From: Clostridiales bacterium | GTDB lineage: Bacteria > Bacillota > Peptococcia > DRI-13 > UBA5745 | Assembly (NCBI GenBank): GCA_009782505.1 | Contig: WRIW01000005.1 | Coordinates: 7,044 to 71,043, forward strand | Length of the DNA: 64,000 nt | Direction: 5' to 3' | Part shown: in pieces, positions 1-64,000 of the stretch | How positions within the stretch are numbered: position 1 is the first letter of the stretch | Layout of the letters: each line of letters opens with the position of its first letter | Program-made: the position numbers and the translations under genes | The notes under the pieces: generated by a model | What the model saw: only the letters and a program-made list of their open reading frames with translations | Told to the model about the DNA's origin: nothing | Databases searched by the model: none

Positions 1-104
1 ATCTCATTTTTGTTCGGCTGGGCTATCCTGTCCACTCTGCCGCCGGACAGCAGCTCGTGGCATTCCCGGGCTACGCCGTTCATCACTAAGCCGTCGTAAG
101 TCAT
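1..104 (-). CDS. rqcH: RqcH/FbpA (NFACT family, YloA-like) protein, first 34 codons only; gene runs off the left edge
   Basis: Minus-strand ATG at 104-102. Translation MTYDGLVMNGVARECHELLSGGRVDRIAQPNKNE fits the conserved NFACT N-terminus (M.FDG...EL...L.GGR..KI.QP). It is divergent from yicC, as in the B. subtilis yloA-yloC region. Open-ended, so absent from the ORF track. Confidence 0.6.
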   Translation of the reverse strand, partial: MTYDGLVMNGVARECHELLSGGRVDRIAQPNKNE

Positions 105-270
105 GGCTTTATTCTAACGACTCCGGTAAATGATTACAAGATTTATTGCAGATAAATTCACGGCGTTGTCCCATAAAGTACTATTCATAGGGGCGTGTAT
201 TTGGTATAATAACCACTGGGCGCACCATGCGGTTACTATACATACAGGGGGCGGATCGTTGATACAGAGC

Positions 271-1137
271 ATGACAGGCTTCGGCCGGGGCGAGTCCATG
301 GCCGCAGGAAGGCGGATCGCGGCGGAGATAAAATCCGTCAACCACCGCTACAGCGAGATACAGATCAAGCTGCCCAAGAGGTACGGCGCGCTGGAAGAGA
401 GGCTGAAGCAGTACCTGGCGGCTTCCATGAGCCGGGGCAAGGTGGACGTATATATCAAGGCGGAGTACGAAAGCGACGTTACCCAGGAGATCCGCGTTGA
501 CAAGGGGCTTGCCCTCAAGTATCATGATAGGATACGCGACCTGGCGCAAAGCCTGGGCGTCCCTATGGACCTCGGGGCGGCGGCGTTGATCGGGCTGCCG
601 GGGGTGCTGGCGGTGGATGAGGCCGAGGAGGAGATAGAAGAAGTATGGGGGCTCCTGCTCCCGCCGGTGGATAGGGCGCTTGCCCAGGCGCTGGAGATGC
701 GAAAGGCCGAAGGCGGAAGGCTGGCTGAGGATTTCCGAAGGCGCCTGGGGTACATGGAGGAGCTGAGGCAAAGCCTGCTGGCTTACGCCGCGGGCGTGGT
801 GGAAAGCTACCGCCAGCGGCTGACGGCCAGGATCACCGAGCTAATGGGGAAGCAGCCTGTGGACGAAAGCCGCCTGGCCCAGGAAGTGGCTATGTTTGCG
901 GACAAAGCCGGAGTCGACGAGGAGCTGGTCAGGCTGGACAGCCATTTCACCCAGTTTCGCGAGCTTCTGGAAGACGGGCAGCCCGTAGGGAGAAAGCTGG
1001 ATTTCCTCTGCCAGGAGATGCACCGGGAGATCAATACCATTGGCTCGAAGGCAAATGATTTAGCCATGACGAAGGTGACGGTGGAGATGAAAAGCGAGCT
1101 GGAGAAGCTCAGGGAACAGGTGCAGAACATCCAATGA
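271..1137 (+). CDS. yicC: YicC/YloC family stress-induced protein
   Basis: ORF 130..1137. The conserved family start MTGFGRGE begins at ATG 271. The C-terminal DUF1732-like motif (LDFLCQEMHREINTIGSKAN) is present. The upstream 47 codons look like a non-coding extension. Confidence 0.9.
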   Translation: MTGFGRGESMAAGRRIAAEIKSVNHRYSEIQIKLPKRYGALEERLKQYLAASMSRGKVDVYIKAEYESDVTQEIRVDKGLALKYHDRIRDLAQSLGVPMDLGAAALIGLPGVLAVDEAEEEIEEVWGLLLPPVDRALAQALEMRKAEGGRLAEDFRRRLGYMEELRQSLLAYAAGVVESYRQRLTARITELMGKQPVDESRLAQEVAMFADKAGVDEELVRLDSHFTQFRELLEDGQPVGRKLDFLCQEMHREINTIGSKANDLAMTKVTVEMKSELEKLREQVQNIQ

Positions 1138-1170
1138 CCACGAAATGAAAAGGCAAAGCAGGGTTGAACG

Positions 1171-1785
1171 ATGAGCGCTGAAGACCAACATTATACAATG
1201 CCCCCCAGCGGCCTCCTGATCGTGATATCCGGGCCATCCGGCGCGGGGAAGGGCACTATATGCGCCGAGCTCCTGAAGCGTGACCGGCGCCTTGCCCTGT
1301 CGGTGTCCGCCACCACGAGGCAGAAAGGCGCCCATGAGGAGTTTGGCAGGGAGTATTACTTCTACTCCGACGAGGAGTTTCAGAAGCGCCTGGATGAAGA
1401 CGGATTCCTGGAGTGGGCGGAGGTCCACGGCAAGCGTTACGGTACATTGAAGAGCCAGGTGGAAGAGATATGGGATACCGGCAGGGACTGCATCCTAGAG
1501 ATCGACGTCCAGGGGGGGATACAGGTATACCGGAAGATGAGCCAGGCTTGCGTGATGATTTTCGTCAAGGCCACCTCCGAGGAGGAGCTTATCCGGCGCG
1601 TCACCGCGAGAAACAGGGAGCAGCCCGAGGAGATACGGAGAAGGATGCTGACGGCGCGCTGGGAGATGACTCAGGAAGACAAGTACCACTACACGGTCGT
1701 GAACGACAAGCTTGACGAAGTGGTCGAGCAAGTATTGGAAATCATCAGGGAGGAGAGGATCAACCATGCGGCAGCCGTCCATTGA
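1171..1785 (+). CDS. gmk: guanylate kinase
   Basis: P-loop ISGPSGAGKGT, then the ATTR and EV.G..YGT guanylate kinase signatures. Position between yicC and rpoZ is the classical Firmicutes synteny. Confidence 0.95.
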   Translation: MSAEDQHYTMPPSGLLIVISGPSGAGKGTICAELLKRDRRLALSVSATTRQKGAHEEFGREYYFYSDEEFQKRLDEDGFLEWAEVHGKRYGTLKSQVEEIWDTGRDCILEIDVQGGIQVYRKMSQACVMIFVKATSEEELIRRVTARNREQPEEIRRRMLTARWEMTQEDKYHYTVVNDKLDEVVEQVLEIIREERINHAAAVH

Positions 1786-1978
1786 CAAGCTGACCGACCG
1801 CCTGGATTCGAAATACGGCCTGGTCGTAGCCACGGCGAAGAGAGCCAGGGAGCTCACCAACGGCGGGAGGCCCGCTGTGGAAATCACCGCGGAGATGAAG
1901 AAGCCGGTGAGCATAGCGCTGGAGGAGATCGCCAACGGAAAGCTGGACATAGATGAACCAAAAGGCGGGATTAAGTAG
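1766..1978 (+). CDS. rpoZ: DNA-directed RNA polymerase subunit omega
   Basis: Start moved to ATG 1766, after [45 protein letters not shown] is the omega-subunit signature. It overlaps the gmk 3' end by 20 nt. Confidence 0.9.
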
Positions 1979-1979
1979 T

Positions 1980-3164
1980 ATGGCAAGAAAATTATTTACA
2001 TCAGAATCAGTGACGGAAGGGCATCCGGATAAGCTCGCGGATCAGATATCCGACACAGTGCTTGACGCGATGCTGGAAAATGACCCCTACGCCAGAGTAG
2101 CCTGCGAGACGGCTCTGACCACCGGCCTGGCGCTCATCATGGGGGAGATCACCACCAGTACTTACGTGGATATCCCGAAGCTGGCCAGGCAGACGATACT
2201 GGACATCGGCTATGACCGGCCGGAGCTGGGCTTTGACGGCCACACCTGCGCCGTCATCACCGCCATCGACGAGCAGTCTTCGGATATCTCCATGGGCGTA
2301 GACCACTCCATGGAGGAGAAAGAGGGCGCCGGGGATAAGAAGGAGCTGGGCGCCGGAGACCAGGGCATGATGTTTGGTTATGCCACGGACGAGACGGAAG
2401 AATATATGCCCCTGACCATCAGCCTTGCCCACCAGCTGTGCAGGGAGCTTGCTTCCGCGCGCAGGGCAAAGAAGCTGCCCTTCCTGCGGCCGGACGGAAA
2501 GGCCCAGGTCACCGTGGAGTATGAGGGCGGGCGGCCCGTACGCCTGGATACGGTACTGGTGTCCACTCAGCACGACCCCCATGTGGAGATGGACCGCTTA
2601 CGGCAGGAAGTAGTGGAACAGGTCATCAAACCTGTGCTGCCGGATGGTTTGCTGGATGGCAATACCCGCTTCCTGGTGAATCCTACTGGGCGCTTCGTCA
2701 TCGGCGGCCCCATGGGCGACTCGGGGCTGACGGGGCGGAAGATCATCGTGGATACCTACGGCGGCATGGCCCGCCACGGGGGCGGGTGCTTCTCGGGGAA
2801 GGACCCCACTAAGGTGGACCGTTCCGCTGCTTACGCGGCGAGATACGCGGCGAAAAACATCGTGGCGGCGGGGCTGGCGGCCAAGTGCGAGCTGCAGCTT
2901 GCCTATGCCATCGGCGTGGCGCGCCCGGTGAGTATGATGGTGGATACCTTCGGCACGGCGAAGGTAGATGAGGAAGACATTGTGAAAGCCGTCGGCGAGC
3001 TCTTTGACTTCACGCCCTCCGGGATCATCCATTACCTGAAGCTCAGGCAGCCTATCTATAGGAAGACGGCGACTTACGGGCATTTTGGCAGAAACGATCT
3101 GGACCTCCCCTGGGAGCGGCTGGATATGGTTCAGGCGCTAAAGGACAGGTTCCGTCTGAGCTGA
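1980..3164 (+). CDS. metK: S-adenosylmethionine synthase
   Basis: [37 protein letters not shown] and GGGCFSGKD motifs. ATG 1980 lies 1 nt after the rpoZ stop. Confidence 0.97.
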
Positions 3165-5419
3165 TGTTTGCCGTCGTACTGATCATGAATCCGGCGTTTG
3201 CCAAAGAGTTGATACTAACTTACGCCATCCGGGAAGGACAACCGTGCCTTCCCGGTATGTTGTATTCCGTAAAAGTCAGGGGGAGGGCGGAAGAAGGGCT
3301 CGTCCTGCGGCTGCGCAAGGAGCCGGGAGGGGAGTACCGCATGCAGGAGCTGGGGGAGGCGGTATACCCGTATCCCATGCTCAGCCGCCAGGGGCTGGCC
3401 CTGGCCCGCTGGATAGCGAGGTTCTATGTCTGCCCTCTGAACAGGGCTGCGGCGCTCTTCCTGCCCCCGGCGGTGAGGCCGGTGCAGGAGACCAGGTACT
3501 ATCTGGATTCTCCGGATAGCAACGATTTGCTTTTCATCGATCCCGCCTGGCAATTCCTCTGGGAAGGGCTGAAGAAGGCGGGGGCAAAGGGCATGTCCGC
3601 CGGGAGGATGAGGCAGCGTTGGGGCCCGGAGGCGGCGGGGCAGGCCGACACATGGGTAGAAGGCGGCTTTCTCAGGAAGGAGACCGGGCTCCGGCAGATA
3701 CGCAGAGCGCCGGGCGCCAAAGCGCCGGCAGATGCGATGCGAGGGGAGCTAAGCCCTGCATTGTCGCCGGATCAGCGAAGGGCCTACGAGGATATATGCG
3801 AAGATCTGGGGGTGGGGCGCTTCGGCGTGCATCTGCTGTTCGGCGTCACGGGCAGCGGCAAGACGGAAGTATACCTCCGCCTGGCAGCCCATGCCGCCGA
3901 GGCAGGCAGGCAAAGCATCTACCTGGTGCCCGAGATCAGCCTGGTGCCGCAGCTGACGGCGAAGGCGCGGCAGTGGTTTGGCGGGCAGGTGGCGGTACTG
4001 CACAGCAATCTCACGCCGGCTCAGAGAGTAGCCGAATGGCAACGGATAATGGACGGGGAAGTCAAGCTCATCGTCGGGCCAAGGTCGGCTTTGTTTGCCC
4101 CGGTGAAGGATCTGGGGCTCATCGTCATCGACGAGGAACATGAAAACACGTATAAGCAGAGCGAGCCGGAGCCGCGCTATGACGCCAGGGCCGCGGCGGA
4201 AGCCATGGCCAGGTTCTGTAAGGCTGTGGTGGTGAGGGGCTCGGCCACCCCGGACATGGAGAGCCTGTACCGGGCGGGGCGCGGGGAGATGGCGCTGCAC
4301 CCCCTGCCGGAGAGGATAGAGAAGAGGCCGATGCCGCCTATCCTGTGGGTCAACATGAACCGGGAAATGAAGGAAGGGCACCCCCATCCGGTAAGCCGCC
4401 GACTCCTGGAAGCCTTGAGGGACAGGAAGGCAAAAGGGGAACAGGCTATACTGCTGATGAACCGGAGAGGTTTCCACACTTATGTATTGTGCAGAGACTG
4501 CGGCCAAAGCCTGGAGTGCCCCCGGTGCAGCATCCCCCTCACCTATCATCGGCCATACCGGGCGGGGCAAGGCGGGCGGCGCGAGGCGGACGACCGCCTG
4601 ATCTGCCACTACTGCGGCTACCAAAGCGGGTTATGGGCCGCCTGCCCCCAATGCGGCGGCGGCATGCTCCAGTACATGGGCACCGGCACGCAGCGGGTGA
4701 TGGATTACCTGGAGAAGGAGATACCGGAGCTCAATTTACTCCGGCTGGATATGGACAGCACAGGGAAGGCCGGCAGCCACGGGAGGATACTGAAAGCATT
4801 TCAAGACGGGGAAGCCGACGTGCTGGTGGGCACCCAGATGGTGGCGAAAGGCTTTGACTTCCCGGGCGTGACCCTGTCGGCGGTGCTTCACATCGACGGT
4901 ATCATCAACCTGCCGGATTATCAGGGGAGCGAGCGGGCCATACAGCTCATCCTCCAGACGGCCGGGCGGGCGGGCAGGGGGGATATACCCGGCGAAGTGA
5001 TGGTGCAGACCTTCTATCCGGACAACCCCGTGCTGAAGCTCACGGGGGCGTACGACTATATGGGCTTCTACGAGAACGAACTGGCCCTGAGGCGGGCCCT
5101 GGACTATCCGCCCATCAAGAAAAGCGCCCGCATACTGGTGACCGGCGAAAACGAAGAGGACGTGGAGAAGGGGATAGGGGAGATCGCCGAGCACTGCAGG
5201 GCGTCGATGCCGGCGGAAGAAGCGGACAACATCATCTGGCTTGGCCCGGCGAGGGCGCCGGTGGAGAAAATCAAAAACCGCTGGCGGAGGCATCTCATCC
5301 TGCTTTCGGATAAGCGGGCGCCCCTGGCGCGCTGCCTGGCTTTAGCCAGGGCCAAGTCCGCCGCCTGGGGGGACGAGCCCAGGATCATTCTCGATATGGA
5401 GCCAAAGAGTTTGTTGTAA
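3164..5419 (+). CDS. priA: primosomal protein N' (replication restart helicase PriA)
   Basis: 751 aa. Walker A GVTGSGKTE, DEEH box (VIDEEHE) and the Cys-rich zinc insert (CRDCG..CPRC...CHYCG...CPQCG). ATGA overlap with the metK stop. Confidence 0.95.
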   Translation: MFAVVLIMNPAFAKELILTYAIREGQPCLPGMLYSVKVRGRAEEGLVLRLRKEPGGEYRMQELGEAVYPYPMLSRQGLALARWIARFYVCPLNRAAALFLPPAVRPVQETRYYLDSPDSNDLLFIDPAWQFLWEGLKKAGAKGMSAGRMRQRWGPEAAGQADTWVEGGFLRKETGLRQIRRAPGAKAPADAMRGELSPALSPDQRRAYEDICEDLGVGRFGVHLLFGVTGSGKTEVYLRLAAHAAEAGRQSIYLVPEISLVPQLTAKARQWFGGQVAVLHSNLTPAQRVAEWQRIMDGEVKLIVGPRSALFAPVKDLGLIVIDEEHENTYKQSEPEPRYDARAAAEAMARFCKAVVVRGSATPDMESLYRAGRGEMALHPLPERIEKRPMPPILWVNMNREMKEGHPHPVSRRLLEALRDRKAKGEQAILLMNRRGFHTYVLCRDCGQSLECPRCSIPLTYHRPYRAGQGGRREADDRLICHYCGYQSGLWAACPQCGGGMLQYMGTGTQRVMDYLEKEIPELNLLRLDMDSTGKAGSHGRILKAFQDGEADVLVGTQMVAKGFDFPGVTLSAVLHIDGIINLPDYQGSERAIQLILQTAGRAGRGDIPGEVMVQTFYPDNPVLKLTGAYDYMGFYENELALRRALDYPPIKKSARILVTGENEEDVEKGIGEIAEHCRASMPAEEADNIIWLGPARAPVEKIKNRWRRHLILLSDKRAPLARCLALARAKSAAWGDEPRIILDMEPKSLL

Positions 5420-5613
5420 AACGAAAAAAATATATCGAAAAGCGATAAATTTATGTTGCATCATAATAAATGATGTGATATATTCCTGTTGGGAAGCAAA
5501 AAAACGCGTTGCGGGCGTTACCGGAAGAAAATAAATCCGCGTCAGGGGGGAAGCTAGTGTATTATTCGCAAAAAACTGCGTAGTTATTTCGCGAATGATG
5601 CACTAGGCAAGTT

Positions 5614-6060
5614 ATGTGGACGAAATCAAACTCATTAATGCTATCGCGCATCATGATCGCCGTATTTCTCGCGCTGCTGGGGGCGGGCGCCCTGGGGCTG
5701 CCCTGGCTGCTGCGCTGGTATATCGGGTACGCGGGCAAGAGCGCGCTAGTCCTCCTGCCGGTCATGGCCAGCCTGTGGGCCTGCGCCCTGCCGGCCTTCG
5801 CCGCGCTGATCATGCTGGGCAAAATGCTGAAGAATATAGCCTTTGAGCGGGTATTTGTCCGGGAGAACGTCCGGGCGCTGCGGGTGATATCCTGGTGCTG
5901 CTTCGCCGTATCCGCCGTCTTCATCGTGTTTTTCTTCTATTATATATTGGGTATCATCCTGGCGATCCTTGCCGCTTTCGCCGGGTTGGTGCTGCGCGTA
6001 GTGAAAAATGTATTTGAACAGGCGGTAAAGCTCAAAGAAGAAAACGACCTGACCGTGTAA
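5614..6060 (+). CDS. DUF2975-like multi-pass membrane protein
   Basis: 148 aa with about four hydrophobic helices. It sits immediately upstream of a small YozG-like HTH gene, the usual DUF2975/HTH pairing. Confidence 0.7.
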   Translation: MWTKSNSLMLSRIMIAVFLALLGAGALGLPWLLRWYIGYAGKSALVLLPVMASLWACALPAFAALIMLGKMLKNIAFERVFVRENVRALRVISWCCFAVSAVFIVFFFYYILGIILAILAAFAGLVLRVVKNVFEQAVKLKEENDLTV

Positions 6061-6159
6061 TGTGGCGCTGGCTTAGTACTATTTAAGTAGTAGTCCGTAG
6101 TTGCCTGCCGGCGAAGCGCGCCGAGCGGCGGACAGGAGCGGAGAAGTATCCGCTATGAG

Positions 6160-6375
6160 GTGTGTATCGTGCCGATCATCGTAAATATCGACGTCATGCT
6201 TGCCAAACGGAAAATGTCATCGGGGGAGCTGGCCGCCCGGGTGGGTATCACCCAGGCGAACCTGTCGATATTGAAAACAAATAAAGCGAAGGCAATCCGG
6301 TTTTCCACACTGGATGAGATCTGCAAGGCGCTGGACTGCCAGCCGGGGGACATACTGGAATTCACTGAAGAATAA
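6160..6375 (+). CDS. small XRE/Cro-type helix-turn-helix regulator (YozG-like)
   Basis: IIVNIDVMLAKRKMSSGELAARVGITQANLSILKTNKAKAIRFSTLDEICKALDCQPGDILEF is the YozG-type HTH_26 pattern. GTG 6160 or GTG 6169 may be the start; RBS GAGG at 6157-6160 favours 6169. Confidence 0.85.
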   Translation: MCIVPIIVNIDVMLAKRKMSSGELAARVGITQANLSILKTNKAKAIRFSTLDEICKALDCQPGDILEFTEE

Positions 6376-6391
6376 GATAGGGGAGGATCAT

Positions 6392-7981
6392 ATGGAGAAT
6401 ATAACAACGACGCAGAAGCTTGTCAGGAAGCCGGCGGAGCCTAAGGCGCCGCCGCAGTACGACGGCGCCGATCTGATATTCGTATGCATCATCCCCGTAC
6501 TGGGCTTCCTATTTATCAAGCTGGTGGCTGCCTCGGCCCTGGCCCAGCCTTACCCGGGGGCGGGGGTGACGGCGTATACCTTGTGCTTCATCGCCGTTGT
6601 GCTTGCCTGGTTCCGAAGAAGCGGCGGGGCTGATCTCCGCGCCGCCTGGCCGGGTCTGGTCGCGATGCTGCTCACGGGGGGCTACTTCGCCATCTACCAA
6701 AACGCCGTGCTGGGGTATCTGGCGCTGCCCCTCCTCATCGGGACGGCGGCGTACACGGTCGTCGCTCTGGGCGGGCGGCGCGCCGGAAAAACCGGGGATG
6801 ATTATCTTGTATTTGACTTATACGGCGCGTTGTGCTCGATACCGTTTGGGAACTTCGGCAAGCTCTTTGCCATATGCGGGGACAGGCTGAAGAAGGTGAA
6901 GAAAAGCCGAAGCATATTGATGATGCTGCTGGGGGTAGTGGCGGCCTTGCCCGTAGCCATCTATGTGGGGACGCAGCTGCAAAGCGCGGACGCCGCCTTC
7001 GAGATGGTGTGGCAGAGCTTTGTCCGGCGATTCTTTTCCGACGACCTGCTGGTGACATTGCTTCAAATCGCTGTCTCCATACCGGTGGGCATGTACCTCT
7101 ACGGTCTGATTTACGGCTCGGTAAAGCATAGGGGGGAGCCGCATCTGAGTAGTGAGGAAGCCGCCGGGACGACGGATAAGGCGAAGATATTGCCTCTCTA
7201 CCTGGTCATCGGCGGTATCACGCCGCTGCTGGCCTTGTACCTTATGTTCTTCTTCTCCCAGACGGCGTACTTCCTTTCCGCCTTCCGGGGCATACTGCCC
7301 CTTGGATTGAACTACTCCGAATACGCGAGGAGGGGATTCTTTGAGCTATGCAATGTCTGTGTGATAAACCTGCTGGTGGCGGCGGTCCTCAACCTGCTTA
7401 CGAAGGACAGCAGAGCCGGAGCCGTTTCCCGGGTTTATGGCTGCCTGCTGGCCCTATCCTCCCTGGCCCTCATCGCTATATCCCTGAGCAAAATGCTGAT
7501 GTACATCAGCATCTACGGGCTGACGCCTCTGCGGGTGTATACGTCGTGGTTTATGGTATTCCTCTTCCTCCTGTTCGCCATGCTCATCGTGAGGTTATTT
7601 AAGCCGGGCTTCCCTTTCTTCAAGTACGGCGCCTGCTGCTGCCTAGCCATGTTCCTGCTGCTGGGGTACGCCGATACGGACAGGCTCATCGCGGAGTACA
7701 ACCTGGAGGCTTACCGAACGGGAAAGGTGGCTGGGCTGGACGTGGACCAGCTGCGGGAGCTGGGCGGCGGCGGGGTAGGCTGCTTACTTTCCATCGCGGC
7801 GGACGAAAGCATGCCGGAGGAGTACAAGCGCCAGGCAGGTCAAATCCTGTACGCCAAGGTGTGCGAAGCCGAGTGCCGCAAAGAGTACAAGCGGGACGAC
7901 TGGAGGGGCGCGTCCATCGCCGGATACCGGGAGCACAGACTACTTATGGAAAATAAGGACGTTATACTTAGGGCGAACTAA
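6392..7981 (+). CDS. DUF4153/DUF4173-like polytopic membrane protein
   Basis: Start at ATG 6392, after RBS GGGGAGG. About 530 aa with many TM helices. Completes the usual DUF2975-HTH-DUF4153 trio. Confidence 0.7.
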   Translation: MENITTTQKLVRKPAEPKAPPQYDGADLIFVCIIPVLGFLFIKLVAASALAQPYPGAGVTAYTLCFIAVVLAWFRRSGGADLRAAWPGLVAMLLTGGYFAIYQNAVLGYLALPLLIGTAAYTVVALGGRRAGKTGDDYLVFDLYGALCSIPFGNFGKLFAICGDRLKKVKKSRSILMMLLGVVAALPVAIYVGTQLQSADAAFEMVWQSFVRRFFSDDLLVTLLQIAVSIPVGMYLYGLIYGSVKHRGEPHLSSEEAAGTTDKAKILPLYLVIGGITPLLALYLMFFFSQTAYFLSAFRGILPLGLNYSEYARRGFFELCNVCVINLLVAAVLNLLTKDSRAGAVSRVYGCLLALSSLALIAISLSKMLMYISIYGLTPLRVYTSWFMVFLFLLFAMLIVRLFKPGFPFFKYGACCCLAMFLLLGYADTDRLIAEYNLEAYRTGKVAGLDVDQLRELGGGGVGCLLSIAADESMPEEYKRQAGQILYAKVCEAECRKEYKRDDWRGASIAGYREHRLLMENKDVILRAN

Positions 7982-7993
7982 AGACGCCTGTGC

Positions 7994-8250
7994 GCTACAG
8001 TTCAGGGGGTCAGGGGCCCAAAGCGTGGCTATTTGTAAGCGATGGATTGAACGGCTTCGTCTGCCAGATAAGCAATCGCAAACCTGGCAAATCCTTGGGT
8101 GCGACACGGACGTCGCACCAGACGGAACGCGACACGATGTCGCGTTGGAGTCGTTAGGGTTTGCATCAAACGATTGCTATATCTGGCCGAAGCTGTGAAT
8201 CATCGCGGCAAATAGCCACGCTTTGGGCCCCTGACCCCCTGAACTGTAGC
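7994..8250. repeat. long-stem hairpin element E1
   Basis: The arms are 42 bp and perfectly complementary. 7994-8035 (GCTACAGTTCAGGGGGTCAGGGGCCCAAAGCGTGGCTATTTG) is the exact reverse complement of 8209-8250. The interior continues as an imperfect palindrome. It contains hairpins at 8098-8119 (loop ACGGAC) and 8126-8146 (loop ACGAT). Confidence 0.9.
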
Positions 8251-8395
8251 TCTATTTTTTAAATTCACATATATTTTACATAAAAATGTTTCACTTTTGC
8301 GCGTTTCAGTGTATAATAAACTAAAAATGTGACCGAACGCGAAGGCGGCTCGCCAAGTGAAGTAGCGAGGCAGAGCAGCGAAAAGAGGGCGAAAC

Positions 8396-9640
8396 ATGGC
8401 AAATATTGCGGCAAAAAGCGATATCCCGGTCGCCGTAGAGAGCATAAGCGTCAGCATGTTTGGGGATTTCAAGCTCTTCGTGGGGGACCATGTCATCGAC
8501 GATAGGATAAGCCGCTCCCATAAGATGTGGGTACTGCTGGCTTACCTCATCATACACCGGAACCGCCATATCTCCCAGGAGGAGCTCATCGAGACCCTCT
8601 GGCCCGAGGAAGACAACGATAACCCGGCAAATGCCCTGAAGACCTTGCTCTACCGCACCAGGGCTTCCATCGCGGCGGTGCTGGGCGAGGAACCCCAGCT
8701 GATACTCTCCCAGCGGGGGTCATACTCCTGGAACCTGCAAATCGACTTGAAGGTGGACGCCGAGGAGTTCGACAGGCTCGTCTCCGTGGCCGCGGATATC
8801 AGCATAGACAGGCAGGTGCGCAAGGATCATTACCAAAGGGCAATGGAGCTGTACCAGCATGACTTCCTGCCCAAGCTCTCCGATCAGATGTGGGTCATAC
8901 CCTTTACCACGTATTACCACTACCTCTACCTGGATTCGGTCTTCGCCTGCGGCGACATGCTCCTTGAGGACGAGGAGTACGGCAAGCTTGCCGACTTGTG
9001 CAACCAGGCGGTGAGAATCGAGCCTTATGAGGAAAAGCTCTACATACTGCTCATCAAAGCCTTCCTGGCCCAGGGGAATACCATCGCCGCCGTGAGCCAG
9101 TACGAGAAAGCGACGGAGCTGCTCTACAAGAACTTGGGCGTCAAGCCTTCCGAGGCTCTGCGGGAGCTGTACCAGGAGATCATGAAGGAAAACAAACTCC
9201 TGGAGCTGGACCTCACCGTCATCCAGCAGGACCTCAGGGAAGCGGCCGAGCGGCCGGGCCCCTTCGTCTGCGAGTACGGCTTCTTCCGCGAAGCGTACCG
9301 GCTGGAGGCGAGGCGGGCGGCGCGCCAGGGCTCCAGCGTCCAAATCGCGCTGATCACGCTATCGTTGCCGGATGGCAAAAGCCCAACGCTGGCATTGCTG
9401 AATAAAACCATGGAGCAGGTGCTTAGCGTACTGGAGTACTGCCTGCGCAGGGGGGACGTAGTCTCCCGCTATAGCGGCGCCCAATTCGTCATCATGCTAC
9501 CCACGGCCAACTTTGAGGACGCCACGATGATATTGGATCGGATAGTCGCCATGTTCAACCAGAAGAACAGGAAATCATTCCTGATTTTAAATTATAAGAT
9601 TCAACAACTGGACTTGGATAAAATGAAGGCGTATAATTAA
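8396..9640 (+). CDS. SARP-like regulator (OmpR-type winged helix + BTAD) fused to a degenerate GGDEF-like domain
   Basis: The N-terminus FGDFKLFVGDHVI...WVLLAYLIIHRNRHISQEELIETLWPE...ALKTLLYRTR is a trans_reg_C/BTAD pattern. The TPR-like middle reads AMELYQHDFLP...YILLIKAFLAQGN. The C-terminus RRGDVVSRYSGAQFVIMLP aligns with R..D.vaRyGGDEFvill, but SGAQF replaces GGDEF. Confidence 0.8.
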   Translation: MANIAAKSDIPVAVESISVSMFGDFKLFVGDHVIDDRISRSHKMWVLLAYLIIHRNRHISQEELIETLWPEEDNDNPANALKTLLYRTRASIAAVLGEEPQLILSQRGSYSWNLQIDLKVDAEEFDRLVSVAADISIDRQVRKDHYQRAMELYQHDFLPKLSDQMWVIPFTTYYHYLYLDSVFACGDMLLEDEEYGKLADLCNQAVRIEPYEEKLYILLIKAFLAQGNTIAAVSQYEKATELLYKNLGVKPSEALRELYQEIMKENKLLELDLTVIQQDLREAAERPGPFVCEYGFFREAYRLEARRAARQGSSVQIALITLSLPDGKSPTLALLNKTMEQVLSVLEYCLRRGDVVSRYSGAQFVIMLPTANFEDATMILDRIVAMFNQKNRKSFLILNYKIQQLDLDKMKAYN

Positions 9641-10491
9641 TGGGAATTTATCATTCTTTCCAGGAAAGCAGGCTTGATAGACGAAAGAAAGAGAAACGTA
9701 GAAACATCATCATCACAACATATGTCCTGTTTGTCGCCGTCAGTATCGTCTCGATCATACAGTACAGGGCCTACCTCAGGGGCGAGGCGGAAAGCATGGC
9801 GGCGGCAGCTCTGTTGGCTCTGCCGGGGCCCGGGGGCAGAGAGGAGCCGGCGGTGATATGGCCGGATGAGCCGGCGGACACTCCGGCGGAAGGGTCAGAC
9901 GAGGCGCCCCCGGGGAACCAATCCACGGCGGAAGACGTCTATAAAGTGGAAGAGCCGCCCTACGACAAGCTTTTCATCACCGGGGAGAGGCGCCGCTACA
10001 AGGATCAGGATCTGACCCTCGTCATACCTAAGTTGAACAAGACGCTGCCCATATACAACGGCGTCACCCAGGAAGTATTGAAGAAAGGCGCGGGGCTGTA
10101 CGATTTCGCCCAGCTGCCCGGCGAGGGCAACCGAAACGTGAGCATAGCCGGCCACCGCAATACAAGCCGCTTCGGGGTGATCACCGACAACGCGCCGTTC
10201 TACTACATCGACAAACTGAAAGACGGTGATTATTTATACTTAACAGATGAGGAAAATGTTTACCGGTATCTCTATGAAGATACCAGGGTCGTCGAAGCCG
10301 ACGACTGGGGGCCCATCTACAGCCAGGGCTTTTCTTGCCTCACCATCACCTCCTGCACCCCCATCGGGATAGGGAGCCACAGGATAGTGGTAAGGGGCAG
10401 GCTGGATGAGATTTTTCCCCTGAGCGAGGGCTTTGAATACGTCCCGGAGACCGAGATCATGGAAGAGATCGTTGAGGATTTATTCCTATAA
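9640..10491 (+). CDS. sortase-family transpeptidase (class C/D-like), N-terminal membrane anchor
   Basis: Catalytic triad context NVSIAGHRN ... CLTITSCTPIGIGSHRIVVRGRL (His, TxxTC Cys, Arg). One N-terminal TM helix. Its ATG shares one nucleotide with the regulator stop (TAATG). Confidence 0.85.
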   Translation: MGIYHSFQESRLDRRKKEKRRNIIITTYVLFVAVSIVSIIQYRAYLRGEAESMAAAALLALPGPGGREEPAVIWPDEPADTPAEGSDEAPPGNQSTAEDVYKVEEPPYDKLFITGERRRYKDQDLTLVIPKLNKTLPIYNGVTQEVLKKGAGLYDFAQLPGEGNRNVSIAGHRNTSRFGVITDNAPFYYIDKLKDGDYLYLTDEENVYRYLYEDTRVVEADDWGPIYSQGFSCLTITSCTPIGIGSHRIVVRGRLDEIFPLSEGFEYVPETEIMEEIVEDLFL

Positions 10492-10509
10492 AGAATGGAG
10501 ATGATAACG

Positions 10510-11421
10510 ATGAAGAAAAAAACAAACCAATCCTTCCGGATGAGACTGACGGCTATCAGCTTGCTGCTGCTCTGCTTCACGGCGATGATCCCGGCCCCTG
10601 CCGCAGCCGCCATCGTCACCACGGTGGCGCAAAAGACGGGGGTGACCGTCCACAGCAATGACAAGGTCTCCATCGACGCGTCCAATCTGGCGGAAGGCTA
10701 TGTGATCGTAAAGTACACCGGGGGCAAGGACGTCCGGATAAAGGCGCAAATCGCCAAGACCGGCGGCTCCACCTACAGCTATGACATCAATTCCAAGGGA
10801 AACCCGGAGATACTGCCCATCACCGAGGGGGACGGGGCGTACTCCATAGGCGTATTCGAGAATGTCTCTGGCAGCAAGTATGCCCAGGCTTACGCGGCTA
10901 AGGTAGACGTCAAGCTGAGAGACCCCCTGCTGCCCTTCCTCTACGCCAACCAGTACGTGAACTACACGGCCGGCTCCGATGTGGACAAGAAGGCCCAGGA
11001 GCTGGTCAAAGGCGTCACCGACACGCTGGATAAGCTCACCAAGATCTATGATTTCGTCACAAGCACGCTGACTTACGACACGGTGCTGGCTGCCAACGTA
11101 CAGGCGGGCTATCTGCCCAATGTAAACGAAGTGCTGTCGAAGAAGAAGGGCATATGCTTTGACTACGCCGCCCTCATGTCATCCATGCTGCGGCTTCAGG
11201 GCATCCCATCCAGGCTTTGCATCGGATACGCCGGCACTGTGTATCACGCCTGGATAGACGTATACACCGAGGAAGCGGGCTGGATCAAGGAAGCGGTGAA
11301 GTTCGACGGGAAGAAATGGACCCTGATGGACCCCACATTTGTATCCACCTCCAACTCCGCCGACGCGGTGAAGAATTTCGTGGGCTCGGGCAATAGCTAC
11401 CAGCAAAAATATGTTTACTAG
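10510..11421 (+). CDS. secreted transglutaminase-like (Cys-His-Asp) protein
   Basis: Signal peptide MKKKTNQSFRMRLTAISLLLLCFTAMIPAPAAA. Transglutaminase core KKGICFDYAALMSSMLRLQGIPSRL..GY....HAW..V......W..MDPT. ATG 10510 follows GGAG; the track start 10495 is also possible. Confidence 0.8.
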   Translation: MKKKTNQSFRMRLTAISLLLLCFTAMIPAPAAAAIVTTVAQKTGVTVHSNDKVSIDASNLAEGYVIVKYTGGKDVRIKAQIAKTGGSTYSYDINSKGNPEILPITEGDGAYSIGVFENVSGSKYAQAYAAKVDVKLRDPLLPFLYANQYVNYTAGSDVDKKAQELVKGVTDTLDKLTKIYDFVTSTLTYDTVLAANVQAGYLPNVNEVLSKKKGICFDYAALMSSMLRLQGIPSRLCIGYAGTVYHAWIDVYTEEAGWIKEAVKFDGKKWTLMDPTFVSTSNSADAVKNFVGSGNSYQQKYVY

Positions 11422-11582
11422 TACCGCGTTGCATCTAAAAGTTAAGATTTATTTGCGAGGATATTCTTCGCAAGACAAGGCACGATGAGCGCGAATAGCC
11501 GCTGTGCTATTTAAGTGAAGAGTAACGCAGTATTGTGGAGAATAAACCGCAAATAAACTAACTTTTAGGTGCAACGTGGTAC
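11421..11582. repeat. long-stem hairpin element E2
   Basis: 11421-11457 pairs with 11548-11582 over about 35 bp, with two G-U pairs on the + strand and one 2-nt bulge. The left arm starts on the last base of the transglutaminase stop codon. The interior has hairpin 11493-11512 and the heptamer CACGATG that is also found in E1 and E3. Confidence 0.8.
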
Positions 11583-11613
11583 CTGATATATTTACTAAAA
11601 AAGGGGTTAGCGT

Positions 11614-12684
11614 ATGAGTACTGAGATCAAGACGAAGAAATCCGTCAGCCAGCTGAACGCTGAGGAGGTGTACCTTTTTTCGATGCAGATATCCCTGATG
11701 CTGAAGGCGGGCATCCTGCCCGCCGACGGCGTCGCCCTTCTGGAATCCGAAGCCGCCTCCGACCGGGAGAAAAAGCTTCTCAATCAGATGAAGGAGATAC
11801 TGGAGCAGGGCGAGCCCTTCTTCTCAGCGATGGAAGCCACGGGGGCTTTCCCCGAGCACGCCTTGCGCATGGTGCAGATCGGCGAAGACACGGGCCGCCT
11901 GGAGCAGGTGCTCGCCGCCCTTACGCTGCACTACCAGCAGGAGCATGAGCTCAGGGAAAACATGCGCCAGGCCGTGGTGTACCCCGCCTGGCTTGCCGTC
12001 ATCATCGGCATCGTGACCTTCGTGCTGGTCACCAGGGTGCTGCCCGTATTCCAGCAGGTGCTGGAGCAGCTTGGCTCCGGGCTCTCGCCCTGGGCTTCCT
12101 CCATCATGAAGATGGGCGTATTCACGAAGCAGGGGGCCATCGTATTCGCCGCTTTGCTCGCTGTATTTGCCCTGTATCTCTTCTTCAGCTCCCGCTCCCC
12201 CGAGGGGCAGGAAAAGCTAAGGCACCTGGCGGACATACTACTATTCCGCGGGGCGCTGGGGTTATCGGTATCTAGAGAAAGGTTTTCCTCCGCCATCTCC
12301 CTGAGCTTGGCCAGCGGCCTGAATCTCAACGACGCCATGGATAAGGCCATCTCCCTGGTAGACGACGATAAGATGCGCGTCAAGATCGAGCATTGCAAGG
12401 AGCTCCTGGAGCAGGGCACGACTTTTGCCGCCTCCGTGGAGCAGGCGGGCATATTCAACGGCCTGGAGATCGGTTTGATTTCCGCGGGCTTCAAAGCGGG
12501 CGCCAGCGAGGCGGTCATGCAGGAGCTGTCCAGGCGCTGCCACAATCAGACGGAAGAGATCATGTCCAAGATCATGTCCAGGATAGAGCCGATACTGGTC
12601 ATCTTCCTGGTGGTGGTTGTGGGGATGCTGCTTCTCTCCGTCATGCTGCCGCTCCTCGCCATGATGAACGCCATCGGCAGTTGA
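11614..12684 (+). CDS. type II secretion system F family / PilC-ComGB-like platform protein
   Basis: 356 aa with T2SSF-type repeats and three TM segments (LFSMQISLMLKAGILPADGV..., ...LISAGFKAGASE...EPILVIFLVVVVGMLLLSVMLPLL). Confidence 0.85.
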   Translation: MSTEIKTKKSVSQLNAEEVYLFSMQISLMLKAGILPADGVALLESEAASDREKKLLNQMKEILEQGEPFFSAMEATGAFPEHALRMVQIGEDTGRLEQVLAALTLHYQQEHELRENMRQAVVYPAWLAVIIGIVTFVLVTRVLPVFQQVLEQLGSGLSPWASSIMKMGVFTKQGAIVFAALLAVFALYLFFSSRSPEGQEKLRHLADILLFRGALGLSVSRERFSSAISLSLASGLNLNDAMDKAISLVDDDKMRVKIEHCKELLEQGTTFAASVEQAGIFNGLEIGLISAGFKAGASEAVMQELSRRCHNQTEEIMSKIMSRIEPILVIFLVVVVGMLLLSVMLPLLAMMNAIGS

Positions 12685-12733
12685 CAGGATGAGGCGGAGC
12701 CCATCTTGGATAGTTAGATATCGGAGGTAAGGT

Positions 12734-13054
12734 ATGTTCATCCGTAAGAAAGCTATGTCAAGAATCAAAGTGATCCTGCCGGTGATCCTCACGGCCATCG
12801 TCCTCTGGGGCGTCATGACCGGCGCGTCCAAGACCCAGGAGCAGGCGGCCGGGCAGGCGCAGAAGCTCACCGAGGAAAGCATACGCCGGGCGGCGGTCCA
12901 GTGCTACGCCCTGGAAGGCATCTATCCGGTGAATATCGAGTACCTCATGGACCACTACGGGATACGTCCCGATACGAACCGGTTTATCATTCATTATCAG
13001 TTTATCGCCGATAATCTTTTGCCGGATATCTCCGTGCTGCCCATCGAGCGATGA
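12734..13054 (+). CDS. small membrane-anchored pilin-like protein (GspG/ComGC-like globular part, no class III signal)
   Basis: RBS GGAGG. One N-terminal TM helix. IRRAAVQCYALEGIYPVNIEYLMDHYG resembles the major pseudopilin A..Y....G.YP..l..L signature. No G-F-T-L-x-E is present. Confidence 0.55.
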   Translation: MFIRKKAMSRIKVILPVILTAIVLWGVMTGASKTQEQAAGQAQKLTEESIRRAAVQCYALEGIYPVNIEYLMDHYGIRPDTNRFIIHYQFIADNLLPDISVLPIER

Positions 13055-13070
13055 CGAAGGGAGTGAGCCG

Positions 13071-13574
13071 ATGAACGGTGTGATAAAAGAAAGACAGGGG
13101 ATACGCGTAGACAGCGCCGGGGTGTTCTTATTGGGCGCCGTATTTCTTTTTTTATCCATCGGGCTGGTCATGATGGGCGGGTCCCTTTATCGCCATATCA
13201 TGGAAGTTTCAAACGAAAACGACGAAGCCAGGACGACGTTCTCCTACATCTCCAACCAGGTCCACCGGGCGGACGCCTCGGGGGGCGTGTCGGTAGGGGA
13301 GCTGGGGGGGCAGCCCGCCCTCCTGCTGGAGCAGCACTTCGGCGACTGGGAGTTCATCACCTACCTCTACTACTACGACGGCGCCCTCCGGGAACTCTTC
13401 GTCGAGAAGGGCACGGAGCTTGAGAAAGACGCCGGTCTGGCTATCGTCTGGCTAAGCGACCTGGGCTTTGAGCAGGACGAATCGGGCCTGATCACGGCTT
13501 GGGCCGTACTAACGAACGGGCGGAGGGAGCAGATATTGATTTCCCCGCGCACCATGGCAGAGGGGGTCGGCTGA
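13071..13574 (+). CDS. membrane-anchored protein, DUF4860/minor-pseudopilin-like
   Basis: 167 aa with one N-terminal TM (GVFLLGAVFLFLSIGLVMMGG). The soluble part (TTFSYISNQVHRAD...ITYLYYYDGALREL) resembles GspJ/ComGF-type minor pilins. The DUF4860 assignment is from memory. Confidence 0.5.
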   Translation: MNGVIKERQGIRVDSAGVFLLGAVFLFLSIGLVMMGGSLYRHIMEVSNENDEARTTFSYISNQVHRADASGGVSVGELGGQPALLLEQHFGDWEFITYLYYYDGALRELFVEKGTELEKDAGLAIVWLSDLGFEQDESGLITAWAVLTNGRREQILISPRTMAEGVG

Positions 13575-13999
13575 TGAAACGCCAACAATCCAGTTCCATC
13601 GTCTTCCTGACGGAGCTGTTCTTATCCCTGACGATATTTGCGTTATGCTCCTCCGTATGCGCGGGATTGTTTGCCTGGTCGTACCGCTACAGCAAGGACA
13701 GCAACGCCCTCAGCCGGGCCGTCATGGCTGCCCAGAGCTGCGCGGAAGCCTTCAAGAGGAACGATTCGGCACAGAGCCTGGCGGAGGCCCTGGGCGGTAC
13801 GGCGGGCGCCGGGAGCTGCCTGGTGTACTACGACGAAGACTGGACGCCTACCACCGCGGACCAGGCGTCTTTCATCCTCCGGGTGAGCATGAACCTGGAC
13901 ACGGGCATACGCCTGGCGGACATCGTCGTCTCCAACGCGGAAGACGCCGAAATCTTTAAGCTGGCTGCCTCGGCGCTCCTGACGGAGGTGAGGCCATGA
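13574..13999 (+). CDS. pseudopilin-like protein with out-of-register prepilin-like N-terminus
   Basis: Start at ATG 13574, overlapping the upstream stop (TGATG). The N-terminus MKRQQSSSIVFLTELFLSLTIF resembles a class III signal. However, it lacks Gly at -1 and the Glu is out of register. Confidence 0.55.
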   Translation: MKRQQSSSIVFLTELFLSLTIFALCSSVCAGLFAWSYRYSKDSNALSRAVMAAQSCAEAFKRNDSAQSLAEALGGTAGAGSCLVYYDEDWTPTTADQASFILRVSMNLDTGIRLADIVVSNAEDAEIFKLAASALLTEVRP

Positions 14000-14469
14000 G
14001 TGAGAAAAAAGGCAACCCCTTATACGGGATAGGCGGGGTGACCCTGCTGACTGTGCTCCTGGTGCTGTGCCTGACCTTGTTTTCCGTGCTGGCACTAAGC
14101 TCAGCCCAGGCGGATCGGCGCCTCAGCGAGAAAAGCGCCGCGTCGGTAACGGCTTACTATGAATCAGAAAATCAAATCCTGGAAATGATGAGGCAGATCG
14201 AGGGGATGTGGCCCGCGGGCCACAGGAGGCCCCAGGCCTCGGACATATCCGTCCGGCTCGCCTCCAAGTATGACGTATGGGTGGATACGGAGGGCGACGG
14301 CCTCATCATCTATACCGAGCTGCCCGTGATGGAGACCCAGACGCTGCAAGTCGAGGCCTACATCGGCCCCGGCGGCGACGGGGGGAGATGGGAAGTCCGC
14401 CAGTGGCAGCTCCTGCCCCCCGAGCAGGACGAAGGGGATATGGGCTTCCTCATCTTATGGGAGCCTTAA
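13996..14469 (+). CDS. pilin-like protein (E5-less minor pilin / PilX-ComGG-like)
   Basis: ATGA overlap with the upstream gene. The N-terminus ...GIGG|VTLLTVLLVLCLTLFSVLALS is followed by SAQADRRLSEKSAASVTAYYESENQ. Confidence 0.5.
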   Translation: MSEKKGNPLYGIGGVTLLTVLLVLCLTLFSVLALSSAQADRRLSEKSAASVTAYYESENQILEMMRQIEGMWPAGHRRPQASDISVRLASKYDVWVDTEGDGLIIYTELPVMETQTLQVEAYIGPGGDGGRWEVRQWQLLPPEQDEGDMGFLILWEP

Positions 14470-14526
14470 GCATACATATCTTCCAGGCTTAGGATTTGAA
14501 TTTCATAAAAGGAGCATAGGATAATT

Positions 14527-15594
14527 ATGGAAGTCACTGATATTCTCTCGAAAGCAATAGAGCACCAGGCGTCGGATATCCTGTTGATATCCGGCTTGCC
14601 CATTACGTTTAAAGGCAACGGCAAGATCATCCGCCTTGAAGGCGAGAGGCTGCTGCCGGAGAGCTGCGGCGATCTCATCGCGGAAATCTACAAGCTGGCG
14701 GGTAACCGGGACATGGAGACCATCCTGAAGGACGGGGACGACGACTTCTCCTTCTCCTTGCCGCAGCTGTGCCGGTTCCGGGTGAATACCCTCAGGCAGA
14801 GGGGCTCCCTGGCCGCCGTCATCCGGGTGGTATCCTTCGATATGCCGGACCACACGGAGCTGCAGATACCCGACGCGGTGATGAATTTCGCCAACTATAC
14901 GAAGGGCATGGTGCTGGTCACAGGCCCTGCCGGCAGCGGCAAATCCACGACCCTGGCCTGCCTGATCAACGAGATCAACCACAATAGGGACGCCCATATC
15001 ATCACCATCGAGGACCCCATCGAGTTCCTCCACCGCCACGACAAGAGCGTGGTGACCCAAAGGGAGCTCTCCAGCGACACCAGGAGCTATGAGGCGGCGC
15101 TGAGGGCGGTGCTGCGCCAGGCGCCGGACGTGATACTGCTGGGGGAGATGCGCGACTTCGAGACCATCAAGACGGCCATCACCGCCGCGGAGACCGGCCA
15201 TCTGGTGATATCCACCCTGCATACCATAGGCGCGGCGAACACCATCGACCGTATGGTGGACAGCTTCCCCCCGGAGCAGCAGCAGCAGATACGTATCCAG
15301 CTGGGCATGGTCCTCCAGGGGGTCGTATCCCAACAGCTGGTGCCGGCGCTGAACGGAAAGGTTTTACCCGCCTTCGAGGTCATGATCGCCAACAACGCCA
15401 TTCGGAACCTCATCCGCGAGTCCAAGGCCCATCAGATCGACAGCGTGATCTTTTCCTCCGCTTCCGAGGGTATGATCAGCATGGACACTTACTTGCTCAA
15501 CATGGTCAGGGATAAAAAGATATCCCCGGAGGAAGCGGTGAACTACAGCACCAACGGCGACCAGATGGTGAAGCGGCTTCAGGCGATGAAGTAG
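14527..15594 (+). CDS. pilT: PilT-family type IV pilus retraction-type ATPase
   Basis: 355 aa. Walker A GPAGSGKSTT; IITIEDPIEF; LRQAPDVILLGEMRD; AETGHLVISTLHT; AIRNLIRE. Size and motifs match PilT/PilU rather than the longer PilB/GspE type. Confidence 0.9.
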   Translation: MEVTDILSKAIEHQASDILLISGLPITFKGNGKIIRLEGERLLPESCGDLIAEIYKLAGNRDMETILKDGDDDFSFSLPQLCRFRVNTLRQRGSLAAVIRVVSFDMPDHTELQIPDAVMNFANYTKGMVLVTGPAGSGKSTTLACLINEINHNRDAHIITIEDPIEFLHRHDKSVVTQRELSSDTRSYEAALRAVLRQAPDVILLGEMRDFETIKTAITAAETGHLVISTLHTIGAANTIDRMVDSFPPEQQQQIRIQLGMVLQGVVSQQLVPALNGKVLPAFEVMIANNAIRNLIRESKAHQIDSVIFSSASEGMISMDTYLLNMVRDKKISPEEAVNYSTNGDQMVKRLQAMK

Positions 15595-15604
15595 GCGGTA
15601 TCCC

Positions 15605-16075
15605 ATGAGCCATGAAAAAGGCGCAAAACTCAATCATTACATGGCTTTCCTGCGGGTAGCCGTAGACGGATACGAGGCCGGGCGGATCTCCGGGAGCGTA
15701 TATAGCCGGCGGCTTAAGGCGCCCCTGCATTTTGCCACGACGAAAGACCTCCTGCTTCAGATAGAAGACCTGCTGGATACCCAGGATTTCCCCCGGGCAT
15801 TCCAGCGGAAGAGGACCTTCGCGGAGGGCAAGGCCCCGAAAGCCCCGGGGAGGCCCGTGGCGCCGGAAGAGGACGGCAGGGAAAACATGGACGCGGAGAC
15901 GGTGGATATGGCCCGGGGGAAGATCTCCACTTTCACGCTGAATGTGATCACCCGCCAGAATACATCTTGGCAGGGGTACCTGGACTGGCTGGACGGGGCG
16001 GACAGGCTGGCGTTTAACAGCGACTTGGAGCTTCTGTCCATGATTTCGGAGAGGCTGGAGCTTAGCGGGGGCTGA
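15605..16075 (+). CDS. hypothetical protein, last gene of the filament-like operon
   Basis: 156 aa with no TM helix. The C-terminal motif STFTLNVITRQNTSWQGYLDWLDG...FNSDLELLSMI is recalled from other small Clostridia proteins of unknown function. Confidence 0.5.
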   Translation: MSHEKGAKLNHYMAFLRVAVDGYEAGRISGSVYSRRLKAPLHFATTKDLLLQIEDLLDTQDFPRAFQRKRTFAEGKAPKAPGRPVAPEEDGRENMDAETVDMARGKISTFTLNVITRQNTSWQGYLDWLDGADRLAFNSDLELLSMISERLELSGG

Positions 16076-16104
16076 GCGCGCACTGATACTGTTCACTGAT
16101 TGCG

Positions 16105-16128
16105 GACGCCGGCGGACGGCGTCTTTTT
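16105..16128 (+). terminator. Rho-independent terminator of the filament-like operon
   Basis: Stem GACGCC / GGCGTC (16105-16110 / 16118-16123) with loop GGCGGAC, followed by TTTTT. Confidence 0.75.
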
Positions 16129-16151
16129 CTACGGCGCGGCGGCGGTCTGTA

Positions 16152-16380
16152 GCCGCCTGGTGGCAAGGCAACGCCCGATAGGGCGACATTGCGGCGTAGA
16201 TACGTAGACACGAATCAGGCATGCAGGCGGAGACATAGAAAAATCAGGACGATTTTTCAGGCGGAGGCCGACACGATGTCGGCTCGACGCCGGTATGTCG
16301 GAGCAAATCATGGCGATAAGGTGTTTCTTCGTTATATATAGCAGGAGCCCTATCAGGCGTTGCCTTGCCGCCGGGCCGTC
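16152..16380. repeat. long-stem hairpin element E3
   Basis: Core arms 16162-16184 and 16347-16369 are complementary at 22 of 23 positions, with about 7 more pairs outward. The interior holds hairpins 16238-16258 (loop AGGAC), 16267-16283 (loop ACGAT) and 16282-16304. Confidence 0.8.
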
Positions 16381-16409
16381 TGGACAAACCCCGCGGCGAA
16401 ACGTATAAT
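16381..16409 (+). promoter_or_regulatory. sigma-70-like promoter for the ferredoxin/AOR operon
   Basis: TGGACA (16381-16386), 17-nt spacer, TATAAT (16404-16409). It lies about 90 nt upstream of GTG 16499. Confidence 0.5.
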
Positions 16410-16498
16410 GGTAGAAGCGGGCGTAAAGGCGGCTCGCGTAGCCCCATCGAAAATTTAACTTAGGCTGCGCTGAAAGCGCGGCACTACTGAGGAAACGG

Positions 16499-16936
16499 GT
16501 GATTCATTTGGCAAAAGTGTTGAAGGCAAACCAGTTGAACAAATGCATCGGGTGTTTCACATGCATGCTGGTCTGTGCCGGCATTAACAGGAGGAACCAT
16601 TCCATCCGGAAAAGCTGTATCAGCATGAAGACCAGCGGCGGCATGTCAGGGCGCTTCGTGTCGGTAGTCTGCCAGGCCTGCCGCGACCCCCAGTGCGCCG
16701 GGGTATGCCCCTCCGACGCCCTCAAGCCCCGGAAAGGCGGCGGCGTGACCTTAGATAAGTCAAAGTGCATAGGCTGCCGCCGCTGCGAGGCCGCCTGCCT
16801 GGTGAGCGCCATCGGCTATGATGAAGAGGAACGCAAGCCGCTGGTCTGCCATCACTGCGGAATGTGCGCCCGGTACTGCCCCCACGGCTGCCTCGAGCTG
16901 GTGGATGTGCCGGACGAAGAGGAGGTGGCGGTATGA
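16499..16936 (+). CDS. 4Fe-4S dicluster ferredoxin-like protein (AOR partner)
   Basis: GTG start. Cys clusters CIGCFTCMLVC, CQACRDPQCAGVC, CIGCRRCEAAC and CHHCGMCARYC. Confidence 0.85.
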   Translation: MIHLAKVLKANQLNKCIGCFTCMLVCAGINRRNHSIRKSCISMKTSGGMSGRFVSVVCQACRDPQCAGVCPSDALKPRKGGGVTLDKSKCIGCRRCEAACLVSAIGYDEEERKPLVCHHCGMCARYCPHGCLELVDVPDEEEVAV

Positions 16937-18696
16937 TTTACGCCGACTATATCCGCGTTCTCCATATCGAGCTGGACAAGGGCAAGATATCCATTGCCCA
17001 ACGCGAGGACCTGACCCAATACCTGGGCGGCGTGGGGGTGGCGTCCAAGCTGCTGGAAGAATACATGCATCCCGAGCTGGAGCCCCTGGCGCCGGAGCAG
17101 CCCATCGTCTTCGCCATCGGCGCGTTATCCAGCGTATACCCCGTCATCACCAAGACCGTGGCTATGTTTATCTCGCCCCTCACCGGGGAGCTGGGGGAGA
17201 CCTATGCCGGCGGGCGCCTGGCCATGACTATGTTTCAAGCCGGGTTCGACGCCATCGTCATCACGGGCAGGGCGAAGGGACCGACCTATGTGGCCATCAA
17301 CGCAAACGACGTGGCTTTCAAGAACGCCGGCGCCATATGGGGCACGGGCAACGACTCGGCGGGCCAGATCATCCGGGACTCGGAGAAAGGCCCCAGCGGG
17401 AAGCGCTCCATCGTCCGCATCGGGACGGCAGGGGAAAACCTGGTGTCCTACGCCTGCGTGAATGTGGACCGGTACAGGCATTTCGGCCGCCTGGGGCTGG
17501 GCGCCGTATTTGGCTCCAAGTACCTGAAAGCCATGAGTGTAATCGGAAACAGGGACATGCCCATCGAGAACTTCCAGGAGTACTTCAAGGTGTACCGGGA
17601 GATATACGACAAGGCCACGGCCCAGGGCGGGGCGATGGCCAAGTACCACGACACGGGCACGGCTATCAATATAGAGCCCCTGAGCAAGATGGGGGGCTTG
17701 CCTACGCTGAATCTGCGGCAGGGCAGCTTCGAGGACGCGGACAAGGTGTCCGGCGACGCTTTCGCCAAGAACCAGCTTGTGAGGAAGATGGCGTGTACCG
17801 GCTGCCCCGTGGGATGCATACACATCGGGCAATTTCGGCGGGAGTTCGCCGACGAGGGTTATGAGTACGAAGCCGTCTCCGTGGGTTACGACTACGAGCT
17901 GATCTATGCCCTGGGGACTTTCCTGGGCATATCCGACCCGGAGAAGATACTGGAGCTCATCGACGAAGTGGAGACCGCCGGGCTGGACGCCATGAGCGCC
18001 GGGGTGGCGCTGGGCTGGGCCGCGGAGGCTTTGGAAAAGGGGCTGGTGACGGAGGAAGAGACCCTCGCGCCCCTGAAGTTCGGCGAACCCGAAGGCTTCC
18101 TGAAGGCCATACGCTACATCGCCGAAGGCAAGAACGAGTTCTACCTCCACTTGGGTAAGGGCGTGCGCCATGTGTCCCTGAAGTACGGCGGGTACGACTT
18201 CGGTATGCAGATCGCAGGCAACGAGATGGCGGGCTACCATACGGGCTACGGCTCCCTCATCGGCGCCGCCGTGGGGGCAAGGCATTCCCATCTGTGCAAT
18301 GGCGGGTACTCCGTGGACCAGGGCATGAAGGAGCCGGGGGTAGACCCGGACGCCATGGCTAAGTCCCTGCTGGACGAGGAAGTGGAGCGGTGCATGCTGA
18401 ACTCCCTGGTCATCTGCCTCTTTGCACGGAAAGTGTACGACAGGGAGACGGTACTGAAGGCGATGAAGGCCATCGGCATGGATATGACCGACGAGGAGCT
18501 GAGCGCCGTGGCGAAGCGCAACTATGCCACGAAGCTGCGGATAAAGAAAGCCCTTGGCTTCGACTGGGAAGGGATAAAGCTGCCGAAGCGCTACTTCGAG
18601 ACCCCTTCCGCCAGGGGGCAGCTGGACGAGGCCACGGCGGAAGAGATCCTGAGCCGCTACCGCGCGCGTATGGCGGAGTACCAGGCGGCGGAGTAA
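16933..18696 (+). CDS. aldehyde:ferredoxin oxidoreductase family protein (tungstopterin enzyme family)
   Basis: Start at ATG 16933, with an ATGA overlap onto the ferredoxin stop. The AFOR N-terminal pattern is YLGGVGVASKLL...PIVFAIGALS. The Fe-S/pterin ligand region is ACTGCPVGC. About 587 aa. Confidence 0.9.
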   Translation: MIYADYIRVLHIELDKGKISIAQREDLTQYLGGVGVASKLLEEYMHPELEPLAPEQPIVFAIGALSSVYPVITKTVAMFISPLTGELGETYAGGRLAMTMFQAGFDAIVITGRAKGPTYVAINANDVAFKNAGAIWGTGNDSAGQIIRDSEKGPSGKRSIVRIGTAGENLVSYACVNVDRYRHFGRLGLGAVFGSKYLKAMSVIGNRDMPIENFQEYFKVYREIYDKATAQGGAMAKYHDTGTAINIEPLSKMGGLPTLNLRQGSFEDADKVSGDAFAKNQLVRKMACTGCPVGCIHIGQFRREFADEGYEYEAVSVGYDYELIYALGTFLGISDPEKILELIDEVETAGLDAMSAGVALGWAAEALEKGLVTEEETLAPLKFGEPEGFLKAIRYIAEGKNEFYLHLGKGVRHVSLKYGGYDFGMQIAGNEMAGYHTGYGSLIGAAVGARHSHLCNGGYSVDQGMKEPGVDPDAMAKSLLDEEVERCMLNSLVICLFARKVYDRETVLKAMKAIGMDMTDEELSAVAKRNYATKLRIKKALGFDWEGIKLPKRYFETPSARGQLDEATAEEILSRYRARMAEYQAAE

Positions 18697-18763
18697 GCGC
18701 ATCGGCGCGCGGAGCGGATGATATTGTATTTTCATTAAAGGGAAGAGGAAGGGGAGGTCGAAC

Positions 18764-20032
18764 ATGACGCCGGAAAACCAGAAAAAGTACGATGAGAAAC
18801 TCAAGAGGATCACCGAAGCCATAGCCCTGAAGGAGCCGGACAGGGTGCCGGTCTCGCCGCCGCCCGAGCTGTACCCTGTGTTCCACGCGGGCTACACCAT
18901 GGCGGAGGTCATCTACGACGCGTCCCTGGAGAAGATCAGGAAAGCGATGATCAAGTATTTCCAGGATTTCGACCCGGATACCGCCTGGGGCGGCGCCATG
19001 GGCTTCATCCTGGCCGGCGAAGGCCCGGGGATGGAGCTGTGCAAGCCGAAGAATATGCGCTGGGCCGGCATGCCGGGGGACGTCATCGACAAAAACTCCA
19101 TCCACCAGTTCATCGAATACCCCTTGCTGCTGGACGATGAGTTTGACGAATTCTTCAACGACCGCACGGGCTGGACCCTCAGGAAAGCCTTCCCCCGCCT
19201 GTCCGGGCTGACGGAGCATTTCTCCAACTTCTACGTGGACGCCGCGTTCTCCAACGCCAGCATACGTATGCTGTCCGCCCAGCTCTCCACCCCGGCCGCG
19301 AAAGAGATGATCAAGAACCTCTGGGCCATCGAAGAGTTCTACCAGGCCTTCGCGGCGAAGGCGGCGGAGATCGAGAAGGAAGTCGAAGAGATGGGCTTCC
19401 CCAATGTGACGGGCGGCATGGCGTCCGTGCCTTTTGACGACTACAGCGACTTCCTGCGGGGCTCCATCGAGTCCATGACGGACCTCTACGAGAGGCCGAA
19501 GGAGATAGAGAAATTCATCGAAGCGAGGCTTGAGGTCACCCTGGACATGATCAAGTCCACGAAGGGTATCAACGACGGCAAGCAGATTTTCATGCCCCTG
19601 CATAAAGGCATGGACGGCTTCATGAACGACGAGCACTACCGGAAGTACTACTGGAACCATCTGCAGAAGATCATCCTTGCCATCATCGACGTGGGGAAAG
19701 TCCCCTTCATCTACACCGAAGGCAAGTACAACTCCAGGCTGGACTGCCTCACCGAGGTGCCTCCGGGCAAGGTGTTCTACCACTTCGAGGAAGTGGACAT
19801 GGCGGTGGCGAAGAAGAAGCTGGGGGGCATAGCCTGCATAGCCGGCGGCTTCCGCTCCACCCTCCTTGACTGGGGCACGCCCCAGGAGGTGCGGGAGGAA
19901 GTGAAGCGCCAGATAGAGACCTGCGCGCCCGGCGGCGGGTATGTGTTCGAGACGTCCTGCGGCATCGGCAACGCCAAGCGGGAGAATGTGGAAGCTATGT
20001 TTGAGGCTGCCCGGGAGTATGGCAAGTATTGA
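18764..20032 (+). CDS. uroporphyrinogen decarboxylase (URO-D) family protein, probably a methyltransferase-like enzyme
   Basis: 422 aa. The N-terminus KYDEKLKRITEAIALKEPDRVPV and overall layout are typical of clostridial URO-D-family proteins. Assigned by recollection of the family, not by a computed match. Confidence 0.6.
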   Translation: MTPENQKKYDEKLKRITEAIALKEPDRVPVSPPPELYPVFHAGYTMAEVIYDASLEKIRKAMIKYFQDFDPDTAWGGAMGFILAGEGPGMELCKPKNMRWAGMPGDVIDKNSIHQFIEYPLLLDDEFDEFFNDRTGWTLRKAFPRLSGLTEHFSNFYVDAAFSNASIRMLSAQLSTPAAKEMIKNLWAIEEFYQAFAAKAAEIEKEVEEMGFPNVTGGMASVPFDDYSDFLRGSIESMTDLYERPKEIEKFIEARLEVTLDMIKSTKGINDGKQIFMPLHKGMDGFMNDEHYRKYYWNHLQKIILAIIDVGKVPFIYTEGKYNSRLDCLTEVPPGKVFYHFEEVDMAVAKKKLGGIACIAGGFRSTLLDWGTPQEVREEVKRQIETCAPGGGYVFETSCGIGNAKRENVEAMFEAAREYGKY

Positions 20033-20101
20033 CGCCGCCGCGCGTCAAGGGATATGGGACGTTGTTTACTAGAATAGCCGTAAGGGGGAAAATCATAACA
20101 T

Positions 20102-20998
20102 ATGGGTTCATTTGGGCCGGTCTCATCAGGGGATCGGGAGAGAATTGTAAGCTATCTGCGGATGTATGAAGGCAACGAGGCAAGCGAGTATTCTTTTACA
20201 AATTTATTTATCTGGAGCCCGGGGGACCAGGTGGAGTGGATGGAAGGGGACGGGTACATGCTCTTCCGTACAAAGCCGAAGACCCGCACCCACTATCTGA
20301 TGGCTTTCGCGCCGGACGAGCGTATCGGGGCGGCTCTGGAAGAAGCGGTAGCCACGGCGGAGGCGGATGGGGAGAGGTTCTCCATCCACAGCCTCCCCCA
20401 GTGGTACAAGGATAAGGTCGAGGCTATCGTGCCGGGGCGTTTCGCCTTCGAGCGGGAGCCCCATCACGACGACTACATTTACCGGGTGGAAGACCTCGTC
20501 AACTTGACTGGCAAAAAATACCAGAATAAACGCAACCACATCAACCGGTTTATGCGTATGTACGGGGGGCGGTTCGCCTATGCGGACTATGAGACCGGTA
20601 TGGCCGGGGACTGCATGGATATCTACGCCCGCTGGCTGTCTTCCAAGGAGGAGACCCCGGAGCTGCTCAGCGAGCGGGAGTCCGTGAAGCGGGCCCTGTA
20701 CCACGCGCCGGAGCTGGGCCTGGCGGGGGGCGTGCTCCTGGTGGACGGCAAGCCCGAAGCCTTCAGCCTGGGGGAGCGGATCACGGAGGATATGGCTGTC
20801 ATCCATATCGAGAAAGCCACGCCCGACATACCGGAGTTGTTCCCGCTGATCAACAGGGAGTTTGTAGCCCATGCCTTCGGGGACCTTACGTGGGTCAACC
20901 GGGAAGAAGACATGGGGGACGAAGGGATGCGCCAGGCAAAGCTTTCCTACCATCCCGCGCGCATGGTGGAGAAGTACCGGGGCGCGCTGAAGGAGTGA
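20102..20998 (+). CDS. DUF2156 domain protein (MprF C-terminal-like aminoacyl transferase fold)
   Basis: 298 aa. YSFTNLFIWSP...YMLFR...KKYQNKRNHINRF...VIHIEKA pattern of stand-alone DUF2156 proteins. Confidence 0.7.
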   Translation: MGSFGPVSSGDRERIVSYLRMYEGNEASEYSFTNLFIWSPGDQVEWMEGDGYMLFRTKPKTRTHYLMAFAPDERIGAALEEAVATAEADGERFSIHSLPQWYKDKVEAIVPGRFAFEREPHHDDYIYRVEDLVNLTGKKYQNKRNHINRFMRMYGGRFAYADYETGMAGDCMDIYARWLSSKEETPELLSERESVKRALYHAPELGLAGGVLLVDGKPEAFSLGERITEDMAVIHIEKATPDIPELFPLINREFVAHAFGDLTWVNREEDMGDEGMRQAKLSYHPARMVEKYRGALKE

Positions 20999-21001
20999 GC
21001 T

Positions 21002-22159
21002 ATGGACATACGTGTGCTTCAGGGTGATGATATCAAGAAAGCCGCCGCGCTCTGGAAGTACTGCTTCGGCGATACGGACGAGTTCACGGACTGGTACTTT
21101 TCCTGCCATGAGGACCGACACGTCCTGGGGATGATGGAGGGAGACGAGCTCATGGCCCAGATCGTGTGCACTCACCAGGATGTGGGCGTGCGGGGGGTAG
21201 ACAGAGGCGCCGCCATACTCTCGGGGGTGGCCACGGCGCCCTCGTGCCGGGGGCGCGGGTTTATGTCCGAACTCATGACGCATGGGCTTTCCTATGTACG
21301 GCAGAGGGGTGAAAGCCTCGCGGCGCTGTACCCTTACGAATACAGGTTCTATGAGCAGTACGGCTTCGCGAAGTGCGGCGAGGTGGCCAAGGTCAACGCC
21401 CCCATCGGCAGGCTGACCGCCGCCAAGCTCATGGGAGAGGTCGTGATGCTGAAGGGCGGAGGCGAGGACAAAGCTAAACTTGTCCGGGCTTATGAGGCGA
21501 GCTACGGCGGGTATAGCGGGCGCGTCCGCCGGGAAGAAAGCGACTTCGCCAGGCTGCTGGAGGAGCTGGCCCAGGACGGCGGCTACGGGGCCGTCTACCG
21601 CAGGGACGGGGAGGAGAAAGGCTACATCCTCTACGTCATGCGGGGGGAGGTCATGGATATCCGGGAGATCGGGGCGGCGGACCATATAGCCCGCCAGGAC
21701 ATGTACGGTTTCATCTGCAGCCATTCCTCCACGATGCAGACGGCGGAGTTCCTATGCCCTCTGGACGATCCGCTTTGGCGGCTGATCTCAGACCCCAGGG
21801 GCCTGGTATCCGCGGAGCCTTACGCTATGCTGCGTATGGTGGAGATGGAAATAACCATGCAAGGCCTGCCGGCGGGGGATGGCTTAGTCACCATGAAGGT
21901 GATGGATCCATACGCCCCATGGAATGAAGGGGTCTGGCAGTTCTTCGGCAGCGACGGCAAGCTGGATGTGGAGAAGATACCCGACCCGGGCTTCGGCGAG
22001 CTGAGCGTGATATCCATCGGCGACCTGACCCAGTGGGCTTTCGGCTACGCCGGCGGCAGGGATCTGCAGCGGCAGGGCGCCCTGCTCACCGACATCTGCG
22101 CCGAGATCATGGACGACATACTGCCGAAGCGGCCGGTGTTCCTATACGAAAAGTATTGA
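21002..22159 (+). CDS. Eis-like GNAT N-acetyltransferase with C-terminal SCP2-like domain
   Basis: 385 aa. Acetyl-CoA motif GVATAPSCRGRGFMSELM, YPYEYRFYEQYGF, and a long C-terminal extension typical of Eis-type enzymes. Starts 4 nt after the DUF2156 stop. Confidence 0.75.
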   Translation: MDIRVLQGDDIKKAAALWKYCFGDTDEFTDWYFSCHEDRHVLGMMEGDELMAQIVCTHQDVGVRGVDRGAAILSGVATAPSCRGRGFMSELMTHGLSYVRQRGESLAALYPYEYRFYEQYGFAKCGEVAKVNAPIGRLTAAKLMGEVVMLKGGGEDKAKLVRAYEASYGGYSGRVRREESDFARLLEELAQDGGYGAVYRRDGEEKGYILYVMRGEVMDIREIGAADHIARQDMYGFICSHSSTMQTAEFLCPLDDPLWRLISDPRGLVSAEPYAMLRMVEMEITMQGLPAGDGLVTMKVMDPYAPWNEGVWQFFGSDGKLDVEKIPDPGFGELSVISIGDLTQWAFGYAGGRDLQRQGALLTDICAEIMDDILPKRPVFLYEKY

Positions 22160-22198
22160 GTTGAGCTTAACGAACACAGAATACGAGGTGGTGACGTT

Positions 22199-23005
22199 TT
22201 GAAGATCATTGATTCCCATATCCACTACCTGCCCGGGGCTGAGCACTTCGACCGCCTGGCTAAGCAAGCCGGCCACGAAAACACGGAGAGCCATCTGATG
22301 GAGGTATTCGCTGCCGAGGGCATCGAGTACGCCGTGGTGATGAGCAATATCAGCCGGGAGCAGGGCAGGGAGCCTATGCCTAGCTGCATGCGGTACTGCG
22401 CGGGCATAGACCGGGGCGCCCTGACGCCGGAGAAGGCGGAGAGCTCCCTGGAGGCGGCGGAAGCGCACCTGGGCCTGGAGGCCTGCGTAGGGCTGAAGAT
22501 ATACGCCGGTTATACGCGCTATGACCTCACCGACCCGGGGTACATGCCCTACTATGCGCTGGCGGAGAAGCACAAGAAGCCCGTGGCGGTGCATATGGGG
22601 GTGACGGCCCACGCCAACGCCCTGCTGAAGTACAGCCATCCCATGCAGCTGGACGAGGTGGCGGTGACCTTCCCTAATGTGCAGTTTGTGATGTGCCACT
22701 TCGGGAACCCCTGGCTCATGGACGCCGCCGCCGTGGTGGAGAAGAACCACAATGTGGCAGCGGACCTCTCGGGCCTGCTGGTGGGCAAGATAGACCTGGC
22801 GGACTACCTGGAGAAGCAGAAGGGCTATGTGGAGCAGCTCAAGACCTGGATCGCTTATGTGGAAAACTACGAGAAGTTCATGTACGGCACGGACTGGCCC
22901 CTGAGCGGCATGGGGGAGTATATCCGGCTTACGGCCCACATCATCCCGGAGCAGTATCACGAGCTGGTCTTCTATGAGAACGCCCGGCGCATCTACGGGA
23001 TTTAG
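22199..23005 (+). CDS. amidohydrolase-2 family metal-dependent hydrolase
   Basis: TTG start. IIDSHIHYLPG (HxH metal motif), VAVHMG, and FVMCHFGNPW ... GTDWP. Confidence 0.8.
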   Translation: MKIIDSHIHYLPGAEHFDRLAKQAGHENTESHLMEVFAAEGIEYAVVMSNISREQGREPMPSCMRYCAGIDRGALTPEKAESSLEAAEAHLGLEACVGLKIYAGYTRYDLTDPGYMPYYALAEKHKKPVAVHMGVTAHANALLKYSHPMQLDEVAVTFPNVQFVMCHFGNPWLMDAAAVVEKNHNVAADLSGLLVGKIDLADYLEKQKGYVEQLKTWIAYVENYEKFMYGTDWPLSGMGEYIRLTAHIIPEQYHELVFYENARRIYGI

Positions 23006-23256
23006 TGCCCCGCTGATTAATTCAATGGTTTATTAAACACCATAATAGTGTTATTTCGATTTCATCACACTCTCATTCTACATTCAACCCCCTTTCATTG
23101 TAGTATTATTTATCACAACCAATAGAAATGCACAGAAAAACTATACAATAAGAGATGGAGCATGTTATAATAAACCGCCATGACTATGGCTTTTGCGAAA
23201 TCTCTTGTTTTTCTATCTGTCTCAATACGCCTGTATAAAAAATGGAGGGGTCGTTT

Positions 23257-26200
23257 ATGTTTAAACCAGTCAGTAAGGCAAACCGTTGGATGAGCGCGGC
23301 ATTGGCTTTGGTATTCCTCTTTTCCATCGCCGTGCCGGCTTTTGTAGCCTGGGGCGTGGATGAATCCGCCGGTGTAGTGGCGGAAGGCGGGGACGCGGCG
23401 CCCGGCGGCACGGAGGAGCCTGGCGAAGGCGACGGCTCCGGCGAAGCCGGGGACGAGGCATTGGAGCCGGACGAAGGGGAGGCGGAGAGCGGCCCCGGTA
23501 AGGCAGGCGACGGCAGCGGCGCAGGCGCGGGCTTGCCTATGTTTGCCGGGATCAACGCCCTGGCGGCGGCCTTAGGCGAGGACAACGGCCTCTTCGAGCC
23601 CTTGGGCGGCGGCATGGGCATCATGGCGCTGGACGGGGAGATCGGGCTCTTCGCGGCGGGGGACGCCAATTCGGACTTAGCGAATTTCATTACCAGCGTG
23701 GTGGTCAGGGATTCCTCGGGAACCTTGATGAATGACGCCAGCTACTACTACATCGGTGATACTTACGAGTTCACCATCGACTTTACGGAGCACGCGGGCA
23801 CAGACGGGCAATTTGAATATGACTTCGATGACTTTCTGACTTATCAGCTGCCGGAATATTTAAAGATAACGAGTCCAGTTGAAGGTGATATCCATGTCGC
23901 CAGCAGCGCCGCAGGAGCCGCTCCGGGCGCGACAGTAAAAGTTGGTCAATACACTATCGATACTTCTGGATTAGTTAAGGTGCGGTTTAACGACATCGAT
24001 ACAGCAGGTTATGATATCGAGGAAAACTTCATCGACCATTATACCAACGCCTGGTTTAGCCTGGCGATTGAAGCGGATCTGATTTCAGCGCCCAGCGGGG
24101 GCAGGGTGGTATTTGGCGCGGACGCCATCGTGAATATAAAAGTCTATGTCGCGCCTCCGGACGCCGCCGTTGTGAGCGTCAGCAAGACCGGGACGCCCAT
24201 TACAGGCGACAAGATCAATTATGAGGTAACCATCACCGCTTCCGGCAACACCGTGAAAAACATCGTTTTTAACGACTACCCATGGATCAAGAAGAGTAGC
24301 AGTGGGAGTAATTTAACGATTACGAATCCGGATAACGCCAATACCGCATATACGAACTTTTCGTATATTATCTATGACGCTTCGGGGAGTCCCAGAACAG
24401 GTTCGGTAGAGATGAGCGGCGGCGTGTGGGCGCCGGCGACCGGTACAGGCACGACTACCGGCACGACAAACTTCCGCACCCATTATATCTATGACTTTTC
24501 CGCGGTGGAGTTGGAGCCAGATGAAAAAATCGTCGTGACTTATACCCTGGACGTACAGAAGCTGATGGCGAACAACGGCTTGTACACGAGCGATAACGCC
24601 GAATCCTTAAACTATTATCTGGACGTAGGGAATGATGTAAAGGTAGAGAGCAATGCCGTCATAGCAAGCACGTTTGATCCGGCTGGTCATCATTACTCGA
24701 AGTCATTTGCGTTTACGAAAGTCGGCAGCGAAGGCGCCGCTGAGAATACGATTGATTGGATAGTAACTGTAGGTAAGTCTGGTCCAACAGAGGAACCTCT
24801 TAACGGCGGAGAAATCAGAGATTCCCTTAACGTAGCAAGCACGGCTCTGACCGGATCGTCGAACATGCCCGCGGATAGCGCGATTGAAATCACCCTAGTA
24901 GAGAGCGGTAGCATAAGCAACATCTTTACAGCTGATAAAATACCAGGGTTTAGCTTTACAGGGAATGAATTTCGATTTACTATCCCGGCGAATCTAACGT
25001 CATTAGTCGATAAAGGCGGAACTTCAAGGACGATCGGCAATGTTTATCAGGTGATAGTCAAATACGCGTCTACCTACTCAACACCGGCAAGCGGGACAAG
25101 CCCTGTTATATTCGGAAATACGGCGTATTACCATGAATTGAGCGTATCCGATACGGTTTCAGTTACGCCGCCTGCAAGGAAAGAAGAGACGACCGTAACT
25201 AAGTCAGGCGGCTGGACGCAAAGCGAATATGACAACAAGATCACTTGGCAATGCGATATCGGCGGTGGTATTGAAGAACTTACTTCGTCTGTCATTTCCG
25301 ACAAATTAGCGGCGACTGTTGGCGAGGACGATATCTCTGGCTTTATGGGTATGCCGGATAAGAGCAAGATAAAGGTTGTAGTGTATGGAGCACCGACCTA
25401 TCACGATACCGTGAATAATGTAATGAAATTCCAAACCTCCGATATCATTTTTAATGATTATGCCAATCATGCTAGTATTAACAGTTCATTTTTAATTGAT
25501 GGAGATAATAAGGGATTCTCCTTCAAAATTCCAAATCTCGGTAAAGATATCTACCGTGTCTATATCGAGTATACGACGGATATCCTGCTGCCTATCCCGG
25601 ACGACGCCGGCGACTTTGTATATAAGAATGAAGTCGATCTTGACGGCGGGAAATCAGATTACGACGAGTTTGTCATCCAGAGACCAGCAGCTGGAGAGAA
25701 ATCATATAAAACCGGCGACTGGAACGGGGAGGACATCGAGTGGGAAATCAAAATCGGTGACGGGACTGTCCCGCTGAATCTTATAACAATAACCGACACT
25801 CTCAGTTCTGATTTGGCAAGTATAATAGAATTGCCTAACGCGAATAAAATTAATATCGACATATATGGCAGGCCTTCGGGCGTATTAGGAGGCAAAGCTG
25901 ATTTTAAAGATAGAGATTTAATTGGCGAATACACTGCGGATGTTTTTACTTCTGATTTCACAATAAACGGCGATAAATCGGAATTCGTATTTACAGTTCC
26001 AGAAAATAACCCGAATGGTGGTACATTTGGCGCTATTTATCAAATAATCATCACTTATGCCACTCCGCTTTCGATTCTGCCAGACATCAATGAGGATTTT
26101 GACTATGTGAACGAGTTGGCATTATCGAATGAAATAGTCATCGATCCGGTATATGTAACAATACCCGGACCAATCCCAGGGAAATTTATCCATAAATGGG

Positions 26201-29200
26201 GCGTACCCGTCGGGCTTAGCGTAAGGGATGGGATAGAATGGACGAGTTCAATCGGCAACGGCATTGAGCCGCTAAACGGGCAAACCATAACCGATACGCT
26301 CATTGTGATTGGCGATGGGACAATGAAATTCCCGGTGCAAGAAGACATACAAATCCGCTTCTATGGGAAACCAACAGACATAGCCGACGGCAATGTCGCG
26401 GTATTCCATCCGGTGGATGATTTGCTGTGTACTTTTGATGTAGATGGTGGCGATTACGATGAACTGGAATTCGAGTTTATCGGGGATGACGAATTTCAAT
26501 TTACCGTTCCCAAAAGCATAAGTGACGGTGGGTCGTATGATATTTACGGCATCGTGATTACCTATACTACGCCTGTTGAGGGGCCAAAGTTTGGGAATAC
26601 TAGCGCGGCGACTTACTCGAATAGAATAGGGATCGACTTAGATATAGAATACGATACCTCAACTGAGGAAAGCGGGTCTCACACCGTCAGTGTTCCGACG
26701 CTAAAAACTTCATTTGGCTCGAAAACCGGTGTAAAAGACGGCGTTGTCGATAACAAAATCAAGTGGACCAGCATCATTGGCAACGGCTCGTTGCCATTAA
26801 ATGGGCAAACGATAACAGATACGATTTCCGGCGGTGGAAAAGCAACTCTCCTTAATGACAGCGATTTTAAAATCAAACTTTATGGAAGCCCGTCGAGCAT
26901 CGATAGCAGCAACGTAGTGGACTTCTGCGAGGATGACTTGATTGGTGAATTTACCCCCACGCATTTTGGAGCGGACTTTGCAATAAAAGATAATGGCTTT
27001 ACATTTGATGTACCAACGACCAATCCAATAACATCGGATGTTTTTGAAAACATCTATCAAATCCAAATCGAATACTCAACAACGGTGGATAAACCAGTGC
27101 TTGGGGACAGCAACTTCGATTATGTGAATAAGGTCGAAGTCGGAGGAAAAACCATCACTTCTAATACCGTTCACTATGCCGCGCCTCAGCCTATGCCGCC
27201 ATCAATCATCAAGTCGTCGAAAATGATAAAAATCAGCTCCGGAGATTATGCTGGCCAGGTTGGTATGGAGTATACGGTAGAGATAACTGTACCGGAAGGG
27301 AACAAAGGCAAAAGGTTCTATCTGCAGGACGTCCTGAACGTGAACGGCGGCTCAAACATCGGCGTCAAGAATATTCCACTGAACTTCAGCGCTGAGATTA
27401 GCCCGGCGCCGTCCGGCAGCGAACCGGCATTCGACGCCAGTTCGTACAATCTGGTGACCAGCGCCGCCAGTAATACGTATTATGTATATTTCCCTAAAAC
27501 CGCTACATCGTCAACGACAACGGCGTGGCAGTACAGCACCGTAAAGACTCTTACTATCTCCTATGTTATCCCGTTTGATCGCACAGAAACCACAGGAACC
27601 AGGACGATCGAGGAACTGTTGAAAGCTTCCAGCGCGAATCGGCTTACGAATACGGCGACGGTGCAGGGAGCTTCCGGTGTAAACTATACGACAAATAACG
27701 CCTGGCCCGTGCATAAGAGCGTAAGGGCAGTGGCAGGCGACCCGACGCTATTTGAGTACACGGTGACGATAAACGGAAACTCGGCTTACCGACAAAGCTT
27801 ATTCGAAGCCGATGAAAGCGCTGTATTCATCGATGATTATGACCCGGCACTGATGTATGTGCCCAAGTCGTTTTATGCCATTAATTATGTCGGCGCTACC
27901 AGCATAACATACGGACCTTATGATGGAACGGGGATCATTGGCGGCGGGAGCGTAACTGAAATGCGAAGCGGGGATCCTCCAGCGTTGGCAGTAAATGAGA
28001 GCAGCGGCTCGCTCACTGTGCATCTGGAAGAACTGAACCAACTGAAATGGTCCAGCAATCTCGCGGCGTCAAGCGTGCAAGGGATTCCTGACAATGAAAC
28101 ATGGTACGCGGACAGCAATATGATCGAGATACACTACCAGCTGCGGATCAAAGACCCCAGCGCTATAGAGGAAAGGTTTACTGTATTAAAAAATAGCGCT
28201 TCGATCACTTCGAATGTGCAGAGCCTGATATTCTCAAACAACGCGTCTGTGACCTATGAGATGAAGCCGCTTGGCAAATCATGGAAGAATAATACCGGTT
28301 CAAGCGTGATCGGCGCGGAAATCATCATTAACCCGCAGGGCGCCAGGCTCGCGCCGGTAGGCGACGGCCGGTACACGGCAATCGACACCATGAGCGACAA
28401 TCTGGTGATCTTCCTGGGAAGCGTAAAGTTTTATACACAGGCGAAAGTCGGCGGCACATGGAACGGCGTGTGGGGAACTCCCTTTGACGCCGCTACTATC
28501 CCGGGCGCACTATGGAGCGTGGCTATCGATCCCATCGACTCAAACGTAACCTATTTTGTCCTGCCGGACGAGCAACCGATAAAAATCACATACGACGCGT
28601 TTGTAACGGAGCAGCCGGGTGTTACGTCCACATTGATGAACAGCATTGAAGTATGCGGCTATTATCAGAAAGCGGACGATCTCAGCTACAAAGTCATTAA
28701 CGCCAGCGCGGGCGCGGGCGCCCACCGAGTCGACCTGACCTTGCAGAAAACAGATATCGATACGGGCGTAGGTTTGCCCGGCGCTGAGTTTGAGCTCTAC
28801 ATCGGCTTCCCGCCGGATTACGACAAGTTTGACAACACCGCCGGATCGGTGCTTAAAGTAGAAGATTCAAGTGGAGTGGAATATGCTTTCTACCGAGTCG
28901 AAGACCTGGCGAATCCCATTGTTACAGGAGCGAACGGGAAGGCGACGATCAGTTCGGGGTGGCTGGTGGGGTCGCACAATTTCGTCTACCTCTTAGTCGA
29001 AAAGATAGCGCCTTCGGGGGATTACCTACTTCCCAGAGGCTCTGACGCATACACATTCTTTACCCTTGCCGGCAATAAAATGACCTCCGCGCAGCTCACC
29101 GCCCTCAATGCCGCGTTTGGAACGGTGTACCGCAATGTAACCGATACTGTGCCTGTAGCGAACAGCGTGGCGACTTGCGCCGCAGCCATCGACGGGACGA

Positions 29201-30462
29201 AAGCCCTCGAAGGTATTGAAGAGACAAACAAGCCCTTCACGTTCAATGCGGTACAGGTGACAGGGATGGAAAGCGATACGCCGGTCGCCGGGGGCTTAAG
29301 TGGCTCAAGCATCATAACGGGCGCGGGCGGATTCAGTATCGAAATCGACGGACTACTTAAATCCGGGAGCCCGTACTACTTCAAGGTCAGCGAGGATCAG
29401 ACCGGCAACGGTTTGAGGGGCTGGATCTATGACGAACACGCGTTCTGGGTGACGGTCACCGTAGCGGAGCAGGCGGACGGTACGCTGGGCGCTACGGTTT
29501 CGAGCCCAAGCGGAAGCACGACGTTTACCAACCAGTACGAGAAAGAAGACTTCGGGCCGGGCAACGCGCATATCCGGTTTGTGAAAATCATCAAGGGGCG
29601 GGTATCCACCGAAGAGATATTCACCTTTGACTTAGTCGAAGTGGCGGATCCCGAAGGCGGCGCGAAGAGCAATCCATTTACCAAGCGGGTCACGACGACG
29701 GGAAGCTTGACCCAGGATGTGGGGCAACTCCTCGAAGTCGAAATCAACGATTTGGCGCCCGGGAAGTATTACTTCAAAATCACGGAAAACAGCGACAGTA
29801 AGAAATCCGGATGGACCTATTCGACGCTCACTTATATCGTGGAAGTCATCGTGTATGACGACCTGGTCGTCGATATCAATTATCCGGACGTATACTCCAG
29901 CGGTTATCCGCCCGAGTTCACCAACACCTACAAAGCGCCGAGCGACCCGCCGGACGACCCGCCTGGCGGCGGCGACCCGCCTCCGGGGGTGACGCCTCCC
30001 GGCGGTACCGATCCCCCTCCCGGCGGAAATGAGGGCGACGACGACGCGGACGGCGACGGAGACGCCGATGGTGATGCCGATGGCGATGGCGACGGAGACG
30101 GAGACGGCGGCCGCGGCGGCGGCGATGAAGAAGAACCCTATGTAGAAGGCGGGCACTTCCACGATGTACCGCCCCTGGCCCACAGGCAGGGCGACAACAT
30201 CGTATGGGTGGACGACGAGCACTACATCGAGTTTGACGAGGACGGCGTACCCCTGGGCGAATGGCACTGGGACGACGAGTTGGAGGAATGGATATTTGAC
30301 GAGTTCCCGCCTCTGGGGGCGCTTCCCAGAACAGGCGCCGTAGCGATACCGGCGGCGCTATCCCTGATGTTGGGCGGTTCCTCGCTGGGCGCGATGACGG
30401 CGCTGAGGAAAAACGCGAAGAAGCGCGGGGCACACAACAAGATCAAGGGAGCATCACACTGA
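23257..30462 (+). CDS. giant LPXTG-anchored surface protein 1 (about 2400 aa)
   Basis: GGAGGGG RBS, ATG 23257 and signal peptide MFKPVSKANRWMSAALALVFLFSIAVPAFVAWG. The body has five divergent repeats of roughly 165-175 aa. A SpaA/CnaB-like domain follows (LQKTDIDTGVGLPGAEFELY...YLLVEKIAPSGDY). Two Spy0128/FctA-like pilin-isopeptide domains are present (FTFNAVQV...YYFKVSEDQ; FTFDLVEV...YYFKITENSD). The C-terminus has a P/G and D-G acidic tract, then LPRTG (30322-30336), a TM helix and a basic tail. Confidence 0.9.
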   Translation: MFKPVSKANRWMSAALALVFLFSIAVPAFVAWGVDESAGVVAEGGDAAPGGTEEPGEGDGSGEAGDEALEPDEGEAESGPGKAGDGSGAGAGLPMFAGINALAAALGEDNGLFEPLGGGMGIMALDGEIGLFAAGDANSDLANFITSVVVRDSSGTLMNDASYYYIGDTYEFTIDFTEHAGTDGQFEYDFDDFLTYQLPEYLKITSPVEGDIHVASSAAGAAPGATVKVGQYTIDTSGLVKVRFNDIDTAGYDIEENFIDHYTNAWFSLAIEADLISAPSGGRVVFGADAIVNIKVYVAPPDAAVVSVSKTGTPITGDKINYEVTITASGNTVKNIVFNDYPWIKKSSSGSNLTITNPDNANTAYTNFSYIIYDASGSPRTGSVEMSGGVWAPATGTGTTTGTTNFRTHYIYDFSAVELEPDEKIVVTYTLDVQKLMANNGLYTSDNAESLNYYLDVGNDVKVESNAVIASTFDPAGHHYSKSFAFTKVGSEGAAENTIDWIVTVGKSGPTEEPLNGGEIRDSLNVASTALTGSSNMPADSAIEITLVESGSISNIFTADKIPGFSFTGNEFRFTIPANLTSLVDKGGTSRTIGNVYQVIVKYASTYSTPASGTSPVIFGNTAYYHELSVSDTVSVTPPARKEETTVTKSGGWTQSEYDNKITWQCDIGGGIEELTSSVISDKLAATVGEDDISGFMGMPDKSKIKVVVYGAPTYHDTVNNVMKFQTSDIIFNDYANHASINSSFLIDGDNKGFSFKIPNLGKDIYRVYIEYTTDILLPIPDDAGDFVYKNEVDLDGGKSDYDEFVIQRPAAGEKSYKTGDWNGEDIEWEIKIGDGTVPLNLITITDTLSSDLASIIELPNANKINIDIYGRPSGVLGGKADFKDRDLIGEYTADVFTSDFTINGDKSEFVFTVPENNPNGGTFGAIYQIIITYATPLSILPDINEDFDYVNELALSNEIVIDPVYVTIPGPIPGKFIHKWGVPVGLSVRDGIEWTSSIGNGIEPLNGQTITDTLIVIGDGTMKFPVQEDIQIRFYGKPTDIADGNVAVFHPVDDLLCTFDVDGGDYDELEFEFIGDDEFQFTVPKSISDGGSYDIYGIVITYTTPVEGPKFGNTSAATYSNRIGIDLDIEYDTSTEESGSHTVSVPTLKTSFGSKTGVKDGVVDNKIKWTSIIGNGSLPLNGQTITDTISGGGKATLLNDSDFKIKLYGSPSSIDSSNVVDFCEDDLIGEFTPTHFGADFAIKDNGFTFDVPTTNPITSDVFENIYQIQIEYSTTVDKPVLGDSNFDYVNKVEVGGKTITSNTVHYAAPQPMPPSIIKSSKMIKISSGDYAGQVGMEYTVEITVPEGNKGKRFYLQDVLNVNGGSNIGVKNIPLNFSAEISPAPSGSEPAFDASSYNLVTSAASNTYYVYFPKTATSSTTTAWQYSTVKTLTISYVIPFDRTETTGTRTIEELLKASSANRLTNTATVQGASGVNYTTNNAWPVHKSVRAVAGDPTLFEYTVTINGNSAYRQSLFEADESAVFIDDYDPALMYVPKSFYAINYVGATSITYGPYDGTGIIGGGSVTEMRSGDPPALAVNESSGSLTVHLEELNQLKWSSNLAASSVQGIPDNETWYADSNMIEIHYQLRIKDPSAIEERFTVLKNSASITSNVQSLIFSNNASVTYEMKPLGKSWKNNTGSSVIGAEIIINPQGARLAPVGDGRYTAIDTMSDNLVIFLGSVKFYTQAKVGGTWNGVWGTPFDAATIPGALWSVAIDPIDSNVTYFVLPDEQPIKITYDAFVTEQPGVTSTLMNSIEVCGYYQKADDLSYKVINASAGAGAHRVDLTLQKTDIDTGVGLPGAEFELYIGFPPDYDKFDNTAGSVLKVEDSSGVEYAFYRVEDLANPIVTGANGKATISSGWLVGSHNFVYLLVEKIAPSGDYLLPRGSDAYTFFTLAGNKMTSAQLTALNAAFGTVYRNVTDTVPVANSVATCAAAIDGTKALEGIEETNKPFTFNAVQVTGMESDTPVAGGLSGSSIITGAGGFSIEIDGLLKSGSPYYFKVSEDQTGNGLRGWIYDEHAFWVTVTVAEQADGTLGATVSSPSGSTTFTNQYEKEDFGPGNAHIRFVKIIKGRVSTEEIFTFDLVEVADPEGGAKSNPFTKRVTTTGSLTQDVGQLLEVEINDLAPGKYYFKITENSDSKKSGWTYSTLTYIVEVIVYDDLVVDINYPDVYSSGYPPEFTNTYKAPSDPPDDPPGGGDPPPGVTPPGGTDPPPGGNEGDDDADGDGDADGDADGDGDGDGDGGRGGGDEEEPYVEGGHFHDVPPLAHRQGDNIVWVDDEHYIEFDEDGVPLGEWHWDDELEEWIFDEFPPLGALPRTGAVAIPAALSLMLGGSSLGAMTALRKNAKKRGAHNKIKGASH
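24650..27180 (+). repeat. five divergent tandem protein repeats of about 165-175 aa inside adhesin 1
   Basis: A recurring W-x-x-x-IG-x-G-x-x-PLNG-x-x-ITDTL block occurs at about 24751, 25239, 25736, 26233 and 26758. Each unit ends in an IYQ[VI].I.Y.T-like strand. The region is visibly AT-rich. Confidence 0.75.
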
Positions 30463-30488
30463 TCACTGACGTAGCGGTTGCAGAGGTT

Positions 30489-30514
30489 GCGTGGCGGGAA
30501 TATTCCCGCCGCGT
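30489..30514 (+). terminator. stem-loop after adhesin 1
   Basis: An 18-nt perfect palindrome GGCGGGAATATTCCCGCC (30493-30510) with extra flanking pairs. The downstream T-tract is weak (GTTTCC). Confidence 0.5.
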
Positions 30515-30559
30515 TTCCTCATGTCAACGAGTGCTTTGGCTGAACCATGGCGCTGGGAC

Positions 30560-30597
30560 GCTGGCGGCATACAAATAAGATGCTGGCGGCATACAAA
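30560..30597 (+). promoter_or_regulatory. two 16-bp direct repeats GCTGGCGGCATACAAA upstream of adhesin 2
   Basis: Identical copies at 30560-30575 and 30582-30597, a 22-bp period. The second copy ends 2 nt before the GGAGGG RBS of the 30612 ORF. Confidence 0.7.
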
Positions 30598-30611
30598 ATG
30601 GAGGGCTTGAT

Positions 30612-33600
30612 ATGAAGGAAAAGATTTCACAAATGACGAATGGTATCTTAGGGAGGGCGAAACGCCGCGGCCTTGTTGCCAGAAGAATTCTGGGCGTTAT
30701 GCTTACCATTGCTCTGCTGATGAGCCTGGCGCCTGCGGGGCTCTACCAGTCGACGGCATACGCAGCGAAGCCGGCGACCGCCCCCGCCGACGCGGTGATG
30801 GTCAGCCTGGAGGGCGGGGGAATCATCTATGTCAAAGTCGCCGAAGCGCTGACTAAAGTCAACGCGGGGGAGAGCTTCTTCTTCAATCTGGAGTACTGGG
30901 TCGATACTGCCGAGCCTATATGGGAAGACGCGAAGCTGACCTTGAGCGTGCCAGCTGGCTTTTTCCCGGGGGCGTTCAGCAGCGTATATGCCGACAGCAA
31001 CTATCATATCAAGAGCCATTCGGCAACCGGAACGGGCTCAACATACCCCAAGACCCTGACGATCACCTTCGGCACGACGAGGTCAGACTTCTCCATAACC
31101 GACGCTACATACGGCTCTCTGAACTTCCAATACGGGACGGCTTCCGTCACAGATGAAGAGACGCTAAACCCGAATATAACGGCGGGAACAAATAGCGCGG
31201 TTGTATACAGCAAGGGGCTGACCGTATTGCCCAGTCCCGGCGTGGGCGAGGGCGGGTACTACATAGACGTCAGCAAAGAAGTGTCCTTCCTGGGAAAGAC
31301 AAACGGGGATAAGTATGACGCCTCGGTCGTCGATGCTCGCGCGTATACCGATAAATGGGACGGCATGATGCAGTATGCATTCAATAAGAGCGAGATGGAA
31401 ATGGTCGCGTACAGCATAGTCGTGAATTCCGGAGAGGGCGATGAGTATAAAACAGGCGTAAAAACCTTCGATGAACTGGAGATCATCGAGAAGATACCCG
31501 CCGGGCTTGAACTATACACCCCTGAGGAAATCGTGGGGCTGAGAGAGCAGCTCAATAAAACAACAACCCCGGCGGCAGGAGGGACGGTCGTACCCGGGTG
31601 GTACTCCTACTGCTTGCGAAGCGATTACAGCATGCAAATCGAAGTCGTCCACAACGACGCGGACGGCGAGATCGAGGACTACTATGCCCTGAGTGCTGAG
31701 ATACCGGGCAACGATTACGCCGCGAACGGCTTAAGCATTGTTTATGATCCTGTGGAGCGGGAATTAAAGATAAAAGTTAAGCCGGATCCTGACGGGGAGA
31801 AGTTGTTGAGTTACGGATACGACGAGGTTAATGAGGAAGATACAGAGCATTATATGCAAAAGAACGACGGGATTGTCGTAATCCTCTTTCTGAAAAAAAC
31901 CTCGACCGCGGATTTAGCGGCATACGAAAATCATGTGTCGGCCGAATTTACAAAAGGCAGCGAGGTTGAGAAAGCGGCATTTGACAATACTCTGTACTAC
32001 CTTGGCGGCGCGTCGTCCCAGTTTGTGCAAAAGAAAACCGGCTTGGATCTTGGCAATATCGCCATCTACAACACGGCTAACCCGTTGCTCATCGACCCGG
32101 AAAAAATCGACGTGGATAAAAATGAGGTTGATATCTACTACACCATCGAGTACCTGGTGACGGGGGAAAACGCCCCCGCTTATAGTATCGACCTTTTGGA
32201 CGAATTACCCCCGCAGTTTAAATCCGCGACATGGGTGGATGATAGCGCCTATACATCGAGCCAGATCGATACAACGGAGACGATCACAGGCTCAGCCGGG
32301 AGCGTGGAGGTGGCGGTACGGAACAACTCCCCGGTGAATCTCGGCGAAGGGGGGACGCCGACCCTTGTGAAAGCGACGTTTTGCGCCGTACTTGACATGA
32401 GTAAGGTCCAGCCTGGGGATATCATCCAAAACGTAGTGACCAAAGGCGGCGCGCCGGTATCGCCTCCCGCAGTCATTAAGCCCCCGGCAGAAATTACCAT
32501 TAGGAAGACTGTTGGTGGGTCAGAGCCCGACCTGGATGATAGCTTTGATTTTATCTTGATGAAAAACGAAGGCGGGTATTATCTACCACTTACGATGAAC
32601 GGCTCCGATTGCGCGTACTTGTTAAGCAGCTACAACAGCTTTCAATACGAGCACATCAGGCTTGCGCCCGGGTTATACAAAATCGTTGAGGAGGCGTGGG
32701 ACGGTGACAAATATACAGCGGCAGCGGATTCGACTTTCGAGGTCAACGACGCTTGTGAGATCGTCAATGTCAACACCGGCGCGGGGACTTCCTTCAGCTA
32801 CGAGAAGCTGCCTCCGCCGCCAGGTGCAGACAACCTGAGCGCCGGAGTCTTTATCATCGACAACGCGAGGGTGAGTCTGCCCGGGCTCGCGAGTGTCGCG
32901 CTCAACGGCGTAAAGAAGGTAGTAGGCGAGGATATCCCGGTGGGGGAATCCTTCCGATTCGAGCTCAGTGAGGTTACCAGCCTCGGCGGCGCGGTCGAAT
33001 CTACAGTGATACCGTCGCCCGGATACCTGAGGGATACGGTAACGACCAATTCTTCCAGTGAGAAAAGTTACTCGTTTTCCTTTTTCGTCAGTGATTTGGC
33101 CGACGATACGTACTACTTCATGGTCGAAGAGGTAGGCGAGGCGCCTGAGGGCTGGACGTTTGCCACAGAGCCGCAAATCGTGGAAGTCGTCGTCGCCGAC
33201 GGAGTTGCCGCGGTGTACTATCCCGACGGATCGCCGGGGGGGCTGAGCTTCACGAACGAGTACGAGGCGGAGCCAGGCGAGGAACCTGATCCCGGAGAAG
33301 AGCCAGAGCCGGAGCCGGGAGAGGAACCAGACCCTGAGCCGGTGGTGGAGCCGGAGCCGGGAGAAGCAGAAGTCAGATTCAGAAAGACGATAAGCGGCAG
33401 GATCGATACCAATGAGATTTTCCGCTTTACCGTTGTACAAGTGACGGACGGGACAGGCAATATGGTTTATGCAGGGGAAGACAGGATAAGCGTGCCGCCC
33501 GTCGCCACCACAGGGACGATCACGGCAGCCGCCGGGCAGATGATGAGCGTCGCCGTCGGCGGGCTTGAGCCGGGGCGGACTTACTACTTCCGCATCACTG

Positions 33601-34316
33601 AGGATAGCGACAGCCTGGCGGCGGGATGGACGCGGATAACCACCGCGTATGTGGTCAGGGTGGATGTGGATGAAGACGGCGAGGTCACGGTGACGTATCC
33701 CGCCGGATACACGGAAAGCAGCCCGCCCGTGTTTGCCAATCAGTTTACCAGCGGAAGCGGCGGCGGCGGCGGTGGCGGTGGCGGCGGTGATGAACCACCG
33801 GGCGGTGGCGAACCTCCCGGCGGCGGCAATCCCCCCGGCGGCGGCAATCCTCCCGGCGGTGGCAATCCCCCGGGCGGCGGCGGGCCGACCGGCGGCAATG
33901 AAGGGGACGGCGACTCCGACGGGGACGGCGATGGCGACGGCGACGGCGACGCCGGCAATGGCAGTCGCAGTGGCGGCGGAGAAGAAGAGCCGTACATCGA
34001 GGGCGGACACGAGCATTACGTAGCGCCCCATGCCCACACCATGGGCGACGCCATCGTATGGGTGGACGACGAGCACTACATCGAGTTTGACGAAGACGGC
34101 GTACCCTTAGGCGAATGGCGCTGGGACGACGAGATGGAGGAATGGATCTTCGACGAGTTCCCGCCCCTGGGGGCGCTTCCGAAGACAGGCGCCATGGCGA
34201 TACCGGCGGCGCTATCCCTGCTGCTGGGCGGCTCCTCGCTGGGGGCGGCGACGGCGCTGAGGAAGAACGGGAAGAAGCGCGGAGCGCACCGCAGAGCCAA
34301 GGGGGCGTCGCACTGA
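30612..34316 (+). CDS. LPXTG-anchored surface protein 2 (1234 aa)
   Basis: Signal/TM region ILGVMLTIALLMSLAPAGLYQSTAYA. Two FctA-like domains (FRFELSEV...YYFMVEEV; FRFTVVQV...YYFRITEDSD) are separated by a PE-rich linker. Poly-G/PPGGGN and D-G tracts follow. LPKTG is at 34176-34190, followed by a TM helix and basic tail. Confidence 0.9.
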   Translation: MKEKISQMTNGILGRAKRRGLVARRILGVMLTIALLMSLAPAGLYQSTAYAAKPATAPADAVMVSLEGGGIIYVKVAEALTKVNAGESFFFNLEYWVDTAEPIWEDAKLTLSVPAGFFPGAFSSVYADSNYHIKSHSATGTGSTYPKTLTITFGTTRSDFSITDATYGSLNFQYGTASVTDEETLNPNITAGTNSAVVYSKGLTVLPSPGVGEGGYYIDVSKEVSFLGKTNGDKYDASVVDARAYTDKWDGMMQYAFNKSEMEMVAYSIVVNSGEGDEYKTGVKTFDELEIIEKIPAGLELYTPEEIVGLREQLNKTTTPAAGGTVVPGWYSYCLRSDYSMQIEVVHNDADGEIEDYYALSAEIPGNDYAANGLSIVYDPVERELKIKVKPDPDGEKLLSYGYDEVNEEDTEHYMQKNDGIVVILFLKKTSTADLAAYENHVSAEFTKGSEVEKAAFDNTLYYLGGASSQFVQKKTGLDLGNIAIYNTANPLLIDPEKIDVDKNEVDIYYTIEYLVTGENAPAYSIDLLDELPPQFKSATWVDDSAYTSSQIDTTETITGSAGSVEVAVRNNSPVNLGEGGTPTLVKATFCAVLDMSKVQPGDIIQNVVTKGGAPVSPPAVIKPPAEITIRKTVGGSEPDLDDSFDFILMKNEGGYYLPLTMNGSDCAYLLSSYNSFQYEHIRLAPGLYKIVEEAWDGDKYTAAADSTFEVNDACEIVNVNTGAGTSFSYEKLPPPPGADNLSAGVFIIDNARVSLPGLASVALNGVKKVVGEDIPVGESFRFELSEVTSLGGAVESTVIPSPGYLRDTVTTNSSSEKSYSFSFFVSDLADDTYYFMVEEVGEAPEGWTFATEPQIVEVVVADGVAAVYYPDGSPGGLSFTNEYEAEPGEEPDPGEEPEPEPGEEPDPEPVVEPEPGEAEVRFRKTISGRIDTNEIFRFTVVQVTDGTGNMVYAGEDRISVPPVATTGTITAAAGQMMSVAVGGLEPGRTYYFRITEDSDSLAAGWTRITTAYVVRVDVDEDGEVTVTYPAGYTESSPPVFANQFTSGSGGGGGGGGGGDEPPGGGEPPGGGNPPGGGNPPGGGNPPGGGGPTGGNEGDGDSDGDGDGDGDGDAGNGSRSGGGEEEPYIEGGHEHYVAPHAHTMGDAIVWVDDEHYIEFDEDGVPLGEWRWDDEMEEWIFDEFPPLGALPKTGAMAIPAALSLLLGGSSLGAATALRKNGKKRGAHRRAKGASH

Positions 34317-34335
34317 GATAAGCAAAGCAAGCGAA

Positions 34336-34365
34336 AAGCGCGGCGGGAGAGATCCCGCCGCGCTT
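34336..34365. terminator. bidirectional stem-loop between convergent adhesin 2 and the CoA-transferase gene
   Basis: AAGCGCGGCGGGA GAGA TCCCGCCGCGCTT, a 13-bp stem. The stem core GCGGCGGGA/TCCCGCCGC is the same as in the adhesin 1 terminator. Confidence 0.65.
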
Positions 34366-34424
34366 CTGAGAAGCAACGCGCACTTGATTTTCAAGTACGC
34401 GGAGAGCGGAGGGGTTCGGATTGC

Positions 34425-35990
34425 CTAGCCGAGCCGCTCCCACTCGGCTTTGAGCCCGATGGGCCCGGTGGTGAAGCAGTAGGCCGGCATAGGTTTTACG
34501 TCGGGGGCGACGTCGGGGCGGAAAGCCATATGGGCGATGACGTCCTTCTCCACGTCCAGGCCGTCGGCGTACTCGGTGAGGGTCATCTTGCCGCCGATGA
34601 GCCGGAAGACGGCGCGCTCGGTGATGTACATGACTTCCTGCCCTTTTTGCACGGAAGCCCGGCCATTGAAGGCGATCTCCTCCACCTCCCGGACAAACTT
34701 GATGGGCTTGCCTTCCTCGATGATCTTCAGCTTGCCGTCTTCCGCCGTAGCTTTGCCGCCCTGGGTATGGGTGGACATAAACACGACCTTCTTCGTGTTT
34801 GACGCGATATTGACGAAACCTCCCGAGCCGTTAGCGCGCCCGCCGAAGCGGGTGACGTTGACGGAGCCGTCTTCCCCGATCTCCGCCGCGCTCAGGAAAG
34901 TGATATCCAGGCCGTGGCCGTTGATGAAATCAAACATGTCCTGATGAAGCATGCTGGCCGACGCGTTGAAAGCTGTAGACCACCACGGGCCGCCGCCGAT
35001 GACGCCGCCCACGGCGCCAAGCTCGATGCTCATGTGGTACATGTCTTCTATGCCTTCCAGGGGCGAGATGAATGCCACCCCCGCCGAAGCGCCCATGCCT
35101 ACGTTGGCGACGCAGCCGGGCCATAGCTCCCGGATCCCCCGCCGGGCCATGATGAGCTTGTCGTCTTTGGGTATCCAGCTCTCCAGAGGTATCATGGAGC
35201 CGTCCACACGGTGGAAGCCGTCCAGGCCGGGATGATACTTCTTCGTCATGTTCTGGATATGCCACTCGGCGGGGTCGGAGCACAGGACGATGTAGTCCAC
35301 CAGCATGCCGGGGACCTTGACGGCGGCGGCGTCTAAGGTTTTGTACTCCACGAGATTTTTCACCTGGGCGATGACGACGCCGCCGTTATTGTGGGCGGCC
35401 ATGGCCAGGGTCAGTATCTCGTGCTTGATCTGCTCCTCGTCGTCGATAAGGTTGCCCGAAGTATCCGCCGTGGTGGCACGGATGACGGCTACGTCGATGG
35501 GAGGCAGCTTGAAGTGCAGGTACTCTTCCCCGGCGACCTCCACAAGGCTTACGATAGGCTTGGCCCGGGCTTTCTCATTCAAGGCGCCGCCCAGCTGCCT
35601 GGGGTCAAGGTAGGTATGCAGCCCCGACTTGCTCAGGCAGGGCGTATCGCCGGCCTGGGCACGGAAGAGCTGGTTGCAGACGCCTTGGGTGAGGGAGTAA
35701 GCCGGGATGTTGTTCTTGTTGATCACATCGGGGATATTGGCGAAACCTCCGTAGTACACGCCCAGGAGCCCTTCCGGGGCGAACTGCCTTGTCCCGGCGT
35801 TGCCCCCGGAGTGGATGAGGCCAAGGTTCCCCGGATGGCCCGTCTCCTTGAAGCTCTTCACGATGGCGTCGATGACCTCCAGGGCTACGCCGGAAGCGTT
35901 GACGCCCCCTAGCCCGATGAAAGCCCCGTCGGGTATCTTCGCCACGGCTTCGGCAGCGGAGACCACCTTATCCGTATAATATTTCGACAT
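34425..35990 (-). CDS. acyl-CoA:acetate/3-ketoacid CoA-transferase (family I; YdiF / propionate CoA-transferase-like)
   Basis: Start moved to ATG 35990, after GGAGG. MSKYYTDKVVSAAEAVAKIPDGAFIGLGG... and the length of about 521 aa fit fused alpha/beta CoA-transferases. Confidence 0.8.
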   Translation of the reverse strand: MSKYYTDKVVSAAEAVAKIPDGAFIGLGGVNASGVALEVIDAIVKSFKETGHPGNLGLIHSGGNAGTRQFAPEGLLGVYYGGFANIPDVINKNNIPAYSLTQGVCNQLFRAQAGDTPCLSKSGLHTYLDPRQLGGALNEKARAKPIVSLVEVAGEEYLHFKLPPIDVAVIRATTADTSGNLIDDEEQIKHEILTLAMAAHNNGGVVIAQVKNLVEYKTLDAAAVKVPGMLVDYIVLCSDPAEWHIQNMTKKYHPGLDGFHRVDGSMIPLESWIPKDDKLIMARRGIRELWPGCVANVGMGASAGVAFISPLEGIEDMYHMSIELGAVGGVIGGGPWWSTAFNASASMLHQDMFDFINGHGLDITFLSAAEIGEDGSVNVTRFGGRANGSGGFVNIASNTKKVVFMSTHTQGGKATAEDGKLKIIEEGKPIKFVREVEEIAFNGRASVQKGQEVMYITERAVFRLIGGKMTLTEYADGLDVEKDVIAHMAFRPDVAPDVKPMPAYCFTTGPIGLKAEWERLG

Positions 35991-36065
35991 AGGTTTACCT
36001 CCTGAAAGTGAAGTCACAGGAAAAGAAGTCAACCGTCGCAGCGACGGCTGACCTCATCCTTATCC

Positions 36066-37025
36066 CTAGTACAGCTCGGAGAAGCCGGGCCCGATATTCT
36101 TGAAGACCAGGGTGAGCTCATTGTCGTTGAGGCGCCTCATCCCGCTCAGGCGGGCGTTCTCCGGGTTGGGGAAGGGGTACTTCATGGCGTGGAAGGCCTC
36201 GATGACGCTGATGCCCGAGCCGTGCAGCCTCTCGGCATTCATGATGCAGAAGACCATGCCCGCGGCGTTGGCTTCCGGCGGGATGGGGCCGGTGAAGCCG
36301 GTGGTGGAAGGCGGGTTGGCGGGCCTCTCCCTGCCGTCGGGGGATACGGGTACCCTGGATGGGTCGAAGCGCCCTACGCCCGGGGGTATCATGCAGAATA
36401 CGCCGACTCCGCTTTCGCTATAGGGGCCGACTTCGTTGGCCAGGGACATGGTGATGGAGGTGGCCGCAGCCTTGCCGGCGGTGTACATGGCGCCGCCGAT
36501 CATGGGCGGGGAGTAGTGGAACTGGGTGGTGCTGTATACGACCACGCCGTGCTTGCGCTCAAGCATAGCCGGGACGAATTCCTTGATGGTGAGCATGGTG
36601 CCCCGCGCCGATATGGCGTAGGACTGCTCCAAATCGCTCACCGGGGAACCCAGCACGGGGCCGTTGAGAGCCAGGTTCATGGCGTTGTTGATAAGGATAT
36701 CCACTTTGCCGAACTTATCGAAAGCTTGCTTGGCGAGGTTCTTCACATCGCTCTCCAGGGTCACGTCGCACTTCACGAACAGGGCGGTGCCGGGGGAGTT
36801 TTCCGCGTCGATGACCCGTACGATCTCGGCGCCGGCTTTCTCATTCCTGCCGGAGACCACGACCTTGCCCCCCGCCCAGGCGATGGCGCGGACGAATCCG
36901 AGGCCGATGTTGCTGGTGCTGCCCGTGACCACCGCCACTTCGTCCTTGAGGGAATCCTTCTTGATGCAAGTGTTGGACAAGTCCATGGGTTCTATGTTTA
37001 AAAATGTCTCGATGTTTGCTGCCAT
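36066..37025 (-). CDS. SDR-family oxidoreductase
   Basis: Rossmann motif VAVVTGSTSNIGLG, NNA, and an active-site Y..GK context (YTAGKAA). RBS GGAGGG. Confidence 0.85.
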   Translation of the reverse strand: MAANIETFLNIEPMDLSNTCIKKDSLKDEVAVVTGSTSNIGLGFVRAIAWAGGKVVVSGRNEKAGAEIVRVIDAENSPGTALFVKCDVTLESDVKNLAKQAFDKFGKVDILINNAMNLALNGPVLGSPVSDLEQSYAISARGTMLTIKEFVPAMLERKHGVVVYSTTQFHYSPPMIGGAMYTAGKAAATSITMSLANEVGPYSESGVGVFCMIPPGVGRFDPSRVPVSPDGRERPANPPSTTGFTGPIPPEANAAGMVFCIMNAERLHGSGISVIEAFHAMKYPFPNPENARLSGMRRLNDNELTLVFKNIGPGFSELY

Positions 37026-37099
37026 AACACAGCCCTCCTATCAATCGTTTGCCCTAAGCATAGCACAGCAGGGCGGCGGGGGCAATGCGAAAAAAACAC

Positions 37100-37157
37100 T
37101 TGACAGGGGAAAACTGGCGGGTTATAATGACTTTAGGGTCACATGACTCTAAGGTCA
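37100..37157 (+). promoter_or_regulatory. consensus sigma-70 promoter plus two tandem TGAC-N6-GTCA operators
   Basis: TTGACA (37100-37105), 17 nt, TATAAT (37123-37128). The operators are TGACTTTAGGGTCA (37128-37141) and TGACTCTAAGGTCA (37144-37157). Confidence 0.75.
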
Positions 37158-37177
37158 TAACGTACAGGATAACGACG

Positions 37178-37792
37178 ATGCCAAAACAGACTTTCTTTAA
37201 TCTACCCCCGGACAAACGCGAGGTGATTGAGCAGGCCGCCCTGGACGAGTTCGCGGAGTATGGGTTCGACAACTCAAACATGAACCGTATCGTATCCCAG
37301 AGCAGGATCGCGAAAGGCAGTTTTTATCAATACTTCGAGGATAAGAAGGACCTGTATTTCCATCTCATCGACGTCATCGTCAGCGAAAAGATGAGTATGC
37401 TGGAACCCCTGATCAGCACCTATGAGCGAAACGGTTTCTCCTACAATTTTAAGGAAACCTTCCGGATCGGTCTTGCCTTCGCCGACTCGAAGCCGAAGTA
37501 TTACCTGCTGGGGGAGGACTTCGCCAATAAGCAGCCGCCTTTCATCAAGGAGTTTATCGAGAAATACGACCCCCTGGCGACGGACGTATATACAAAAATG
37601 CTGGAGTACGCCCGGGAGAAGGACGAATTGCTGGAGGATATCAATATCCCCCTCATCGCTTCATTTATCAGCCCCCTGGTCAACGAGACCACCATCGGCC
37701 TGATCACGAGAGCCGTGCCGAAAGAGCAGCGCGACTATGTCATAGGGGAGCTCATCGGATTTATCGAACGTGCGGTATTAAAGCATAAATGA
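37178..37792 (+). CDS. TetR/AcrR-family transcriptional regulator
   Basis: Start at ATG 37178. The HTH region is EVIEQAALDEFAEYGFDNSNMNRIVSQSRIAKGSFYQYFEDKKDLY. Confidence 0.9.
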   Translation: MPKQTFFNLPPDKREVIEQAALDEFAEYGFDNSNMNRIVSQSRIAKGSFYQYFEDKKDLYFHLIDVIVSEKMSMLEPLISTYERNGFSYNFKETFRIGLAFADSKPKYYLLGEDFANKQPPFIKEFIEKYDPLATDVYTKMLEYAREKDELLEDINIPLIASFISPLVNETTIGLITRAVPKEQRDYVIGELIGFIERAVLKHK

Positions 37793-37916
37793 ATATCAAC
37801 CCGGTCGGCGGCGGAAGCCGTGTCGAGTCTTGGCTTTAAGGGTGGGGAAGCCGGTTTGTCCGGCGCCCCGCCTTTTTGCATAGATTATATCAATAACGAG
37901 GTAGGAGGGATATCCA

Positions 37917-38813
37917 ATGGCGGGATTAAGCCTTGAAACCGTACATATGTCGAAGAAGTTCGGCAAGTTCACCGCCCTGAGCGGCATCGACCTGAAGGTG
38001 AATGAAGGGGAGGTATTCGGCTACATCGGGCCCAACGGGGCCGGCAAGACGACGACGATACGCGTACTGCTGGGCATACTCCGGGCGACGGAGGGGAGCG
38101 CGAAGGTATTCGGCATGGACGCCTGGAAAGACGCCGTGGAGATACATAAGAGGATAGCTTACGTGCCCGGCGACGTGAACCTGTGGCCCAACCTCACGGG
38201 AGGGGAGGTCATCGACCTCTTCGTCAGCCTGCGGGGGAAGCATGACAAAGCCCGCCGGGAGAAGCTATTAAATATGTATGATTTAGACCCGTCGAAGAAG
38301 TGCCGGACTTATTCGAAGGGAAACAGGCAGAAAGTAGCCCTTGTGGCGGCTTTCGCCTCGGAGGTGGACCTCTTCATCCTGGACGAGCCCACCAGCGGCC
38401 TGGACCCCCTCATGGAGCAGGTCTTCCAGGAGTGCGTGCTGGAGCAGAAGGGCAGGGGCAAGGGGATATTTCTCTCCAGCCATATCCTCTCCGAAGTGGA
38501 ACGCCTCTGCGACAGGGTAGGCATCATCCGGGAGGGCAGGCTTGTGGAGACGGGCACGCTCAGTGAGCTGCGCCACCTGACCCGGATCAACATCACCGTG
38601 GAGACAGAGAGGCAGATCGAAGGCCTTGAAGAGGTAAACGGGGTGCACGGCGTACACGAGTCGCAGGGCGGCTTATCCTTCCAGGTGGACTCGGCGGAGC
38701 TTGGGGGCGTCGTATCCCATATCTCCCGGTACGGCGTGAAGAAGCTGGAAAGCATGCCCCCCACCCTGGAGGATCTCTTTATCCGCCACTACGACGTGAA
38801 CGGGGGCGAGTGA
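37917..38813 (+). CDS. ABC transporter ATP-binding protein (ABC-2 exporter type)
   Basis: Walker A GPNGAGKTT, signature YSKGNRQK and Walker B LFILDEPTSGLD. Confidence 0.92.
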   Translation: MAGLSLETVHMSKKFGKFTALSGIDLKVNEGEVFGYIGPNGAGKTTTIRVLLGILRATEGSAKVFGMDAWKDAVEIHKRIAYVPGDVNLWPNLTGGEVIDLFVSLRGKHDKARREKLLNMYDLDPSKKCRTYSKGNRQKVALVAAFASEVDLFILDEPTSGLDPLMEQVFQECVLEQKGRGKGIFLSSHILSEVERLCDRVGIIREGRLVETGTLSELRHLTRINITVETERQIEGLEEVNGVHGVHESQGGLSFQVDSAELGGVVSHISRYGVKKLESMPPTLEDLFIRHYDVNGGE

Positions 38814-38814
38814 C

Positions 38815-40458
38815 ATGCGCGGGAATTTTGATAACATGGGCAGGCTCGTCCGCTTTATGCTGAAGCGGGAGCGGGTCATCTCGACTCTGTGGATCGTCAT
38901 CCTGGTGTTGTTTTCCATGGGCGTTGCCCCGGCCATGGACAGTATGTTTTCCGAACCGGGCGCCAGGCAGCAGTTCGCCGAATCCTTTAATAATCCCGTG
39001 ATGATCGCCATCATGGGACCGGTATACGGCTTGGAGAACTATACCTCCGGCGCTATGTACGGGGGGATGATGCTGCTATGGATCGTCATCGCTGTGGCTG
39101 TGATGAATATCTTCCTTGCTGTGCGTCATACCCGGGGGGACGAGGAGCTGGGCAGGGTAGAGGTGGTCAGATCCCTTCCTACGGGAAGGCTTGCCGTGCT
39201 GGGCGCGACCATGATCACCGCCGTGGTGGTAAATATTGTGCTTGCCCTGCTGCTGGGCGCCGCCCTTGCCATGGTGGGCGTGGAAAGCATGGGGCTTGCG
39301 GAGTCCATGCTCTTTGGCGTGACCGCAGGCGCCTCCGGCCTGGTTTTCGCGGCTATCGCCGCCGTATTCGCTCAGCTGTCCTCAAACAGGAGCGGCGCTA
39401 CCGGCCTGTCCTTCCTGACTCTTGGCCTGTGCTACATATTACGAGCCGCCGGGGACATGCAGGGCAGCGAGCTGCTGGCTTGCGTCAGCACCCTGGGGCT
39501 TCTCCAGCGCGTCCAGGTCTATGTGGGAAACTACTTATGGCCTGTGGCTCTCATCCTGGCGGAAGCCGCGGCCCTGACCGCAGCCGCCTGCGCTCTTAAT
39601 GGAGTCCGCGACCTGGGCCAGGGGTTCATCCCCGCGCGGCCGGGCAGGCGGGAAGCGCCCAGGAGCCTGCTTTCGCCCTTTGGGCTGGCGCTGCGGCTCC
39701 TGCGCAATATGCTTATCATCTGGATCATCGTCATGTGCTGCCTGGCTGCTTCCTACGGCTCCGTCATCGCCGACATCCCCAATTTCGTGGGCGACAGCCC
39801 CGACTACCTGCAAGTCATCGGCATACCGGCAGCCATAGTAAACAGCATGACCGACGCGGATAAGGCGCAGATCATCGTGGACTACTTCGGCTTATTTGTG
39901 ATCACCATGATGACCTTAGTGTGCTTCATCCCGGTACTCAACGCGATACTGAAGTTCCGCGGGGAGGAGAAGGAGGGGCGCTCGGAGCAGATATATGCCC
40001 TGGCTGTGCCCCGGGTGAAGTATCTATCCGGCTACATCATCCTGACCTTCGCGGCTAGCGTGCTTGTCCAGTTCGCTTCCGCCGTCGGGCTGTACTCGGC
40101 GACCTCCATGCTTGAGCAAAATCCATTTGTCTTCGGCGCCCTGACGAAAGCTTTCCTGGTCTATCTCCCCGCCATGTGGGTGCTTATCGGGCTCGCGGTG
40201 CTGGTCATCGGTTTGGCCCCGAAAGCCACCGGGGCCGTATGGGGGTTCTTCGGCTTTGTCTTCGCTGTATCATTCCTGGCAGGTATGCCCGGCTTGCTGC
40301 CGGAGTGGCTGCAAAAGGTATCGCCCATGAAGCATATCCCCAGGCTGCCCTTAGATGAGATGAGCTTCACGCCGCTGATTATATTGACGGCTATCGCCGC
40401 GATCCTCACCGCTGTCGGCGTCGTATGCTACCACAGGCGGGATATGGTCACGGCATAG
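38815..40458 (+). CDS. ABC-2-type exporter permease (12-TM fused form)
   Basis: 547 aa and highly hydrophobic. Starts 1 nt after the ATPase stop. Confidence 0.8.
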   Translation: MRGNFDNMGRLVRFMLKRERVISTLWIVILVLFSMGVAPAMDSMFSEPGARQQFAESFNNPVMIAIMGPVYGLENYTSGAMYGGMMLLWIVIAVAVMNIFLAVRHTRGDEELGRVEVVRSLPTGRLAVLGATMITAVVVNIVLALLLGAALAMVGVESMGLAESMLFGVTAGASGLVFAAIAAVFAQLSSNRSGATGLSFLTLGLCYILRAAGDMQGSELLACVSTLGLLQRVQVYVGNYLWPVALILAEAAALTAAACALNGVRDLGQGFIPARPGRREAPRSLLSPFGLALRLLRNMLIIWIIVMCCLAASYGSVIADIPNFVGDSPDYLQVIGIPAAIVNSMTDADKAQIIVDYFGLFVITMMTLVCFIPVLNAILKFRGEEKEGRSEQIYALAVPRVKYLSGYIILTFAASVLVQFASAVGLYSATSMLEQNPFVFGALTKAFLVYLPAMWVLIGLAVLVIGLAPKATGAVWGFFGFVFAVSFLAGMPGLLPEWLQKVSPMKHIPRLPLDEMSFTPLIILTAIAAILTAVGVVCYHRRDMVTA

Positions 40459-40515
40459 GCCGGCAGGAGCTATCGGCCTGGCTTCATCCGGGGCGGCCAC
40501 CCGCTCCGGGTGAAG

Positions 40516-42087
40516 TCAGCAGCCGTATACCGTCACCGTCTTGCCGGCGAGGCTTTCTTTTTTGATATACAGTTTATCATCCCATGACAGGTTTTGCGTC
40601 TGGTCAAACAATACCAGCCAACCCTCGGCGCAACCCAATGTATCCATATAACCCGCCGTTTGCTCGACGCCTTTCCCATAGGTCCCGTCGTCGCGGCGGA
40701 TTTTCAGCTCCACCGGGTACTTGCGGCCCCGGTACACGACGCAGATATCCGTACGGCCGGTACCTGCCGCCATCTCCCGCTGTATCTGACCCCCGCCGTT
40801 TACGACGCGCTGCAGGAATGCCTGCAAAACAAGCTGCGGAGCCGCTTCCTGGTAGTCATACTTCTTGCGCCAGATGCTTTCGTTCTCCCGCCAGAAAACC
40901 TGGAAATCCCTTAATAATGCGTCCATGTCTACTACGCCGTCTTTCAGGTACTTTGGGATAAGGTAGGCGTCCTTGTCTTTCTCGATTTCCATCTGGGTAT
41001 CCTGGTTCAGCGTCCGGATGATGACCTCGCCATAGATAGGATTGGCGGGTTCAGTCCGTCCGCGGTCGTCCCGGATGAGGCCCAAATCTTTAACATAACT
41101 ATAGTCGTCGGAATTACGCGTGATCGCCGCTTCTTTGCCGATGATGACCGGCTCGATGATCCTCCTCACGCGCTCCTCCCTCAGCCGCGCCGTCAGGGAA
41201 TCAAAATGCGCGTCCCGGCGCAAGATCAATGCTTGAATGGCTTCAGAAGCCATGGCGCCGGTGACGGGCGCCTGGGCGGCGCCGGTGGAGATAGACTTTA
41301 CGACCAGTTTTGCCACAGCGTTGACCAGCCAGGGCTGGCCCTGGGTCTGCTCCCATATCCGATCCACCGCGGCATCGAGGAAAGCCTGCCCTGTGTCCGC
41401 CGTATACTGGGCGTACAACCCGGCGATCTGCCCTCTTGTGAAGTTCTGCAGAACAAAGGTCTCCGCTACGATGTTGAACGGGCTGGCGCTCCCCAGCGTC
41501 TGATCCGGCTGCCTGTATTCGTCCCGGTAGTCGCGGATATTCCGCATCCCCGTCAACGCCAGGGAGTGGATAAAGGGGACATAGGCACGATTTACGTATC
41601 CGTTGCGCAGCTGCCGCAGGAAGGCGATAAGGGTGGCGCCGCTGAGGCAGTCGGCTTCGTCGAATAGCAATACCAGAGGTTTATCCAGTTGGCGGCAATA
41701 GGCTTCAAGGGCGTTCTGAAACGCATTATATGGGTCGCCATAGTCTACGCCCTCGGCAAAAGACGCCGAGCCCGGCAGGGAGTACCTTGCCAAGGAGCTT
41801 TTTACGGTTTTTACGATAGCCGGTATGCCCTCGGCCGCGTCGGCTAAGCCTTCGAGGTTCTCCAACGAACAGTATAAGGCGTAATGGTTCCCGCCGGCGT
41901 TGACTTGCGTGGCTAAAGCTTGCAACAGGGTGGTCTTGCCGCTCTGCCTGGCGGCATGGATGACGAAATACTTTCCTCCGCCGATAAGGGGGAGTAGCTC
42001 CCTGTCCAACCCACGCAAAGCGTCAATCATATAATGCTCTAACGAGTTACACGGCCCTTCCGCGTTGAATGAACGAAGCTGCACCAT
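40516..42087 (-). CDS. P-loop NTPase fused to a C-terminal PD-(D/E)XK nuclease-like domain
   Basis: Walker A HAARQSGKTTLL and Walker B LVLLFDEAD. The C-terminus GRTDICVVYRGRKYPVELKI has a D...E-x-K nuclease signature. Confidence 0.75.
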   Translation of the reverse strand: MVQLRSFNAEGPCNSLEHYMIDALRGLDRELLPLIGGGKYFVIHAARQSGKTTLLQALATQVNAGGNHYALYCSLENLEGLADAAEGIPAIVKTVKSSLARYSLPGSASFAEGVDYGDPYNAFQNALEAYCRQLDKPLVLLFDEADCLSGATLIAFLRQLRNGYVNRAYVPFIHSLALTGMRNIRDYRDEYRQPDQTLGSASPFNIVAETFVLQNFTRGQIAGLYAQYTADTGQAFLDAAVDRIWEQTQGQPWLVNAVAKLVVKSISTGAAQAPVTGAMASEAIQALILRRDAHFDSLTARLREERVRRIIEPVIIGKEAAITRNSDDYSYVKDLGLIRDDRGRTEPANPIYGEVIIRTLNQDTQMEIEKDKDAYLIPKYLKDGVVDMDALLRDFQVFWRENESIWRKKYDYQEAAPQLVLQAFLQRVVNGGGQIQREMAAGTGRTDICVVYRGRKYPVELKIRRDDGTYGKGVEQTAGYMDTLGCAEGWLVLFDQTQNLSWDDKLYIKKESLAGKTVTVYGC

Positions 42088-42090
42088 GTC

Positions 42091-42843
42091 TCAGCCCCCT
42101 TTCAGCACGGCTTCACCGCCGAGGCTCATCTCGATATCGTCCCTGCCCAGGAACGCGAAGGCCGCTTCCACGACAGCCTTGCCGCATATATTCGCGTATT
42201 TCTTCACCATGGTGATGTCGTAGAGGTTATTGAGCTCGGAGAATATGGAAGTCTTGGTGAACTTCGACACGCCGGTGATGAAGACGAGCCTCAGGTAGCG
42301 GTCCATAGACTTGAGTATACCGTAGAATCCCTTGATGACCGCGCGGTTGGCTTCCGTAGCCTCGACGTCGGTGAGGTGATCCAGAATGGGCTTGTCGTAT
42401 TCGTCGATGAGCACGACGACCTTTTGGTCGTTTTTTTTATATAAGGCTTCGATCAGGCCTTTAAATAAATCCGCCGCTTTCCCGGGGGCGGGGTCGAAGC
42501 CGTTGGCTTTATAATGTCTTCGCAACTCAAAGGAAAGGGATTCGTCAAACACTTCCGGCGTACTATTTTGAACGCCGCTCATATCCAGCAGTATCACAGG
42601 ATGCATAGGGAAATCGTAATCTGAATCGTAAATCCACAGACCTTTAAAAAGCTCTTTGTCGCCGCTGAAAGCCTCGGCTATGGTGTCCAGCAAGAGCGAC
42701 TTTCCAAACCGCCTGGGGCGGGACAGGAAGTAGCAGCCCGCGGCGTGGATGACGTCATAGATATATTTGGTTTTATCGGCGTAAACACTATTGTCTTCGA
42801 CGATTTTACGAAAGGTTTGTACCCCTAATGGCAGTTTTTTCAT
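42091..42843 (-). CDS. AAA-ATPase_like (PF09820-type) N-terminal domain protein, apparently truncated
   Basis: MKKLPLGVQTFRKIVEDNSVYADKTKYIYD...LSRPRRFGKSLLLDT...VVLIDEYDKP...FITGVSKFTKTSIFSELNNL is the family N-domain. Full-length members carry a C-terminal PDDEXK_9 domain that is missing here. The stop lies 3 nt before the next gene. Confidence 0.65.
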   Translation of the reverse strand: MKKLPLGVQTFRKIVEDNSVYADKTKYIYDVIHAAGCYFLSRPRRFGKSLLLDTIAEAFSGDKELFKGLWIYDSDYDFPMHPVILLDMSGVQNSTPEVFDESLSFELRRHYKANGFDPAPGKAADLFKGLIEALYKKNDQKVVVLIDEYDKPILDHLTDVEATEANRAVIKGFYGILKSMDRYLRLVFITGVSKFTKTSIFSELNNLYDITMVKKYANICGKAVVEAAFAFLGRDDIEMSLGGEAVLKGG

Positions 42844-42953
42844 GGCGCGTCACCCCTTCGCATATATCATACCACAACCGGGCGTTTTTCACATCAGGGG
42901 ATCAAGTTGAAGCAAAGGATAAATAAGTTGCGCCAACGAATTCCTTGTGTATA

Positions 42954-42982
42954 TTGCGACAAGTAATAAATTTTGTTATACT
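42954..42982 (+). promoter_or_regulatory. promoter of the MNT-HEPN module
   Basis: TTGCGA (42954-42959), 17 nt, extended -10 TGtTATACT (42974-42982). Confidence 0.5.
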
Positions 42983-43007
42983 TTGTTTGTATTGGAGATT
43001 AGTGCAT

Positions 43008-43391
43008 ATGAAAAAAATTATCGATTTAAATGAACTCAATCTGCCTGAAAAGCAAAGAGGCTTTTTACAGTTTTTCCTTACTAGGATTTCGGCTACCGAC
43101 ATCGTTGAAAGGATAATTCTTTTTGGGAGTTGCGCAAAGGGAAATCTACACAGATATAGCGATATAGATATTTTTATCGTTACTAATCGTGAACCAACGA
43201 TTAATGATGAGATTTTCTTAATGGCTGATTGTCCGCCTGACTACACGAATGAGTACTACCTACAGGCGGATATTATCATTAAGCCGATTGAGAATTATGA
43301 GAAACATAAAAATGAAATGGGTATGGTACAAAAATACGTAGAACTGGAAGGGGTTGACTTAACTGGACTATTATCAAAACGCGCTGGATAA
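43008..43391 (+). CDS. minimal nucleotidyltransferase (MNT) antitoxin-type protein
   Basis: Start at ATG 43008. NTase motif ILFGSCAKGNLHRYSDIDIFIV. The gene is AT-rich. Confidence 0.8.
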   Translation: MKKIIDLNELNLPEKQRGFLQFFLTRISATDIVERIILFGSCAKGNLHRYSDIDIFIVTNREPTINDEIFLMADCPPDYTNEYYLQADIIIKPIENYEKHKNEMGMVQKYVELEGVDLTGLLSKRAG

Positions 43392-43455
43392 TGAAGCGAT
43401 TGCAAGACTGTCCTATGGCTATGGCAAGTATCAGGTTAGCATCGCATTAGCGTGT

Positions 43456-43770
43456 TTGTCTATTGAGCTTTTCCTAAAGTCAGTACTCAATCGTGTTGAG
43501 CACGACGTCGAATTGGAAAATAGTCATGACGTCATCAATATATACCGCTGCATCATCAAACGTTATCAATCGGAAAATGATTTATTGCCATGCCTGGTTA
43601 TTAGCCGAAAATATTTCAATGAAGCCAGATATCCTGTGTCAGATTCATCAGCTTATACGAAAGAGTTTTGCGAGGAGATTCTCAATTACATTGACTTAAT
43701 TAAAAGCTTTATCGACAAAGACTGTAATGCCAGCCTTGATGACTTGAGTAGGAGATTCGAGAAGTTGTAG
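43456..43770 (+). CDS. HEPN-domain protein (toxin partner of MNT); N-terminus unresolved
   Basis: SIELFLKSVL...SHDVINIY...ARYP is a HEPN pattern. The frame stays open upstream to 43363 and encodes NEAIARLSYGYGKYQVSIALAC, but with no ATG, GTG or TTG. An ATG at 43391 is in another frame. Confidence 0.6.
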   Translation: MSIELFLKSVLNRVEHDVELENSHDVINIYRCIIKRYQSENDLLPCLVISRKYFNEARYPVSDSSAYTKEFCEEILNYIDLIKSFIDKDCNASLDDLSRRFEKL

Positions 43771-43840
43771 GACGAAATCAGCAGATTCGAATGAGCGATA
43801 GAAGCGAGGTTTCATACATCACTAAATGGAGGCGGATAGA

Positions 43841-44701
43841 ATGAGCGTTACATTAGGGATAGACGTGGGCGGATCCACTACGAAAATCGTCGGGTTCAAC
43901 GATGAAGAGATGATCGGCGCCCTGCAGGTGCGGGCCATGGATCAGGTGACGTCCATGTACGGCGCCATCGGCAACTTCCTGCTGAAGCATGACCTGACGC
44001 TGGGGCAGGTGACCTCCATCGTCCTCACCGGGGTCGGCGCGTCCTTCTTCGAGGACGATATCTACGGCATCGATACATATAAGGTGGACGAGTTCCTGGC
44101 CATGGGCAGCGGCGGCCTCCATCTAGCCGGGCTTGAGGAAGCCTATGTGGTGAGCATGGGCACGGGGACGGCTTTCGTCCGGGCAGGGCGGGAGGAGATC
44201 ACCCATATCGGCGGGTCAGGGGTAGGGGGCGGCACGCTTACCGGGTTGGCTTCCAAGATGCTGAATAAAAACGACATCGAGGCCCTCATATCCCTGGCGG
44301 AGCACGGCCGGCTGGAAAACGTCGACCTGCTGGTGAGCGATATCATCAACCATGAGATACCTTCGCTGCCCGCCAACCTGACGGCTTCCAACTTCGGGAA
44401 GATAAAGAGCTCGGCCACAGACGCTGATTTCGCCTTGGCCATCATCAATATGGTTCTGCAGACGATAGGCATGCTGGCGGTCTTCGCCGCCACCCACGAT
44501 ACGATCAAGGATATCGTGCTGACAGGGACCCTGGCGACGCTGCCACAGGCGCGGGCGATGTTCAACGCTGTGGAGGGCAGGTTTGACCTCCGCTTCGTCA
44601 TCCCGCCAAACGCGGTGTACGCCACAGCCATCGGCGCGGCGATCCTGCGCATGGACGCTTACCGGCACGATACGAAGAAGATGACCATGGAGAGGCGTTA
44701 G
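43841..44701 (+). CDS. coaW: type II pantothenate kinase
   Basis: Start at ATG 43841, after GGAGG. LGIDVGGSTTKIVGF and MGTGTAF...IGGSGVGGGTL are ASKHA/Fumble-type motifs, as in staphylococcal/Bacillus CoaW. Confidence 0.75.
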   Translation: MSVTLGIDVGGSTTKIVGFNDEEMIGALQVRAMDQVTSMYGAIGNFLLKHDLTLGQVTSIVLTGVGASFFEDDIYGIDTYKVDEFLAMGSGGLHLAGLEEAYVVSMGTGTAFVRAGREEITHIGGSGVGGGTLTGLASKMLNKNDIEALISLAEHGRLENVDLLVSDIINHEIPSLPANLTASNFGKIKSSATDADFALAIINMVLQTIGMLAVFAATHDTIKDIVLTGTLATLPQARAMFNAVEGRFDLRFVIPPNAVYATAIGAAILRMDAYRHDTKKMTMERR

Positions 44702-44740
44702 TACTCCGTAACGCCGCATAGTGGCGTTAAGCGCCGCGCT

Positions 44741-44790
44741 GCGGCAGCACTGCGGAGCACAACGAAGCACTACGAAGCACAACGTAGCAC
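44741..44790 (+). repeat. five tandem 10-bp units each ending in AGCAC
   Basis: GCGGCAGCAC TGCGGAGCAC AACGAAGCAC TACGAAGCAC AACGTAGCAC, with exact 10-bp phasing. It lies 12 nt upstream of the AGGAGG RBS of adhesin 3. Confidence 0.8.
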
Positions 44791-44818
44791 TGGGCTTAAC
44801 TTAGGAGGCGTCGATAAA

Positions 44819-47800
44819 ATGAGAAAACGATTTGGCGTGCGGAAGATGGCTACACGCAAGGGGATAAGCACGTTTCTTGCCCTTGCGCTGATCCTGCAGC
44901 TATTCGTGCCGCTCCCCGGCTTCAAGGCGTCCGCGGCGGACGATCCGCCCGGGGCGGAAGGCATACGCGCCGCCATCGCGAAAACGGTGGATAGGATACC
45001 CGTCACGGAGTGGCTGTATGGCAGATACGGCGAGAGCGAGTACACCGCAGTCGCTGAAGCTTACGCTGACCTTATAGAAGGGATAAGCTTCAATATATAC
45101 AAGGCGGAGTTTACGGACAACACATTTATTAAAACCGGAGCGCCAATCTGTGTCGCCGGACTGAATGAATCCGGTAAGATTGTTTTTGACGTGCCGGAAA
45201 GAGGCTGGTATGCAGTCGAAGAAGTCCTTTTCGAGGACAGCATAGCATCCAAGGTTTTCGCTGAGGCAAAGTTAGAATATGTATTCATCGGCTCAGGCGG
45301 GGTCATGAGTTCGCTGCATGTAAATAACGCAGGCGGCACATATACGACCCACTATACCGGCAACTATAGCCTTGACCTGAAGTTGATTTATGAAAACGGC
45401 TATGAGGTTTATGGCAACAAACCGGATGGCAGCGGGCAGAGGTTCTGCACCGAAAAGTTTGACGTTCGCTTGCCGGACGGCACAATGGCTACGTCATTTT
45501 GCGCCGACTTAGGCGCCCATAATATCTATGGCAACTATATGCTCGATGAAAAAATGCATGGGTTCGACGATGATCAAATGTTTTATATCATCGCTGCTTT
45601 CGACTATATCGACGAGCTTTTTCGTTCGGATACGATAGATGGCCCGGCTAACCCGGTTGGTACGGTTAATGGGCTTAGCACGAAAGTGGGCAAGGCGCTT
45701 GCCCAGATCGTGTTGTGGAATTTAATCTTGGAAGTGGACGGAAACGCTGGTTATGCGGATGATTGGTGGATCTATATCCCTGAGGTTTCTAAAGGAACTA
45801 AAGTGAAAAAAATCGAAGGGTATGGCGATTGGTATACTGATGAAATCCGAAAACTTGTGGACGAGATAGTAGAAAAACCGAATATTTATGTGGAACGCTA
45901 TCGTAATAAAATCACAGAATCAGTTGACGGAAAATATGTCACGGGGGTATATTTCATCAAGGGCGACGGCGTCGGTCAGGAGCCCATCAATCAGCAGCGC
46001 CAGATACTGGTGCTCTTCGGCAACAGCGTAGAGTTTGACAATACGCCATATTATGACGTGGCTCTGTGTAAATGGGTGAGCGAAGTAAGCCGGGACGATG
46101 CTTCAAATTGGAAAAACGAGGGCGTGAATACCGACGTCCCCATGGTGAAGACAGGCGATAAGGTCACGTTTACCATCGAAGTATATAATCAGACGGACAA
46201 TCCTACCTGGGTGACCGATTTAGTAGACTATGTGCCGGACGGGTATCAATTCGAGCCTGGTGATAATCCAGATTGGGCTATCGATAGCTTGACGGATTAT
46301 TGGTGGATGCAGGACGTTACCGTTGTACGATATAGAGAGCCGCTTTTTTTGCCAGACTATGAATCGTCTGAGAAGGTCGAAATCGTTTTGACAGTGACGG
46401 CTGTGCCGTCGGATTCCAGTAACCCCCAAGCCCTGGTCAATGCCGCGGAAGTATTGGAAATTTGCGAATATGACAATGAAAATCCCGGTACCCCTGGCGA
46501 GCCGGTAGAGGATATCGACTCTACCTTTACTGATAATGAGCGGCGGAACTGGAACCGCTGGCGGGAAAAAGACAATGAAATCGGTGAAAACGGTAAGGAC
46601 GGCGACGATAAGGACGATTATGATTTCGCGGAAGTCCGGCTTAGCCAGGGCCTGATCGATATAAAGGTGACCAAGGACTGGGTAGACCGCGAAAATGAAT
46701 ACGGCACCCGCCCCGGGACGATCACTTTGCAGTTGATACAGAGCGAGATGATTGATAGTGATGAGGTCGAGGCAGAGAGGTTCACGAAAACGATAACGGA
46801 AGCGGACGGCGTCTGGGAAGCTGTCTTCAGCAACCTGCCGGAAACAAATCCAACGACCGGGAATGATTACAAATACTCGTTAGAGGAAGTGGAAGTACCT
46901 GGCTACGAATCACTGGTAGGTGGCGACGTAGCTGTAGGTTTCACTGTCACCAACACCTTGTCTGGCACGACGAGCGTGACGGTGAATAAGGTCTGGGTCG
47001 ATGGCAATAACGAGAACGACACTCGCCCAGATAGCGTCTTGTTCAAGCTATGGCAGAATGGTATTGAACTAGACAGCGAGGCGTATACAATGGAGGCGCC
47101 TTGGGAAACGTATACATTTACTGATCTTCCAAAATACGATACGGGGCTTATACCATATACATATACTGTAACAGAAGAGCCTGTTGTCAGCTATCGAACT
47201 GAGCCTGTAATAATCAACACCGACGGAAGTTTCACCTTCACCAACACTTTGATGAGGGAAATCAACGGGAAAAAAACTTGGGACGATAAAAATGAAACGA
47301 TAAAAACGAGACCGGAAGAAATTCGGGTAACTCTACTCCAGGACGGCGCGGTGGTGGAGAGCAATACTGTGACTGAAAGCGGAGGTAAATGGGAGTATTC
47401 ATTCGGCGACCAACCGGTTTACAAATCAAATGGTGAACAATACAAATACACGGTCGTGGAAGATTCCGTACCCGGGTATAATACGATCATTGAGGCAGAT
47501 GGCTTTGATATCACAAATGAGCTCGTTGCCATGGAAAAAGTCATCGAAATCATCGTAGAGAAAAAATGGGCGCCTGTTGTTGATTTACTTGGGACGCGCC
47601 CGGATAGCATAACTGTCCAGCTATTCCAAAATGGGGAATCAGAATTCAATTGGAAAGACGAGAATGAAGCTGTAGTGAAAGGCGAAAGGACTATTATCCT
47701 TGGAAAAGAAAGCTGGGAAGGTTCGTTCGAAGGCTTGATCGCGGCGGATGAAGATGAAAATCCATTCATCTATACGATCCGGGAAATTGTAGAGGGAACC

Positions 47801-50347
47801 TGGCTATCCGACTATGAATTAACCTATCATTTCGATCCGGAGATATTCGACGTCGACGATAACATCGTAACCGTCACAATCACCAATACCCTTGTGCCGC
47901 CGCCCATGGAAGTCACTGTGACGAAGGCTTGGGAGGACCATGATAACGATTATCTAACCAGGCCCGGCAGCGTCGAGCTAATATTATACCAAGGTACAGA
48001 AGGACCGTCAGCCGATGTTGAGTATAGACGCCAGATTATAACAGGCGTTATGACAGGCGGCAACGAATGGACCTATACATTCACCGGCTTGCCCATGTTT
48101 GACGTCGCGAATGACTATACCCGATACACTTATCGGGTGGAAGAAGCGCCGGTTGTCGGATATAGCGCTGCCGTCAGCGGCAGTATGGAAGACGGCTTCA
48201 TTCTCACCAATACCCTTGTCCCGGGTACGACGTCCTTGTCCGGCGTGAAATCATGGAACTTGGGCGGTATCCCCGGTTCAGATACGGATATCACTAAGCC
48301 GGAAGAAGTCGGAAGCGTCACGGTGAATCTGTTGCAGGACGGTACAGTCATTAAAAATACAACAGCGACTTACGAAGCAGCGTGGGCGTATTCGTTTGAC
48401 AGCCTGGAAATATACAGCGCTGTAGATCAGCATAAATACGATTATACAATCCAGGAAGTACCCGTACCCGGGTATATCTCCGTAGTCGCAGGAAACGATA
48501 TCATCAATACCATCGACCCCGGGCACATCAAGACGGAAGTCAAGGTGACTAAAGTATGGGTAGACGCGGGTAATCTTCAGACCCGCCCGGATTTCGTTAC
48601 CCTTCAGTTGTATCAAAACGGAGAGCCATTCCGGGTACAGGACGTCGCGTCAGGTACCACAAGCGGATGGGAACACACGTTCGGCGATCTGCCGAAGTAC
48701 GACGCCAGCTATAAACTGTACACCTACATCGTAGACGAAGCCCCGGTAGCCGGATACAACAAGAGCATCAGCGGCAACGCCACCGGCGAAGTAACCATCA
48801 CGAATACCCTTGCGCCGGGCGTCACAAGCGTAGCGGTGGAGAAGGTCTGGATAGACGGCATAGACCTCGCAAAACGCCCGGCTGAGATAGAAGTGACGCT
48901 GCTGCGCGACGGAACGCCGCACAGAACCTATACGATGAACAGCTATAGCTGGTATTATACGTTTGCTAACCTGGAGAAATATAGCGCCATTGACCAGCAC
49001 GAATATGTGTACGACGTAGTAGAAGAGGTCGTGCCTGGGTACGACATGAGCAAAATCGGCGACGCGGAGAATGGTTTTATCATCACCAACACGCTGAAAG
49101 GGCGCGTCGTAGCCGGGGTGAAGACTTGGGAGGATGCGGAAAATGCCCTGAGGAAACGCCCCTCATTTATCACCGTGGACTTATACCGGGACGGCGTCTT
49201 CTATCGCGAATCCAGGCCGGTGGGGGCGCCCAGATGGGAGTGGCAGTTCGTGGATCTGCCGCCGGACGGGGAGTATACAGTCGTCGAGCGGGAGTATGAG
49301 ACGATGGACTACTACACCGTCACCTATGACGGGTACAACATCACCAACACATTCACGCCGAAGCCGGATTCCGTGGCGCTGAAGGCGCGCAAGGAAACGA
49401 CGGGGCCGGAGAACGCCAGGATACCGGCGCTCACCGCGGGCCAGTTCAAGTTCGGCGTCTTTGACGAAGAGGGCAATGAAGTAGCGACCGGCTCAAACGC
49501 CGCCGACGGCGTCGTCAACTTCAGCCTCATCGAGTATAAAGCGGCGGACGTCTACAAGTACACCATGCGGGAGACTTCCGCGAGCACCCCGCGCTGGACG
49601 GCGGATAGCGCTGTCTACGAAGTCAAGGTGACCGTCGTGTCTGACGCAGGCGACCTGAAGGTGGAGTCGGTGGAATACCGGCTTCTGGGCAGTGGCGGCA
49701 GCGGCGGCAGCGCAGGCAGCGGCGACGGGGCTACGGCGGGCGAAGGGGAAGTCGGCGAAGGCGAACCGGCATCCGTAGAGCTGCCGGTCTTCACGAATAT
49801 TTACAGCCCCCCGCCGCCGGGCGATAATGGCGAGGACAATGGAGGGCCGCCCCCGCCGCCGCCTGGTACCACCACGCCGCCTACCGAGCCGCCTAAGGAG
49901 ACGGACGACGACGGCGACGATGATGCGGATTCCGACGCCGACGCCGACAGCGATGGTGACGCCGACAACGACGGCGACGCCGACAACGACGGCGACGGCG
50001 ACGGGGATGGCGATGATACGGTCGACCGGCAGCCGCGACCCCCCGGGGGCACAGACCCGGAGATCCCGCCGAACCCCACCATCTACGGGCACTCCATCGT
50101 GGCGGGTGAAGACGGCGTGTACATCGAGTTTGATGAAGACGGCGTCCCCCTTGGGGAATGGCATTGGGACGAGGAGATGGAGGAATGGATATTTGACGAG
50201 TACCCGCCACTGGGCAGCTTGCCCAAGACGGGCGCGGTCGGCTTACCGGGCGGCGTCATGCTGCTGCGATTTCTCCTGTTTGCCGCGGGGCTGGGGCTGC
50301 TAGCCATGAACGCGGCGTCCTACAGGCCCAAGCACAGCAGGACGTAG
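44819..50347 (+). CDS. giant LPXTG-anchored surface protein 3 (1842 aa) with a candidate thioester domain and a CnaB array
   Basis: AGGAGG RBS and signal peptide ...ISTFLALALILQLFVPLPGFKASA. The N-terminal domain has SFCADLG (Cys codon 45500-45502) and LAQIVLW (Gln codon 45704-45706). Nine CnaB-type repeats follow, then an FctA-like domain (FKFGVFDEEG...YKYTMRETS), P-rich and D-x-D tracts, and LPKTG (50219-50233) with a TM helix and basic tail. Confidence 0.9.
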   Translation: MRKRFGVRKMATRKGISTFLALALILQLFVPLPGFKASAADDPPGAEGIRAAIAKTVDRIPVTEWLYGRYGESEYTAVAEAYADLIEGISFNIYKAEFTDNTFIKTGAPICVAGLNESGKIVFDVPERGWYAVEEVLFEDSIASKVFAEAKLEYVFIGSGGVMSSLHVNNAGGTYTTHYTGNYSLDLKLIYENGYEVYGNKPDGSGQRFCTEKFDVRLPDGTMATSFCADLGAHNIYGNYMLDEKMHGFDDDQMFYIIAAFDYIDELFRSDTIDGPANPVGTVNGLSTKVGKALAQIVLWNLILEVDGNAGYADDWWIYIPEVSKGTKVKKIEGYGDWYTDEIRKLVDEIVEKPNIYVERYRNKITESVDGKYVTGVYFIKGDGVGQEPINQQRQILVLFGNSVEFDNTPYYDVALCKWVSEVSRDDASNWKNEGVNTDVPMVKTGDKVTFTIEVYNQTDNPTWVTDLVDYVPDGYQFEPGDNPDWAIDSLTDYWWMQDVTVVRYREPLFLPDYESSEKVEIVLTVTAVPSDSSNPQALVNAAEVLEICEYDNENPGTPGEPVEDIDSTFTDNERRNWNRWREKDNEIGENGKDGDDKDDYDFAEVRLSQGLIDIKVTKDWVDRENEYGTRPGTITLQLIQSEMIDSDEVEAERFTKTITEADGVWEAVFSNLPETNPTTGNDYKYSLEEVEVPGYESLVGGDVAVGFTVTNTLSGTTSVTVNKVWVDGNNENDTRPDSVLFKLWQNGIELDSEAYTMEAPWETYTFTDLPKYDTGLIPYTYTVTEEPVVSYRTEPVIINTDGSFTFTNTLMREINGKKTWDDKNETIKTRPEEIRVTLLQDGAVVESNTVTESGGKWEYSFGDQPVYKSNGEQYKYTVVEDSVPGYNTIIEADGFDITNELVAMEKVIEIIVEKKWAPVVDLLGTRPDSITVQLFQNGESEFNWKDENEAVVKGERTIILGKESWEGSFEGLIAADEDENPFIYTIREIVEGTWLSDYELTYHFDPEIFDVDDNIVTVTITNTLVPPPMEVTVTKAWEDHDNDYLTRPGSVELILYQGTEGPSADVEYRRQIITGVMTGGNEWTYTFTGLPMFDVANDYTRYTYRVEEAPVVGYSAAVSGSMEDGFILTNTLVPGTTSLSGVKSWNLGGIPGSDTDITKPEEVGSVTVNLLQDGTVIKNTTATYEAAWAYSFDSLEIYSAVDQHKYDYTIQEVPVPGYISVVAGNDIINTIDPGHIKTEVKVTKVWVDAGNLQTRPDFVTLQLYQNGEPFRVQDVASGTTSGWEHTFGDLPKYDASYKLYTYIVDEAPVAGYNKSISGNATGEVTITNTLAPGVTSVAVEKVWIDGIDLAKRPAEIEVTLLRDGTPHRTYTMNSYSWYYTFANLEKYSAIDQHEYVYDVVEEVVPGYDMSKIGDAENGFIITNTLKGRVVAGVKTWEDAENALRKRPSFITVDLYRDGVFYRESRPVGAPRWEWQFVDLPPDGEYTVVEREYETMDYYTVTYDGYNITNTFTPKPDSVALKARKETTGPENARIPALTAGQFKFGVFDEEGNEVATGSNAADGVVNFSLIEYKAADVYKYTMRETSASTPRWTADSAVYEVKVTVVSDAGDLKVESVEYRLLGSGGSGGSAGSGDGATAGEGEVGEGEPASVELPVFTNIYSPPPPGDNGEDNGGPPPPPPGTTTPPTEPPKETDDDGDDDADSDADADSDGDADNDGDADNDGDGDGDGDDTVDRQPRPPGGTDPEIPPNPTIYGHSIVAGEDGVYIEFDEDGVPLGEWHWDEEMEEWIFDEYPPLGSLPKTGAVGLPGGVMLLRFLLFAAGLGLLAMNAASYRPKHSRT
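46655..49360 (+). repeat. array of nine CnaB-type domains (about 90-100 aa each) in adhesin 3
   Basis: Recurrent [VG].K.W.D......RP..[IV].[VL].L.[QR][ND]G starts, for example VTKDWVDRENEYGTRPGTITLQL, VNKVWVDGNNENDTRPDSVLFKLWQNG and VEKVWIDGIDLAKRPAEIEVTLLRDG. Each unit ends in ...[IV]TNT. Confidence 0.85.
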
Positions 50348-50430
50348 AATCAGAGCCGCGAGATGTAGCCGCGAGCTTTAGCTGCGCACCGGAGTTGCGA
50401 GCCGGAGCTGCGTACCGAAGCGGAGGACGG

Positions 50431-50465
50431 GTACGCCCGGGGCACTGTCAGGACCCTGGGCGTAC
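50431..50465. terminator. stem-loop between convergent adhesin 3 and the ABC permease gene
   Basis: GTACGCCC (50431-50438) pairs with GGGCGTAC (50458-50465), with additional inner pairs. Confidence 0.5.
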
Positions 50466-50468
50466 TTG

Positions 50469-51380
50469 TCACCGCTTCTTTTCTTTGCGCATGCCCAGGT
50501 AGTTGTATAACGCCAGGGCAACTATGGTGGAAAAATATGGCACAGCCATGGTGAGCTGGCTGCTGATGGAAGTATTCTGCAGCATGTTTGCTATGGACTG
50601 GGCGAAGCCGAAAAATGTGCTGGACGCCACCACCCCCAGGGGGTGCGCCGCGCCCAGGGCCCCTGCCGCCATGGCGATGAATCCCCGGCCGGCGGTGATG
50701 TTCTGGGCGTACATGGTGACCCCGCCCATGGACAGGAGGCAGCCGCCTACGCCGGAGAGAAAGCCGGAGAAAACGACGGTGAGTATCTGCAGCCTGTCCG
50801 CCTTGACGCCCATGCTTTCCGCCGCTTCCTTATTGATCCCCACGGAACGTATGTGGAACCCGGCTACGGTACGAAACAGGAAGAAGTACAGGAATATAGC
50901 CGAGGCGAAAGCGCAGAGGTCGAGCCAGGTAAGGGCGGAAAACATCGTGTGCAGGACGGGCGCGGGCTTGAGGAAGGACACGTCGATCTTCGGCAAGCCC
51001 ACAAGATCCGGGCTCACATAAGCGCCCTTGACCTTGAAGATGATTTGCATCAGAAAGGTCGTCAGCCCACCGACAAGTATGTTGATGGAGACACCTACCA
51101 CGAGCATGGCGCCTTTAAACTTCACGATAAATATACCTGCGACTAAGGCGACGAGCATGGAGGACAAGACCGCGGCCAGCAGGGACAGGGCTACGCTGTG
51201 GGTGTAATAGTTCGCCACGATGGCGGAGAACGCCCCGGCGAGCATCATGCCTTCCAGCCCGATATTGAAGACATATACGCGGTTGCAGTAAGCGGAACCC
51301 AGCGCCACATATAATATCGGCGTCATCATGCGGAGGGTGGAATTGAATACCACCGCGAGGTAGTTGGCGTCAATCCTCAT
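50469..51380 (-). CDS. ABC transporter permease (BMP/nucleoside family, YufQ/NupQ-like)
   Basis: 303 aa polytopic protein. Last gene of the SBP-ATPase-permease-permease operon. Confidence 0.85.
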   Translation of the reverse strand: MRIDANYLAVVFNSTLRMMTPILYVALGSAYCNRVYVFNIGLEGMMLAGAFSAIVANYYTHSVALSLLAAVLSSMLVALVAGIFIVKFKGAMLVVGVSINILVGGLTTFLMQIIFKVKGAYVSPDLVGLPKIDVSFLKPAPVLHTMFSALTWLDLCAFASAIFLYFFLFRTVAGFHIRSVGINKEAAESMGVKADRLQILTVVFSGFLSGVGGCLLSMGGVTMYAQNITAGRGFIAMAAGALGAAHPLGVVASSTFFGFAQSIANMLQNTSISSQLTMAVPYFSTIVALALYNYLGMRKEKKR

Positions 51381-52461
51381 GAGGCTTCACCTCTTTTCCA
51401 GCCCTTGCGCCCAAAGGGCTTTTCTTGAGTTTCCAGCGTATGGCTATCCTTGCCGAGATGAATAGGGTTATGCAGCCCTGGAGTATGGAAGATATCTCCA
51501 GTGGGACGTCCATGGAACGGGCTATGGCCGAGCCCCCGGTCTGGATGCCGGCGAGGATCACCGAAGCGGCAAGGACGCCGATGGGGTTGAAATTCGAAAT
51601 CAAGGCGGCGTTGAGCCCGATCCACGCGAAAGAGCCGGATACATAGCTGTTGTGTACGAAGCGGTACTGCACGCCCAACACTTCGTTTGCGCCGGCCAGG
51701 GCGCATACGACGCCGCTGATGGCGAGTATGGCGTACATGACTTTCTTGCTGTTGACCCCGCCGTATTCGCAGAAATGCTTGTTGTAGCCCGTCATCCTCG
51801 CTTCATAGCCAAAAGTGCTGCGGTTCATGATAAGCCAGGCGAGGACGGCAAGGAGGACGGCGAAGGCGAATCCCAGATGGAGGCTATAGTCCTGCATGAA
51901 CCTGGGCAGGCGCAAGGCGGCGGGTATCTGAGGGGTCTGGGTGATTTTGATATCCCCGCTCATATCCTGAAACACATTGGTGACAAAGTGCAGGGCCAGG
52001 TACTGCGCCCCGTAGTTCAGCATTAGGGTGGATATGGCCAGAGACATCTTGAACTTATCCAGGAGCCACGCCGAGAATAGGGAGTACGCGCCCCCGGCGG
52101 CGATGGCGGAGAGGAGCGCCAGGATCAGCTTGGCCCAGGGCGGGCCCGGGGCGTGAAGCGCCACGACCGCGCAGCAGAATCCCCCGGCAATCATCTGGCC
52201 TTCGCCCCCTATGCTCATATAGTTTGTGCGCCAGCAGAGGGCTGAGCCGAGGCCGCATATGATGATGGGCGTAGCCCGGGTCAGGGTGGTCAGTATGTAG
52301 TACCGGCTGCCGAAAGCGCCTTTATACATAGCCGCGTATACCGATAGAGGGTTGCCTCCCGTGGTCAGTATGGCGAAGGCGCCCGCGCACAGGGCGAGGC
52401 ATAAAGCCAGGGCCGGGGGGAGGCAAGGGGCGAAAAGGGCTTTGCATTTACGTTTGACCAT
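51370..52461 (-). CDS. ABC transporter permease (YufP/NupP-like)
   Basis: 363 aa polytopic protein. Overlaps both neighbouring genes. Confidence 0.85.
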   Translation of the reverse strand: MVKRKCKALFAPCLPPALALCLALCAGAFAILTTGGNPLSVYAAMYKGAFGSRYYILTTLTRATPIIICGLGSALCWRTNYMSIGGEGQMIAGGFCCAVVALHAPGPPWAKLILALLSAIAAGGAYSLFSAWLLDKFKMSLAISTLMLNYGAQYLALHFVTNVFQDMSGDIKITQTPQIPAALRLPRFMQDYSLHLGFAFAVLLAVLAWLIMNRSTFGYEARMTGYNKHFCEYGGVNSKKVMYAILAISGVVCALAGANEVLGVQYRFVHNSYVSGSFAWIGLNAALISNFNPIGVLAASVILAGIQTGGSAIARSMDVPLEISSILQGCITLFISARIAIRWKLKKSPLGARAGKEVKPHED

Positions 52462-53980
52462 GGCTTTTCCCTCCTACCATCAGTAATCCGAGTTCTTCCT
52501 CGTCCACATGGCCTCTGGCGAATTCGCCCCGGATCTGCCCTTCATAGATCACATAGATCCTGTCGGAGAGCTTGATGATCTCGGATAATTCGCTGGAGAC
52601 GAGCAGGACGGCGCCGCCTTGCGCCCGCTTCTCGATGAGCTTCTCATGGATAAACTCCATGGCGCCTACGTCTACGCCGCGGGTGGGCTCGCAGGCGATG
52701 AGCAGGGGCGTGCCCTGGGCGATCTCCCGGGCGGCGATGAGCTTTTGGGCGTTACCTCCGGAGAGGGAGCCTGTCTTCGCGGACACGTCGTCCGCCTTGA
52801 CGCCGAACTCTTTAACGAGGCCCCGGGCGAAGCCGCGGACGCGCCTTGTCCGCAGCAGCCCGGCCCGGGAGTAAGCAGGTTTGGCGTAGTGGGCCATGAG
52901 GGCGGTCTCCGCGATGGCGGCCTCGCGGGCGCTGCCCCATAAGAAGCGGTCTTCGGGGATGAGGGCGACCCCGGATCTGCGGACTTCTCTCACATCGCAG
53001 GCGGATATCTCCCTGCCGCCTACCTTGATGCTGCCCCCGTCGCACTTGCGGAGGCCGAAGAGGCACTCCACCAGCTCGGATTGCCCGTTGCCGGAGACCC
53101 CCGCCACGCCTACGATCTCCCCCGCGCCCACATGCAGGGAAAGCCCTCTCAGGACGTCCGCCCCCTGCTTGCGGCTCAGGCGTAAGCCCCGGACGCTCAG
53201 GACGTCGCTGCCGGGGGTGGCCGCGGGGACGTCCCTTTCCGCCAGATGGCGGCCTACCATCCTATAAGAAAGCTCTTCGATGGTGGCGTCGCCGATAGCC
53301 GTTTCGCCTACGAGCCTGCCCTGGCGCATGACCAGGGCGCGGTCCGCGACTTCCATGACTTCATTTAGCTTATGGGTGATGAGGATGATGCTCTTGCCCT
53401 TCGCGGCAAGGTTCTTCATGGCCCGCAGGAGCTCCCGGGCTTCCTGGGGCGTCAATACGGCTGTGGGCTCGTCAAAGATAATGATATCCGTGTTCTGGTA
53501 CAGCACCTTGATGATCTCCACCCGCTGCCTCAGCCCCACGGGCATGCCCTGGACCCTGGCGCCGGGGTCCAGAGGCAGCTCGTAAGACTTCGACAGGCCC
53601 GCCACAAGCTTCTCCGCGCCTCTCGCGTCGAAGAAAAGCTTCTTCTTCGGCTCCCTGCCGTACACGACGTTTTCGGCTACGGTAAACGGGTCGAACAACA
53701 TGAAATGCTGCTGTACCATACCGACGCCCGCCGCGATAGCCTGGGCAGGGTTTCGGATGCGTTTCTCTTTGCCCCGGATGAGGATCCTGCCGCTGTCCGG
53801 GTGCTCCAGGCCATAGAGTACCTTCATCAGCGTGGTCTTGCCCGCGCCGTTTTCCCCGATGACGGCGAGGATCTCCCCTTTCCCCAGGGCAAGGTCCACA
53901 TGATCGTTTGCCAGAAGGCTGCCGTAGGATTTTACTATGCCTTCCATCCGCAGGATCATCTCGTCGGAAGTCTTATTCAT
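52448..53980 (-). CDS. ABC transporter ATP-binding protein with duplicated ATPase domains (YufO/NupO-like)
   Basis: Two Walker A motifs (GENGAGKTT; GVSGNGQSE) and LSGGNAQK. The 510 aa length is typical of sugar/nucleoside importers. Confidence 0.92.
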   Translation of the reverse strand: MNKTSDEMILRMEGIVKSYGSLLANDHVDLALGKGEILAVIGENGAGKTTLMKVLYGLEHPDSGRILIRGKEKRIRNPAQAIAAGVGMVQQHFMLFDPFTVAENVVYGREPKKKLFFDARGAEKLVAGLSKSYELPLDPGARVQGMPVGLRQRVEIIKVLYQNTDIIIFDEPTAVLTPQEARELLRAMKNLAAKGKSIILITHKLNEVMEVADRALVMRQGRLVGETAIGDATIEELSYRMVGRHLAERDVPAATPGSDVLSVRGLRLSRKQGADVLRGLSLHVGAGEIVGVAGVSGNGQSELVECLFGLRKCDGGSIKVGGREISACDVREVRRSGVALIPEDRFLWGSAREAAIAETALMAHYAKPAYSRAGLLRTRRVRGFARGLVKEFGVKADDVSAKTGSLSGGNAQKLIAAREIAQGTPLLIACEPTRGVDVGAMEFIHEKLIEKRAQGGAVLLVSSELSEIIKLSDRIYVIYEGQIRGEFARGHVDEEELGLLMVGGKSHGQT

Positions 53981-53989
53981 GGTAACCTC

Positions 53990-55150
53990 TTATTGCGCCG
54001 CGAAGTAATCGTCTTCCAGGGGGACTGTCAGATCCAGCCTGCCCGATATGATATCGTCTTTCGCTTTGCGGGCTTCGGCGAGGATCTCGTCGGTAAGCAC
54101 GGCGGCATTGCGGGGATTCACGCCGTCGTCGGTGATATAGATAGCGCCTACCGCGCCGTCCGCCAGGCCGAGCTTCACCACGCCCGGGCGAATCCCGGTG
54201 GCGAAGAACTCGTCGATGACCATGCCAGCCACGACGCCTGTATACTTGACCTGGGTCGTGATGATATTGGGGTTGTCGGGGGAAGTACGGTCGGCGTCCT
54301 GCCCGGATGTATAGAAACCTTTCTCCAGAGCGGCTTCAAAGGTGCCGAAGTCCGCCACCGCGGAAGCGGCGTTGATGAAAACACAGCCCTGTGCCGCCTG
54401 CTGGAGTGCCAGCTCCTTGGCGGCGGGGGCGTCGGTATAGGATCTGGTATAGTTAAACAGGAAGGCGTCGTTGGTCACCTCGGGATTGACGCGCTTGACC
54501 CCTTCCATATAGCCATAGCGCCACTCGAAGCTGCCTGGGCCCGGGTTGGCGTGTACGGCGCCGTAGGGCCCTCCCGCCTTACCCGCGTCCCTGCTCACGC
54601 CGCCGGCTACGACGCCCACGAGGTAAGCGGCTTCCTGGGGCCGGAAGATGAAGGACTTGACGCGGGGATTGTCGCATACAGTGTCGATGCAGACATACTG
54701 GGCTTTGTCGGGGAAGCGGGACGCGACTTCATCTAAAGTATCCGCCCCCATCCAGCCTACCGCCACGATGAGGTCGTAGCCTTCCTCCACGGAAGCGCGG
54801 ATGTTTTCCGCCCAGGCGGCGTTGTCCGTGCATTCCATCACGCTATACTCCATCGGGTAGGCGCCGGACGCTTTGACCTCAGCGAACTTATCCACGACCT
54901 GGGTGAGGAAGGGGTTCACGCCTACGGGGTCGCAAACTACGGCTATACGCTTGACTGGGCCCGCCTCCGGCCGGGCGCCGGCAGGGGCGGTACCGGAAGA
55001 AAGGTTTGCGGGGGAAGCGGTTCCGGACAAGGCGCTCTCGGTGGTCGCGGCTCCGGCAGGCGGCGGGGGGGAAGCTTCTTGTCCGCTGCAGCCGGCGAAG
55101 AGGGCGGTAAGCATAAGCGTACATAATAGTAGGGGCATGATTTTTTTCAT
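53990..55150 (-). CDS. BMP-family (Med/PnrA-like) substrate-binding lipoprotein
   Basis: Start at ATG 55150. Lipobox LTALFAGC|SG. A low-complexity linker precedes the BMP domain (IAVVCDPVGVNPF...). Confidence 0.85.
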   Translation of the reverse strand: MKKIMPLLLCTLMLTALFAGCSGQEASPPPPAGAATTESALSGTASPANLSSGTAPAGARPEAGPVKRIAVVCDPVGVNPFLTQVVDKFAEVKASGAYPMEYSVMECTDNAAWAENIRASVEEGYDLIVAVGWMGADTLDEVASRFPDKAQYVCIDTVCDNPRVKSFIFRPQEAAYLVGVVAGGVSRDAGKAGGPYGAVHANPGPGSFEWRYGYMEGVKRVNPEVTNDAFLFNYTRSYTDAPAAKELALQQAAQGCVFINAASAVADFGTFEAALEKGFYTSGQDADRTSPDNPNIITTQVKYTGVVAGMVIDEFFATGIRPGVVKLGLADGAVGAIYITDDGVNPRNAAVLTDEILAEARKAKDDIISGRLDLTVPLEDDYFAAQ

Positions 55151-55286
55151 TTCTTCAACCTTCTTTCTTTGTAAGAATCTTTTATATTCTTGGAACAAAC
55201 CAAGTTCTATCTCAAATATACAACACAAACACAGAAAAGTAAAGAATAATTATTGAAATATTTTTGTTTTATTTGAAATATATGCG

Positions 55287-55316
55287 TTGACACGCCTGTT
55301 AAATCAGTGTTATATT
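55287..55316 (+). promoter_or_regulatory. promoter of the deoR/aldolase/PNP/mtnA-like operon
   Basis: TTGACA (55287-55292), 18 nt, extended -10 TGtTATATT (55308-55316), in an AT-rich divergent intergenic region. Confidence 0.55.
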
Positions 55317-55399
55317 AGAAACAAAGAAAAACACAGATGTATAGAAATGGAAATAAATATGCGGCTCAAAAAGTTGCCGCGTGTATTGGAGGGGATAAT

Positions 55400-56167
55400 A
55401 TGCTCGCTTTAGAACGGGGAGAGGCTATACTCAAGACCCTGGAGGAAAACGGAAGCGCCATGGTGAGCGACCTGAGCGTCCAGCTGGGCGTCACGGAGGA
55501 AACAATCCGGCGCGACCTGGAGAAGCTGGAGGGGCTGAAAAAGATACGCAGGGTACACGGGGGGGCGTATCTGGTGAAAGACATGGAGCAGACTGTACCG
55601 GTGGAGCTGCGCAGGCGCTTCTTTGTGGAAGAGAAGAAACGTATCGCCGCGCGCTGCGTAGGGATGATCGGGGAAAGGGAAAGTGTTATGCTGGACTGCT
55701 CGACGACGGCCCTGGTCATCGCCCAGAAGCTCAGGGAATCGAAAAAAAGCGTATCGGTGATCACGAATTCCTTCGACGTCATACAAACACTGGGGGGCTG
55801 CGATACGGCCACGGTCACCTGCATCGGCGGTATATACCGGGCGGAGACAGCGTCCTTCCGCGGGCACATGGCCCTTGCCAACCTGGAAACCCACTACGCC
55901 GACAAGGCATTTGTGAGCTGTACCAGCCTGCATGTGCGTTTCGGGCCCACGGACCACATCGAAAGCGAGGCCAGGATCCGCGCTACCATGCTCGAGCATG
56001 CGCAGATGCGGGTGCTGATCGCGGACTACACAAAGTTTAACACCGTATCGCCATATAAAATCGCGTCCCTGGACCAGATCGACTGCATCGTGACGGACAA
56101 CGGGCCCGACGAGGAATGGCTGGCGGCGCTTAGCGGCTCCGACCTGCAGGTGATCGTCGCGAAATGA
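55400..56167 (+). CDS. DeoR/GlpR-family transcriptional regulator
   Basis: Start at ATG 55400, after GGAGGGG. HTH EENGSAMVSDLSVQLGVTEETIRRDLEKLE plus a sugar-phosphate-binding C-terminal domain. Confidence 0.9.
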   Translation: MLALERGEAILKTLEENGSAMVSDLSVQLGVTEETIRRDLEKLEGLKKIRRVHGGAYLVKDMEQTVPVELRRRFFVEEKKRIAARCVGMIGERESVMLDCSTTALVIAQKLRESKKSVSVITNSFDVIQTLGGCDTATVTCIGGIYRAETASFRGHMALANLETHYADKAFVSCTSLHVRFGPTDHIESEARIRATMLEHAQMRVLIADYTKFNTVSPYKIASLDQIDCIVTDNGPDEEWLAALSGSDLQVIVAK

Positions 56168-56202
56168 CAACGCGGCTAATTGAACGATAAGGAGAGATCG
56201 AA

Positions 56203-56829
56203 ATGGATATTATCAATTATAAAGAGCAAGTGTTGGGATACGCCAGGAAGGCTATCCGCCTGGGGCTCATGGCAGGTACCAGCGGCAACTTATCCGCGCG
56301 TACGGAGGACGACCGGATCATCATCACGCCCAGCGGCATCAGCTATGAGACTATGTCCGTGAGGGACATCATGGTCATCGACCCGAAGGGGAATGTACTC
56401 GACGGGCCCCATAAGCCTTCCTCCGAGTGGCCCCTCCACGCGGAGATATATCGCGAGCTGCGGTCGGTGCGGGGCGTGGTGCATACCCATTCCCCTTACG
56501 CGACGGCTTTCGCCGTACTCAACGAGGCTGTCCCGGTCATACTGGTGGAGATGCTGTTTTTCCTGGGAGGGGACATACGCGTCGCCCCCGTGGCTGTACC
56601 GGGCACGGCGGATGTGGGGAGCGGGGCTCTGGCTGCAATCCGGGACAGGGGGGCTTGCCTGCTTCAGAACCATGGCGCGGTGAGCGTAGGCGGCACCCTG
56701 GCGGAAGCCTTTATCCGCATGGAGTACGCGGAGGACGCCGCCAAGGTCTACCACCTCGCGAAGTCGGCTGGTAAGCCAACGCTGGTGCCGGAAGATATCA
56801 TCGTGGAAATACTCAACGGCAAGGGTTGA
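56203..56829 (+). CDS. class II aldolase/adducin-family protein (FucA / MtnB / Ald2-like)
   Basis: 208 aa. GTSGNLSAR, then HAEIY, VVHTHSPYATAF and LLQNHG (metal-binding His residues). Confidence 0.85.
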   Translation: MDIINYKEQVLGYARKAIRLGLMAGTSGNLSARTEDDRIIITPSGISYETMSVRDIMVIDPKGNVLDGPHKPSSEWPLHAEIYRELRSVRGVVHTHSPYATAFAVLNEAVPVILVEMLFFLGGDIRVAPVAVPGTADVGSGALAAIRDRGACLLQNHGAVSVGGTLAEAFIRMEYAEDAAKVYHLAKSAGKPTLVPEDIIVEILNGKG

Positions 56830-56881
56830 TTGGGCTAGTGTCACGGAGTACTAGAGCAGACTACGGACAAGGAGGGATATC

Positions 56882-57709
56882 ATGAGACAGAATTTCGATC
56901 ATCAGTATTATCAGGCAAGCGCGGACTATATCCTTTCACAAATCGACTTCAAGCCTGAGGTCGGGCTCATCCTGGGCTCGACCCTGGGCGGGACTGCCGA
57001 TAGCATAGAGAATCCCGTGACGCTGGACTACCGGGATATACCAAACTTTCTCCAGTCTACGGTGAAGTCCCACGCGGGGAAGCTCATCCTGGGGCAGCTG
57101 GCCGGAAAAAACGTGGCGTGCCTGTCCGGGCGTTTCCACTACTATGAAGGATACGACTTCGAAGAGCTCGCGGCCCCGGTACGGGTACTCAAGCTGATGG
57201 GGGTAGAAACCCTCATTTTGACCAACGCGGCAGGGGCGGTGAACGAGGGGTACAAGCCCGGCGACGTCATGCTCATCAAGGACCATATCAAGCTGACGGG
57301 GGCAAGCCCTCTGCGTGGGGCAAACATAGAGGAGTTTGGCAAGCGGTTCTTCGACGTCAGCGATATGTATACGGAGGCGCTCCGGGATCTCGCCAAAGGC
57401 TGCGCGGGTTGCCTGGGCATGAGCCTGAGGGAGGGGGATTATTTCTTCTACACCGGGCCCAACTTCGAGACGCCGGCGGAGATACGCGCGGTGAGGATAC
57501 TGGGGGGCGACGCCGTGGGCATGTCTACCGTGACCGAAGCGCTGACGGCTGCCCACTGCGGCATGAAGACCCTGGCCTTATCCCTCATCACAAACATGGC
57601 GGCGGGGGTGCTGAAGCGGCCCGTCAGCCCGGAAGAGATAAACGCGACGGGGGCGGAGGCTGCCGAGCGGCTTGGCAAGCTCATCGCGGAGGTGATCGGG
57701 AGGCTTTAG
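56882..57709 (+). CDS. punA: purine nucleoside phosphorylase, trimeric PunA/PupG type
   Basis: GLILGSTLGG, HAGKLILGQL, GRFHYYEGY, TNAAGAVN and GPNFETPAEIR..LGGDAVGMSTV are collinear with B. subtilis PupG. Confidence 0.88.
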   Translation: MRQNFDHQYYQASADYILSQIDFKPEVGLILGSTLGGTADSIENPVTLDYRDIPNFLQSTVKSHAGKLILGQLAGKNVACLSGRFHYYEGYDFEELAAPVRVLKLMGVETLILTNAAGAVNEGYKPGDVMLIKDHIKLTGASPLRGANIEEFGKRFFDVSDMYTEALRDLAKGCAGCLGMSLREGDYFFYTGPNFETPAEIRAVRILGGDAVGMSTVTEALTAAHCGMKTLALSLITNMAAGVLKRPVSPEEINATGAEAAERLGKLIAEVIGRL

Positions 57710-57775
57710 CACAGGCAACGCCGCCTTGGATTTTTGGCGGCAGATGAAAGACGCGAGAGAAGGGGGATGTGTTTG

Positions 57776-58846
57776 ATGGATAGAGCGGACAAAGGGTTGG
57801 CGTTCCTGCTTCAATACGAGAATGTGGCATGGTATGAGCATGGCGCGGTGAAGATACTGGACCGCAGGATCTACCCCGGGACGGTGGAGTTTGTGACTTG
57901 CGAAAGCCATGGGGAAGTAGCCCGCGCTATCGCCGATATGGTGACCCAGAGCGGAGGGCCGTATACGGCGGCGGGCATGGGCATGGCGCTGGCTGCCTAC
58001 GAGGCGCGGGATATGGGCGGAGCGCAGTATAGGGAATATATGGAAAACGCGGCCTATACCCTTTCCCACGCCCGGCCGACTACCGTGCGGCGCATGGAGA
58101 GCATCACTTCGGGCTGCCTGGAGTGCGCCCTGGAAGCGCGGGAGGCGGGGAACCCCCCCGACGAAGCCGTGCGGAAGCATACGGTCTCGGTCTTGGACGC
58201 GCGCTACCGCAAAATCGGGCTGATGGCGGAGTATCTCGCGGATATGTTTCCGGCGAAAGGCACGGTGATGACCCAGTGCTTCGGCGAAGCCATCGTGGGC
58301 TTGATGCTCCGGGCGGCGGCAAGGAGGGGGCTGGATATCAAATTGATCTGCCCCGAGACGAGGCCTTACTTCCAGGGGGCGAGGCTTACCGCCAGCGTCG
58401 CGCGGGATATGGGCTTTGACGTGACGGTGATCACCGACAATATGCCTGCGTATACGATACAGCAGAAAAAGGTGGACGTGTTTACCTCCGCGGCGGACGC
58501 CATCTGTATGGACGGATATGTCGTCAATAAGGTCGGCACCTTCCAGATCGCCATCGTGGCGAAGTACTTCGGCGTGCCTTACTTCGTGACCGGGGCGCCG
58601 GACAGGGGCCATGCCGCCATCGGCACGGTAGCCATAGAGGAGCGGGATCCGGCCCTCTGCCTGGAAGCCATGGGCGTACCCACCGCCATGGCCGGGGTGA
58701 AGGGCTACTATCCGGCTTTTGACGCCACGCCGCCTCATCTGGTGAGCGGGGTCGTCACCGACCGGGGCGTCTTCTCGCCTTACGACCTGGAGCGCTACTA
58801 CAAAGAAGACGGCGAAGGGGAGTACGGCGCCGGGTTCCTGGTGTAG
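57776..58846 (+). CDS. mtnA: MtnA-like (eIF-2B alpha/beta/delta family) sugar-1-phosphate isomerase
   Basis: Start at ATG 57776; 57767 is also possible. ...VKILDRRIYPG..., TQCFGEAIVG, ETRPYFQGARLTA, ADAICMDGYVVNKVGT and PAFDATPP are typical of methylthioribose-1-P isomerase-like enzymes. Confidence 0.8.
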   Translation: MDRADKGLAFLLQYENVAWYEHGAVKILDRRIYPGTVEFVTCESHGEVARAIADMVTQSGGPYTAAGMGMALAAYEARDMGGAQYREYMENAAYTLSHARPTTVRRMESITSGCLECALEAREAGNPPDEAVRKHTVSVLDARYRKIGLMAEYLADMFPAKGTVMTQCFGEAIVGLMLRAAARRGLDIKLICPETRPYFQGARLTASVARDMGFDVTVITDNMPAYTIQQKKVDVFTSAADAICMDGYVVNKVGTFQIAIVAKYFGVPYFVTGAPDRGHAAIGTVAIEERDPALCLEAMGVPTAMAGVKGYYPAFDATPPHLVSGVVTDRGVFSPYDLERYYKEDGEGEYGAGFLV

Positions 58847-59012
58847 CCCGGATCGGACTCTGTCATGGACGCGTACAAATTATTAAATTTAATCGTTTAC
58901 CTATCCATAACGGCTAGGGCAGAAACACGGCTATTGTGATAAACTGGGCGCGGGCGTTCCTATAAACAATGAAGAACCGAACAAATCAGAGGTAGGAGAA
59001 TGAACTAAGGAT

Positions 59013-59426
59013 GTGATGGGTATTATCATGGAGTATGTCAATATCTTTTCCGGACTTGGGCTGGCCCTTTTTCTTTTCGGAGCATCCTTACTGGCCCACC
59101 GAATCGCTACGCATAATGGCTGCACTGCCCAAACCGAAGGAAAAATCAGCCTGATCAACCGTAAATTCATGGACCAGGAAGGCTCTTATAAGGGGCTCGC
59201 TTACACGGTAAACGGGGTTGAGTATAAAAAACCTTTTTCCGGCAGCGACACGATTGAGGCTGATCAAACCGTGACTGTATGCTACAATCCGTCCAAGCCA
59301 AAAACATTTTATGTGTTAGAAAACGAACCGGGCGCCCGAAACATAGCGATAGCGCTGGTCATCGGCGGAATCCTATTGCTGGGAATCGGCTACTTAATGG
59401 GAACAGGCGCTTTACAGATAATGTAA
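59013..59426 (+). CDS. DUF3592-like membrane protein
   Basis: N- and C-terminal TM helices flank a beta-rich segment (GKISLINRKF...YTVNGVEYKK...VTVCYNPSKP). Start at GTG 59013 or ATG 59016. Confidence 0.65.
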   Translation: MMGIIMEYVNIFSGLGLALFLFGASLLAHRIATHNGCTAQTEGKISLINRKFMDQEGSYKGLAYTVNGVEYKKPFSGSDTIEADQTVTVCYNPSKPKTFYVLENEPGARNIAIALVIGGILLLGIGYLMGTGALQIM

Positions 59427-59467
59427 TAGCGTAGGGCGCGTTAGCCATCACGGCTCAGGCAAAAAAA

Positions 59468-59505
59468 GGCATTAAAAAAAGACGGTAACGTCTTTTTTTA
59501 ATGCC
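59468..59505. terminator. long A/T-flanked hairpin (bidirectional terminator-like); duplicate of the tRNA-Leu terminator
   Basis: GGCATT AAAAAAA GACG GTAA CGTC TTTTTTT AATGCC. The core AAAAAAAGACGGTAACGTCTTTTT recurs at 61807-61830. Confidence 0.75.
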
Positions 59506-59579
59506 CGAGAAGACGAGCCGGGCAAACAAAAGCCGACCTATGGAAGGGTTTTGTCAGGCGAGAGTCCCGCCCAGTGAAA
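59502..59579. repeat. 78-bp direct repeat, copy 1 (starts with the tRNA-Leu 3'-end core TGCCCGAGAAG)
   Basis: Identical to 61698-61775 at all 78 positions. The first 11 nt equal the 3' end of tRNA-Leu (61833-61843). Confidence 0.95.
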
Positions 59580-59815
59580 AAACGCCTGCACCACCGTCTA
59601 CTCCACGGCTGCTGCCGAATATGAACGCTGGCAGCAGGAGCGTAGGCGAGATAAAAGCAACGTAAGATAAGTGCTTCTTTATTTTTCTATTGTTGAGGTC
59701 GATTTATAGACCATTACAACGCTTCTGGTTCATTTTTCTTACGCTATCCCTGTTTTTCACCGGATACAACACAGAGAATAAACGGTTGAACTTCTTTATT
59801 ATTTAATCAATATGG

Positions 59816-59844
59816 TTGCAATATAGACCACAATACTTTATAAT
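59816..59844 (+). promoter_or_regulatory. promoter of the abiE operon
   Basis: TTGCAA (59816-59821), 17 nt, TATAAT (59839-59844). The spacer contains TATAGACCA, which is repeated at 59705-59713. Confidence 0.6.
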
Positions 59845-59875
59845 CAAATAATCATAATTATCAGGAGTGGTCGAT

Positions 59876-60637
59876 ATGAAGCATTATGAGCGGCTTCTGG
59901 ATATGGGGTGCTTTACGCGCGATGAGCTATGCGCCCTCACAGGAAATTATAATACAGCAGGAACGGTGCTAAAGAACTATATAAAAAAAGGGTATGTTAT
60001 GCAGGTTAAGCGCAATCTTTATGTTGCCGTTAACCTTGCGGATCACCAGCCCGTTGTAAGTAAACAGCGCATCGCCGGGAGAATAACACCGACTTCCTAT
60101 GTGTCCCATCATGCGGCTTTTGAGTATTGCGGCTGCGCCAATCAAGTGTCATATCAAGTAGAGGTTTCGTCGGAAACGCCATTTGCTACATTCAGCTTTG
60201 ACGGCTATACCTTTATGTATATCGCGTCCCGTATAAAAGAAGGCGTAATCACTCGGCCTGACGGCGTTCGTGTGACCGACATGGAGCGCACGGTAATAGA
60301 CGGTATCCATGATTTTGAGAAAATAGCTGGGCTTGAGGAACTGCTGCGCTGTATTGAGTTGATACCGTCCGTGCGAGAGGATAAACTATTATCGTACCTC
60401 CAAGCGTATGGCAAGCAAATCCTGTATCAGAAAACCGGATATATATTACGGCATTTCCAACGTGCGTTAAACTTGAGCGACGCCTTTTTCGACGAGTGTG
60501 CTGGCCGCATTGGAAAAAGCACACGCTACCTGACCGGAAACGGCGAGAGTAGTTATAACAGCGAATGGCGGTTGATGGTTCCCGCTGACCTGATGAAGCT
60601 AACCAGTAAAGGGGTGAGTTATAATGCCAACTTATGA
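59876..60637 (+). CDS. AbiEi-family type IV toxin-antitoxin antitoxin / transcriptional regulator
   Basis: ATG 59876 follows AGGAG. The N-terminal wHTH is FTRDELCALTGNYNTAGTVLKNYIKKGYVMQVKRNLY. The C-terminal domain reads ISYVSHHAAFEY....TDMERTVIDG, as in COG5340/AbiEi proteins. Confidence 0.75.
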   Translation: MKHYERLLDMGCFTRDELCALTGNYNTAGTVLKNYIKKGYVMQVKRNLYVAVNLADHQPVVSKQRIAGRITPTSYVSHHAAFEYCGCANQVSYQVEVSSETPFATFSFDGYTFMYIASRIKEGVITRPDGVRVTDMERTVIDGIHDFEKIAGLEELLRCIELIPSVREDKLLSYLQAYGKQILYQKTGYILRHFQRALNLSDAFFDECAGRIGKSTRYLTGNGESSYNSEWRLMVPADLMKLTSKGVSYNANL

Positions 60638-61430
60638 TAAGCTGGCGCTGGGCAGAAAAGCGCGGGATTTGGGCTTTGCGGAAAATCTGGCGAAAGACGC
60701 CGCAGCAGCCAAACGCGAACGGATCAGCGAACTGATGGGGCGGTACGCAACAAATGAAGGCTATGCGCTCAAAGACAAATCCAAGCATACCCACGCGCTT
60801 GATTCTTTTGTTTACTCGTACACAAACGCAGCGGGGAACCCCGACAATATAAAGGTTGAAATCAACTATATCCTTCGCGGTCATGCGCTCCCTGTCGTTG
60901 AAGCCTCCGCGCTTACAGGCGGGACATTTCCTGACTTCCCGGTACGGACGCTATCGCCGGTCGAGATATTTGCCAGCAAAATAGTGGCGCTAACAAGCCG
61001 TGGTGCGGCGCGTGATTTATATGACCTGAACAACATGGTTTATTTCAGTCTGTTCGACGAGCCAGATTTGACCATACTCAGAAAATGCGCTGTTTTCTAT
61101 CTGGCGGTTGCCGGTGATATGGATACAGACGGCTTCAGTTTTGAGCCGATCGAAAGTATCACGTCGTATAAGATTAAGACGGAACTATTGCCGATGATAC
61201 GAAACAAGGAACGGTTTGACCTTCAGGCGGCGCGTGACCGTGTTTCCGCTTTCCTGCGCGAACATATGACGCTGACCGAAAAAGAAGCCGCGTTTTTGAA
61301 GCACTTTACCGCAGGCCAGTATGAGCCTCAGCTACTTTTTGAGGACGAAGACATTATCAATCGGATAGAGAATCACCCAATGGCGCTATGGCGGCTCCAG
61401 CATATACGGGAGGATCACGGCGAAAAATAA
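60624..61430 (+). CDS. AbiEii/DUF1814-family protein, apparently lacking the nucleotidyltransferase core
   Basis: The conserved family segments IKVEINYILRGHALP and EIFASKIVALTSRGAARDLYDL are present. No KGGTA...S.DIDL motif could be found. Overlaps abiEi by 14 nt. Confidence 0.65.
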   Translation: MPTYDKLALGRKARDLGFAENLAKDAAAAKRERISELMGRYATNEGYALKDKSKHTHALDSFVYSYTNAAGNPDNIKVEINYILRGHALPVVEASALTGGTFPDFPVRTLSPVEIFASKIVALTSRGAARDLYDLNNMVYFSLFDEPDLTILRKCAVFYLAVAGDMDTDGFSFEPIESITSYKIKTELLPMIRNKERFDLQAARDRVSAFLREHMTLTEKEAAFLKHFTAGQYEPQLLFEDEDIINRIENHPMALWRLQHIREDHGEK

Positions 61431-61433
61431 TAA

Positions 61434-61664
61434 TCGAAGGACAGCGAGTACATACGCTATCACGATTTGAGGCACTCTTGCGCCAGTCTGCTTCTGAAAA
61501 ACGGAGTCAATATGAAAGCTATTCAAGAGTGGCTTGGTCATGGAATCCGCCAATGTTGTAGCCAGCGTATTGCTAACACAAAAGAATTGTACAAAAGAAC
61601 AGAAAACTGGCAAAAACGGCGCCAGAACGGGTGTTGGCAAGGAAAATGGGGTTGCGCCCGCTAA
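61434..61664 (+). pseudogene. tyrosine recombinase/integrase remnant (C-terminal fragment only)
   Basis: The open frame from 61434 encodes ...YHDLRHSCASLLLKNGVNMKAIQEWLGH..., the Box II HxLRH...LGH region. About 250 N-terminal residues are missing. It ends about 35 nt before the att-core copy at 61698. Confidence 0.7.
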
Positions 61665-61697
61665 ATCAGCGTAACACAACCCCATGTCGATTTTTGG

Positions 61698-61775
61698 TGC
61701 CCGAGAAGACGAGCCGGGCAAACAAAAGCCGACCTATGGAAGGGTTTTGTCAGGCGAGAGTCCCGCCCAGTGAAA
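61698..61775. repeat. 78-bp direct repeat, copy 2
   Basis: Identical to 59502-59579. Confidence 0.95.
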
Positions 61776-61832
61776 GCAAGCCTCAGGCGCTGCTTGAACG
61801 CAGGGCAAAAAAAGACGGTAACGTCTTTTTAA

Positions 61833-61915
61833 TGCCCGAGAAGGGACTTGAACCCCCACATGGTTACCCATAGTAGATTTTGAGTCTACCGCGTCTGCCA
61901 TTCCGCCACTCGGGC
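61833..61915 (-). tRNA. tRNA-Leu (anticodon CAA)
   Basis: The reverse complement is GCCCGAGTGGCGGAATGGCAGACGCGGTAGACTCAAAATCTACTATGGGTAACCATGTGGGGGTTCAAGTCCCTTCTCGGGCA. It has a 7-bp acceptor stem, anticodon loop CUCAAAA, a long variable arm and a TTCAAGT T-loop. No CCA is encoded. A terminator hairpin lies at 61807-61830. Confidence 0.88.
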
Positions 61916-62045
61916 TTGTCCGTACGAACATGGATAATTGTAAGCAAAAAAGCAGGGGCTGTCAAGAGCGGCGTTAGCTAGTGCGTGGCGGCGTTAACTA
62001 GGCGTTAACTAGTGGCGTGCGCCAGCTCGTAGTCGGCGTTGTAGC

Positions 62046-63293
62046 CTATTTTTTCAAACCTTCCCGCAACGCAAGATTCATGGCGTGCAGGCAGGCGAAG
62101 TTGCGGATGAGCTGCCTTTCGTCGGCGTAACCGCGGCTGAGGCGGAGTTCCATGGCTTTTTCCTTCTCAGCGGTAGATAGCGCCACATAGACGAGCCCGA
62201 CAGGCTTCTCAGCCGTGCCCCCCGTAGGCCCCGCCACGCCGGTGGTGGCGATGCCGATCTCCGCGCCGGAGCGTAGCCTGACGCCCCGCGCCATCTCCAG
62301 CGCTGTTTCTTCAGAGACGGCGCCATGCGCCTCCAAGGTCGCCTGGCTGACGCCGAGGAAGTCGATTTTGCTTTGGTTCGAGTAGCTGCAGACGCCGCAG
62401 AGAAGGGCGGCGGAGGCGCCGGGGACCTCGGTGAGCCGCGCGGCGATCATGCCGCCGGTACAGCTTTCCGCCACGGCGATAGTGCGCCCGGCTTGCGTCA
62501 GGGCGCGGATCAGGGCGGTCTGCATATCGCCCGCGTCCACGCCGTATACGCTATCCGGAAACAAAGCGACGATCTCATCCACAACCGGTGCGATGAGGGC
62601 GTCCGCTGAGGCGGCGTCCGGGGCGGAGGCGGTGACCCGCAGCTGGACTTCGCCGGTCTTGGCGTAAGGGGCTATCGTCGGATTGGTATGGGCCAGCATG
62701 GACTCATGGAGGACGTCCTCTACGGCGGACTCGCCCATACCGAATATATGTATGGTGCGGGAACGCAGTATGTGTGAGGACCTGCCGATGAGGAAGGGCT
62801 TCACCTGATTGTCAAACATGGCGGTCATCTCGCCGGGGGGGCCGGGAAGCATGATCACGGTCTTGCCTTCTTTCTCTACGGCAAGGCCGGGCGCGGTGCC
62901 CCGGTCATTCTCAAATATCGTCGCCCCGACAGGCATAAACGCTTGTTTTTCATTATTCTTCGTGAAATGCCGGCCGGAGCGGGAAAAGAAAGCCATCATG
63001 CGGTCCAGGGAAGGCTGGTGCAGCTCCATCTCCAAGCCGAAGTATGCGGCTACGGTCTCCTTCGTCAGGTCGTCGTATGTAGGGCCGAGGCCCCCGGTCA
63101 TGATGACCATGTCCGCCCGGGTCAAGGCGAGCTTAAGGCTGTCGGACAGGCGCGCGGGATTGTCGCCTACGACGCTTTGGTAGTAGCAGTCTATGCCGCA
63201 GGCCGCAAGCTCCCGGGATATATACGCGGCGTTGGTATTCACCACATCGCCAAGCAGAAGCTCGGTGCCTACACATAGGATTTCGGCGCTCAT
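62046..63293 (-). CDS. cinA: competence/damage-inducible protein CinA (MoCF-like domain + NMN amidohydrolase domain)
   Basis: Start at ATG 63293, after GGGAGGTGA. MSAEILCVGTELLLGDVVNTNAAYISREL, and the C-terminal motifs ESCTGG and GVAGPTGG. Confidence 0.92.
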   Translation of the reverse strand: MSAEILCVGTELLLGDVVNTNAAYISRELAACGIDCYYQSVVGDNPARLSDSLKLALTRADMVIMTGGLGPTYDDLTKETVAAYFGLEMELHQPSLDRMMAFFSRSGRHFTKNNEKQAFMPVGATIFENDRGTAPGLAVEKEGKTVIMLPGPPGEMTAMFDNQVKPFLIGRSSHILRSRTIHIFGMGESAVEDVLHESMLAHTNPTIAPYAKTGEVQLRVTASAPDAASADALIAPVVDEIVALFPDSVYGVDAGDMQTALIRALTQAGRTIAVAESCTGGMIAARLTEVPGASAALLCGVCSYSNQSKIDFLGVSQATLEAHGAVSEETALEMARGVRLRSGAEIGIATTGVAGPTGGTAEKPVGLVYVALSTAEKEKAMELRLSRGYADERQLIRNFACLHAMNLALREGLKK

Positions 63294-63365
63294 GGAGGTC
63301 ACCTCCCGTTTCCTTTTGAAAAAATTATACACCAGAGGGCGGGATAAAACAATGTGGCGCAAATG

Positions 63366-63374
63366 TGATATAAT
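63366..63374 (+). promoter_or_regulatory. extended -10 element upstream of the sigma-factor gene
   Basis: TGaTATAAT at 63366-63374. The -35 region is weak. Confidence 0.4.
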
Positions 63375-63410
63375 AACCACCGGACGCACTATCCGGAAGG
63401 AGGGACGGAG

Positions 63411-64000
63411 TTGCAAAACGGCGTGAACCACGAACCCGGATCAAGCCCGGCGGCAAAGGATATATCGCTGCCGGCGCGTAATCCGGTCAATGAAGATAAA
63501 GCCCTCATCGACGCCAGTGCGCAAGGGGACGCGGCTGCTTTCGGGGAGCTAGTCCGGCGCTATGAGAAAAGGGTCGTCGCGGCGGCATACCGCTTATGCG
63601 GAGACAGGCAGGAAGGGGAGGACCTGGCTCAGGACGCCTTCATCAAGGCGTGGCGGGCTATGGCGGGCTACCGGGGGCAAGCGTCTTTCCATACCTGGAT
63701 GATGACGATTCTGACGAACCTCTGGAAGGATAAGCTGAGAAAAAAGCAGCTCCCCGCGGACTCTCTGGACGAAACGGTGGAAGGTGAAGAGGGCAGGATA
63801 CAGAAGCAATACCGGGACGGGGCCCCCGGCCCGGCGGCCGAAGCGGAAGCCAATGAGATGCAGGAAGTGCTGAGCGGCTTCATCCGGGAGCTACAGCCGG
63901 AGTATAGGGAAGCGCTGGTCCTCCGGGATGTACAGGGCTTCAGCTATGAGGAAGTGGCGGTGATCACCGGCAGCAGCCTGGGTACGGTCAAATCCAGGAT
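63411..64000 (+). CDS. ECF-type sigma-70 family RNA polymerase sigma factor (3' end beyond the window)
   Basis: TTG 63411 (or GTG 63423) follows GGAGGGACGGAG. Region 2 reads FGELVRRYEKRVVAAAYRLCGDRQEGEDLAQDAFIKAW. Region 4 reads EYREALVLRDVQGFSYEEVAVITGSSLGTVKSR. Open-ended, so absent from the ORF track. Confidence 0.85.
   Translation, partial: MQNGVNHEPGSSPAAKDISLPARNPVNEDKALIDASAQGDAAAFGELVRRYEKRVVAAAYRLCGDRQEGEDLAQDAFIKAWRAMAGYRGQASFHTWMMTILTNLWKDKLRKKQLPADSLDETVEGEEGRIQKQYRDGAPGPAAEAEANEMQEVLSGFIRELQPEYREALVLRDVQGFSYEEVAVITGSSLGTVKSR

Follow-up and report, generated by a model that had tools for sequence, protein, structure and literature searches.

The locus analysed here raised the question of what is represented by a 257-nt palindromic element, designated E1, which occupies the gap between a DUF4153 gene and the gene for a SARP/BTAD regulator. 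E1 lies at positions 7994-8250 of a 64-kb stretch of DNA, hereafter the window. Its outer arms (7994-8035 and 8209-8250) were 42 nt each and 100% complementary, with 173 nt between them; the arm sequence was unique in the 64-kb window and had no match in 100 shuffles. When the 257 nt were folded as RNA, a single rod of -184.7 kcal/mol was predicted (z = -21). The parts of E1 and the promoter that follows it are listed below.

7994-8036, + strand: outer left arm, 5' half of the closing helix (distal P1), with copy-specific sequence
8039-8078, + strand: inner P1, 5' strand, with a sequence kept between copies
8044-8203, + strand: full-length match to RF01731 TwoAYGGAY by the Rfam covariance model, taking in inner P1, three-way junction, and two hairpins
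8087-8164, + strand: three-way-junction head, closed by a 9-bp stem (8087-8095 / 8156-8164)
8098-8119, + strand: hairpin 1, GGTGCGAC-ACGGAC-GTCGCACC, with loop ACGGAC at 8106-8111, GGA present
8126-8146, + strand: hairpin 2, AACGCGACA-CGA-TGTCGCGTT, with loop A-CGA-U (8134-8138), without GGA
8171-8206, + strand: inner P1, 3' strand, from the predicted fold and the copy alignment
8208-8250, + strand: outer right arm, 3' half of the closing helix, identical to the right arm in L001 (see below)
8290-8317, + strand: sigma-70-like promoter of the SARP/BTAD regulator gene, TTCACT-16-TATAAT, outside E1 and kept in relatives that have no E1

As listed above, the closing helix was perfect over 43 bp (7994-8036 / 8208-8250). 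The inner P1 consisted of five helices of 6, 3, 9, 8, and 8 bp (8039-8044, 8046-8048, 8051-8059, 8063-8070, and 8071-8078), and the whole P1 amounted to approximately 77 bp, that is, the 43-bp perfect helix plus 34 further pairs. Model R1 scored 103 bits on the head at 8087-8164. The upstream DUF4153 ORF has its stop at 7981, and E1 begins 13 nt later. No intrinsic terminator was called at E1 by the terminator scan, and a consensus scan detected no promoter-like site in or just before it. The first-pass annotation of this DNA had described the exact 42-nt arms, an imperfect pairing of the next ~40 nt on each side, two central hairpins, a start 13 nt past the upstream stop, and a non-coding element far larger than a terminator. 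All of these points were borne out, the two hairpins in the predicted fold.

E1 was also traced in two assemblies other than that of the window. L135 covers the left arm and the interior with 99.98% identity, and L001 covers the interior and the right arm. Since both arms were found in other assemblies, the palindrome is not an assembly artefact of the window. The orientation of E1 was the same in all three assemblies.

A search with the Rfam covariance models assigned E1 to TwoAYGGAY (RF01731). The match scored 50.4 bits, where the gathering score is 43, and extended over model positions 1-168 of 168. The first loop, ACGGAC, fits AYGGAY, and sister copies carry AUGGAC; the second loop, ACGAU, has one G fewer and fails AYGGAY, and the same loop is present in E3, a second element of the window. 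The large closing P1 of TwoAYGGAY is found in E1, and so is a covariation-backed structure, with double changes in 21 of 87 pairs. E1 is a new, slightly variant TwoAYGGAY member, which has every architectural feature of the family except the second AYGGAY loop. It shares with TwoAYGGAY the three-way junction, the two adjacent hairpins, the very long P1, the many copies per genome, the Clostridia or gut-type source, and the AYGGAY first loop. It differs in the second loop, where GGA is reduced to GA, and in a P1 that runs ~45 bp past the Rfam model as a perfect helix. The hint at TwoAYGGAY in the first-pass annotation, together with its reading of the two loops, was thus confirmed. The same annotation had named a clean match to a known RNA family as a refutation; with the match to RF01731, most of the novelty falls away.

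TwoAYGGAY was named for its two AYGGAY loops and was graded as a probable RNA, neither cis-regulatory nor riboswitch, with a range that covers human gut, Clostridiales, and gamma-proteobacteria (Weinberg et al. 2010, PMC2864571). Its closing stem was described as "often very large", for example 24 bp with 2 mismatches (supplement of Weinberg et al. 2010, PMC2864571). The discoverers' alignment (PMC2864571) contains many copies from a single Psychromonas genome, and their gut-metagenome members (PMC2864571) are ~440-nt palindromic units on different contigs, whose flanks diverge sharply. Since a giant stem and many copies are already evident in the discoverers' material, both are known traits of TwoAYGGAY. 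The motif has been an orphan since 2010: CsrA sequestration, proposed in the RMfam paper, is the only hypothesis on its function, and literature searches on the function of TwoAYGGAY or Bacillaceae-1 found no experimental work.

A 24-nt string, CAGRCGGANNNCGACACGATGTCG, was common to E1 and E3 (chance expectation, 0.02 matches), and metagenome contigs were scanned with it for a census of copies. Since the pattern demanded hairpin 2, the conservation of this hairpin among the copies found is ascertained, not observed. The scan yielded six real copies, namely, L125, L127, L128 (two), L132, and L129; 8 of 13 matches fell by chance in coding sequence from high-GC organisms and were dropped. Five unrelated loci with E1-type copies were found in one sample, and the sixth (L129) came from another sample (JGI), which also holds the organism of the window at 99.9% (L136). 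Four of the six copies (L132, both in L128, and L127) passed the Rfam threshold at 43.4-47.3 bits, and the L001 copy reached 47.3 bits. The copy at L125 4750-4929 and L129 315-494 had ACGAU in both loops, zero GGA, and a near-perfect long stem, and in both sequences it scored below the Rfam gathering score. Since this copy and E3 were undetected at the Rfam threshold, the current RF01731 model misses part of the family.

The E1-type copies were located at unrelated loci, each abutting a stop codon. E1 and E3 were co-oriented with their neighbouring genes, the L125 and L127 copies were antisense to both neighbours, and the L128a and L132 copies lay between convergent genes. The sister copies had no T-runs. 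The flanks of the copies showed no RAYT, TnpA, or other recombinase beside any of them, and neither a transposase, nor a target-site duplication, nor sharply defined conserved termini were found for E1-type copies. No clear direct repeat was seen at the E1 and E3 junctions or in a filled/empty comparison, in which divergence blurs the junctions. The terminus TACAGTYCA was common to three copies only, and GCUACAG/CUGUAGC was moderately enriched in the published TwoAYGGAY alignment file. A scan of viral contigs with a 21-base core returned nothing. The inner-arm sequence GTAAGCG resembles what we take to be IS66-type ends; this idea was dropped, because the sequence is not kept among copies. The pattern CGGANNNCGACACGATGTCG, applied to genome contigs, was too unspecific (at least 120 matches, mostly by chance in high-GC genomes). 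Among the matches listed were group II introns (L017, L092) and Bacillaceae-1 (L114, L117), and the species of the window was not among them. The first-pass annotation had held that many identical copies with target-site duplications would make E1 an ordinary MITE/REPIN. Multiple copies with presence/absence were indeed found; however, since the copies are non-identical and target-site duplications are not visible, E1 is not an 'ordinary MITE/REPIN'.

The conservation of the structure was assessed in an alignment of eight copies by RNAalifold, with the structure predicted on the + strand. Among these copies, which share ancestry, 87 pairs were predicted, and 21 of them showed compensatory double changes. 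When the structure was held fixed, 97.4% of the cells were paired, compared with 32-38% when the partners were slid. The 21 double-change pairs exceeded the 10.4 +/- 2.0 obtained after shuffling, where none of 500 shuffles reached 21, and the slid controls gave 2-5. In hairpin 1, other copies carried a compensatory change from U-A to C-G in the stem, and the loop was ACGGAC or AUGGAC. The mean pairwise identity was ~90% in the interior and ~61% in the outer arms, and the arms were nevertheless still complementary within each copy. The ~170-nt interior is a three-way junction with two hairpins on a long inner P1, and its sequence is kept between copies. The outer arms are an extension of P1, free to drift in sequence, while their two halves still match each other, with no preference for either strand.

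The imperfect pairs distinguished the two parts further. Read on the + strand, the core and inner P1 contained 24 G.U, 0 A.C, and 3 other imperfect pairs, whereas the outer arms contained 8 G.U, 5 A.C, and 5 others and showed no strand bias. The G.U cells of the core were spread over about ten columns, in which they alternated with Watson-Crick pairs. Although the structure was one predicted on the + strand and the copies have a common ancestry, the helices are continuous, and any A.C cells would have entered the count. Therefore, the 24 G.U against 0 A.C in the interior point to a strand-specific, single-stranded fold of the + strand; G.T wobbles in a single-stranded DNA fold would fit 24:0 equally. 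In this alignment, the constraint on the interior is that of one strand, the one read by the Rfam model, be it RNA or, in principle, single-stranded DNA.

The locus was then compared with those of related genomes. The regulator (window 8396-10491) has Trans_reg_C and BTAD domains and a weak GGDEF-like C-terminal region. Orthologues at 90, 79, 76, and 69% identity were found in syntenic pilus-like operons, which encode transglutaminase-like, T2SS-F, DUF4860, pilin-sized, and T2SS-E proteins. The relatives that bear these orthologues are named Clostridiales or 'Peptococcaceae' MAGs, and Oscillospiraceae genera follow at ~53%. In the window and in the 90% relatives, but not in the 69-79% relatives (L139-L141), a sortase gene follows the regulator.

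The relatives with 69-90% regulators have the same operon without E1, E2, or E3 (E2 being a third palindromic element of the window), and their spacers are too short to hold them. The DUF4153-to-regulator spacer is 100 nt in L139 and 134 nt in L140. In L142, a 90% relative, the slot of E1 upstream of the regulator is 185 nt, that of E2 is 32 nt, and that of E3 is 195 nt. Neither an E1/E3-type core nor a TwoAYGGAY match was detected at the syntenic loci of these relatives. Furthermore, the regulator promoter region of the 90% relative is conserved up to the right edge of E1. Since this conservation extends to the edge in a genome that lacks E1, the T-run after E1 is ancestral promoter-upstream sequence, not a terminator tail. 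The E3 site has orthologous flanks on either side: in the relative, a canonical terminator is followed by 19 nt and the conserved downstream promoter, whereas in the window ~250 nt including E3 lie between terminator and promoter. Therefore, the short spacers and conserved flanks identify E1 and E3 as lineage-specific additions in terminator-promoter gaps. The E1 copy was either gained in this lineage alone, or every relative sampled has lost it. The structure is conserved across copies, with strong covariation, but not at the orthologous locus of related genomes. Its lack there speaks against a regulator dedicated to the SARP/pilus operon, and for the pilus operon itself E1 is probably incidental.

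Two other inserts were seen in the relatives. In the 90% relative, the DUF4153-regulator interval (L137 4120-9816, L142 3577-9272) holds five genes, for AAA_35, a biotin-lipoyl carrier, an HMGL-like/PYC_OADA carboxyltransferase, a biotin carboxylase, and a 4HBT thioesterase, where the window has E1 alone. The right junction of this five-gene block (L137 9839-9880) weakly resembles the left arm of another copy, 'X', which is described below (0 of 300 shuffles reached the score), and the same segment is also the plain stem of a small terminator hairpin. It may be a weak hint of an element remnant, with loss rather than gain at that site. In the 79% relative, the E2 slot (L139 12208-12442) holds a different 234-nt insert, in which hairpins, GTCGCATCTGGATGCGAC among them, lie between two ~42-nt direct repeats (ATGGGGCGCCGCCCCATGTAGAATGAATCTAGGATATGTAGA and a variant).

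Apart from E1, E2, and E3, the 64-kb window contained no long spaced inverted repeats. E2 and E3 are listed below.

11421-11582, + strand: E2, a long quasi-palindrome of another dispersed family, not TwoAYGGAY
16155-16376, + strand: E3, a diverged E1 paralogue with 30-nt arms, 90% complementary

The first-pass annotation had regarded both E2 and E3 as architecturally related to E1; this holds for E3, which has the core in common, but not for E2, which belongs to a different family. The hairpins of E3 are AAAAATC-AGGAC-GATTTTT and GCCGAC-ACGAT-GTCGGC, with a single loop GGA, and the hairpin 2 sequence of E1 is identical in E3. No Rfam match of E3 was obtained even at E<=5; a tRNA gene at 61833-61915 (- strand) was the sole other Rfam match of the window that reached its gathering score. 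E3 is situated at the far end of the operon, 3' of the upstream gene's own terminator and 5' of the next promoter. Behind a canonical terminator and with no promoter in sight, it may be hardly transcribed, and if so, selfish DNA would account for it better than an RNA function of any kind. E2 folded as a 173-nt quasi-palindrome (z = -10.9). Its candidacy as a third family member was rejected, because the two-hairpin core is missing, neither R1 nor Rfam gave a match, and E2 has relatives of its own. These occur at unrelated loci (L001 2603-2756 and L128 6064-6226) with ~76% identity, and among the three copies 14 of 61 predicted pairs were compensatory, with a conserved apical GACAAGGCACGAUGAG. 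E2 is a second dispersed palindromic family, which is not homologous to E1/E3. All three elements, from two families, lie in or flank one 8.4-kb regulator-sortase-pilus operon (7994-16376).

Sequence mosaics were found at the borders of two copies. In the alignment of L001 9599-9855 with window 7994-8250, the E1 interior and right arm were joined to another left arm, which is off that of E1 at ~8 of 42 positions and in addition has CCGTGGG for CCTTGGG; the upstream gene there encodes an aldo-keto reductase. L135, from the same ENA sample as L001, is arranged as in the window, and the contig breaks off within the element (5892-6085). L001 is therefore either a genuine product of recombination between two copies or a misassembly caused by the repeat; in both cases, it shows that the community contains a further copy, 'X'. 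The other case concerns L129 1-2098 and L125 4436-6526, which are orthologous. They were 100% identical over L129 1-500, that is, the 3' end of a gene plus the element, and the identity fell to 72-90% exactly at the element edge, which made a second mosaic boundary at an element border. This boundary came either from recombination or from assembly switching.

On these results, we consider it likely that E1 belongs, as one of several copies, to a family of dispersed palindromic repeats centred on the catalogued TwoAYGGAY motif. The family would spread as a non-autonomous, selfish-type element into 'safe' terminator-promoter gaps. Read-through from the upstream gene would produce a double-stranded RNA rod of ~77 bp in either orientation, which should act as an RNase III substrate and as a barrier to 3' exonucleases. 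The strand-specific head may be a putative protein-binding module or may be needed for the element's own propagation. The complementarity of the arms is probably restored at the DNA level, through quasi-palindrome template switching or arm-to-arm conversion. Quasi-palindrome template switching is established in E. coli; likewise, the long hairpins of Correia elements are RNase III substrates, and REP and ERIC hairpins alter mRNA stability.

Known repeats of this kind provide the closest parallels. Correia/NEMIS of Neisseria, ERIC/IRU, REP/BIME, and BOX are 100-300 bp in length, form long hairpins, and are co-transcribed with their neighbours. Like E1, they are intergenic imperfect palindromes at gene ends in either orientation, and their presence or absence varies between close relatives, as in the E1 family. 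They differ from E1, which has zero sequence similarity to them and a head under strand-specific structural constraint. MITEs are also multi-copy, with presence/absence between relatives; however, MITE-type elements conserve their terminal inverted repeats, whereas the E1 family has a conserved centre and drifting termini (arms 61% between copies against 90% for the interior) and so fails the test of conserved terminal inverted repeats. In comparison with REPIN/REP-RAYT systems, REP units at the ends are not conserved in the E1 family, and no HUH gene was seen beside the copies.

Several other explanations were weighed against the dispersed repeat. E1 could be a cis-acting 3'-end element of the upstream gene, selected by the host as an oversized bidirectional terminator, an insulator, or an mRNA-stabilising hairpin. 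It does fill the slot between stop codon and promoter, other copies sit likewise or between convergent genes, the rod forms in both orientations, and a T-run follows E1. However, this T-run is ancestral and also present in relatives without E1, other copies have none, and the terminator scan found no terminator. Moreover, E3 already follows a canonical terminator, relatives manage without the element, and the 90% interior conservation and the strand-specific head would be left unexplained. We therefore regard a host-selected 3'-end element as unlikely. The published TwoAYGGAY hypothesis, by which E1 would encode a small RNA titrating CsrA via the GGA motifs of its loops, appears quite improbable to us, although several observations speak for it. 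Hairpin 1 (GACACGGACGUC) resembles RUACARGGAUGU, which we take to be a high-affinity CsrA SELEX ligand, and TwoAYGGAY is filed in Rfam clan CL00106, presumably the Csr/Rsm clan. The fold is strand specific, and as in CsrB/RsmZ-type sRNAs, a GGA is present in a hairpin loop with SELEX-like flanks, in multiple copies. The proposal for the family in the RMfam paper also counts in its favour. Against these points, each RNA would offer 1-2 sites, far below known sponges; compared with CsrB/RsmZ-type sRNAs, there are one or zero GGA loops, the consensus scan showed no promoter or terminator of its own, the module is buried in a ~77-bp rod, and copies sit at gene ends in any orientation, some of them antisense to both neighbours. 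CsrA sequestration is weakened above all by the GA in place of GGA in hairpin 2 of E1 and E3, the L125/L129 copy that keeps a near-perfect fold without any loop GGA, the lack of a promoter in or just upstream of E1 in the scan, and the position of E3 behind a terminator. What matters most in the motif is probably neither GGA nor, by extension, CsrA. No match to csrA or fliW was obtained in ~250 kb of related sequence, an amount that is uninformative for whole genomes.

Another explanation moves the function to DNA: single-stranded DNA would be the functional form, and the hairpins of the head would be recognised by an HUH-type or other recombinase in the style of REP/REPIN-RAYT or IS200/IS605. 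DNA hairpins tolerate G.T wobbles, so that the 24:0 ratio fits, the outer arms are constrained symmetrically as expected at the DNA level, the copies are dispersed and lineage specific, and the sequence mosaics start at the element edges in two comparisons. Nevertheless, no RAYT, TnpA, or other recombinase was seen beside any copy, no target-site duplication is visible, the conserved centre with variable ends is the opposite of REP/MITE logic, and the discoverers graded the motif as a probable RNA; we hold this possibility, too, to be quite improbable. The perfect 42-bp inverted repeats around 173 bp, just upstream of a surface-structure operon, might also suggest an invertible DNA switch (inverton) for phase variation of the pilus/sortase operon. 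This is extremely improbable, because the interior is itself palindromic and has no promoter-like site, the operon promoter lies outside E1 and is kept in relatives lacking E1, homologous copies adjoin unrelated genes and even sit between convergent ones, the flanks show no recombinase gene, and one orientation was seen in all three assemblies. The inverton reading was rejected, along with the coding-ORF and plain-terminator readings, on the basis of the ORF list, the promoter/terminator scan, and the comparison with relatives.

A further-reaching form of the dispersed-repeat explanation was also considered, namely, that TwoAYGGAY is an active non-autonomous mobile element, that its head and not its termini is recognised, that the partner is not CsrA, and that the operon has recruited the insertions at its boundaries. 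We put this forward tentatively, as a speculation with a small chance of being right. Propagation would proceed via a single-stranded RNA or DNA intermediate recognised by the head, and since ACGAU can replace GGA loops, the partner would not be CsrA. Terminator-promoter gaps would be targeted, and the insertions there would give rise to long rods of double-stranded RNA and to boundaries of recombination or mosaicism. The three palindromic insertions in one pilus/sortase operon, if independent, would represent recruitment for operon boundaries or processing.

In our view, the evidence speaks for a motif that forms the core of a dispersed palindromic repeat and against one that serves as a dedicated regulator. 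What is new here is the embedding of this core in a dispersed palindromic repeat with copy-specific arms, the natural filled and empty sites, and the occurrence of TwoAYGGAY copies as lineage-specific insertions in terminator-promoter gaps. The strand call, the GGA-less copies, and a possible link with Bacillaceae-1, read on its reverse strand, are new as well. Such repeats also have a practical consequence, in that they fragment metagenome assemblies and may give rise to chimeric contigs.

The possible link concerns the reverse strand of Bacillaceae-1 RNA (RF01690), which has the same two loop types as E1 and E3 in the opposite order. On the strand opposite to the RF01690 match, L114 7059-7110 (also L117) reads GCGAC-ACGAT-GTCGGTC ... 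GTCGC-AAGGAC-GCGAC. Bacillaceae-1 differs from E1 in its length of ~67 nt, its missing long P1, and its Bacillaceae lineage. Given the loop types in common, one binding partner may recognise both E1/E3 and this strand of Bacillaceae-1.

Follow-up and report, generated by a model that had tools for sequence, protein, structure and literature searches.

A conserved type-IV-filament-related gene cassette of gut Clostridia with a PilT-type ATPase and a transglutaminase-like enzyme

Which kind of machine is encoded by an operon that combines a pilus-type platform and small pilin-like proteins with a retraction-type ATPase? This question is raised by a locus of a Clostridiales bacterium (GCA_009782505.1, contig WRIW01000005.1), which lies in a stretch of 64,000 nt (7,044-71,043, forward strand), referred to here as the window. 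A sequence-only reading had described seven ORFs as a type-IV-filament-related operon, and this assignment is supported by an ATPase above the PilT family cutoff and a T2SSF-type platform. All seven ORFs were found in the sequence at the same positions, as were the motifs GPAGSGKSTT, IITIEDPIEF, GEMRD, AETGHLVISTLHT, IRRAAVQCYALEGIYPVNIEYLMDHYG, SSSIVFLTE and GG-VTLLTV. The combination of a platform, a retraction-type motor, four pilin-like proteins and a transglutaminase-like enzyme fits none of the layouts described for pili, competence systems or secretion systems.

Gene content and extent of the cassette

The cassette extends beyond the seven ORFs and includes a regulator, in some lineages a sortase, and a transglutaminase-like enzyme, all encoded upstream and, like the other genes, on the + strand. 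The regulator (8396..9640) is a SARP/BTAD-type transcriptional activator with a degenerate GGDEF domain and heads the cassette in most related loci. It matches Pfam BTAD (8.8e-21), Trans_reg_C (winged helix, 7.7e-9) and GGDEF (9.3e-6). In its C-terminal GGDEF domain, YSGAQF replaces GGDEF, and five residues upstream lies RRGD, which we take to be the I-site (RxxD) of the domain.

The sortase (9640..10491) consists of an N-terminal TM segment, an acidic/Pro linker and a catalytic domain (Pfam Sortase, 8.2e-24; NCBIfam sortase_fam, 88.7 bits, cutoff 39.35), with class C sortases as best PDB matches. Its presence in the cassette is lineage-specific: the related loci L018, L019 and L062 have a sortase gene at this position, and the short contig L052 contains a sortase match upstream of the transglutaminase gene. 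No cassette protein carries an LPxTG signal. Three giant proteins encoded in the window possess this signal.

The secreted transglutaminase-like enzyme (10495..11421) contains a signal peptide, a β-rich domain of about 120 aa and a transglutaminase core (Pfam Transglut_core, 6e-22), in which the Cys-His-Asp triad C221, H251 and D279 is invariant among 11 divergent homologues. Its gene is present in nearly all loci, located directly upstream of the platform gene or, in L033, between P5 and PilT, and no other partner of the core formed by PilC and the small proteins is as constant.

Downstream follow the genes for the PilC-type platform, the small proteins P2 to P5 (the ORFs starting at 12734, 13071, 13574 and 13996), the ATPase and orf156. 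The previously noted stop/start coupling of the small ORFs is confirmed by TGATG at 13572-13576 and ATGA at 13996-13999, and because such overlaps join the genes, they are considered one operon. The operon probably ends at a terminator-like GC hairpin with a T-run (16104..16124, + strand; 8-pair stem with 6 GC pairs, tail TTTTCT) located 3' of orf156. The conserved soluble protein orf156 (15605..16075) gave no family match in profile searches and had been described as an orphan. This status has to be revised, because homologues were found in seven related loci, and the protein follows PilT in many lineages. The family (145-156 aa) contains two related small domains and the C-terminal motif RQNTSWQG..W......F.S.LE. 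One of these loci additionally encodes a single-domain 62-aa paralogue upstream of the regulator, and in L062 a 147-aa ORF corresponds to orf156 by position only. Ten further mid-sized ORFs in the window encode housekeeping or transport proteins.

Motor, platform and small proteins

The hexameric PilT/PilU-family ATPase (14527..15594, 355 aa) scores 409.7 bits against the NCBIfam model pilT_fam (TIGR01420, cutoff 319.1), compared to 143 bits for ComGA, 127 for PilB, 125 for GspE and 43 for the TadA-type model, and it matches Pfam T2SSE with 4e-48. PDB searches gave 302 bits for Aquifex PilT and 98 bits for PilB structures. Inspection of the sequence shows that the motifs Walker A, Asp box, Walker B, His box and AIRNLIRE are all intact. 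The earlier assignment to the PilT type, rather than to the assembly type, is borne out by these family scores, the PDB matches and AIRNLIRE. Motors of this family are known to take filaments apart rather than to build them.

The platform (11614..12684, 356 aa) was correctly recognised as PilC/GspF-like: it contains two T2SSF domains (2.4e-34, two stretches), resembles PilC in PDB entry 3jc8 (5.5e-29), and matches the NCBIfam models for GspF (159 bits), PilC (142 bits) and ComGB (122 bits), each below its equivalog cutoff. The protein is short, with about 50 N-terminal residues fewer than GspF. A second PilT/PilB-like or PilC-like sequence is not present in the window.

The four small proteins had been considered pilin-like without class III signal peptides. 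Searches with Foldseek, PDB profiles, Pfam (N_methyl included) and hhalign tied none of them significantly to pilins, and no paralogy is detectable among them. Comparison with the E. coli pseudopilins by hhalign gave only values of E>0.01, and HMM matches to ComGG, GspI, ComGF and PilV are all sub-threshold. Foldseek was run on the AF2 models of P3 and P5, which show a pilin-like topology with antiparallel strands after the N-terminal helix, but returned no match at E<0.001 (all E>0.07). The small proteins may be pilin-like, with weak support from the predicted topologies of P3 and P5 and from the sub-threshold HMM matches; for P2 the likeness is a motif recognised by eye.

P2 (12734..13054, 106 aa) is bitopic, with a basic N-terminus, a Pro-containing TM helix and a motif, R..V.CYA.EG.YP....YL...YG, that is conserved in homologue alignments. 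It contains no Gly or Glu signal features, found no match in family and PDB searches, and is not significantly related to E. coli GspG by hhalign. P3 (13071..13574, 167 aa) belongs to DUF4860 (Pfam, 2.2e-25), and its N-terminus has neither Gly(-1) nor Glu(+5). The AF2 model (pLDDT 83.4) predicts a 56-residue N-terminal helix (15-70) followed by eight β-strands, a topology that is GspJ/PilW-like. Among the 50 Foldseek matches listed, the XcpV/XcpW minor-pseudopilin structure 5bw0_A has the highest TM-score and probability (TMq 0.43, prob 0.85).

P4 (13574..13999, 141 aa) starts with a short basic leader and the conserved N-terminus [RK]-[ST]-x / [LVI]-F-L-x-E. Its Glu had been described as out of register, but it is located exactly at +5 in 33/33 distinct sequences, with Phe at +2 in 32/33; what P4 misses is the Gly at -1, where Ala or Ser is present in 18 sequences and Gly in 1. 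As Gly(-1) occurs in only 1/33, the canonical peptidase may not cut P4; one lineage shows a canonical G/IFMME. The Glu is aligned by hhalign to E5 of E. coli GspI, which is not significant, and sub-threshold HMM matches include ComGF, ComGG, PilV, ComGE and GspK. In P5 (13996..14469, 157 aa), a basic leader is followed by Gly, a 21-residue hydrophobic segment and S-A-x-A-D. The Gly directly precedes the hydrophobic segment, as in GspK and ComGG, and is invariant in 30/30 distinct sequences; a Glu at +5 is not present, which agrees with the suggested likeness to E5-less minor pilins of the ComGG/GspK/PilX type. In 19/25 family members, NCBIfam ComGG_2 matches below threshold (best E 0.002), and hhalign pairs GVTLLTVLLVLCL of P5 with GVALLIVLMLLAL of GspK, N-terminus on N-terminus, again not significantly. 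In the P5 model (AF2, pLDDT 81.4), a helix of 60 residues leads into a second, short helix and a sheet of four strands; Foldseek found no pilin match for this model. The statement that class III signals are absent was therefore overstated, given the invariant Gly of P5 and the invariant Glu of P4, but it applies to P2 and P3, which contain neither.

Conservation, absent parts and comparison with known systems

The cassette is real, uncharacterised and common in gut Clostridia. Its genes follow the order regulator-(sortase)-transglutaminase-PilC-P2-P3-P4-P5-PilT-(orf156), which persists while protein identity falls from 95% to about 30% and which recurs in more than 30 distinct loci on termite-gut, rumen and human-gut contigs; Flavonifractor and Hungatella genomes also carry it. 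The occurrence of the same order in dozens of independent contigs at such divergence indicates that the arrangement is beyond chance. DUF4860, the P3 family, comprises 2,945 representatives at E<=0.001 after clustering at 50% identity. A widespread Simiaoa-type variant of Lachnospiraceae contains an ECF sigma factor and a membrane GGDEF protein in place of the SARP/BTAD regulator, and its transglutaminase-like enzyme is a lipoprotein. In the index of an assembly collection, the DUF4860 protein of Simiaoa occurs in 3,729 blocks. An ATPase is encoded neither in the Simiaoa-type cassette nor within 10 kb of it, and the ATPase can therefore come in trans or may be dispensable.

The window holds no prepilin peptidase, PilB/GspE-type ATPase, PilMNO or secretin, as already noted in the sequence-only reading: E. 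coli GspO, GspL and GspM queries gave no match, and the peptidase motif G-x-G-D-x-K occurs in no hydrophobic ORF of the window. Across 716 kb comprising the window and flanks, no other PilB/PilT-type ATPase, platform, GspO/PilD, GspL or GspM was found, and neither PilB, PilD, PilMNO nor a secretin is located near the cassette here or in 63 related loci. The earlier description of the PilT-type ATPase as the sole motor can be upheld for these regions but is overstated for whole genomes, and the Simiaoa-type cassette has no ATPase at all. The layout is indeed unlike the described T4P, Com, Tad and T2SS systems, as none of the NCBIfam equivalog models for Com, T2SS, Tad and T4aP was matched above cutoff and a PilT-type motor is combined with a transglutaminase-like partner. 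A literature search found nothing on DUF4860 or on the cassette layout.

Like the cassette, the ComG system occurs in a monoderm host and is encoded by a compact operon. Its platform is similarly short (about 350 aa), and the cassette platform matches the ComGB profile over its full length. Further shared features are an ATPase of comparable size (about 350 aa) that lacks an N1 domain, a set of four to five small subunits (100-170 aa) and a Glu-less last subunit (ComGG, here P5). However, the cassette ATPase belongs to the PilT family and stays below the ComGA cutoff of 300, the platform stays below the ComGB cutoff of 240, and the ATPase gene is last in the cassette but first in ComG. The cassette also contains no canonical KGFTLxE subunit and is not linked to competence genes, while the transglutaminase-like enzyme is an obligatory partner and the regulator is of the SARP/GGDEF or ECF type. 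The T2SS GspH-I-J-K/GspF/GspE set likewise combines a platform with several small helix-plus-sheet subunits; among the Foldseek matches listed, P3 comes closest to XcpV/XcpW, the P5 N-terminus resembles GspK and the P4 Glu resembles GspI E5, all below significance. T2SS cargo genes sometimes adjoin the machine genes, comparable to the exported enzyme encoded beside the cassette machinery. Unlike the T2SS, the cassette occurs in a monoderm and contains no GspE-type ATPase, secretin, GspC, GspL, GspM or GspG-type major pseudopilin.

T4aP systems also contain a PilT-family ATPase with AIRNLIRE, and their fimU-pilVWX-pilY1 priming complex consists of minor pilins and a large non-pilin partner, which is reminiscent of the four minor-pilin-like proteins and the larger extracellular protein of the cassette. 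In the cassette, however, the partner is a transglutaminase-like enzyme instead of PilY1, an own PilC is present, and the locus contains no PilB, PilD, PilMNO or major pilin. Precedents for single motors or motor sharing are described in two papers (PMC6668835, PMC9815625): in the Caulobacter Tad system, the single ATPase CpaF drives extension and retraction, and PilT promotes extension of V. cholerae MSHA pili. Yet the Tad motor is of the TadA/CpaF type, whose model gives the cassette ATPase only 43 bits, and MSHA retains a dedicated extension ATPase.

Possible function and alternative explanations

The chances appear about even that the cassette is a conserved clostridial member of the type IV filament family with a distinct set of parts, and that it builds a short dynamic structure which serves the enzyme. 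Its core would comprise the exported transglutaminase-like Cys-His-Asp enzyme, the short PilC-type platform and the four small bitopic proteins, with a PilT-family ATPase and the small two-domain cytoplasmic orf156 presumably co-transcribed in most lineages. P3 could serve as GspJ/PilW-like subunit, P4 as Glu(+5)-bearing subunit and P5, with its Gly(-1) and without Glu, as ComGG/GspK-like cap; the assembly of these proteins on the platform would most likely be a short pseudopilus or a tip/priming complex, to which P2 may contribute as an additional subunit, unless it acts as a membrane anchor. The ATPase would turn the platform, by which subunits are inserted and extracted, and the resulting structure might carry, position or activate the transglutaminase-like enzyme at the Gram-positive wall or through it. 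The invariant Gly suggests that at least P5 is processed by a prepilin peptidase whose gene lies outside the cassette. The SARP/BTAD activator probably drives cassette expression, and since its degenerate GGDEF domain keeps an RxxD site, it may sense c-di-GMP. The filament explanation is weakened by the lack of significant pilin matches, by the absence of Gly(-1) and Glu(+5) from P2 and P3 and of Gly(-1) from nearly all P4 proteins, by the lack of an obvious major pilin, by the disassembly role known for PilT-family motors and by the ATPase-less Simiaoa-type cassette.

A possible, though rather doubtful, alternative is that the cassette is an accessory module, providing an alternative platform, minor pilins with an enzyme and a retraction ATPase to a conventional T4P or Com system, with PilB/ComGA, PilD and the major pilin supplied from another locus. 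The prepilin peptidase implied by P5 is not encoded in the cassette, nor is an obvious major pilin, the Simiaoa-type cassette represents a core without own motor, and the small proteins plus a large non-pilin partner are similar to priming complexes. In addition, PilT-family enzymes normally act alongside PilB, a pairing that is established (PMC6668835). Still, a mere minor-pilin/retraction module would not need its own PilC platform, and the fact that PilC and PilT are tightly conserved within a single operon points to a dedicated pair. The cassette is found beside PilB or PilD in 0/63 loci, and P2, P3 and most P4 proteins have no cleavable canonical signal, which also speaks against an accessory module.

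It is unlikely that no filament is formed and that P2-P5 are bitopic assembly or anchoring factors, similar to PilN/PilO/GspM or chaperones, which together with PilC and PilT export, mature or regulate the transglutaminase-like enzyme or the sortase. The absence of significant pilin matches and of mutual paralogy would fit this explanation, as would the signal-anchor-like N-termini of P2 and P3 and the constancy of the neighbouring enzyme. PilN and PilO, however, adopt an αββ-αββ fold, and helices of 56-60 residues followed by all-β or α+4β domains suit pilins better. The Glu at +5 in the TM helix of P4 and the Gly preceding that of P5 are type IV pilin hallmarks that are hard to reconcile with plain anchors, and the transglutaminase-like enzyme carries a Sec or lipoprotein signal of its own. 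Finally, a decaying remnant or chance arrangement of ORFs, for which nothing more than the five unannotated proteins would speak, is refuted almost beyond doubt by the synteny across more than 30 distinct lineages, the intact catalytic motifs of the ATPase and the transglutaminase-like enzyme, and the abundance of DUF4860 proteins, including that of Simiaoa.

Composition and conservation of the cassette

The PilC/PilT gene cluster of the window belongs to a cassette that is larger than first noted, with three further genes upstream on the same strand. The first encodes a regulator (8396-9640, +) that joins a winged helix and a BTAD domain to a degenerate GGDEF domain (residues ~335-395), in which the GGDEF motif reads YSGAQF and an RRGD sequence lies exactly five residues upstream, the spacing of the RxxD inhibitory, c-di-GMP-binding I-site of GGDEF domains. 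Because RRGD keeps the I-site spacing while the active-site motif is lost, the sequence suggests a c-di-GMP-sensing SARP activator. A sortase (9640-10491, +), closest to class C sortases, and a secreted transglutaminase-like protein (10495-11421, +; Transglut_core 78.4 bits, cutoff 23) follow. The catalytic residues of the latter, C221, H251 and D279, do not vary among 11 divergent homologues, and its Sec signal in the window is replaced by a lipoprotein signal in the Simiaoa-type variant, a Lachnospiraceae form of the cassette without ATPase. Downstream are the PilC-like platform (11614-12684, +), four small bitopic proteins, P2 (12734-13054, +, 106 aa), P3 (13071-13574, +, 167 aa), P4 (13574-13999, +, 141 aa) and P5 (13996-14469, +, 157 aa), the PilT-family ATPase (14527-15594, +) and orf156 (15605-16075, +), after which a terminator-like hairpin is found at 16104-16124. 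The ORFs and peptide motifs listed in the sequence-only reading were all recovered, as were the overlapping stop and start codons, which read TGATG between P3 and P4 and ATGA between P4 and P5.

An Rfam search identified no riboswitch inside the operon. A match to the TwoAYGGAY RNA (RF01731; 50.4 bits, gathering score 43, E 4e-6) is located at 8044-8203 (+), on the same strand as the gene of the BTAD regulator and ~190 nt ahead of it; seven related loci, among them the close relative L019, have no such match at the gathering threshold. A near-perfect 165-nt hairpin (11421-11585; MFE -77.7 kcal/mol, z = -10.3, arms with 2 mismatches in 24) lies in the gap that separates the transglutaminase gene from the PilC gene. 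It is missing from L019, where the gap is ~35 nt, and with a single copy in the window it looks like an inserted palindromic element.

No sorting signal was detected in any cassette protein. Three giant surface proteins of the window (23242-30462, 30612-34316 and 44819-50347, all +; 2406, 1234 and 1842 aa), the first with an FctA domain, end in LPRTG or LPKTG followed by a hydrophobic/TM segment and a basic tail. A sortase that polymerises or anchors P2-P5 was therefore rejected, since these lack an LPxTG-type signal and the giant proteins have one; judged by their C-termini, the giant proteins are probably the substrates of the sortase, which would be co-regulated with the cassette.

The conservation of the cassette was assessed by scanning genome and metagenome collections with alignments of homologues of P3, a DUF4860 protein, which yielded 51 loci. 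Look-ups of individual proteins added further loci, and synteny was determined by tblastn with the ten proteins of the window. Wherever the contig is long enough, the cassette order is kept, with the sortase and orf156 as optional members, from 95% down to ~30% identity. The cassettes originate from termite gut, rumen and human gut. They are also encoded by Flavonifractor sp. DFI.6.63 and Hungatella effluvii K170097C1. Both names are of the kind given to strains, which suggests isolates in culture; if so, the cassette would be directly testable there. Among 1.84 billion clusters formed at 50% identity, the DUF4860 profile matches the representatives of 2,945 at E<=0.001, and the Simiaoa DUF4860 protein is indexed in 3,729 assembly-collection blocks, mostly from human gut among those read. 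Literature searches returned no description of DUF4860 or of the cassette layout, nothing on PilT with a transglutaminase or a pseudopilin, and nothing on PilT/PilC in Lachnospiraceae or Ruminococcaceae or on PilT in Flavonifractor/Hungatella. The cassette is widespread and unstudied.

Variation affects both the exoenzymes and the motor. The sortase occupies the same position in three related loci (L018, L019 and L062), one of which (L018) is without the transglutaminase, and the short contig L052 has a sortase match upstream of the transglutaminase; in L033, the transglutaminase gene is located between P5 and PilT. The Simiaoa sp. locus comprises a membrane GGDEF protein, an ECF sigma factor, a 170-aa protein, the transglutaminase lipoprotein, PilC, P2-P5 and a convergent rpoC, and no ATPase is encoded within 10 kb. 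Simiaoa-type loci from human gut (L036, L058 and L059) adjoin rpoC/rpoB. The separate membrane GGDEF protein of this variant carries GGNEF, and control by the ECF sigma factor together with the 170-aa protein, a putative anti-sigma protein, is predicted. Because the Simiaoa-type loci and three others (L034, L041 and L014) have no PilT, the ATPase is usual but not universal in the cassette, and the invariant core consists of the transglutaminase-like enzyme, PilC and the four small proteins.

The product of orf156 has no family match and consists of two related small domains in tandem, with the motif RQNTSWQG..W......F.S.LE. It had been described as an orphan, a label that does not hold, as the gene is kept downstream of PilT in many lineages. 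In L007, a paralogue of 62 aa with a single domain is encoded upstream of the regulator in divergent orientation (5774-5962, -), and short matches occur at the same position in L009, L026 and L028.

The ATPase, the platform and the absent partners

The assignment of the 355-aa ATPase to the PilT type was borne out. In addition to a T2SSE match, it scores 409.7 bits over its full length against TIGR01420, the PilT/PilU family model (cutoff 319.1), and far lower against the models for ComGA (143), PilB (127), GspE (125) and TadA-type (43 bits) proteins. Among solved structures, Aquifex PilT is matched over the full length with 302 bits and PilB with 98 bits. The protein is without an N1 domain, and its motifs NNAIRNLIRE, GPAGSGKST, IITIEDPIE, LLGEMRD and TGHLVISTLHT are intact; AIRNLIRE is a hallmark of PilT. 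By sequence, the cassette ATPase is placed in the PilT/PilU family, nearer to PilT than to PilB, GspE, ComGA or TadA. The platform likewise proved to be PilC/GspF-like, a polytopic two-domain protein with two T2SSF stretches (Pfam, 2.4e-34) and a match to PilC in the PDB (5.5e-29), and it stays below the equivalog cutoffs of the GspF, PilC and ComGB models of NCBIfam.

The layout had been considered unlike the described T4P, Com, Tad and T2SS systems, and this view is upheld by the failed tests against the ComGA/ComGB, GspE, PilB, TadA, GspF and PilC models. Of the T4aP components PilB, PilC, PilD, PilM/N/O, PilT and pilins, the cassette has only PilC and PilT locally. The ComG system differs in its ATPase (143 bits for the cassette protein, ComGA cutoff 300), its platform (122, ComGB cutoff 240) and its ComGC-type major pilin, to which nothing in the cassette matches. 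The match to the T2SS ATPase is likewise short of its cutoff (125 bits, GspE cutoff 630), with no GspL, GspM or GspO homologues in the cassette, no local secretin and a comparison with GspG that is not significant. Unlike the Tad system with its TadB/C platform, the cassette has a single PilC-type protein of two domains, and its ATPase reaches 43 bits against a TadA-family cutoff of 373. A SpoIIIA-like feeding-tube module was also considered and rejected, because the ATPase scores above the PilT cutoff and the PilC-type platform has two domains. By analogy, the closest functional counterparts of the cassette would be the Com and T2SS pseudopili or a T4aP priming complex.

The sequence-only reading had further stated that the window lacks a prepilin peptidase and a PilB/GspE-type ATPase. 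This is correct and extends to the related loci: in the window and 63 loci (716 kb), there is no second PilT/PilB-type ATPase, no second platform of the T2SSF type, no homologue of E. coli GspO, GspL or GspM, and no hydrophobic ORF with the peptidase motif G-x-G-D-x-K. The absence of PilM/N/O was judged from the Pfam labels of neighbouring genes only, and ten further ORFs of the window are unrelated housekeeping genes. The terms "sole motor" and "no peptidase" hold at the level of the locus, not for the organism. In passages of a type IV filament superfamily survey, PilT is treated as an accessory retraction paralogue and PilB is used for the system trees; these passages make no mention of a PilT-only class (PMC6668835).

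The four small proteins

P3 belongs to DUF4860 (PF16152; 2.2e-25, 88.9 bits, cutoff 25), and P2, P4 and P5 have no family match. None of the four exceeds the cutoff of an N_methyl or pilin family model in Pfam or NCBIfam, and Pfam scans of every alignment member revealed no match to N_methyl, ComGF or T2SSG. Below threshold, the ComGG model matches 19 of 25 P5 homologues (best E 0.002) and GspI is matched by 6 of the 25; P4 homologues give sub-threshold matches to ComGF, ComGG, PilV, ComGE, GspK and XpsI. Profiles of all four alignments found chance matches only among PDB sequences, hhalign detected no paralogy among the four families, and a full-library search with the DUF4860 profile provided no bridge to a known pilin family among the 150 matches listed, which are proteins of ~150-340 aa aligned over most of the profile.

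The class III signal had been denied to all four proteins, which is an overstatement, as P5 keeps the Gly(-1) part of it and P4 the Glu(+5) part. P2 starts with a basic stretch and a Pro-containing TM helix, with neither Gly(-1) nor Glu(+5). In P3, an Asp at the membrane boundary is conserved, and no Gly or Glu is; Gly at -1 occurs in the clade of the window only, with Leu, Phe or Val in other lineages. The P4 consensus, derived from 33 distinct sequences, reads [RK]-[ST]-x and then [LVI]-F-L-x-E, with Phe in 32 and Glu in all 33, at +5 if the first residue of the hydrophobic block is taken as +1. The claim that this Glu is out of register therefore has to be reversed: it sits in the class III register by sequence, and the deviation concerns position -1, which is Ala or Ser in 18 of the 33, Pro in five and Gly in one (Hungatella, G|IFMME), with V, T, I, Q, H or R in the remaining sequences. 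Behind a short basic leader, P5 has an invariant Gly directly before a 21-residue hydrophobic segment (30/30 distinct sequences) and at +5 a Leu, not a Glu. Minor subunits without the Glu, such as GspK and ComGG, show this combination. The invariant Gly would be best explained if P5 is cut by a prepilin peptidase, in which case the enzyme must be encoded outside the cassette.

Comparisons by hhalign with E. coli GspG, GspJ, GspI and GspK gave no significant result, with P4 and P5 aligned in register. The P4 Glu was placed on E5 of GspI, and the P5 segment GVTLLTVLLVLCL was aligned with GVALLIVLMLLAL of GspK. The GspG/ComGC-type signature seen by eye in P2 is backed neither by a significant alignment with GspG nor by a ComGC match.

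The AlphaFold model of P3 (pLDDT 83.4) has a helix at 15-70 followed by eight strands, and that of P5 (pLDDT 81.4) a helix at 12-71, a short helix and four antiparallel strands; type IV pilins are generally built from a long N-terminal helix and an antiparallel sheet. In Foldseek searches of the PDB, neither model has a match at E<0.001. Among the 50 matches listed for P3, which include the Thermus pilin TTHA1219 and a model of XcpGHIJK, the XcpV/XcpW minor-pseudopilin entry 5bw0_A has the best probability (0.85) and TM-score (TMq 0.43), whereas no pilin appears among the matches listed for P5. The suggested GspJ/ComGF likeness of P3 has a parallel in this XcpV/XcpW match, which is below significance, and none in the hhalign comparison with GspJ. 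Similarly, the pilin-like character of the small proteins stands with respect to the topology of the P3 and P5 models, but not in terms of significance, as the Foldseek values and sub-threshold HMM matches demonstrate. These two models make a pilin fold of the small proteins plausible.

Possible functions and genomic surroundings

The reading preferred here, with the balance of confidence about even, is that the cassette represents a type IV filament module of its own kind, conserved in Clostridia. On their dedicated PilC, P3, P4 and P5 would assemble into a tip complex or short pseudopilus, powered in most lineages by the dedicated PilT-family ATPase. The module would be functionally coupled to the transglutaminase-like exoenzyme and would probably be under c-di-GMP or ECF control. 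If this enzyme is a cargo or a filament modifier, it would constitute a new output of type IV filaments in Gram-positives.

A possible, though more tentative, explanation is that the cassette is accessory to a conventional pilus encoded elsewhere, for which it would provide a platform, minor pilins and retraction. In its favour are the Gly of P5, the absence of a major pilin from the cassette and the existence of variants without ATPase. Even on this conservative view, four unannotated protein families would gain a role.

A third proposal, which appears doubtful, is an autonomous filament machine with the PilT-family ATPase as its only motor, with peptidase-independent subunits and with an output coupled to the transglutaminase-like enzyme or a sortase. 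Independence from a canonical prepilin peptidase is argued from the Ala, Ser or Pro at position -1 of P4 and from the N-termini of P2 and P3, which are conserved but of a different kind. The ATPase would drive both assembly and retraction, or work purely as an extractor, and the transglutaminase-like enzyme or the sortase would either be delivered by the pseudopilus or covalently modify the pseudopilus or the cell wall. If true, this would define a new class of type IV filaments, common in gut Clostridia, and a PilT-type ATPase as the only motor would challenge the division of labour between assembly and retraction among these ATPases. A cassette that builds no filament, with the small proteins acting in anchoring or assembly, is distinctly unlikely. 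Decay or a chance arrangement of the cassette is excluded.

A comparison with known anti-phage defence systems (PADLOC) gave only generic P-loop matches, for the ATPase, and the cassette is none of these systems. Elsewhere in the window, a predicted AAA-ATPase_like protein (PF09820, 2.5e-59) is encoded at 42091-42843 (-) and a weak AbiEi_4 antitoxin-like match is found at 59867-60637 (+; E 1e-4, 22.8 bits, cutoff 25). Both regions have a lower GC content, about 0.45-0.52, and may be mobile or defence islands.

Follow-up and report, generated by a model that had tools for sequence, protein, structure and literature searches.

A divergent TwoAYGGAY-type hairpin element between two operons of a clostridial genome

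Hairpin E3 (positions 16155-16376, plus strand) of the DNA analysed here, a stretch of 64,000 nucleotides referred to below as the window, is, judged from its sequence and predicted fold, a genuine but divergent and unannotated member of the known TwoAYGGAY class (Rfam RF01731). It is new as a member; the family itself has been known since 2010. A previous sequence-only reading of the window had proposed a structured-element family, which proves not to be new: E1, another hairpin of the window, is an RF01731 element, and the long closing stem of this class was described in 2010. The reading that we prefer, and to which we give a probability of about one half, is that E3 would be one passive copy of a hairpin repeat that is strand-specific and whose twin-hairpin apex would dock a hypothetical dimeric protein.

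Structure and genomic context of E3

E3 covers approximately 225 nt and is predicted to fold into a rod with a Y-shaped tip. As RNA, its MFE was -121.2 kcal/mol, compared with -77.5 +/- 4.5 for shuffled sequences (z = -9.6; 0/200 shuffles equalled it), and as DNA its folding z was -7.8. The outer stem is an inverted repeat of two 30-nt arms (16155-16184 and 16347-16376, plus strand) that are 90% complementary (27/30), are spaced by 162 nt and are paired in the MFE structure. They contain the 23-bp outer stem and the roughly seven additional pairs that had been noticed from the letters alone, and every coordinate and sequence given for E3 at that stage proved correct. The middle rod is made of imperfect helices and internal loops, where the 5' side (16185-16231) pairs with the 3' side (16300-16346, both on the plus strand) in the MFE and centroid structures alike. 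At the tip, both predictions place a three-way junction in which two adjacent terminal hairpins share one closing helix, formed by GACATA (16232-16237) and TATGTC (16294-16299). Hairpin A (16238-16258) displays an 8-bp stem (GAAAAATC/GATTTTTC) and the loop AGGAC. Hairpin B (16260-16291) is composed of an outer helix (GGCG/CGCC), an internal loop (GAG/TCGA) and the core GCCGAC-ACGAT-GTCGGC (16267-16283), with ACGAU as its loop. All these apical parts lie on the plus strand, belong to the MFE structure and were aligned by covariance model R2 (see below), hairpin A being aligned to hairpin A of E1.

Inverted repeats of at least 24 nt and at least 90% complementarity were found within the window at E1, E2 and E3 only. 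E1 (7994-8250, plus strand; fold z = -20.6) is a full-length TwoAYGGAY element of 257 nt, which starts 13 nt past a stop codon. Its perfect 42-bp outer stem (7994-8035 / 8209-8250) encloses the Rfam match (8044-8203), which scored 50.4 bits for a gathering score of 43. E2 (11421-11582, plus strand) is a long hairpin from a second repeat family and is devoid of the twin-hairpin apex. It had no match in Rfam, and its homologue in another locus (L109, 6064-6226) was 76% identical, with compensated stems and a conserved apex.

The three elements are distributed along the gene order PriA, DUF4153, E1, SARP-GGDEF regulator, sortase, transglutaminase, E2, T2SS-F, pseudopilins, T2SS-E ATPase, a 156-aa protein, terminator, E3, promoter, Fer4, AFOR and URO-D. 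The host belongs to an uncultured lineage of clostridia, the nearest named relatives of which are Flavonifractor and Lawsonibacter (SARP 53% identical). All three elements are sense to the flanking operons, E2 being located between cistrons and E1 being followed by a T run. The position first proposed for E3, between a terminator and the next promoter, was confirmed: the intrinsic terminator of the pilus operon (16104-16128, plus strand; hairpin 16104-16124 and T run) lies 26 nt upstream, and the -35 hexamer of the Fer4/AFOR operon promoter (TGGACA-17-TATAAT, 16381-16409, plus strand, 11/12 matches) is found 5 nt past the element. No promoter was detected by a consensus scan of E3 and of the sequence directly before it. 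Likewise, no T run follows 16376 on the plus strand or precedes 16155 on the minus strand, so that E3 does not qualify as an intrinsic terminator on either strand.

Several other types of element were considered and rejected. A riboswitch or 5' leader was discarded since E1 and E3 lie upstream of -35 hexamers, an invertible promoter (inverton) since no promoter is present inside and the arms differ between copies, and an integron attC site since the R-box consensus is absent and the same genes are retained by relatives devoid of the elements.

Resemblance to E1 and family membership

E1 and E3 had been assigned to one family of structured single-strand elements on account of twin hairpins with conserved loops. 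This assignment was supported by the conservation of loops and linker and by the R2 match described below, and the similarity turned out to extend beyond the 13-mer that was originally noticed. In the window, this 13-mer (CGACACGATGTCG) occurs only at 8130-8142 (E1) and 16269-16281 (E3), both on the plus strand, and remains confined to these two sites when one mismatch is allowed (expected 0.06). It is part of a shared 35-nt pattern, GGACG-N6-CAG-N-CGGA-N3-CGACACGATGTCG, the 25 fixed positions of which display identical spacing in both elements and match E1 and E3 only, even with three mismatches (expected 0.00). The 8-bp stems of hairpin A (GGTGCGAC in E1, GAAAAATC in E3) differ at every pair while both are fully Watson-Crick, in agreement with the previous observation that stems were replaced and pairing was kept (8/8 pairs). 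The loop of this hairpin, as aligned by R2, is ACGGAC in E1 and AGGAC in E3; the hairpin B loop ACGAU is common to E1, its three E1-type copies and E3.

When a 351-nt sequence containing E3 was searched against Rfam (E <= 10), neither RF01731 nor RF01690, for which 35 bits are required, was matched and nothing relevant was retrieved; E3 thus lies below the RF01731 gathering score (43 bits), by which Rfam itself defines membership. Model R2, a covariance model of the 78-nt junction, was built from four E1-type apices only (E1 and three from another metagenome), and all four training sequences pass RF01731 (E1 as above and its copies with 47.2, 44.0 and 43.4 bits). R2 found E3 over its full length (16232-16299, plus strand) with 37.6 bits (E ~4e-8), the next best score in the window being 13.5 bits, and about 120 decoy loci with the same primary pattern in coding DNA (820 kb) reached at most 18.1 bits. 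This score, set against both the background and the decoys, is what identifies E3 as a divergent relative of the TwoAYGGAY apex. A second model, R1, was derived from six Bacillaceae-1-type sequences, five of them above the RF01690 gathering score. It gave 15.1 bits for E3 (E ~0.05), which was its best full-length match in the window, but a weak one. A MAFFT alignment of mixed E1-type and Bacillaceae-1-type apices put hairpin A out of register and was not used.

The pattern scan of metagenomes returned at least 119 loci, about 110 of which were coding decoys and served as negative controls. Among the matches listed were three additional E1-type elements (one in locus L087 and two in L109) and six twin hairpins of low-GC organisms, five of which pass RF01690 (50-78 bits) when read on the strand that does not carry the shared pattern. 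The strict 35-nt pattern had no match in viral contigs. In species-representative genomes, the linker and hairpin-B pattern was matched 11 times, ten matches corresponding to one conserved alphaproteobacterial stretch and one to an Actinomycetota MAG. All were apparently coding DNA and were rejected as elements, which indicates that the elements of the window, or its species, are absent among species representatives.

It could be argued that E1 and E3 are unrelated GC-rich hairpins that resemble each other by chance, since GC-rich organisms have many chance occurrences of the 13-mer, and also of the relaxed two-loop pattern, in their coding DNA, and CACGATG is a common 7-mer of the window (24 sites, a number that also led us to reject it as a motif common to E2). 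Yet the 25-position pattern is not expected at all in the window, the decoys that carry the same pattern score far below E3 in R2, and the pattern lies in both elements at the tip of a long hairpin and on the same strand. The 25-position pattern, the R2 score of E3 and those of the decoys effectively refute a chance resemblance, the probability of which we regard as negligible.

Comparison with known systems

TwoAYGGAY was originally described with two AYGGAY loops and a closing P1 stem that 'is often very large' and frequently near-perfect (Weinberg et al. 2010, Genome Biol 11:R31, PMC2864571 supplement). E3 shares the three-way junction with its two neighbouring terminal hairpins, a GGAY-containing loop (loop A) and a long closing stem, here composed of the 30-nt outer stem (90%) and the imperfect inner rod. 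Its host lineage is clostridial, and the class is known from Clostridia. E3 is distinguished by its loop A (AGGAC), which is one base shorter than AYGGAY with GGAY kept, and by its loop B (ACGAU), which is devoid of GGA and departs from the two-loop criterion. Yet E1 and its copies also display ACGAU in loop B and nevertheless score above the RF01731 threshold. The stems of E3 have no sequence in common with those of E1.

A resemblance to Bacillaceae-1 (RF01690) appears when this motif is read as its reverse complement. Both have 5-nt loops, RUCCU being the reverse complement of AGGAY, the form of loop A in E3; the E3 linker TCA corresponds to UGA on the other strand; and the layout of hairpin B (outer helix, asymmetric internal loop and inner helix of 5-6 bp) is the same. 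The minus strand of E3 accordingly displays the loops AUCGU and GUCCU and the linker UGA. The AUCGU loop (= ACGAU) occurs 11 times in the published Bacillaceae-1 rows, and an identical GCGACACGAUGUCGC hairpin is present in metagenomic Bacillaceae-1 members, on the complement of the strand annotated by Rfam. Bacillaceae-1 differs in being a 67-nt unit of low-GC Bacilli that has no long closing rod and is annotated on the other strand. A dimeric protein was suggested for its twin loops (Weinberg et al. 2010, PMC2864571).

TwoAYGGAY and reverse-complement Bacillaceae-1 were later proposed to be CsrA-sequestering sRNAs, two strong CsrA-motif matches being reported in TwoAYGGAY and reverse-complemented Bacillaceae-1, and the strand of Bacillaceae-1 was called uncertain (Gardner and Eldai 2015, PMC4333381). 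Following this proposal, TwoAYGGAY was filed in Rfam clan CL00106; no experimental test of its function was found in the literature. E3 resembles the Csr/Rsm sponges of this clan (CsrB, RsmZ) by the A(N)GGA in the loop of hairpin A. Several A(N)GGA sites are expected in such sponges, whereas E3 presents GGA in one hairpin loop only. It further differs from them by having neither promoter nor terminator of its own, by very long perfect stems and by its insertion-deletion behaviour between relatives.

REP, BIME and REPIN sequences and hairpin MITEs (Correia, RUP, bcr1, ERIC) are intergenic repeats of 100-300 nt with long hairpins. Their presence varies between close relatives, they are found in either orientation, they often cluster and they preserve their pairing; RAYT transposases recognise REPINs in the form of ssDNA hairpins. 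The present elements are set apart from such repeats in that neither conserved termini nor a target duplication nor a partner transposase were found, conservation lies at the apex rather than at the ends, and E3 is single-copy in the sequences examined.

Presence and absence in relatives

Contigs that encode an identical 156-aa protein also carry an identical E3. The sites of E1, E2 and E3 were empty in the recovered relatives (L015, L017, L018, L020, L142, L143 and L145); each of these loci covers some of the three sites, and no single relative preserves all three junctions. In L015 and L017, where SARP is 90% identical, the terminator is followed by approximately 19 nt and the same promoter at the place where the window has E3. 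In relatives L014-L017, transglutaminase and T2SS-F are separated by a gap of 32 nt without E2, and E1 is missing where the SARP promoter region begins. The T run found after E1 is also present in L017, which is devoid of E1. All three elements are absent from the farther relatives (L018, L020, L142, L143 and L145; SARP 68-79% identical). Global alignment of filled and empty E3 sites defined the right boundary only, the intergenic DNA of the closest relatives being too diverged for the left one. The relatives carry other, unrelated hairpin repeats.

Since all recovered relatives lack the elements, parsimony favours three gains, of E1, E2 and E3, in the window lineage. E1, E2 and E3 had been thought to delimit and subdivide the SARP-sortase-filament cluster, and a comparison with cluster boundaries in relatives had been suggested. 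The idea could not be retained, since relatives with SARP identities from 90% down to 68% have the cluster without any of the three, and E1- and E2-type copies occur in unrelated contexts. The link between the elements and the pilus cluster is probably coincidental, and the elements are probably irrelevant for the cluster itself. A gut setting, to which the earlier reading had alluded, was not substantiated either, the closest sequences originating from metagenomes of ENA and JGI whose type is not specified.

Dispersed copies

The three extra E1-type copies (L087 and twice L109) were 87-92% identical to E1. One was flanked by a URO-D-like and a beta-lactamase-like gene, one followed a histidine-kinase gene and one was flanked by hemerythrin and MIF-like genes, and they occurred on either strand relative to the neighbour genes. 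The E2-type copy of L109 lies approximately 310 nt from an E1-type copy. Among the matches listed, the E1 type is thus represented by at least four copies and the E2 type by at least two, all in unrelated contexts, and the E3 subtype by one copy in the sequences examined. E3 itself being single-copy, its mobility would follow from the behaviour of the E1 and E2 families and from its empty site. The elements behave as dispersed, lineage-specific intergenic repeats that are gained or lost as whole units, several hairpin families occurring side by side.

L087 and L109 belong to one metagenome. A contig 99.9% identical to L109 was encountered in ERZ27257320, where it ends inside the E2-type hairpin, and another in JGI 3300002505. 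Both samples also contain window-type contigs, a co-occurrence from which we infer that L087, L109 and the window may represent one species with many copies.

The homology of the E1-type copies weakens towards the outside, and comparing the copies revealed neither a target-site duplication nor a conserved terminal inverted repeat nor a common, sharply delimited end. The L087 copy and the minus-strand copy of L109 are nested in further GC-rich flanking palindromes, the flanks being non-homologous. Blastn searches with E1 and E3 in plasmid and phage collections gave no match, and no transposase, integrase or HUH nuclease was recorded among the 35 ORFs of the window that were scanned against Pfam. 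An IS630/Tc1-type MITE with TA duplication was envisaged (TA-CAGTT...AACTG-TA in E1 and L087) and rejected, as the palindrome runs 2 bases past the TA and the other copies do not display this arrangement. Direct repeats GTCTG (5 nt, around E3) and TTTACTA (near E2) were likewise discarded, neither being reproduced in other copies.

Covariation and strand asymmetry

Of the 99 pairs predicted in the alignment of the E1 type (four elements), 22 were changed on both sides and still paired. These compensated pairs are mostly located in the fast-evolving outer stem; the inner 180 nt or so are nearly invariant, and the four copies do not count as independent where the inner stems are concerned. Covariation had been interpreted as the signature of selection on structure. 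The long stems of the E1 type do covary, but this does not amount to proof of selection on RNA, since arm-to-arm DNA correction of a near-perfect palindrome could produce the same picture.

When six elements (E1, E2, E3, the L087 copy and both L109 copies) were folded on both strands, the AYGGAY-sense strand, which is the plus strand in the window, folded better in 6/6 cases, by 12-21 kcal/mol, and contained 34 G.U pairs, compared with 13 for its complement. Such asymmetry is not expected from strand-symmetric DNA processes and thus indicates that a plus-sense single-stranded form is kept folded. The AYGGAY strand is the one constrained to fold, be it as RNA or as ssDNA.

Proposed mechanism and alternative explanations

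The unit is a rod hairpin of approximately 225-260 nt, the apical three-way junction of which displays two short hairpins with the loops A(Y)GGAC and ACGAU. These two conserved loops, held at a spacing fixed by the junction, might form a bipartite docking site for a hypothetical dimeric or two-domain reader of single-stranded hairpins. The long stem would keep the apex extruded and would be free to evolve as long as it remains paired. The single-stranded form may be ssDNA, along REP/RAYT or IS200/IS605-type logic, or RNA. The strand bias, the missing target duplication and the conserved loops would be accounted for by an ssDNA mechanism resembling REPIN/RAYT or IS200/IS605; neither a partner enzyme, among the window ORFs, nor defined ends, among the copies compared, were found for it. 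At the E3 site, the most likely situation would be a passive insertion, tolerated between the terminator and the -35 hexamer and standing outside the regulation of the pilus cluster.

According to the published hypothesis, E3 would be, like E1, a trans-acting decoy RNA of the Csr/Rsm type with GGA loops titrating a CsrA dimer. The CsrA-motif matches of Gardner and Eldai 2015 (PMC4333381) speak for it, as do the A(N)GGA presented in the loop of hairpin A (C-AGGAC-G in E3, C-ACGGAC-G in E1), the better folding of the AYGGAY strand and the sense orientation of E1 and E3 relative to flanking genes. Yet loop B is devoid of GGA in E1, E3 and the three other copies although it is the best-conserved part (ACGAU within the invariant 13-mer), which leaves one CsrA-type site. 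E3 is promoterless and sits behind a strong terminator, E1 closely follows a stop codon, and the L087 and L109 copies show mixed orientation relative to their neighbours. In addition, stems of 40 to 110 near-perfect bp are unlike known Csr/Rsm sponges, and in published Bacillaceae-1 copies directly 5' of 16S rRNA, transcription runs in the opposite (RUCCU) sense. A tblastn search for csrA gave no match but was uninformative, as a tiny part of the genome was covered. The lack of GGA in loop B, the absence of promoters, the mixed orientation and the opposite sense of Bacillaceae-1 at 16S make a CsrA sponge a poor fit, and we consider it improbable. A role in cis for the flanking operons, either as back-up terminator or insulator separating the pilus and Fer4/AFOR operons or as a hairpin for RNase III processing or stabilisation of read-through transcripts, appears very unlikely. 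Such a role would suit a very stable plus-strand hairpin placed exactly between terminator and promoter, as well as the T run after E1, the intercistronic position of E2 and the common sense orientation of the three elements. However, relatives have the same operons without any of them, E3 has no T run, the one at E1 pre-exists in the E1-less L017, related copies are antisense to their neighbours, and a generic hairpin role leaves the conserved twin-loop apex unexplained.

E3 could also be a functionless DNA palindrome, that is, an old E1-like copy with arms kept by template switching at quasi-palindromes. The near-perfect long arms (42/42 in E1, 27/30 in E3) are in line with this explanation, and so are the absence of transcription signals at E3 and the palindromy that runs into non-homologous flanks in L087 and L109, as if it had grown or been corrected in DNA. 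Arm correction is strand-symmetric, however, whereas the better-folding strand is the same in all six elements and their G.U pairs are unevenly distributed between strands; moreover, loops and linker were conserved during stem turnover, and the apex is common to Bacillaceae-1-type hairpins of low-GC organisms. We therefore attach little probability to a mere palindrome. A broader and more novel proposal seems doubtful to us. TwoAYGGAY and Bacillaceae-1 would in this case constitute one superfamily of strand-specific repeats annotated on opposite strands, which would be spread or maintained through a hypothetical dimeric ssDNA/RNA enzyme binding the apex, in the manner of REPIN/RAYT or IS200/IS605 systems, and would not be CsrA sponges. 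Their stems would turn over and grow, and E1, E2 and E3 would represent one burst in an Oscillospiraceae-like species.

Significance for TwoAYGGAY and Bacillaceae-1

Since 2010, both TwoAYGGAY and Bacillaceae-1 have remained orphan motifs, for which CsrA sequestration is the sole functional proposal. In the lineage described here, the most conserved part is the second loop, which is devoid of GGA, and the elements come and go between relatives with 90% identical SARP, outside obvious transcription units. The same hairpin B is encountered in both Rfam families, on opposite annotated strands. As far as annotation is concerned, the Rfam model in its current form fails to detect copies like E3. 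Taken together, the GGA-less loop B, the gain and loss of elements and the opposite-strand hairpin B make a mobile or ssDNA reading of these motifs testable against the sponge reading.

Long-hairpin repeats

Element E2 (window 11421-11582, plus strand) is a long-hairpin repeat family of its own. A second copy was found in another metagenomic locus (L109, 6064-6226), and the two displayed 76% identity, with stem changes compensated. At their conserved apex, unpaired stretches that are themselves conserved lie on either side of the terminal hairpin AAUAsC-CGCUGU-GsUAUU. Since E2 did not match any Rfam family, it counts as a candidate for a new structured repeat. L146 (ERZ27257320 k141_2027985), a contig sharing 99.9% identity with L109, ended in the interior of the E2-type hairpin (5039-5201, compared with L109 6042-6204); such repeats therefore break short-read assemblies. 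Window-type and L109-type contigs were both recorded in the same two samples, a co-occurrence which suggests that they belong to one species.

Other long hairpins were encountered in the same neighbourhood of more distant relatives, where a different repeat with CAAAATTTSARGTTT in its arms occupied intergenic gaps (L143 16741-16881 and L145 8015-8192). L145 also contained, at 16267-16408, a further long inverted repeat whose arms are AT-rich and unrelated.

Gene content and the Fer4/AFOR leader

The interval between DUF4153 and the SARP gene contained a block of about 5.7 kb in relatives with a 90% identical SARP (L014 4120-9816, L017 3577-9272), which is absent from the window. Its products are an AAA_35 ATPase, a biotin-carboxyl carrier, an HMGL-like/PYC_OADA protein (carboxyltransferase-type), a biotin carboxylase and a 4HBT thioesterase. 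Elsewhere in the window, a nucleotidyltransferase (NTP_transf_2) gene adjoins a HEPN gene (42945-43770), an arrangement typical of MNT-HEPN toxin-antitoxin modules. Three very large ORFs (23242-30462, 30612-34316 and 44819-50347, coding for 2406, 1234 and 1842 aa, respectively) are candidates for the filament proteins, or for the substrates of the sortase, to which the sequence-only reading alluded.

The Fer4/AFOR operon has a 5' leader (window 16410-16498) that was conserved in relatives of the window. In L017 (about 17035-17235) and L015, a piece of about 45 nt (GGGTATGGGGCGGGAAGCCCCATCAA...CTAAGGCT) was present in tandem duplicate around a hairpin (GGCATGAGTGACATGC...), and a similar piece occurred at a different site in L018 (12330-12389). 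No Rfam match to this leader was obtained in the gathering scan of the whole window, which alone covered 16451-16498, or in the E <= 10 scan of 16100-16450; the piece may be an unannotated leader or repeat.

TwoAYGGAY and Bacillaceae-1 elements

Elements of the E1 type, named after the window's TwoAYGGAY-matching hairpin, were enclosed in L087 (about 4727-4981) and L109 (about 14255-14502), both on the minus strand, by extra GC-rich palindromes built from non-homologous flanking DNA. This nesting reflects either insertion into hairpin loops or outward growth of the palindromes.

The non-palindromic hairpin GCGACACGAUGUCGC was identical in TwoAYGGAY matches (compared here through window 8044-8203) and in matches to Rfam family Bacillaceae-1 (L104 5069-5135, L121 110-176, L122 4907-4973, L061 1693-1759 and L044 9814-9880), and the annotated strands are opposite. 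Bacillaceae-1 and TwoAYGGAY may form a single superfamily, the strand of one being mis-assigned or irrelevant.
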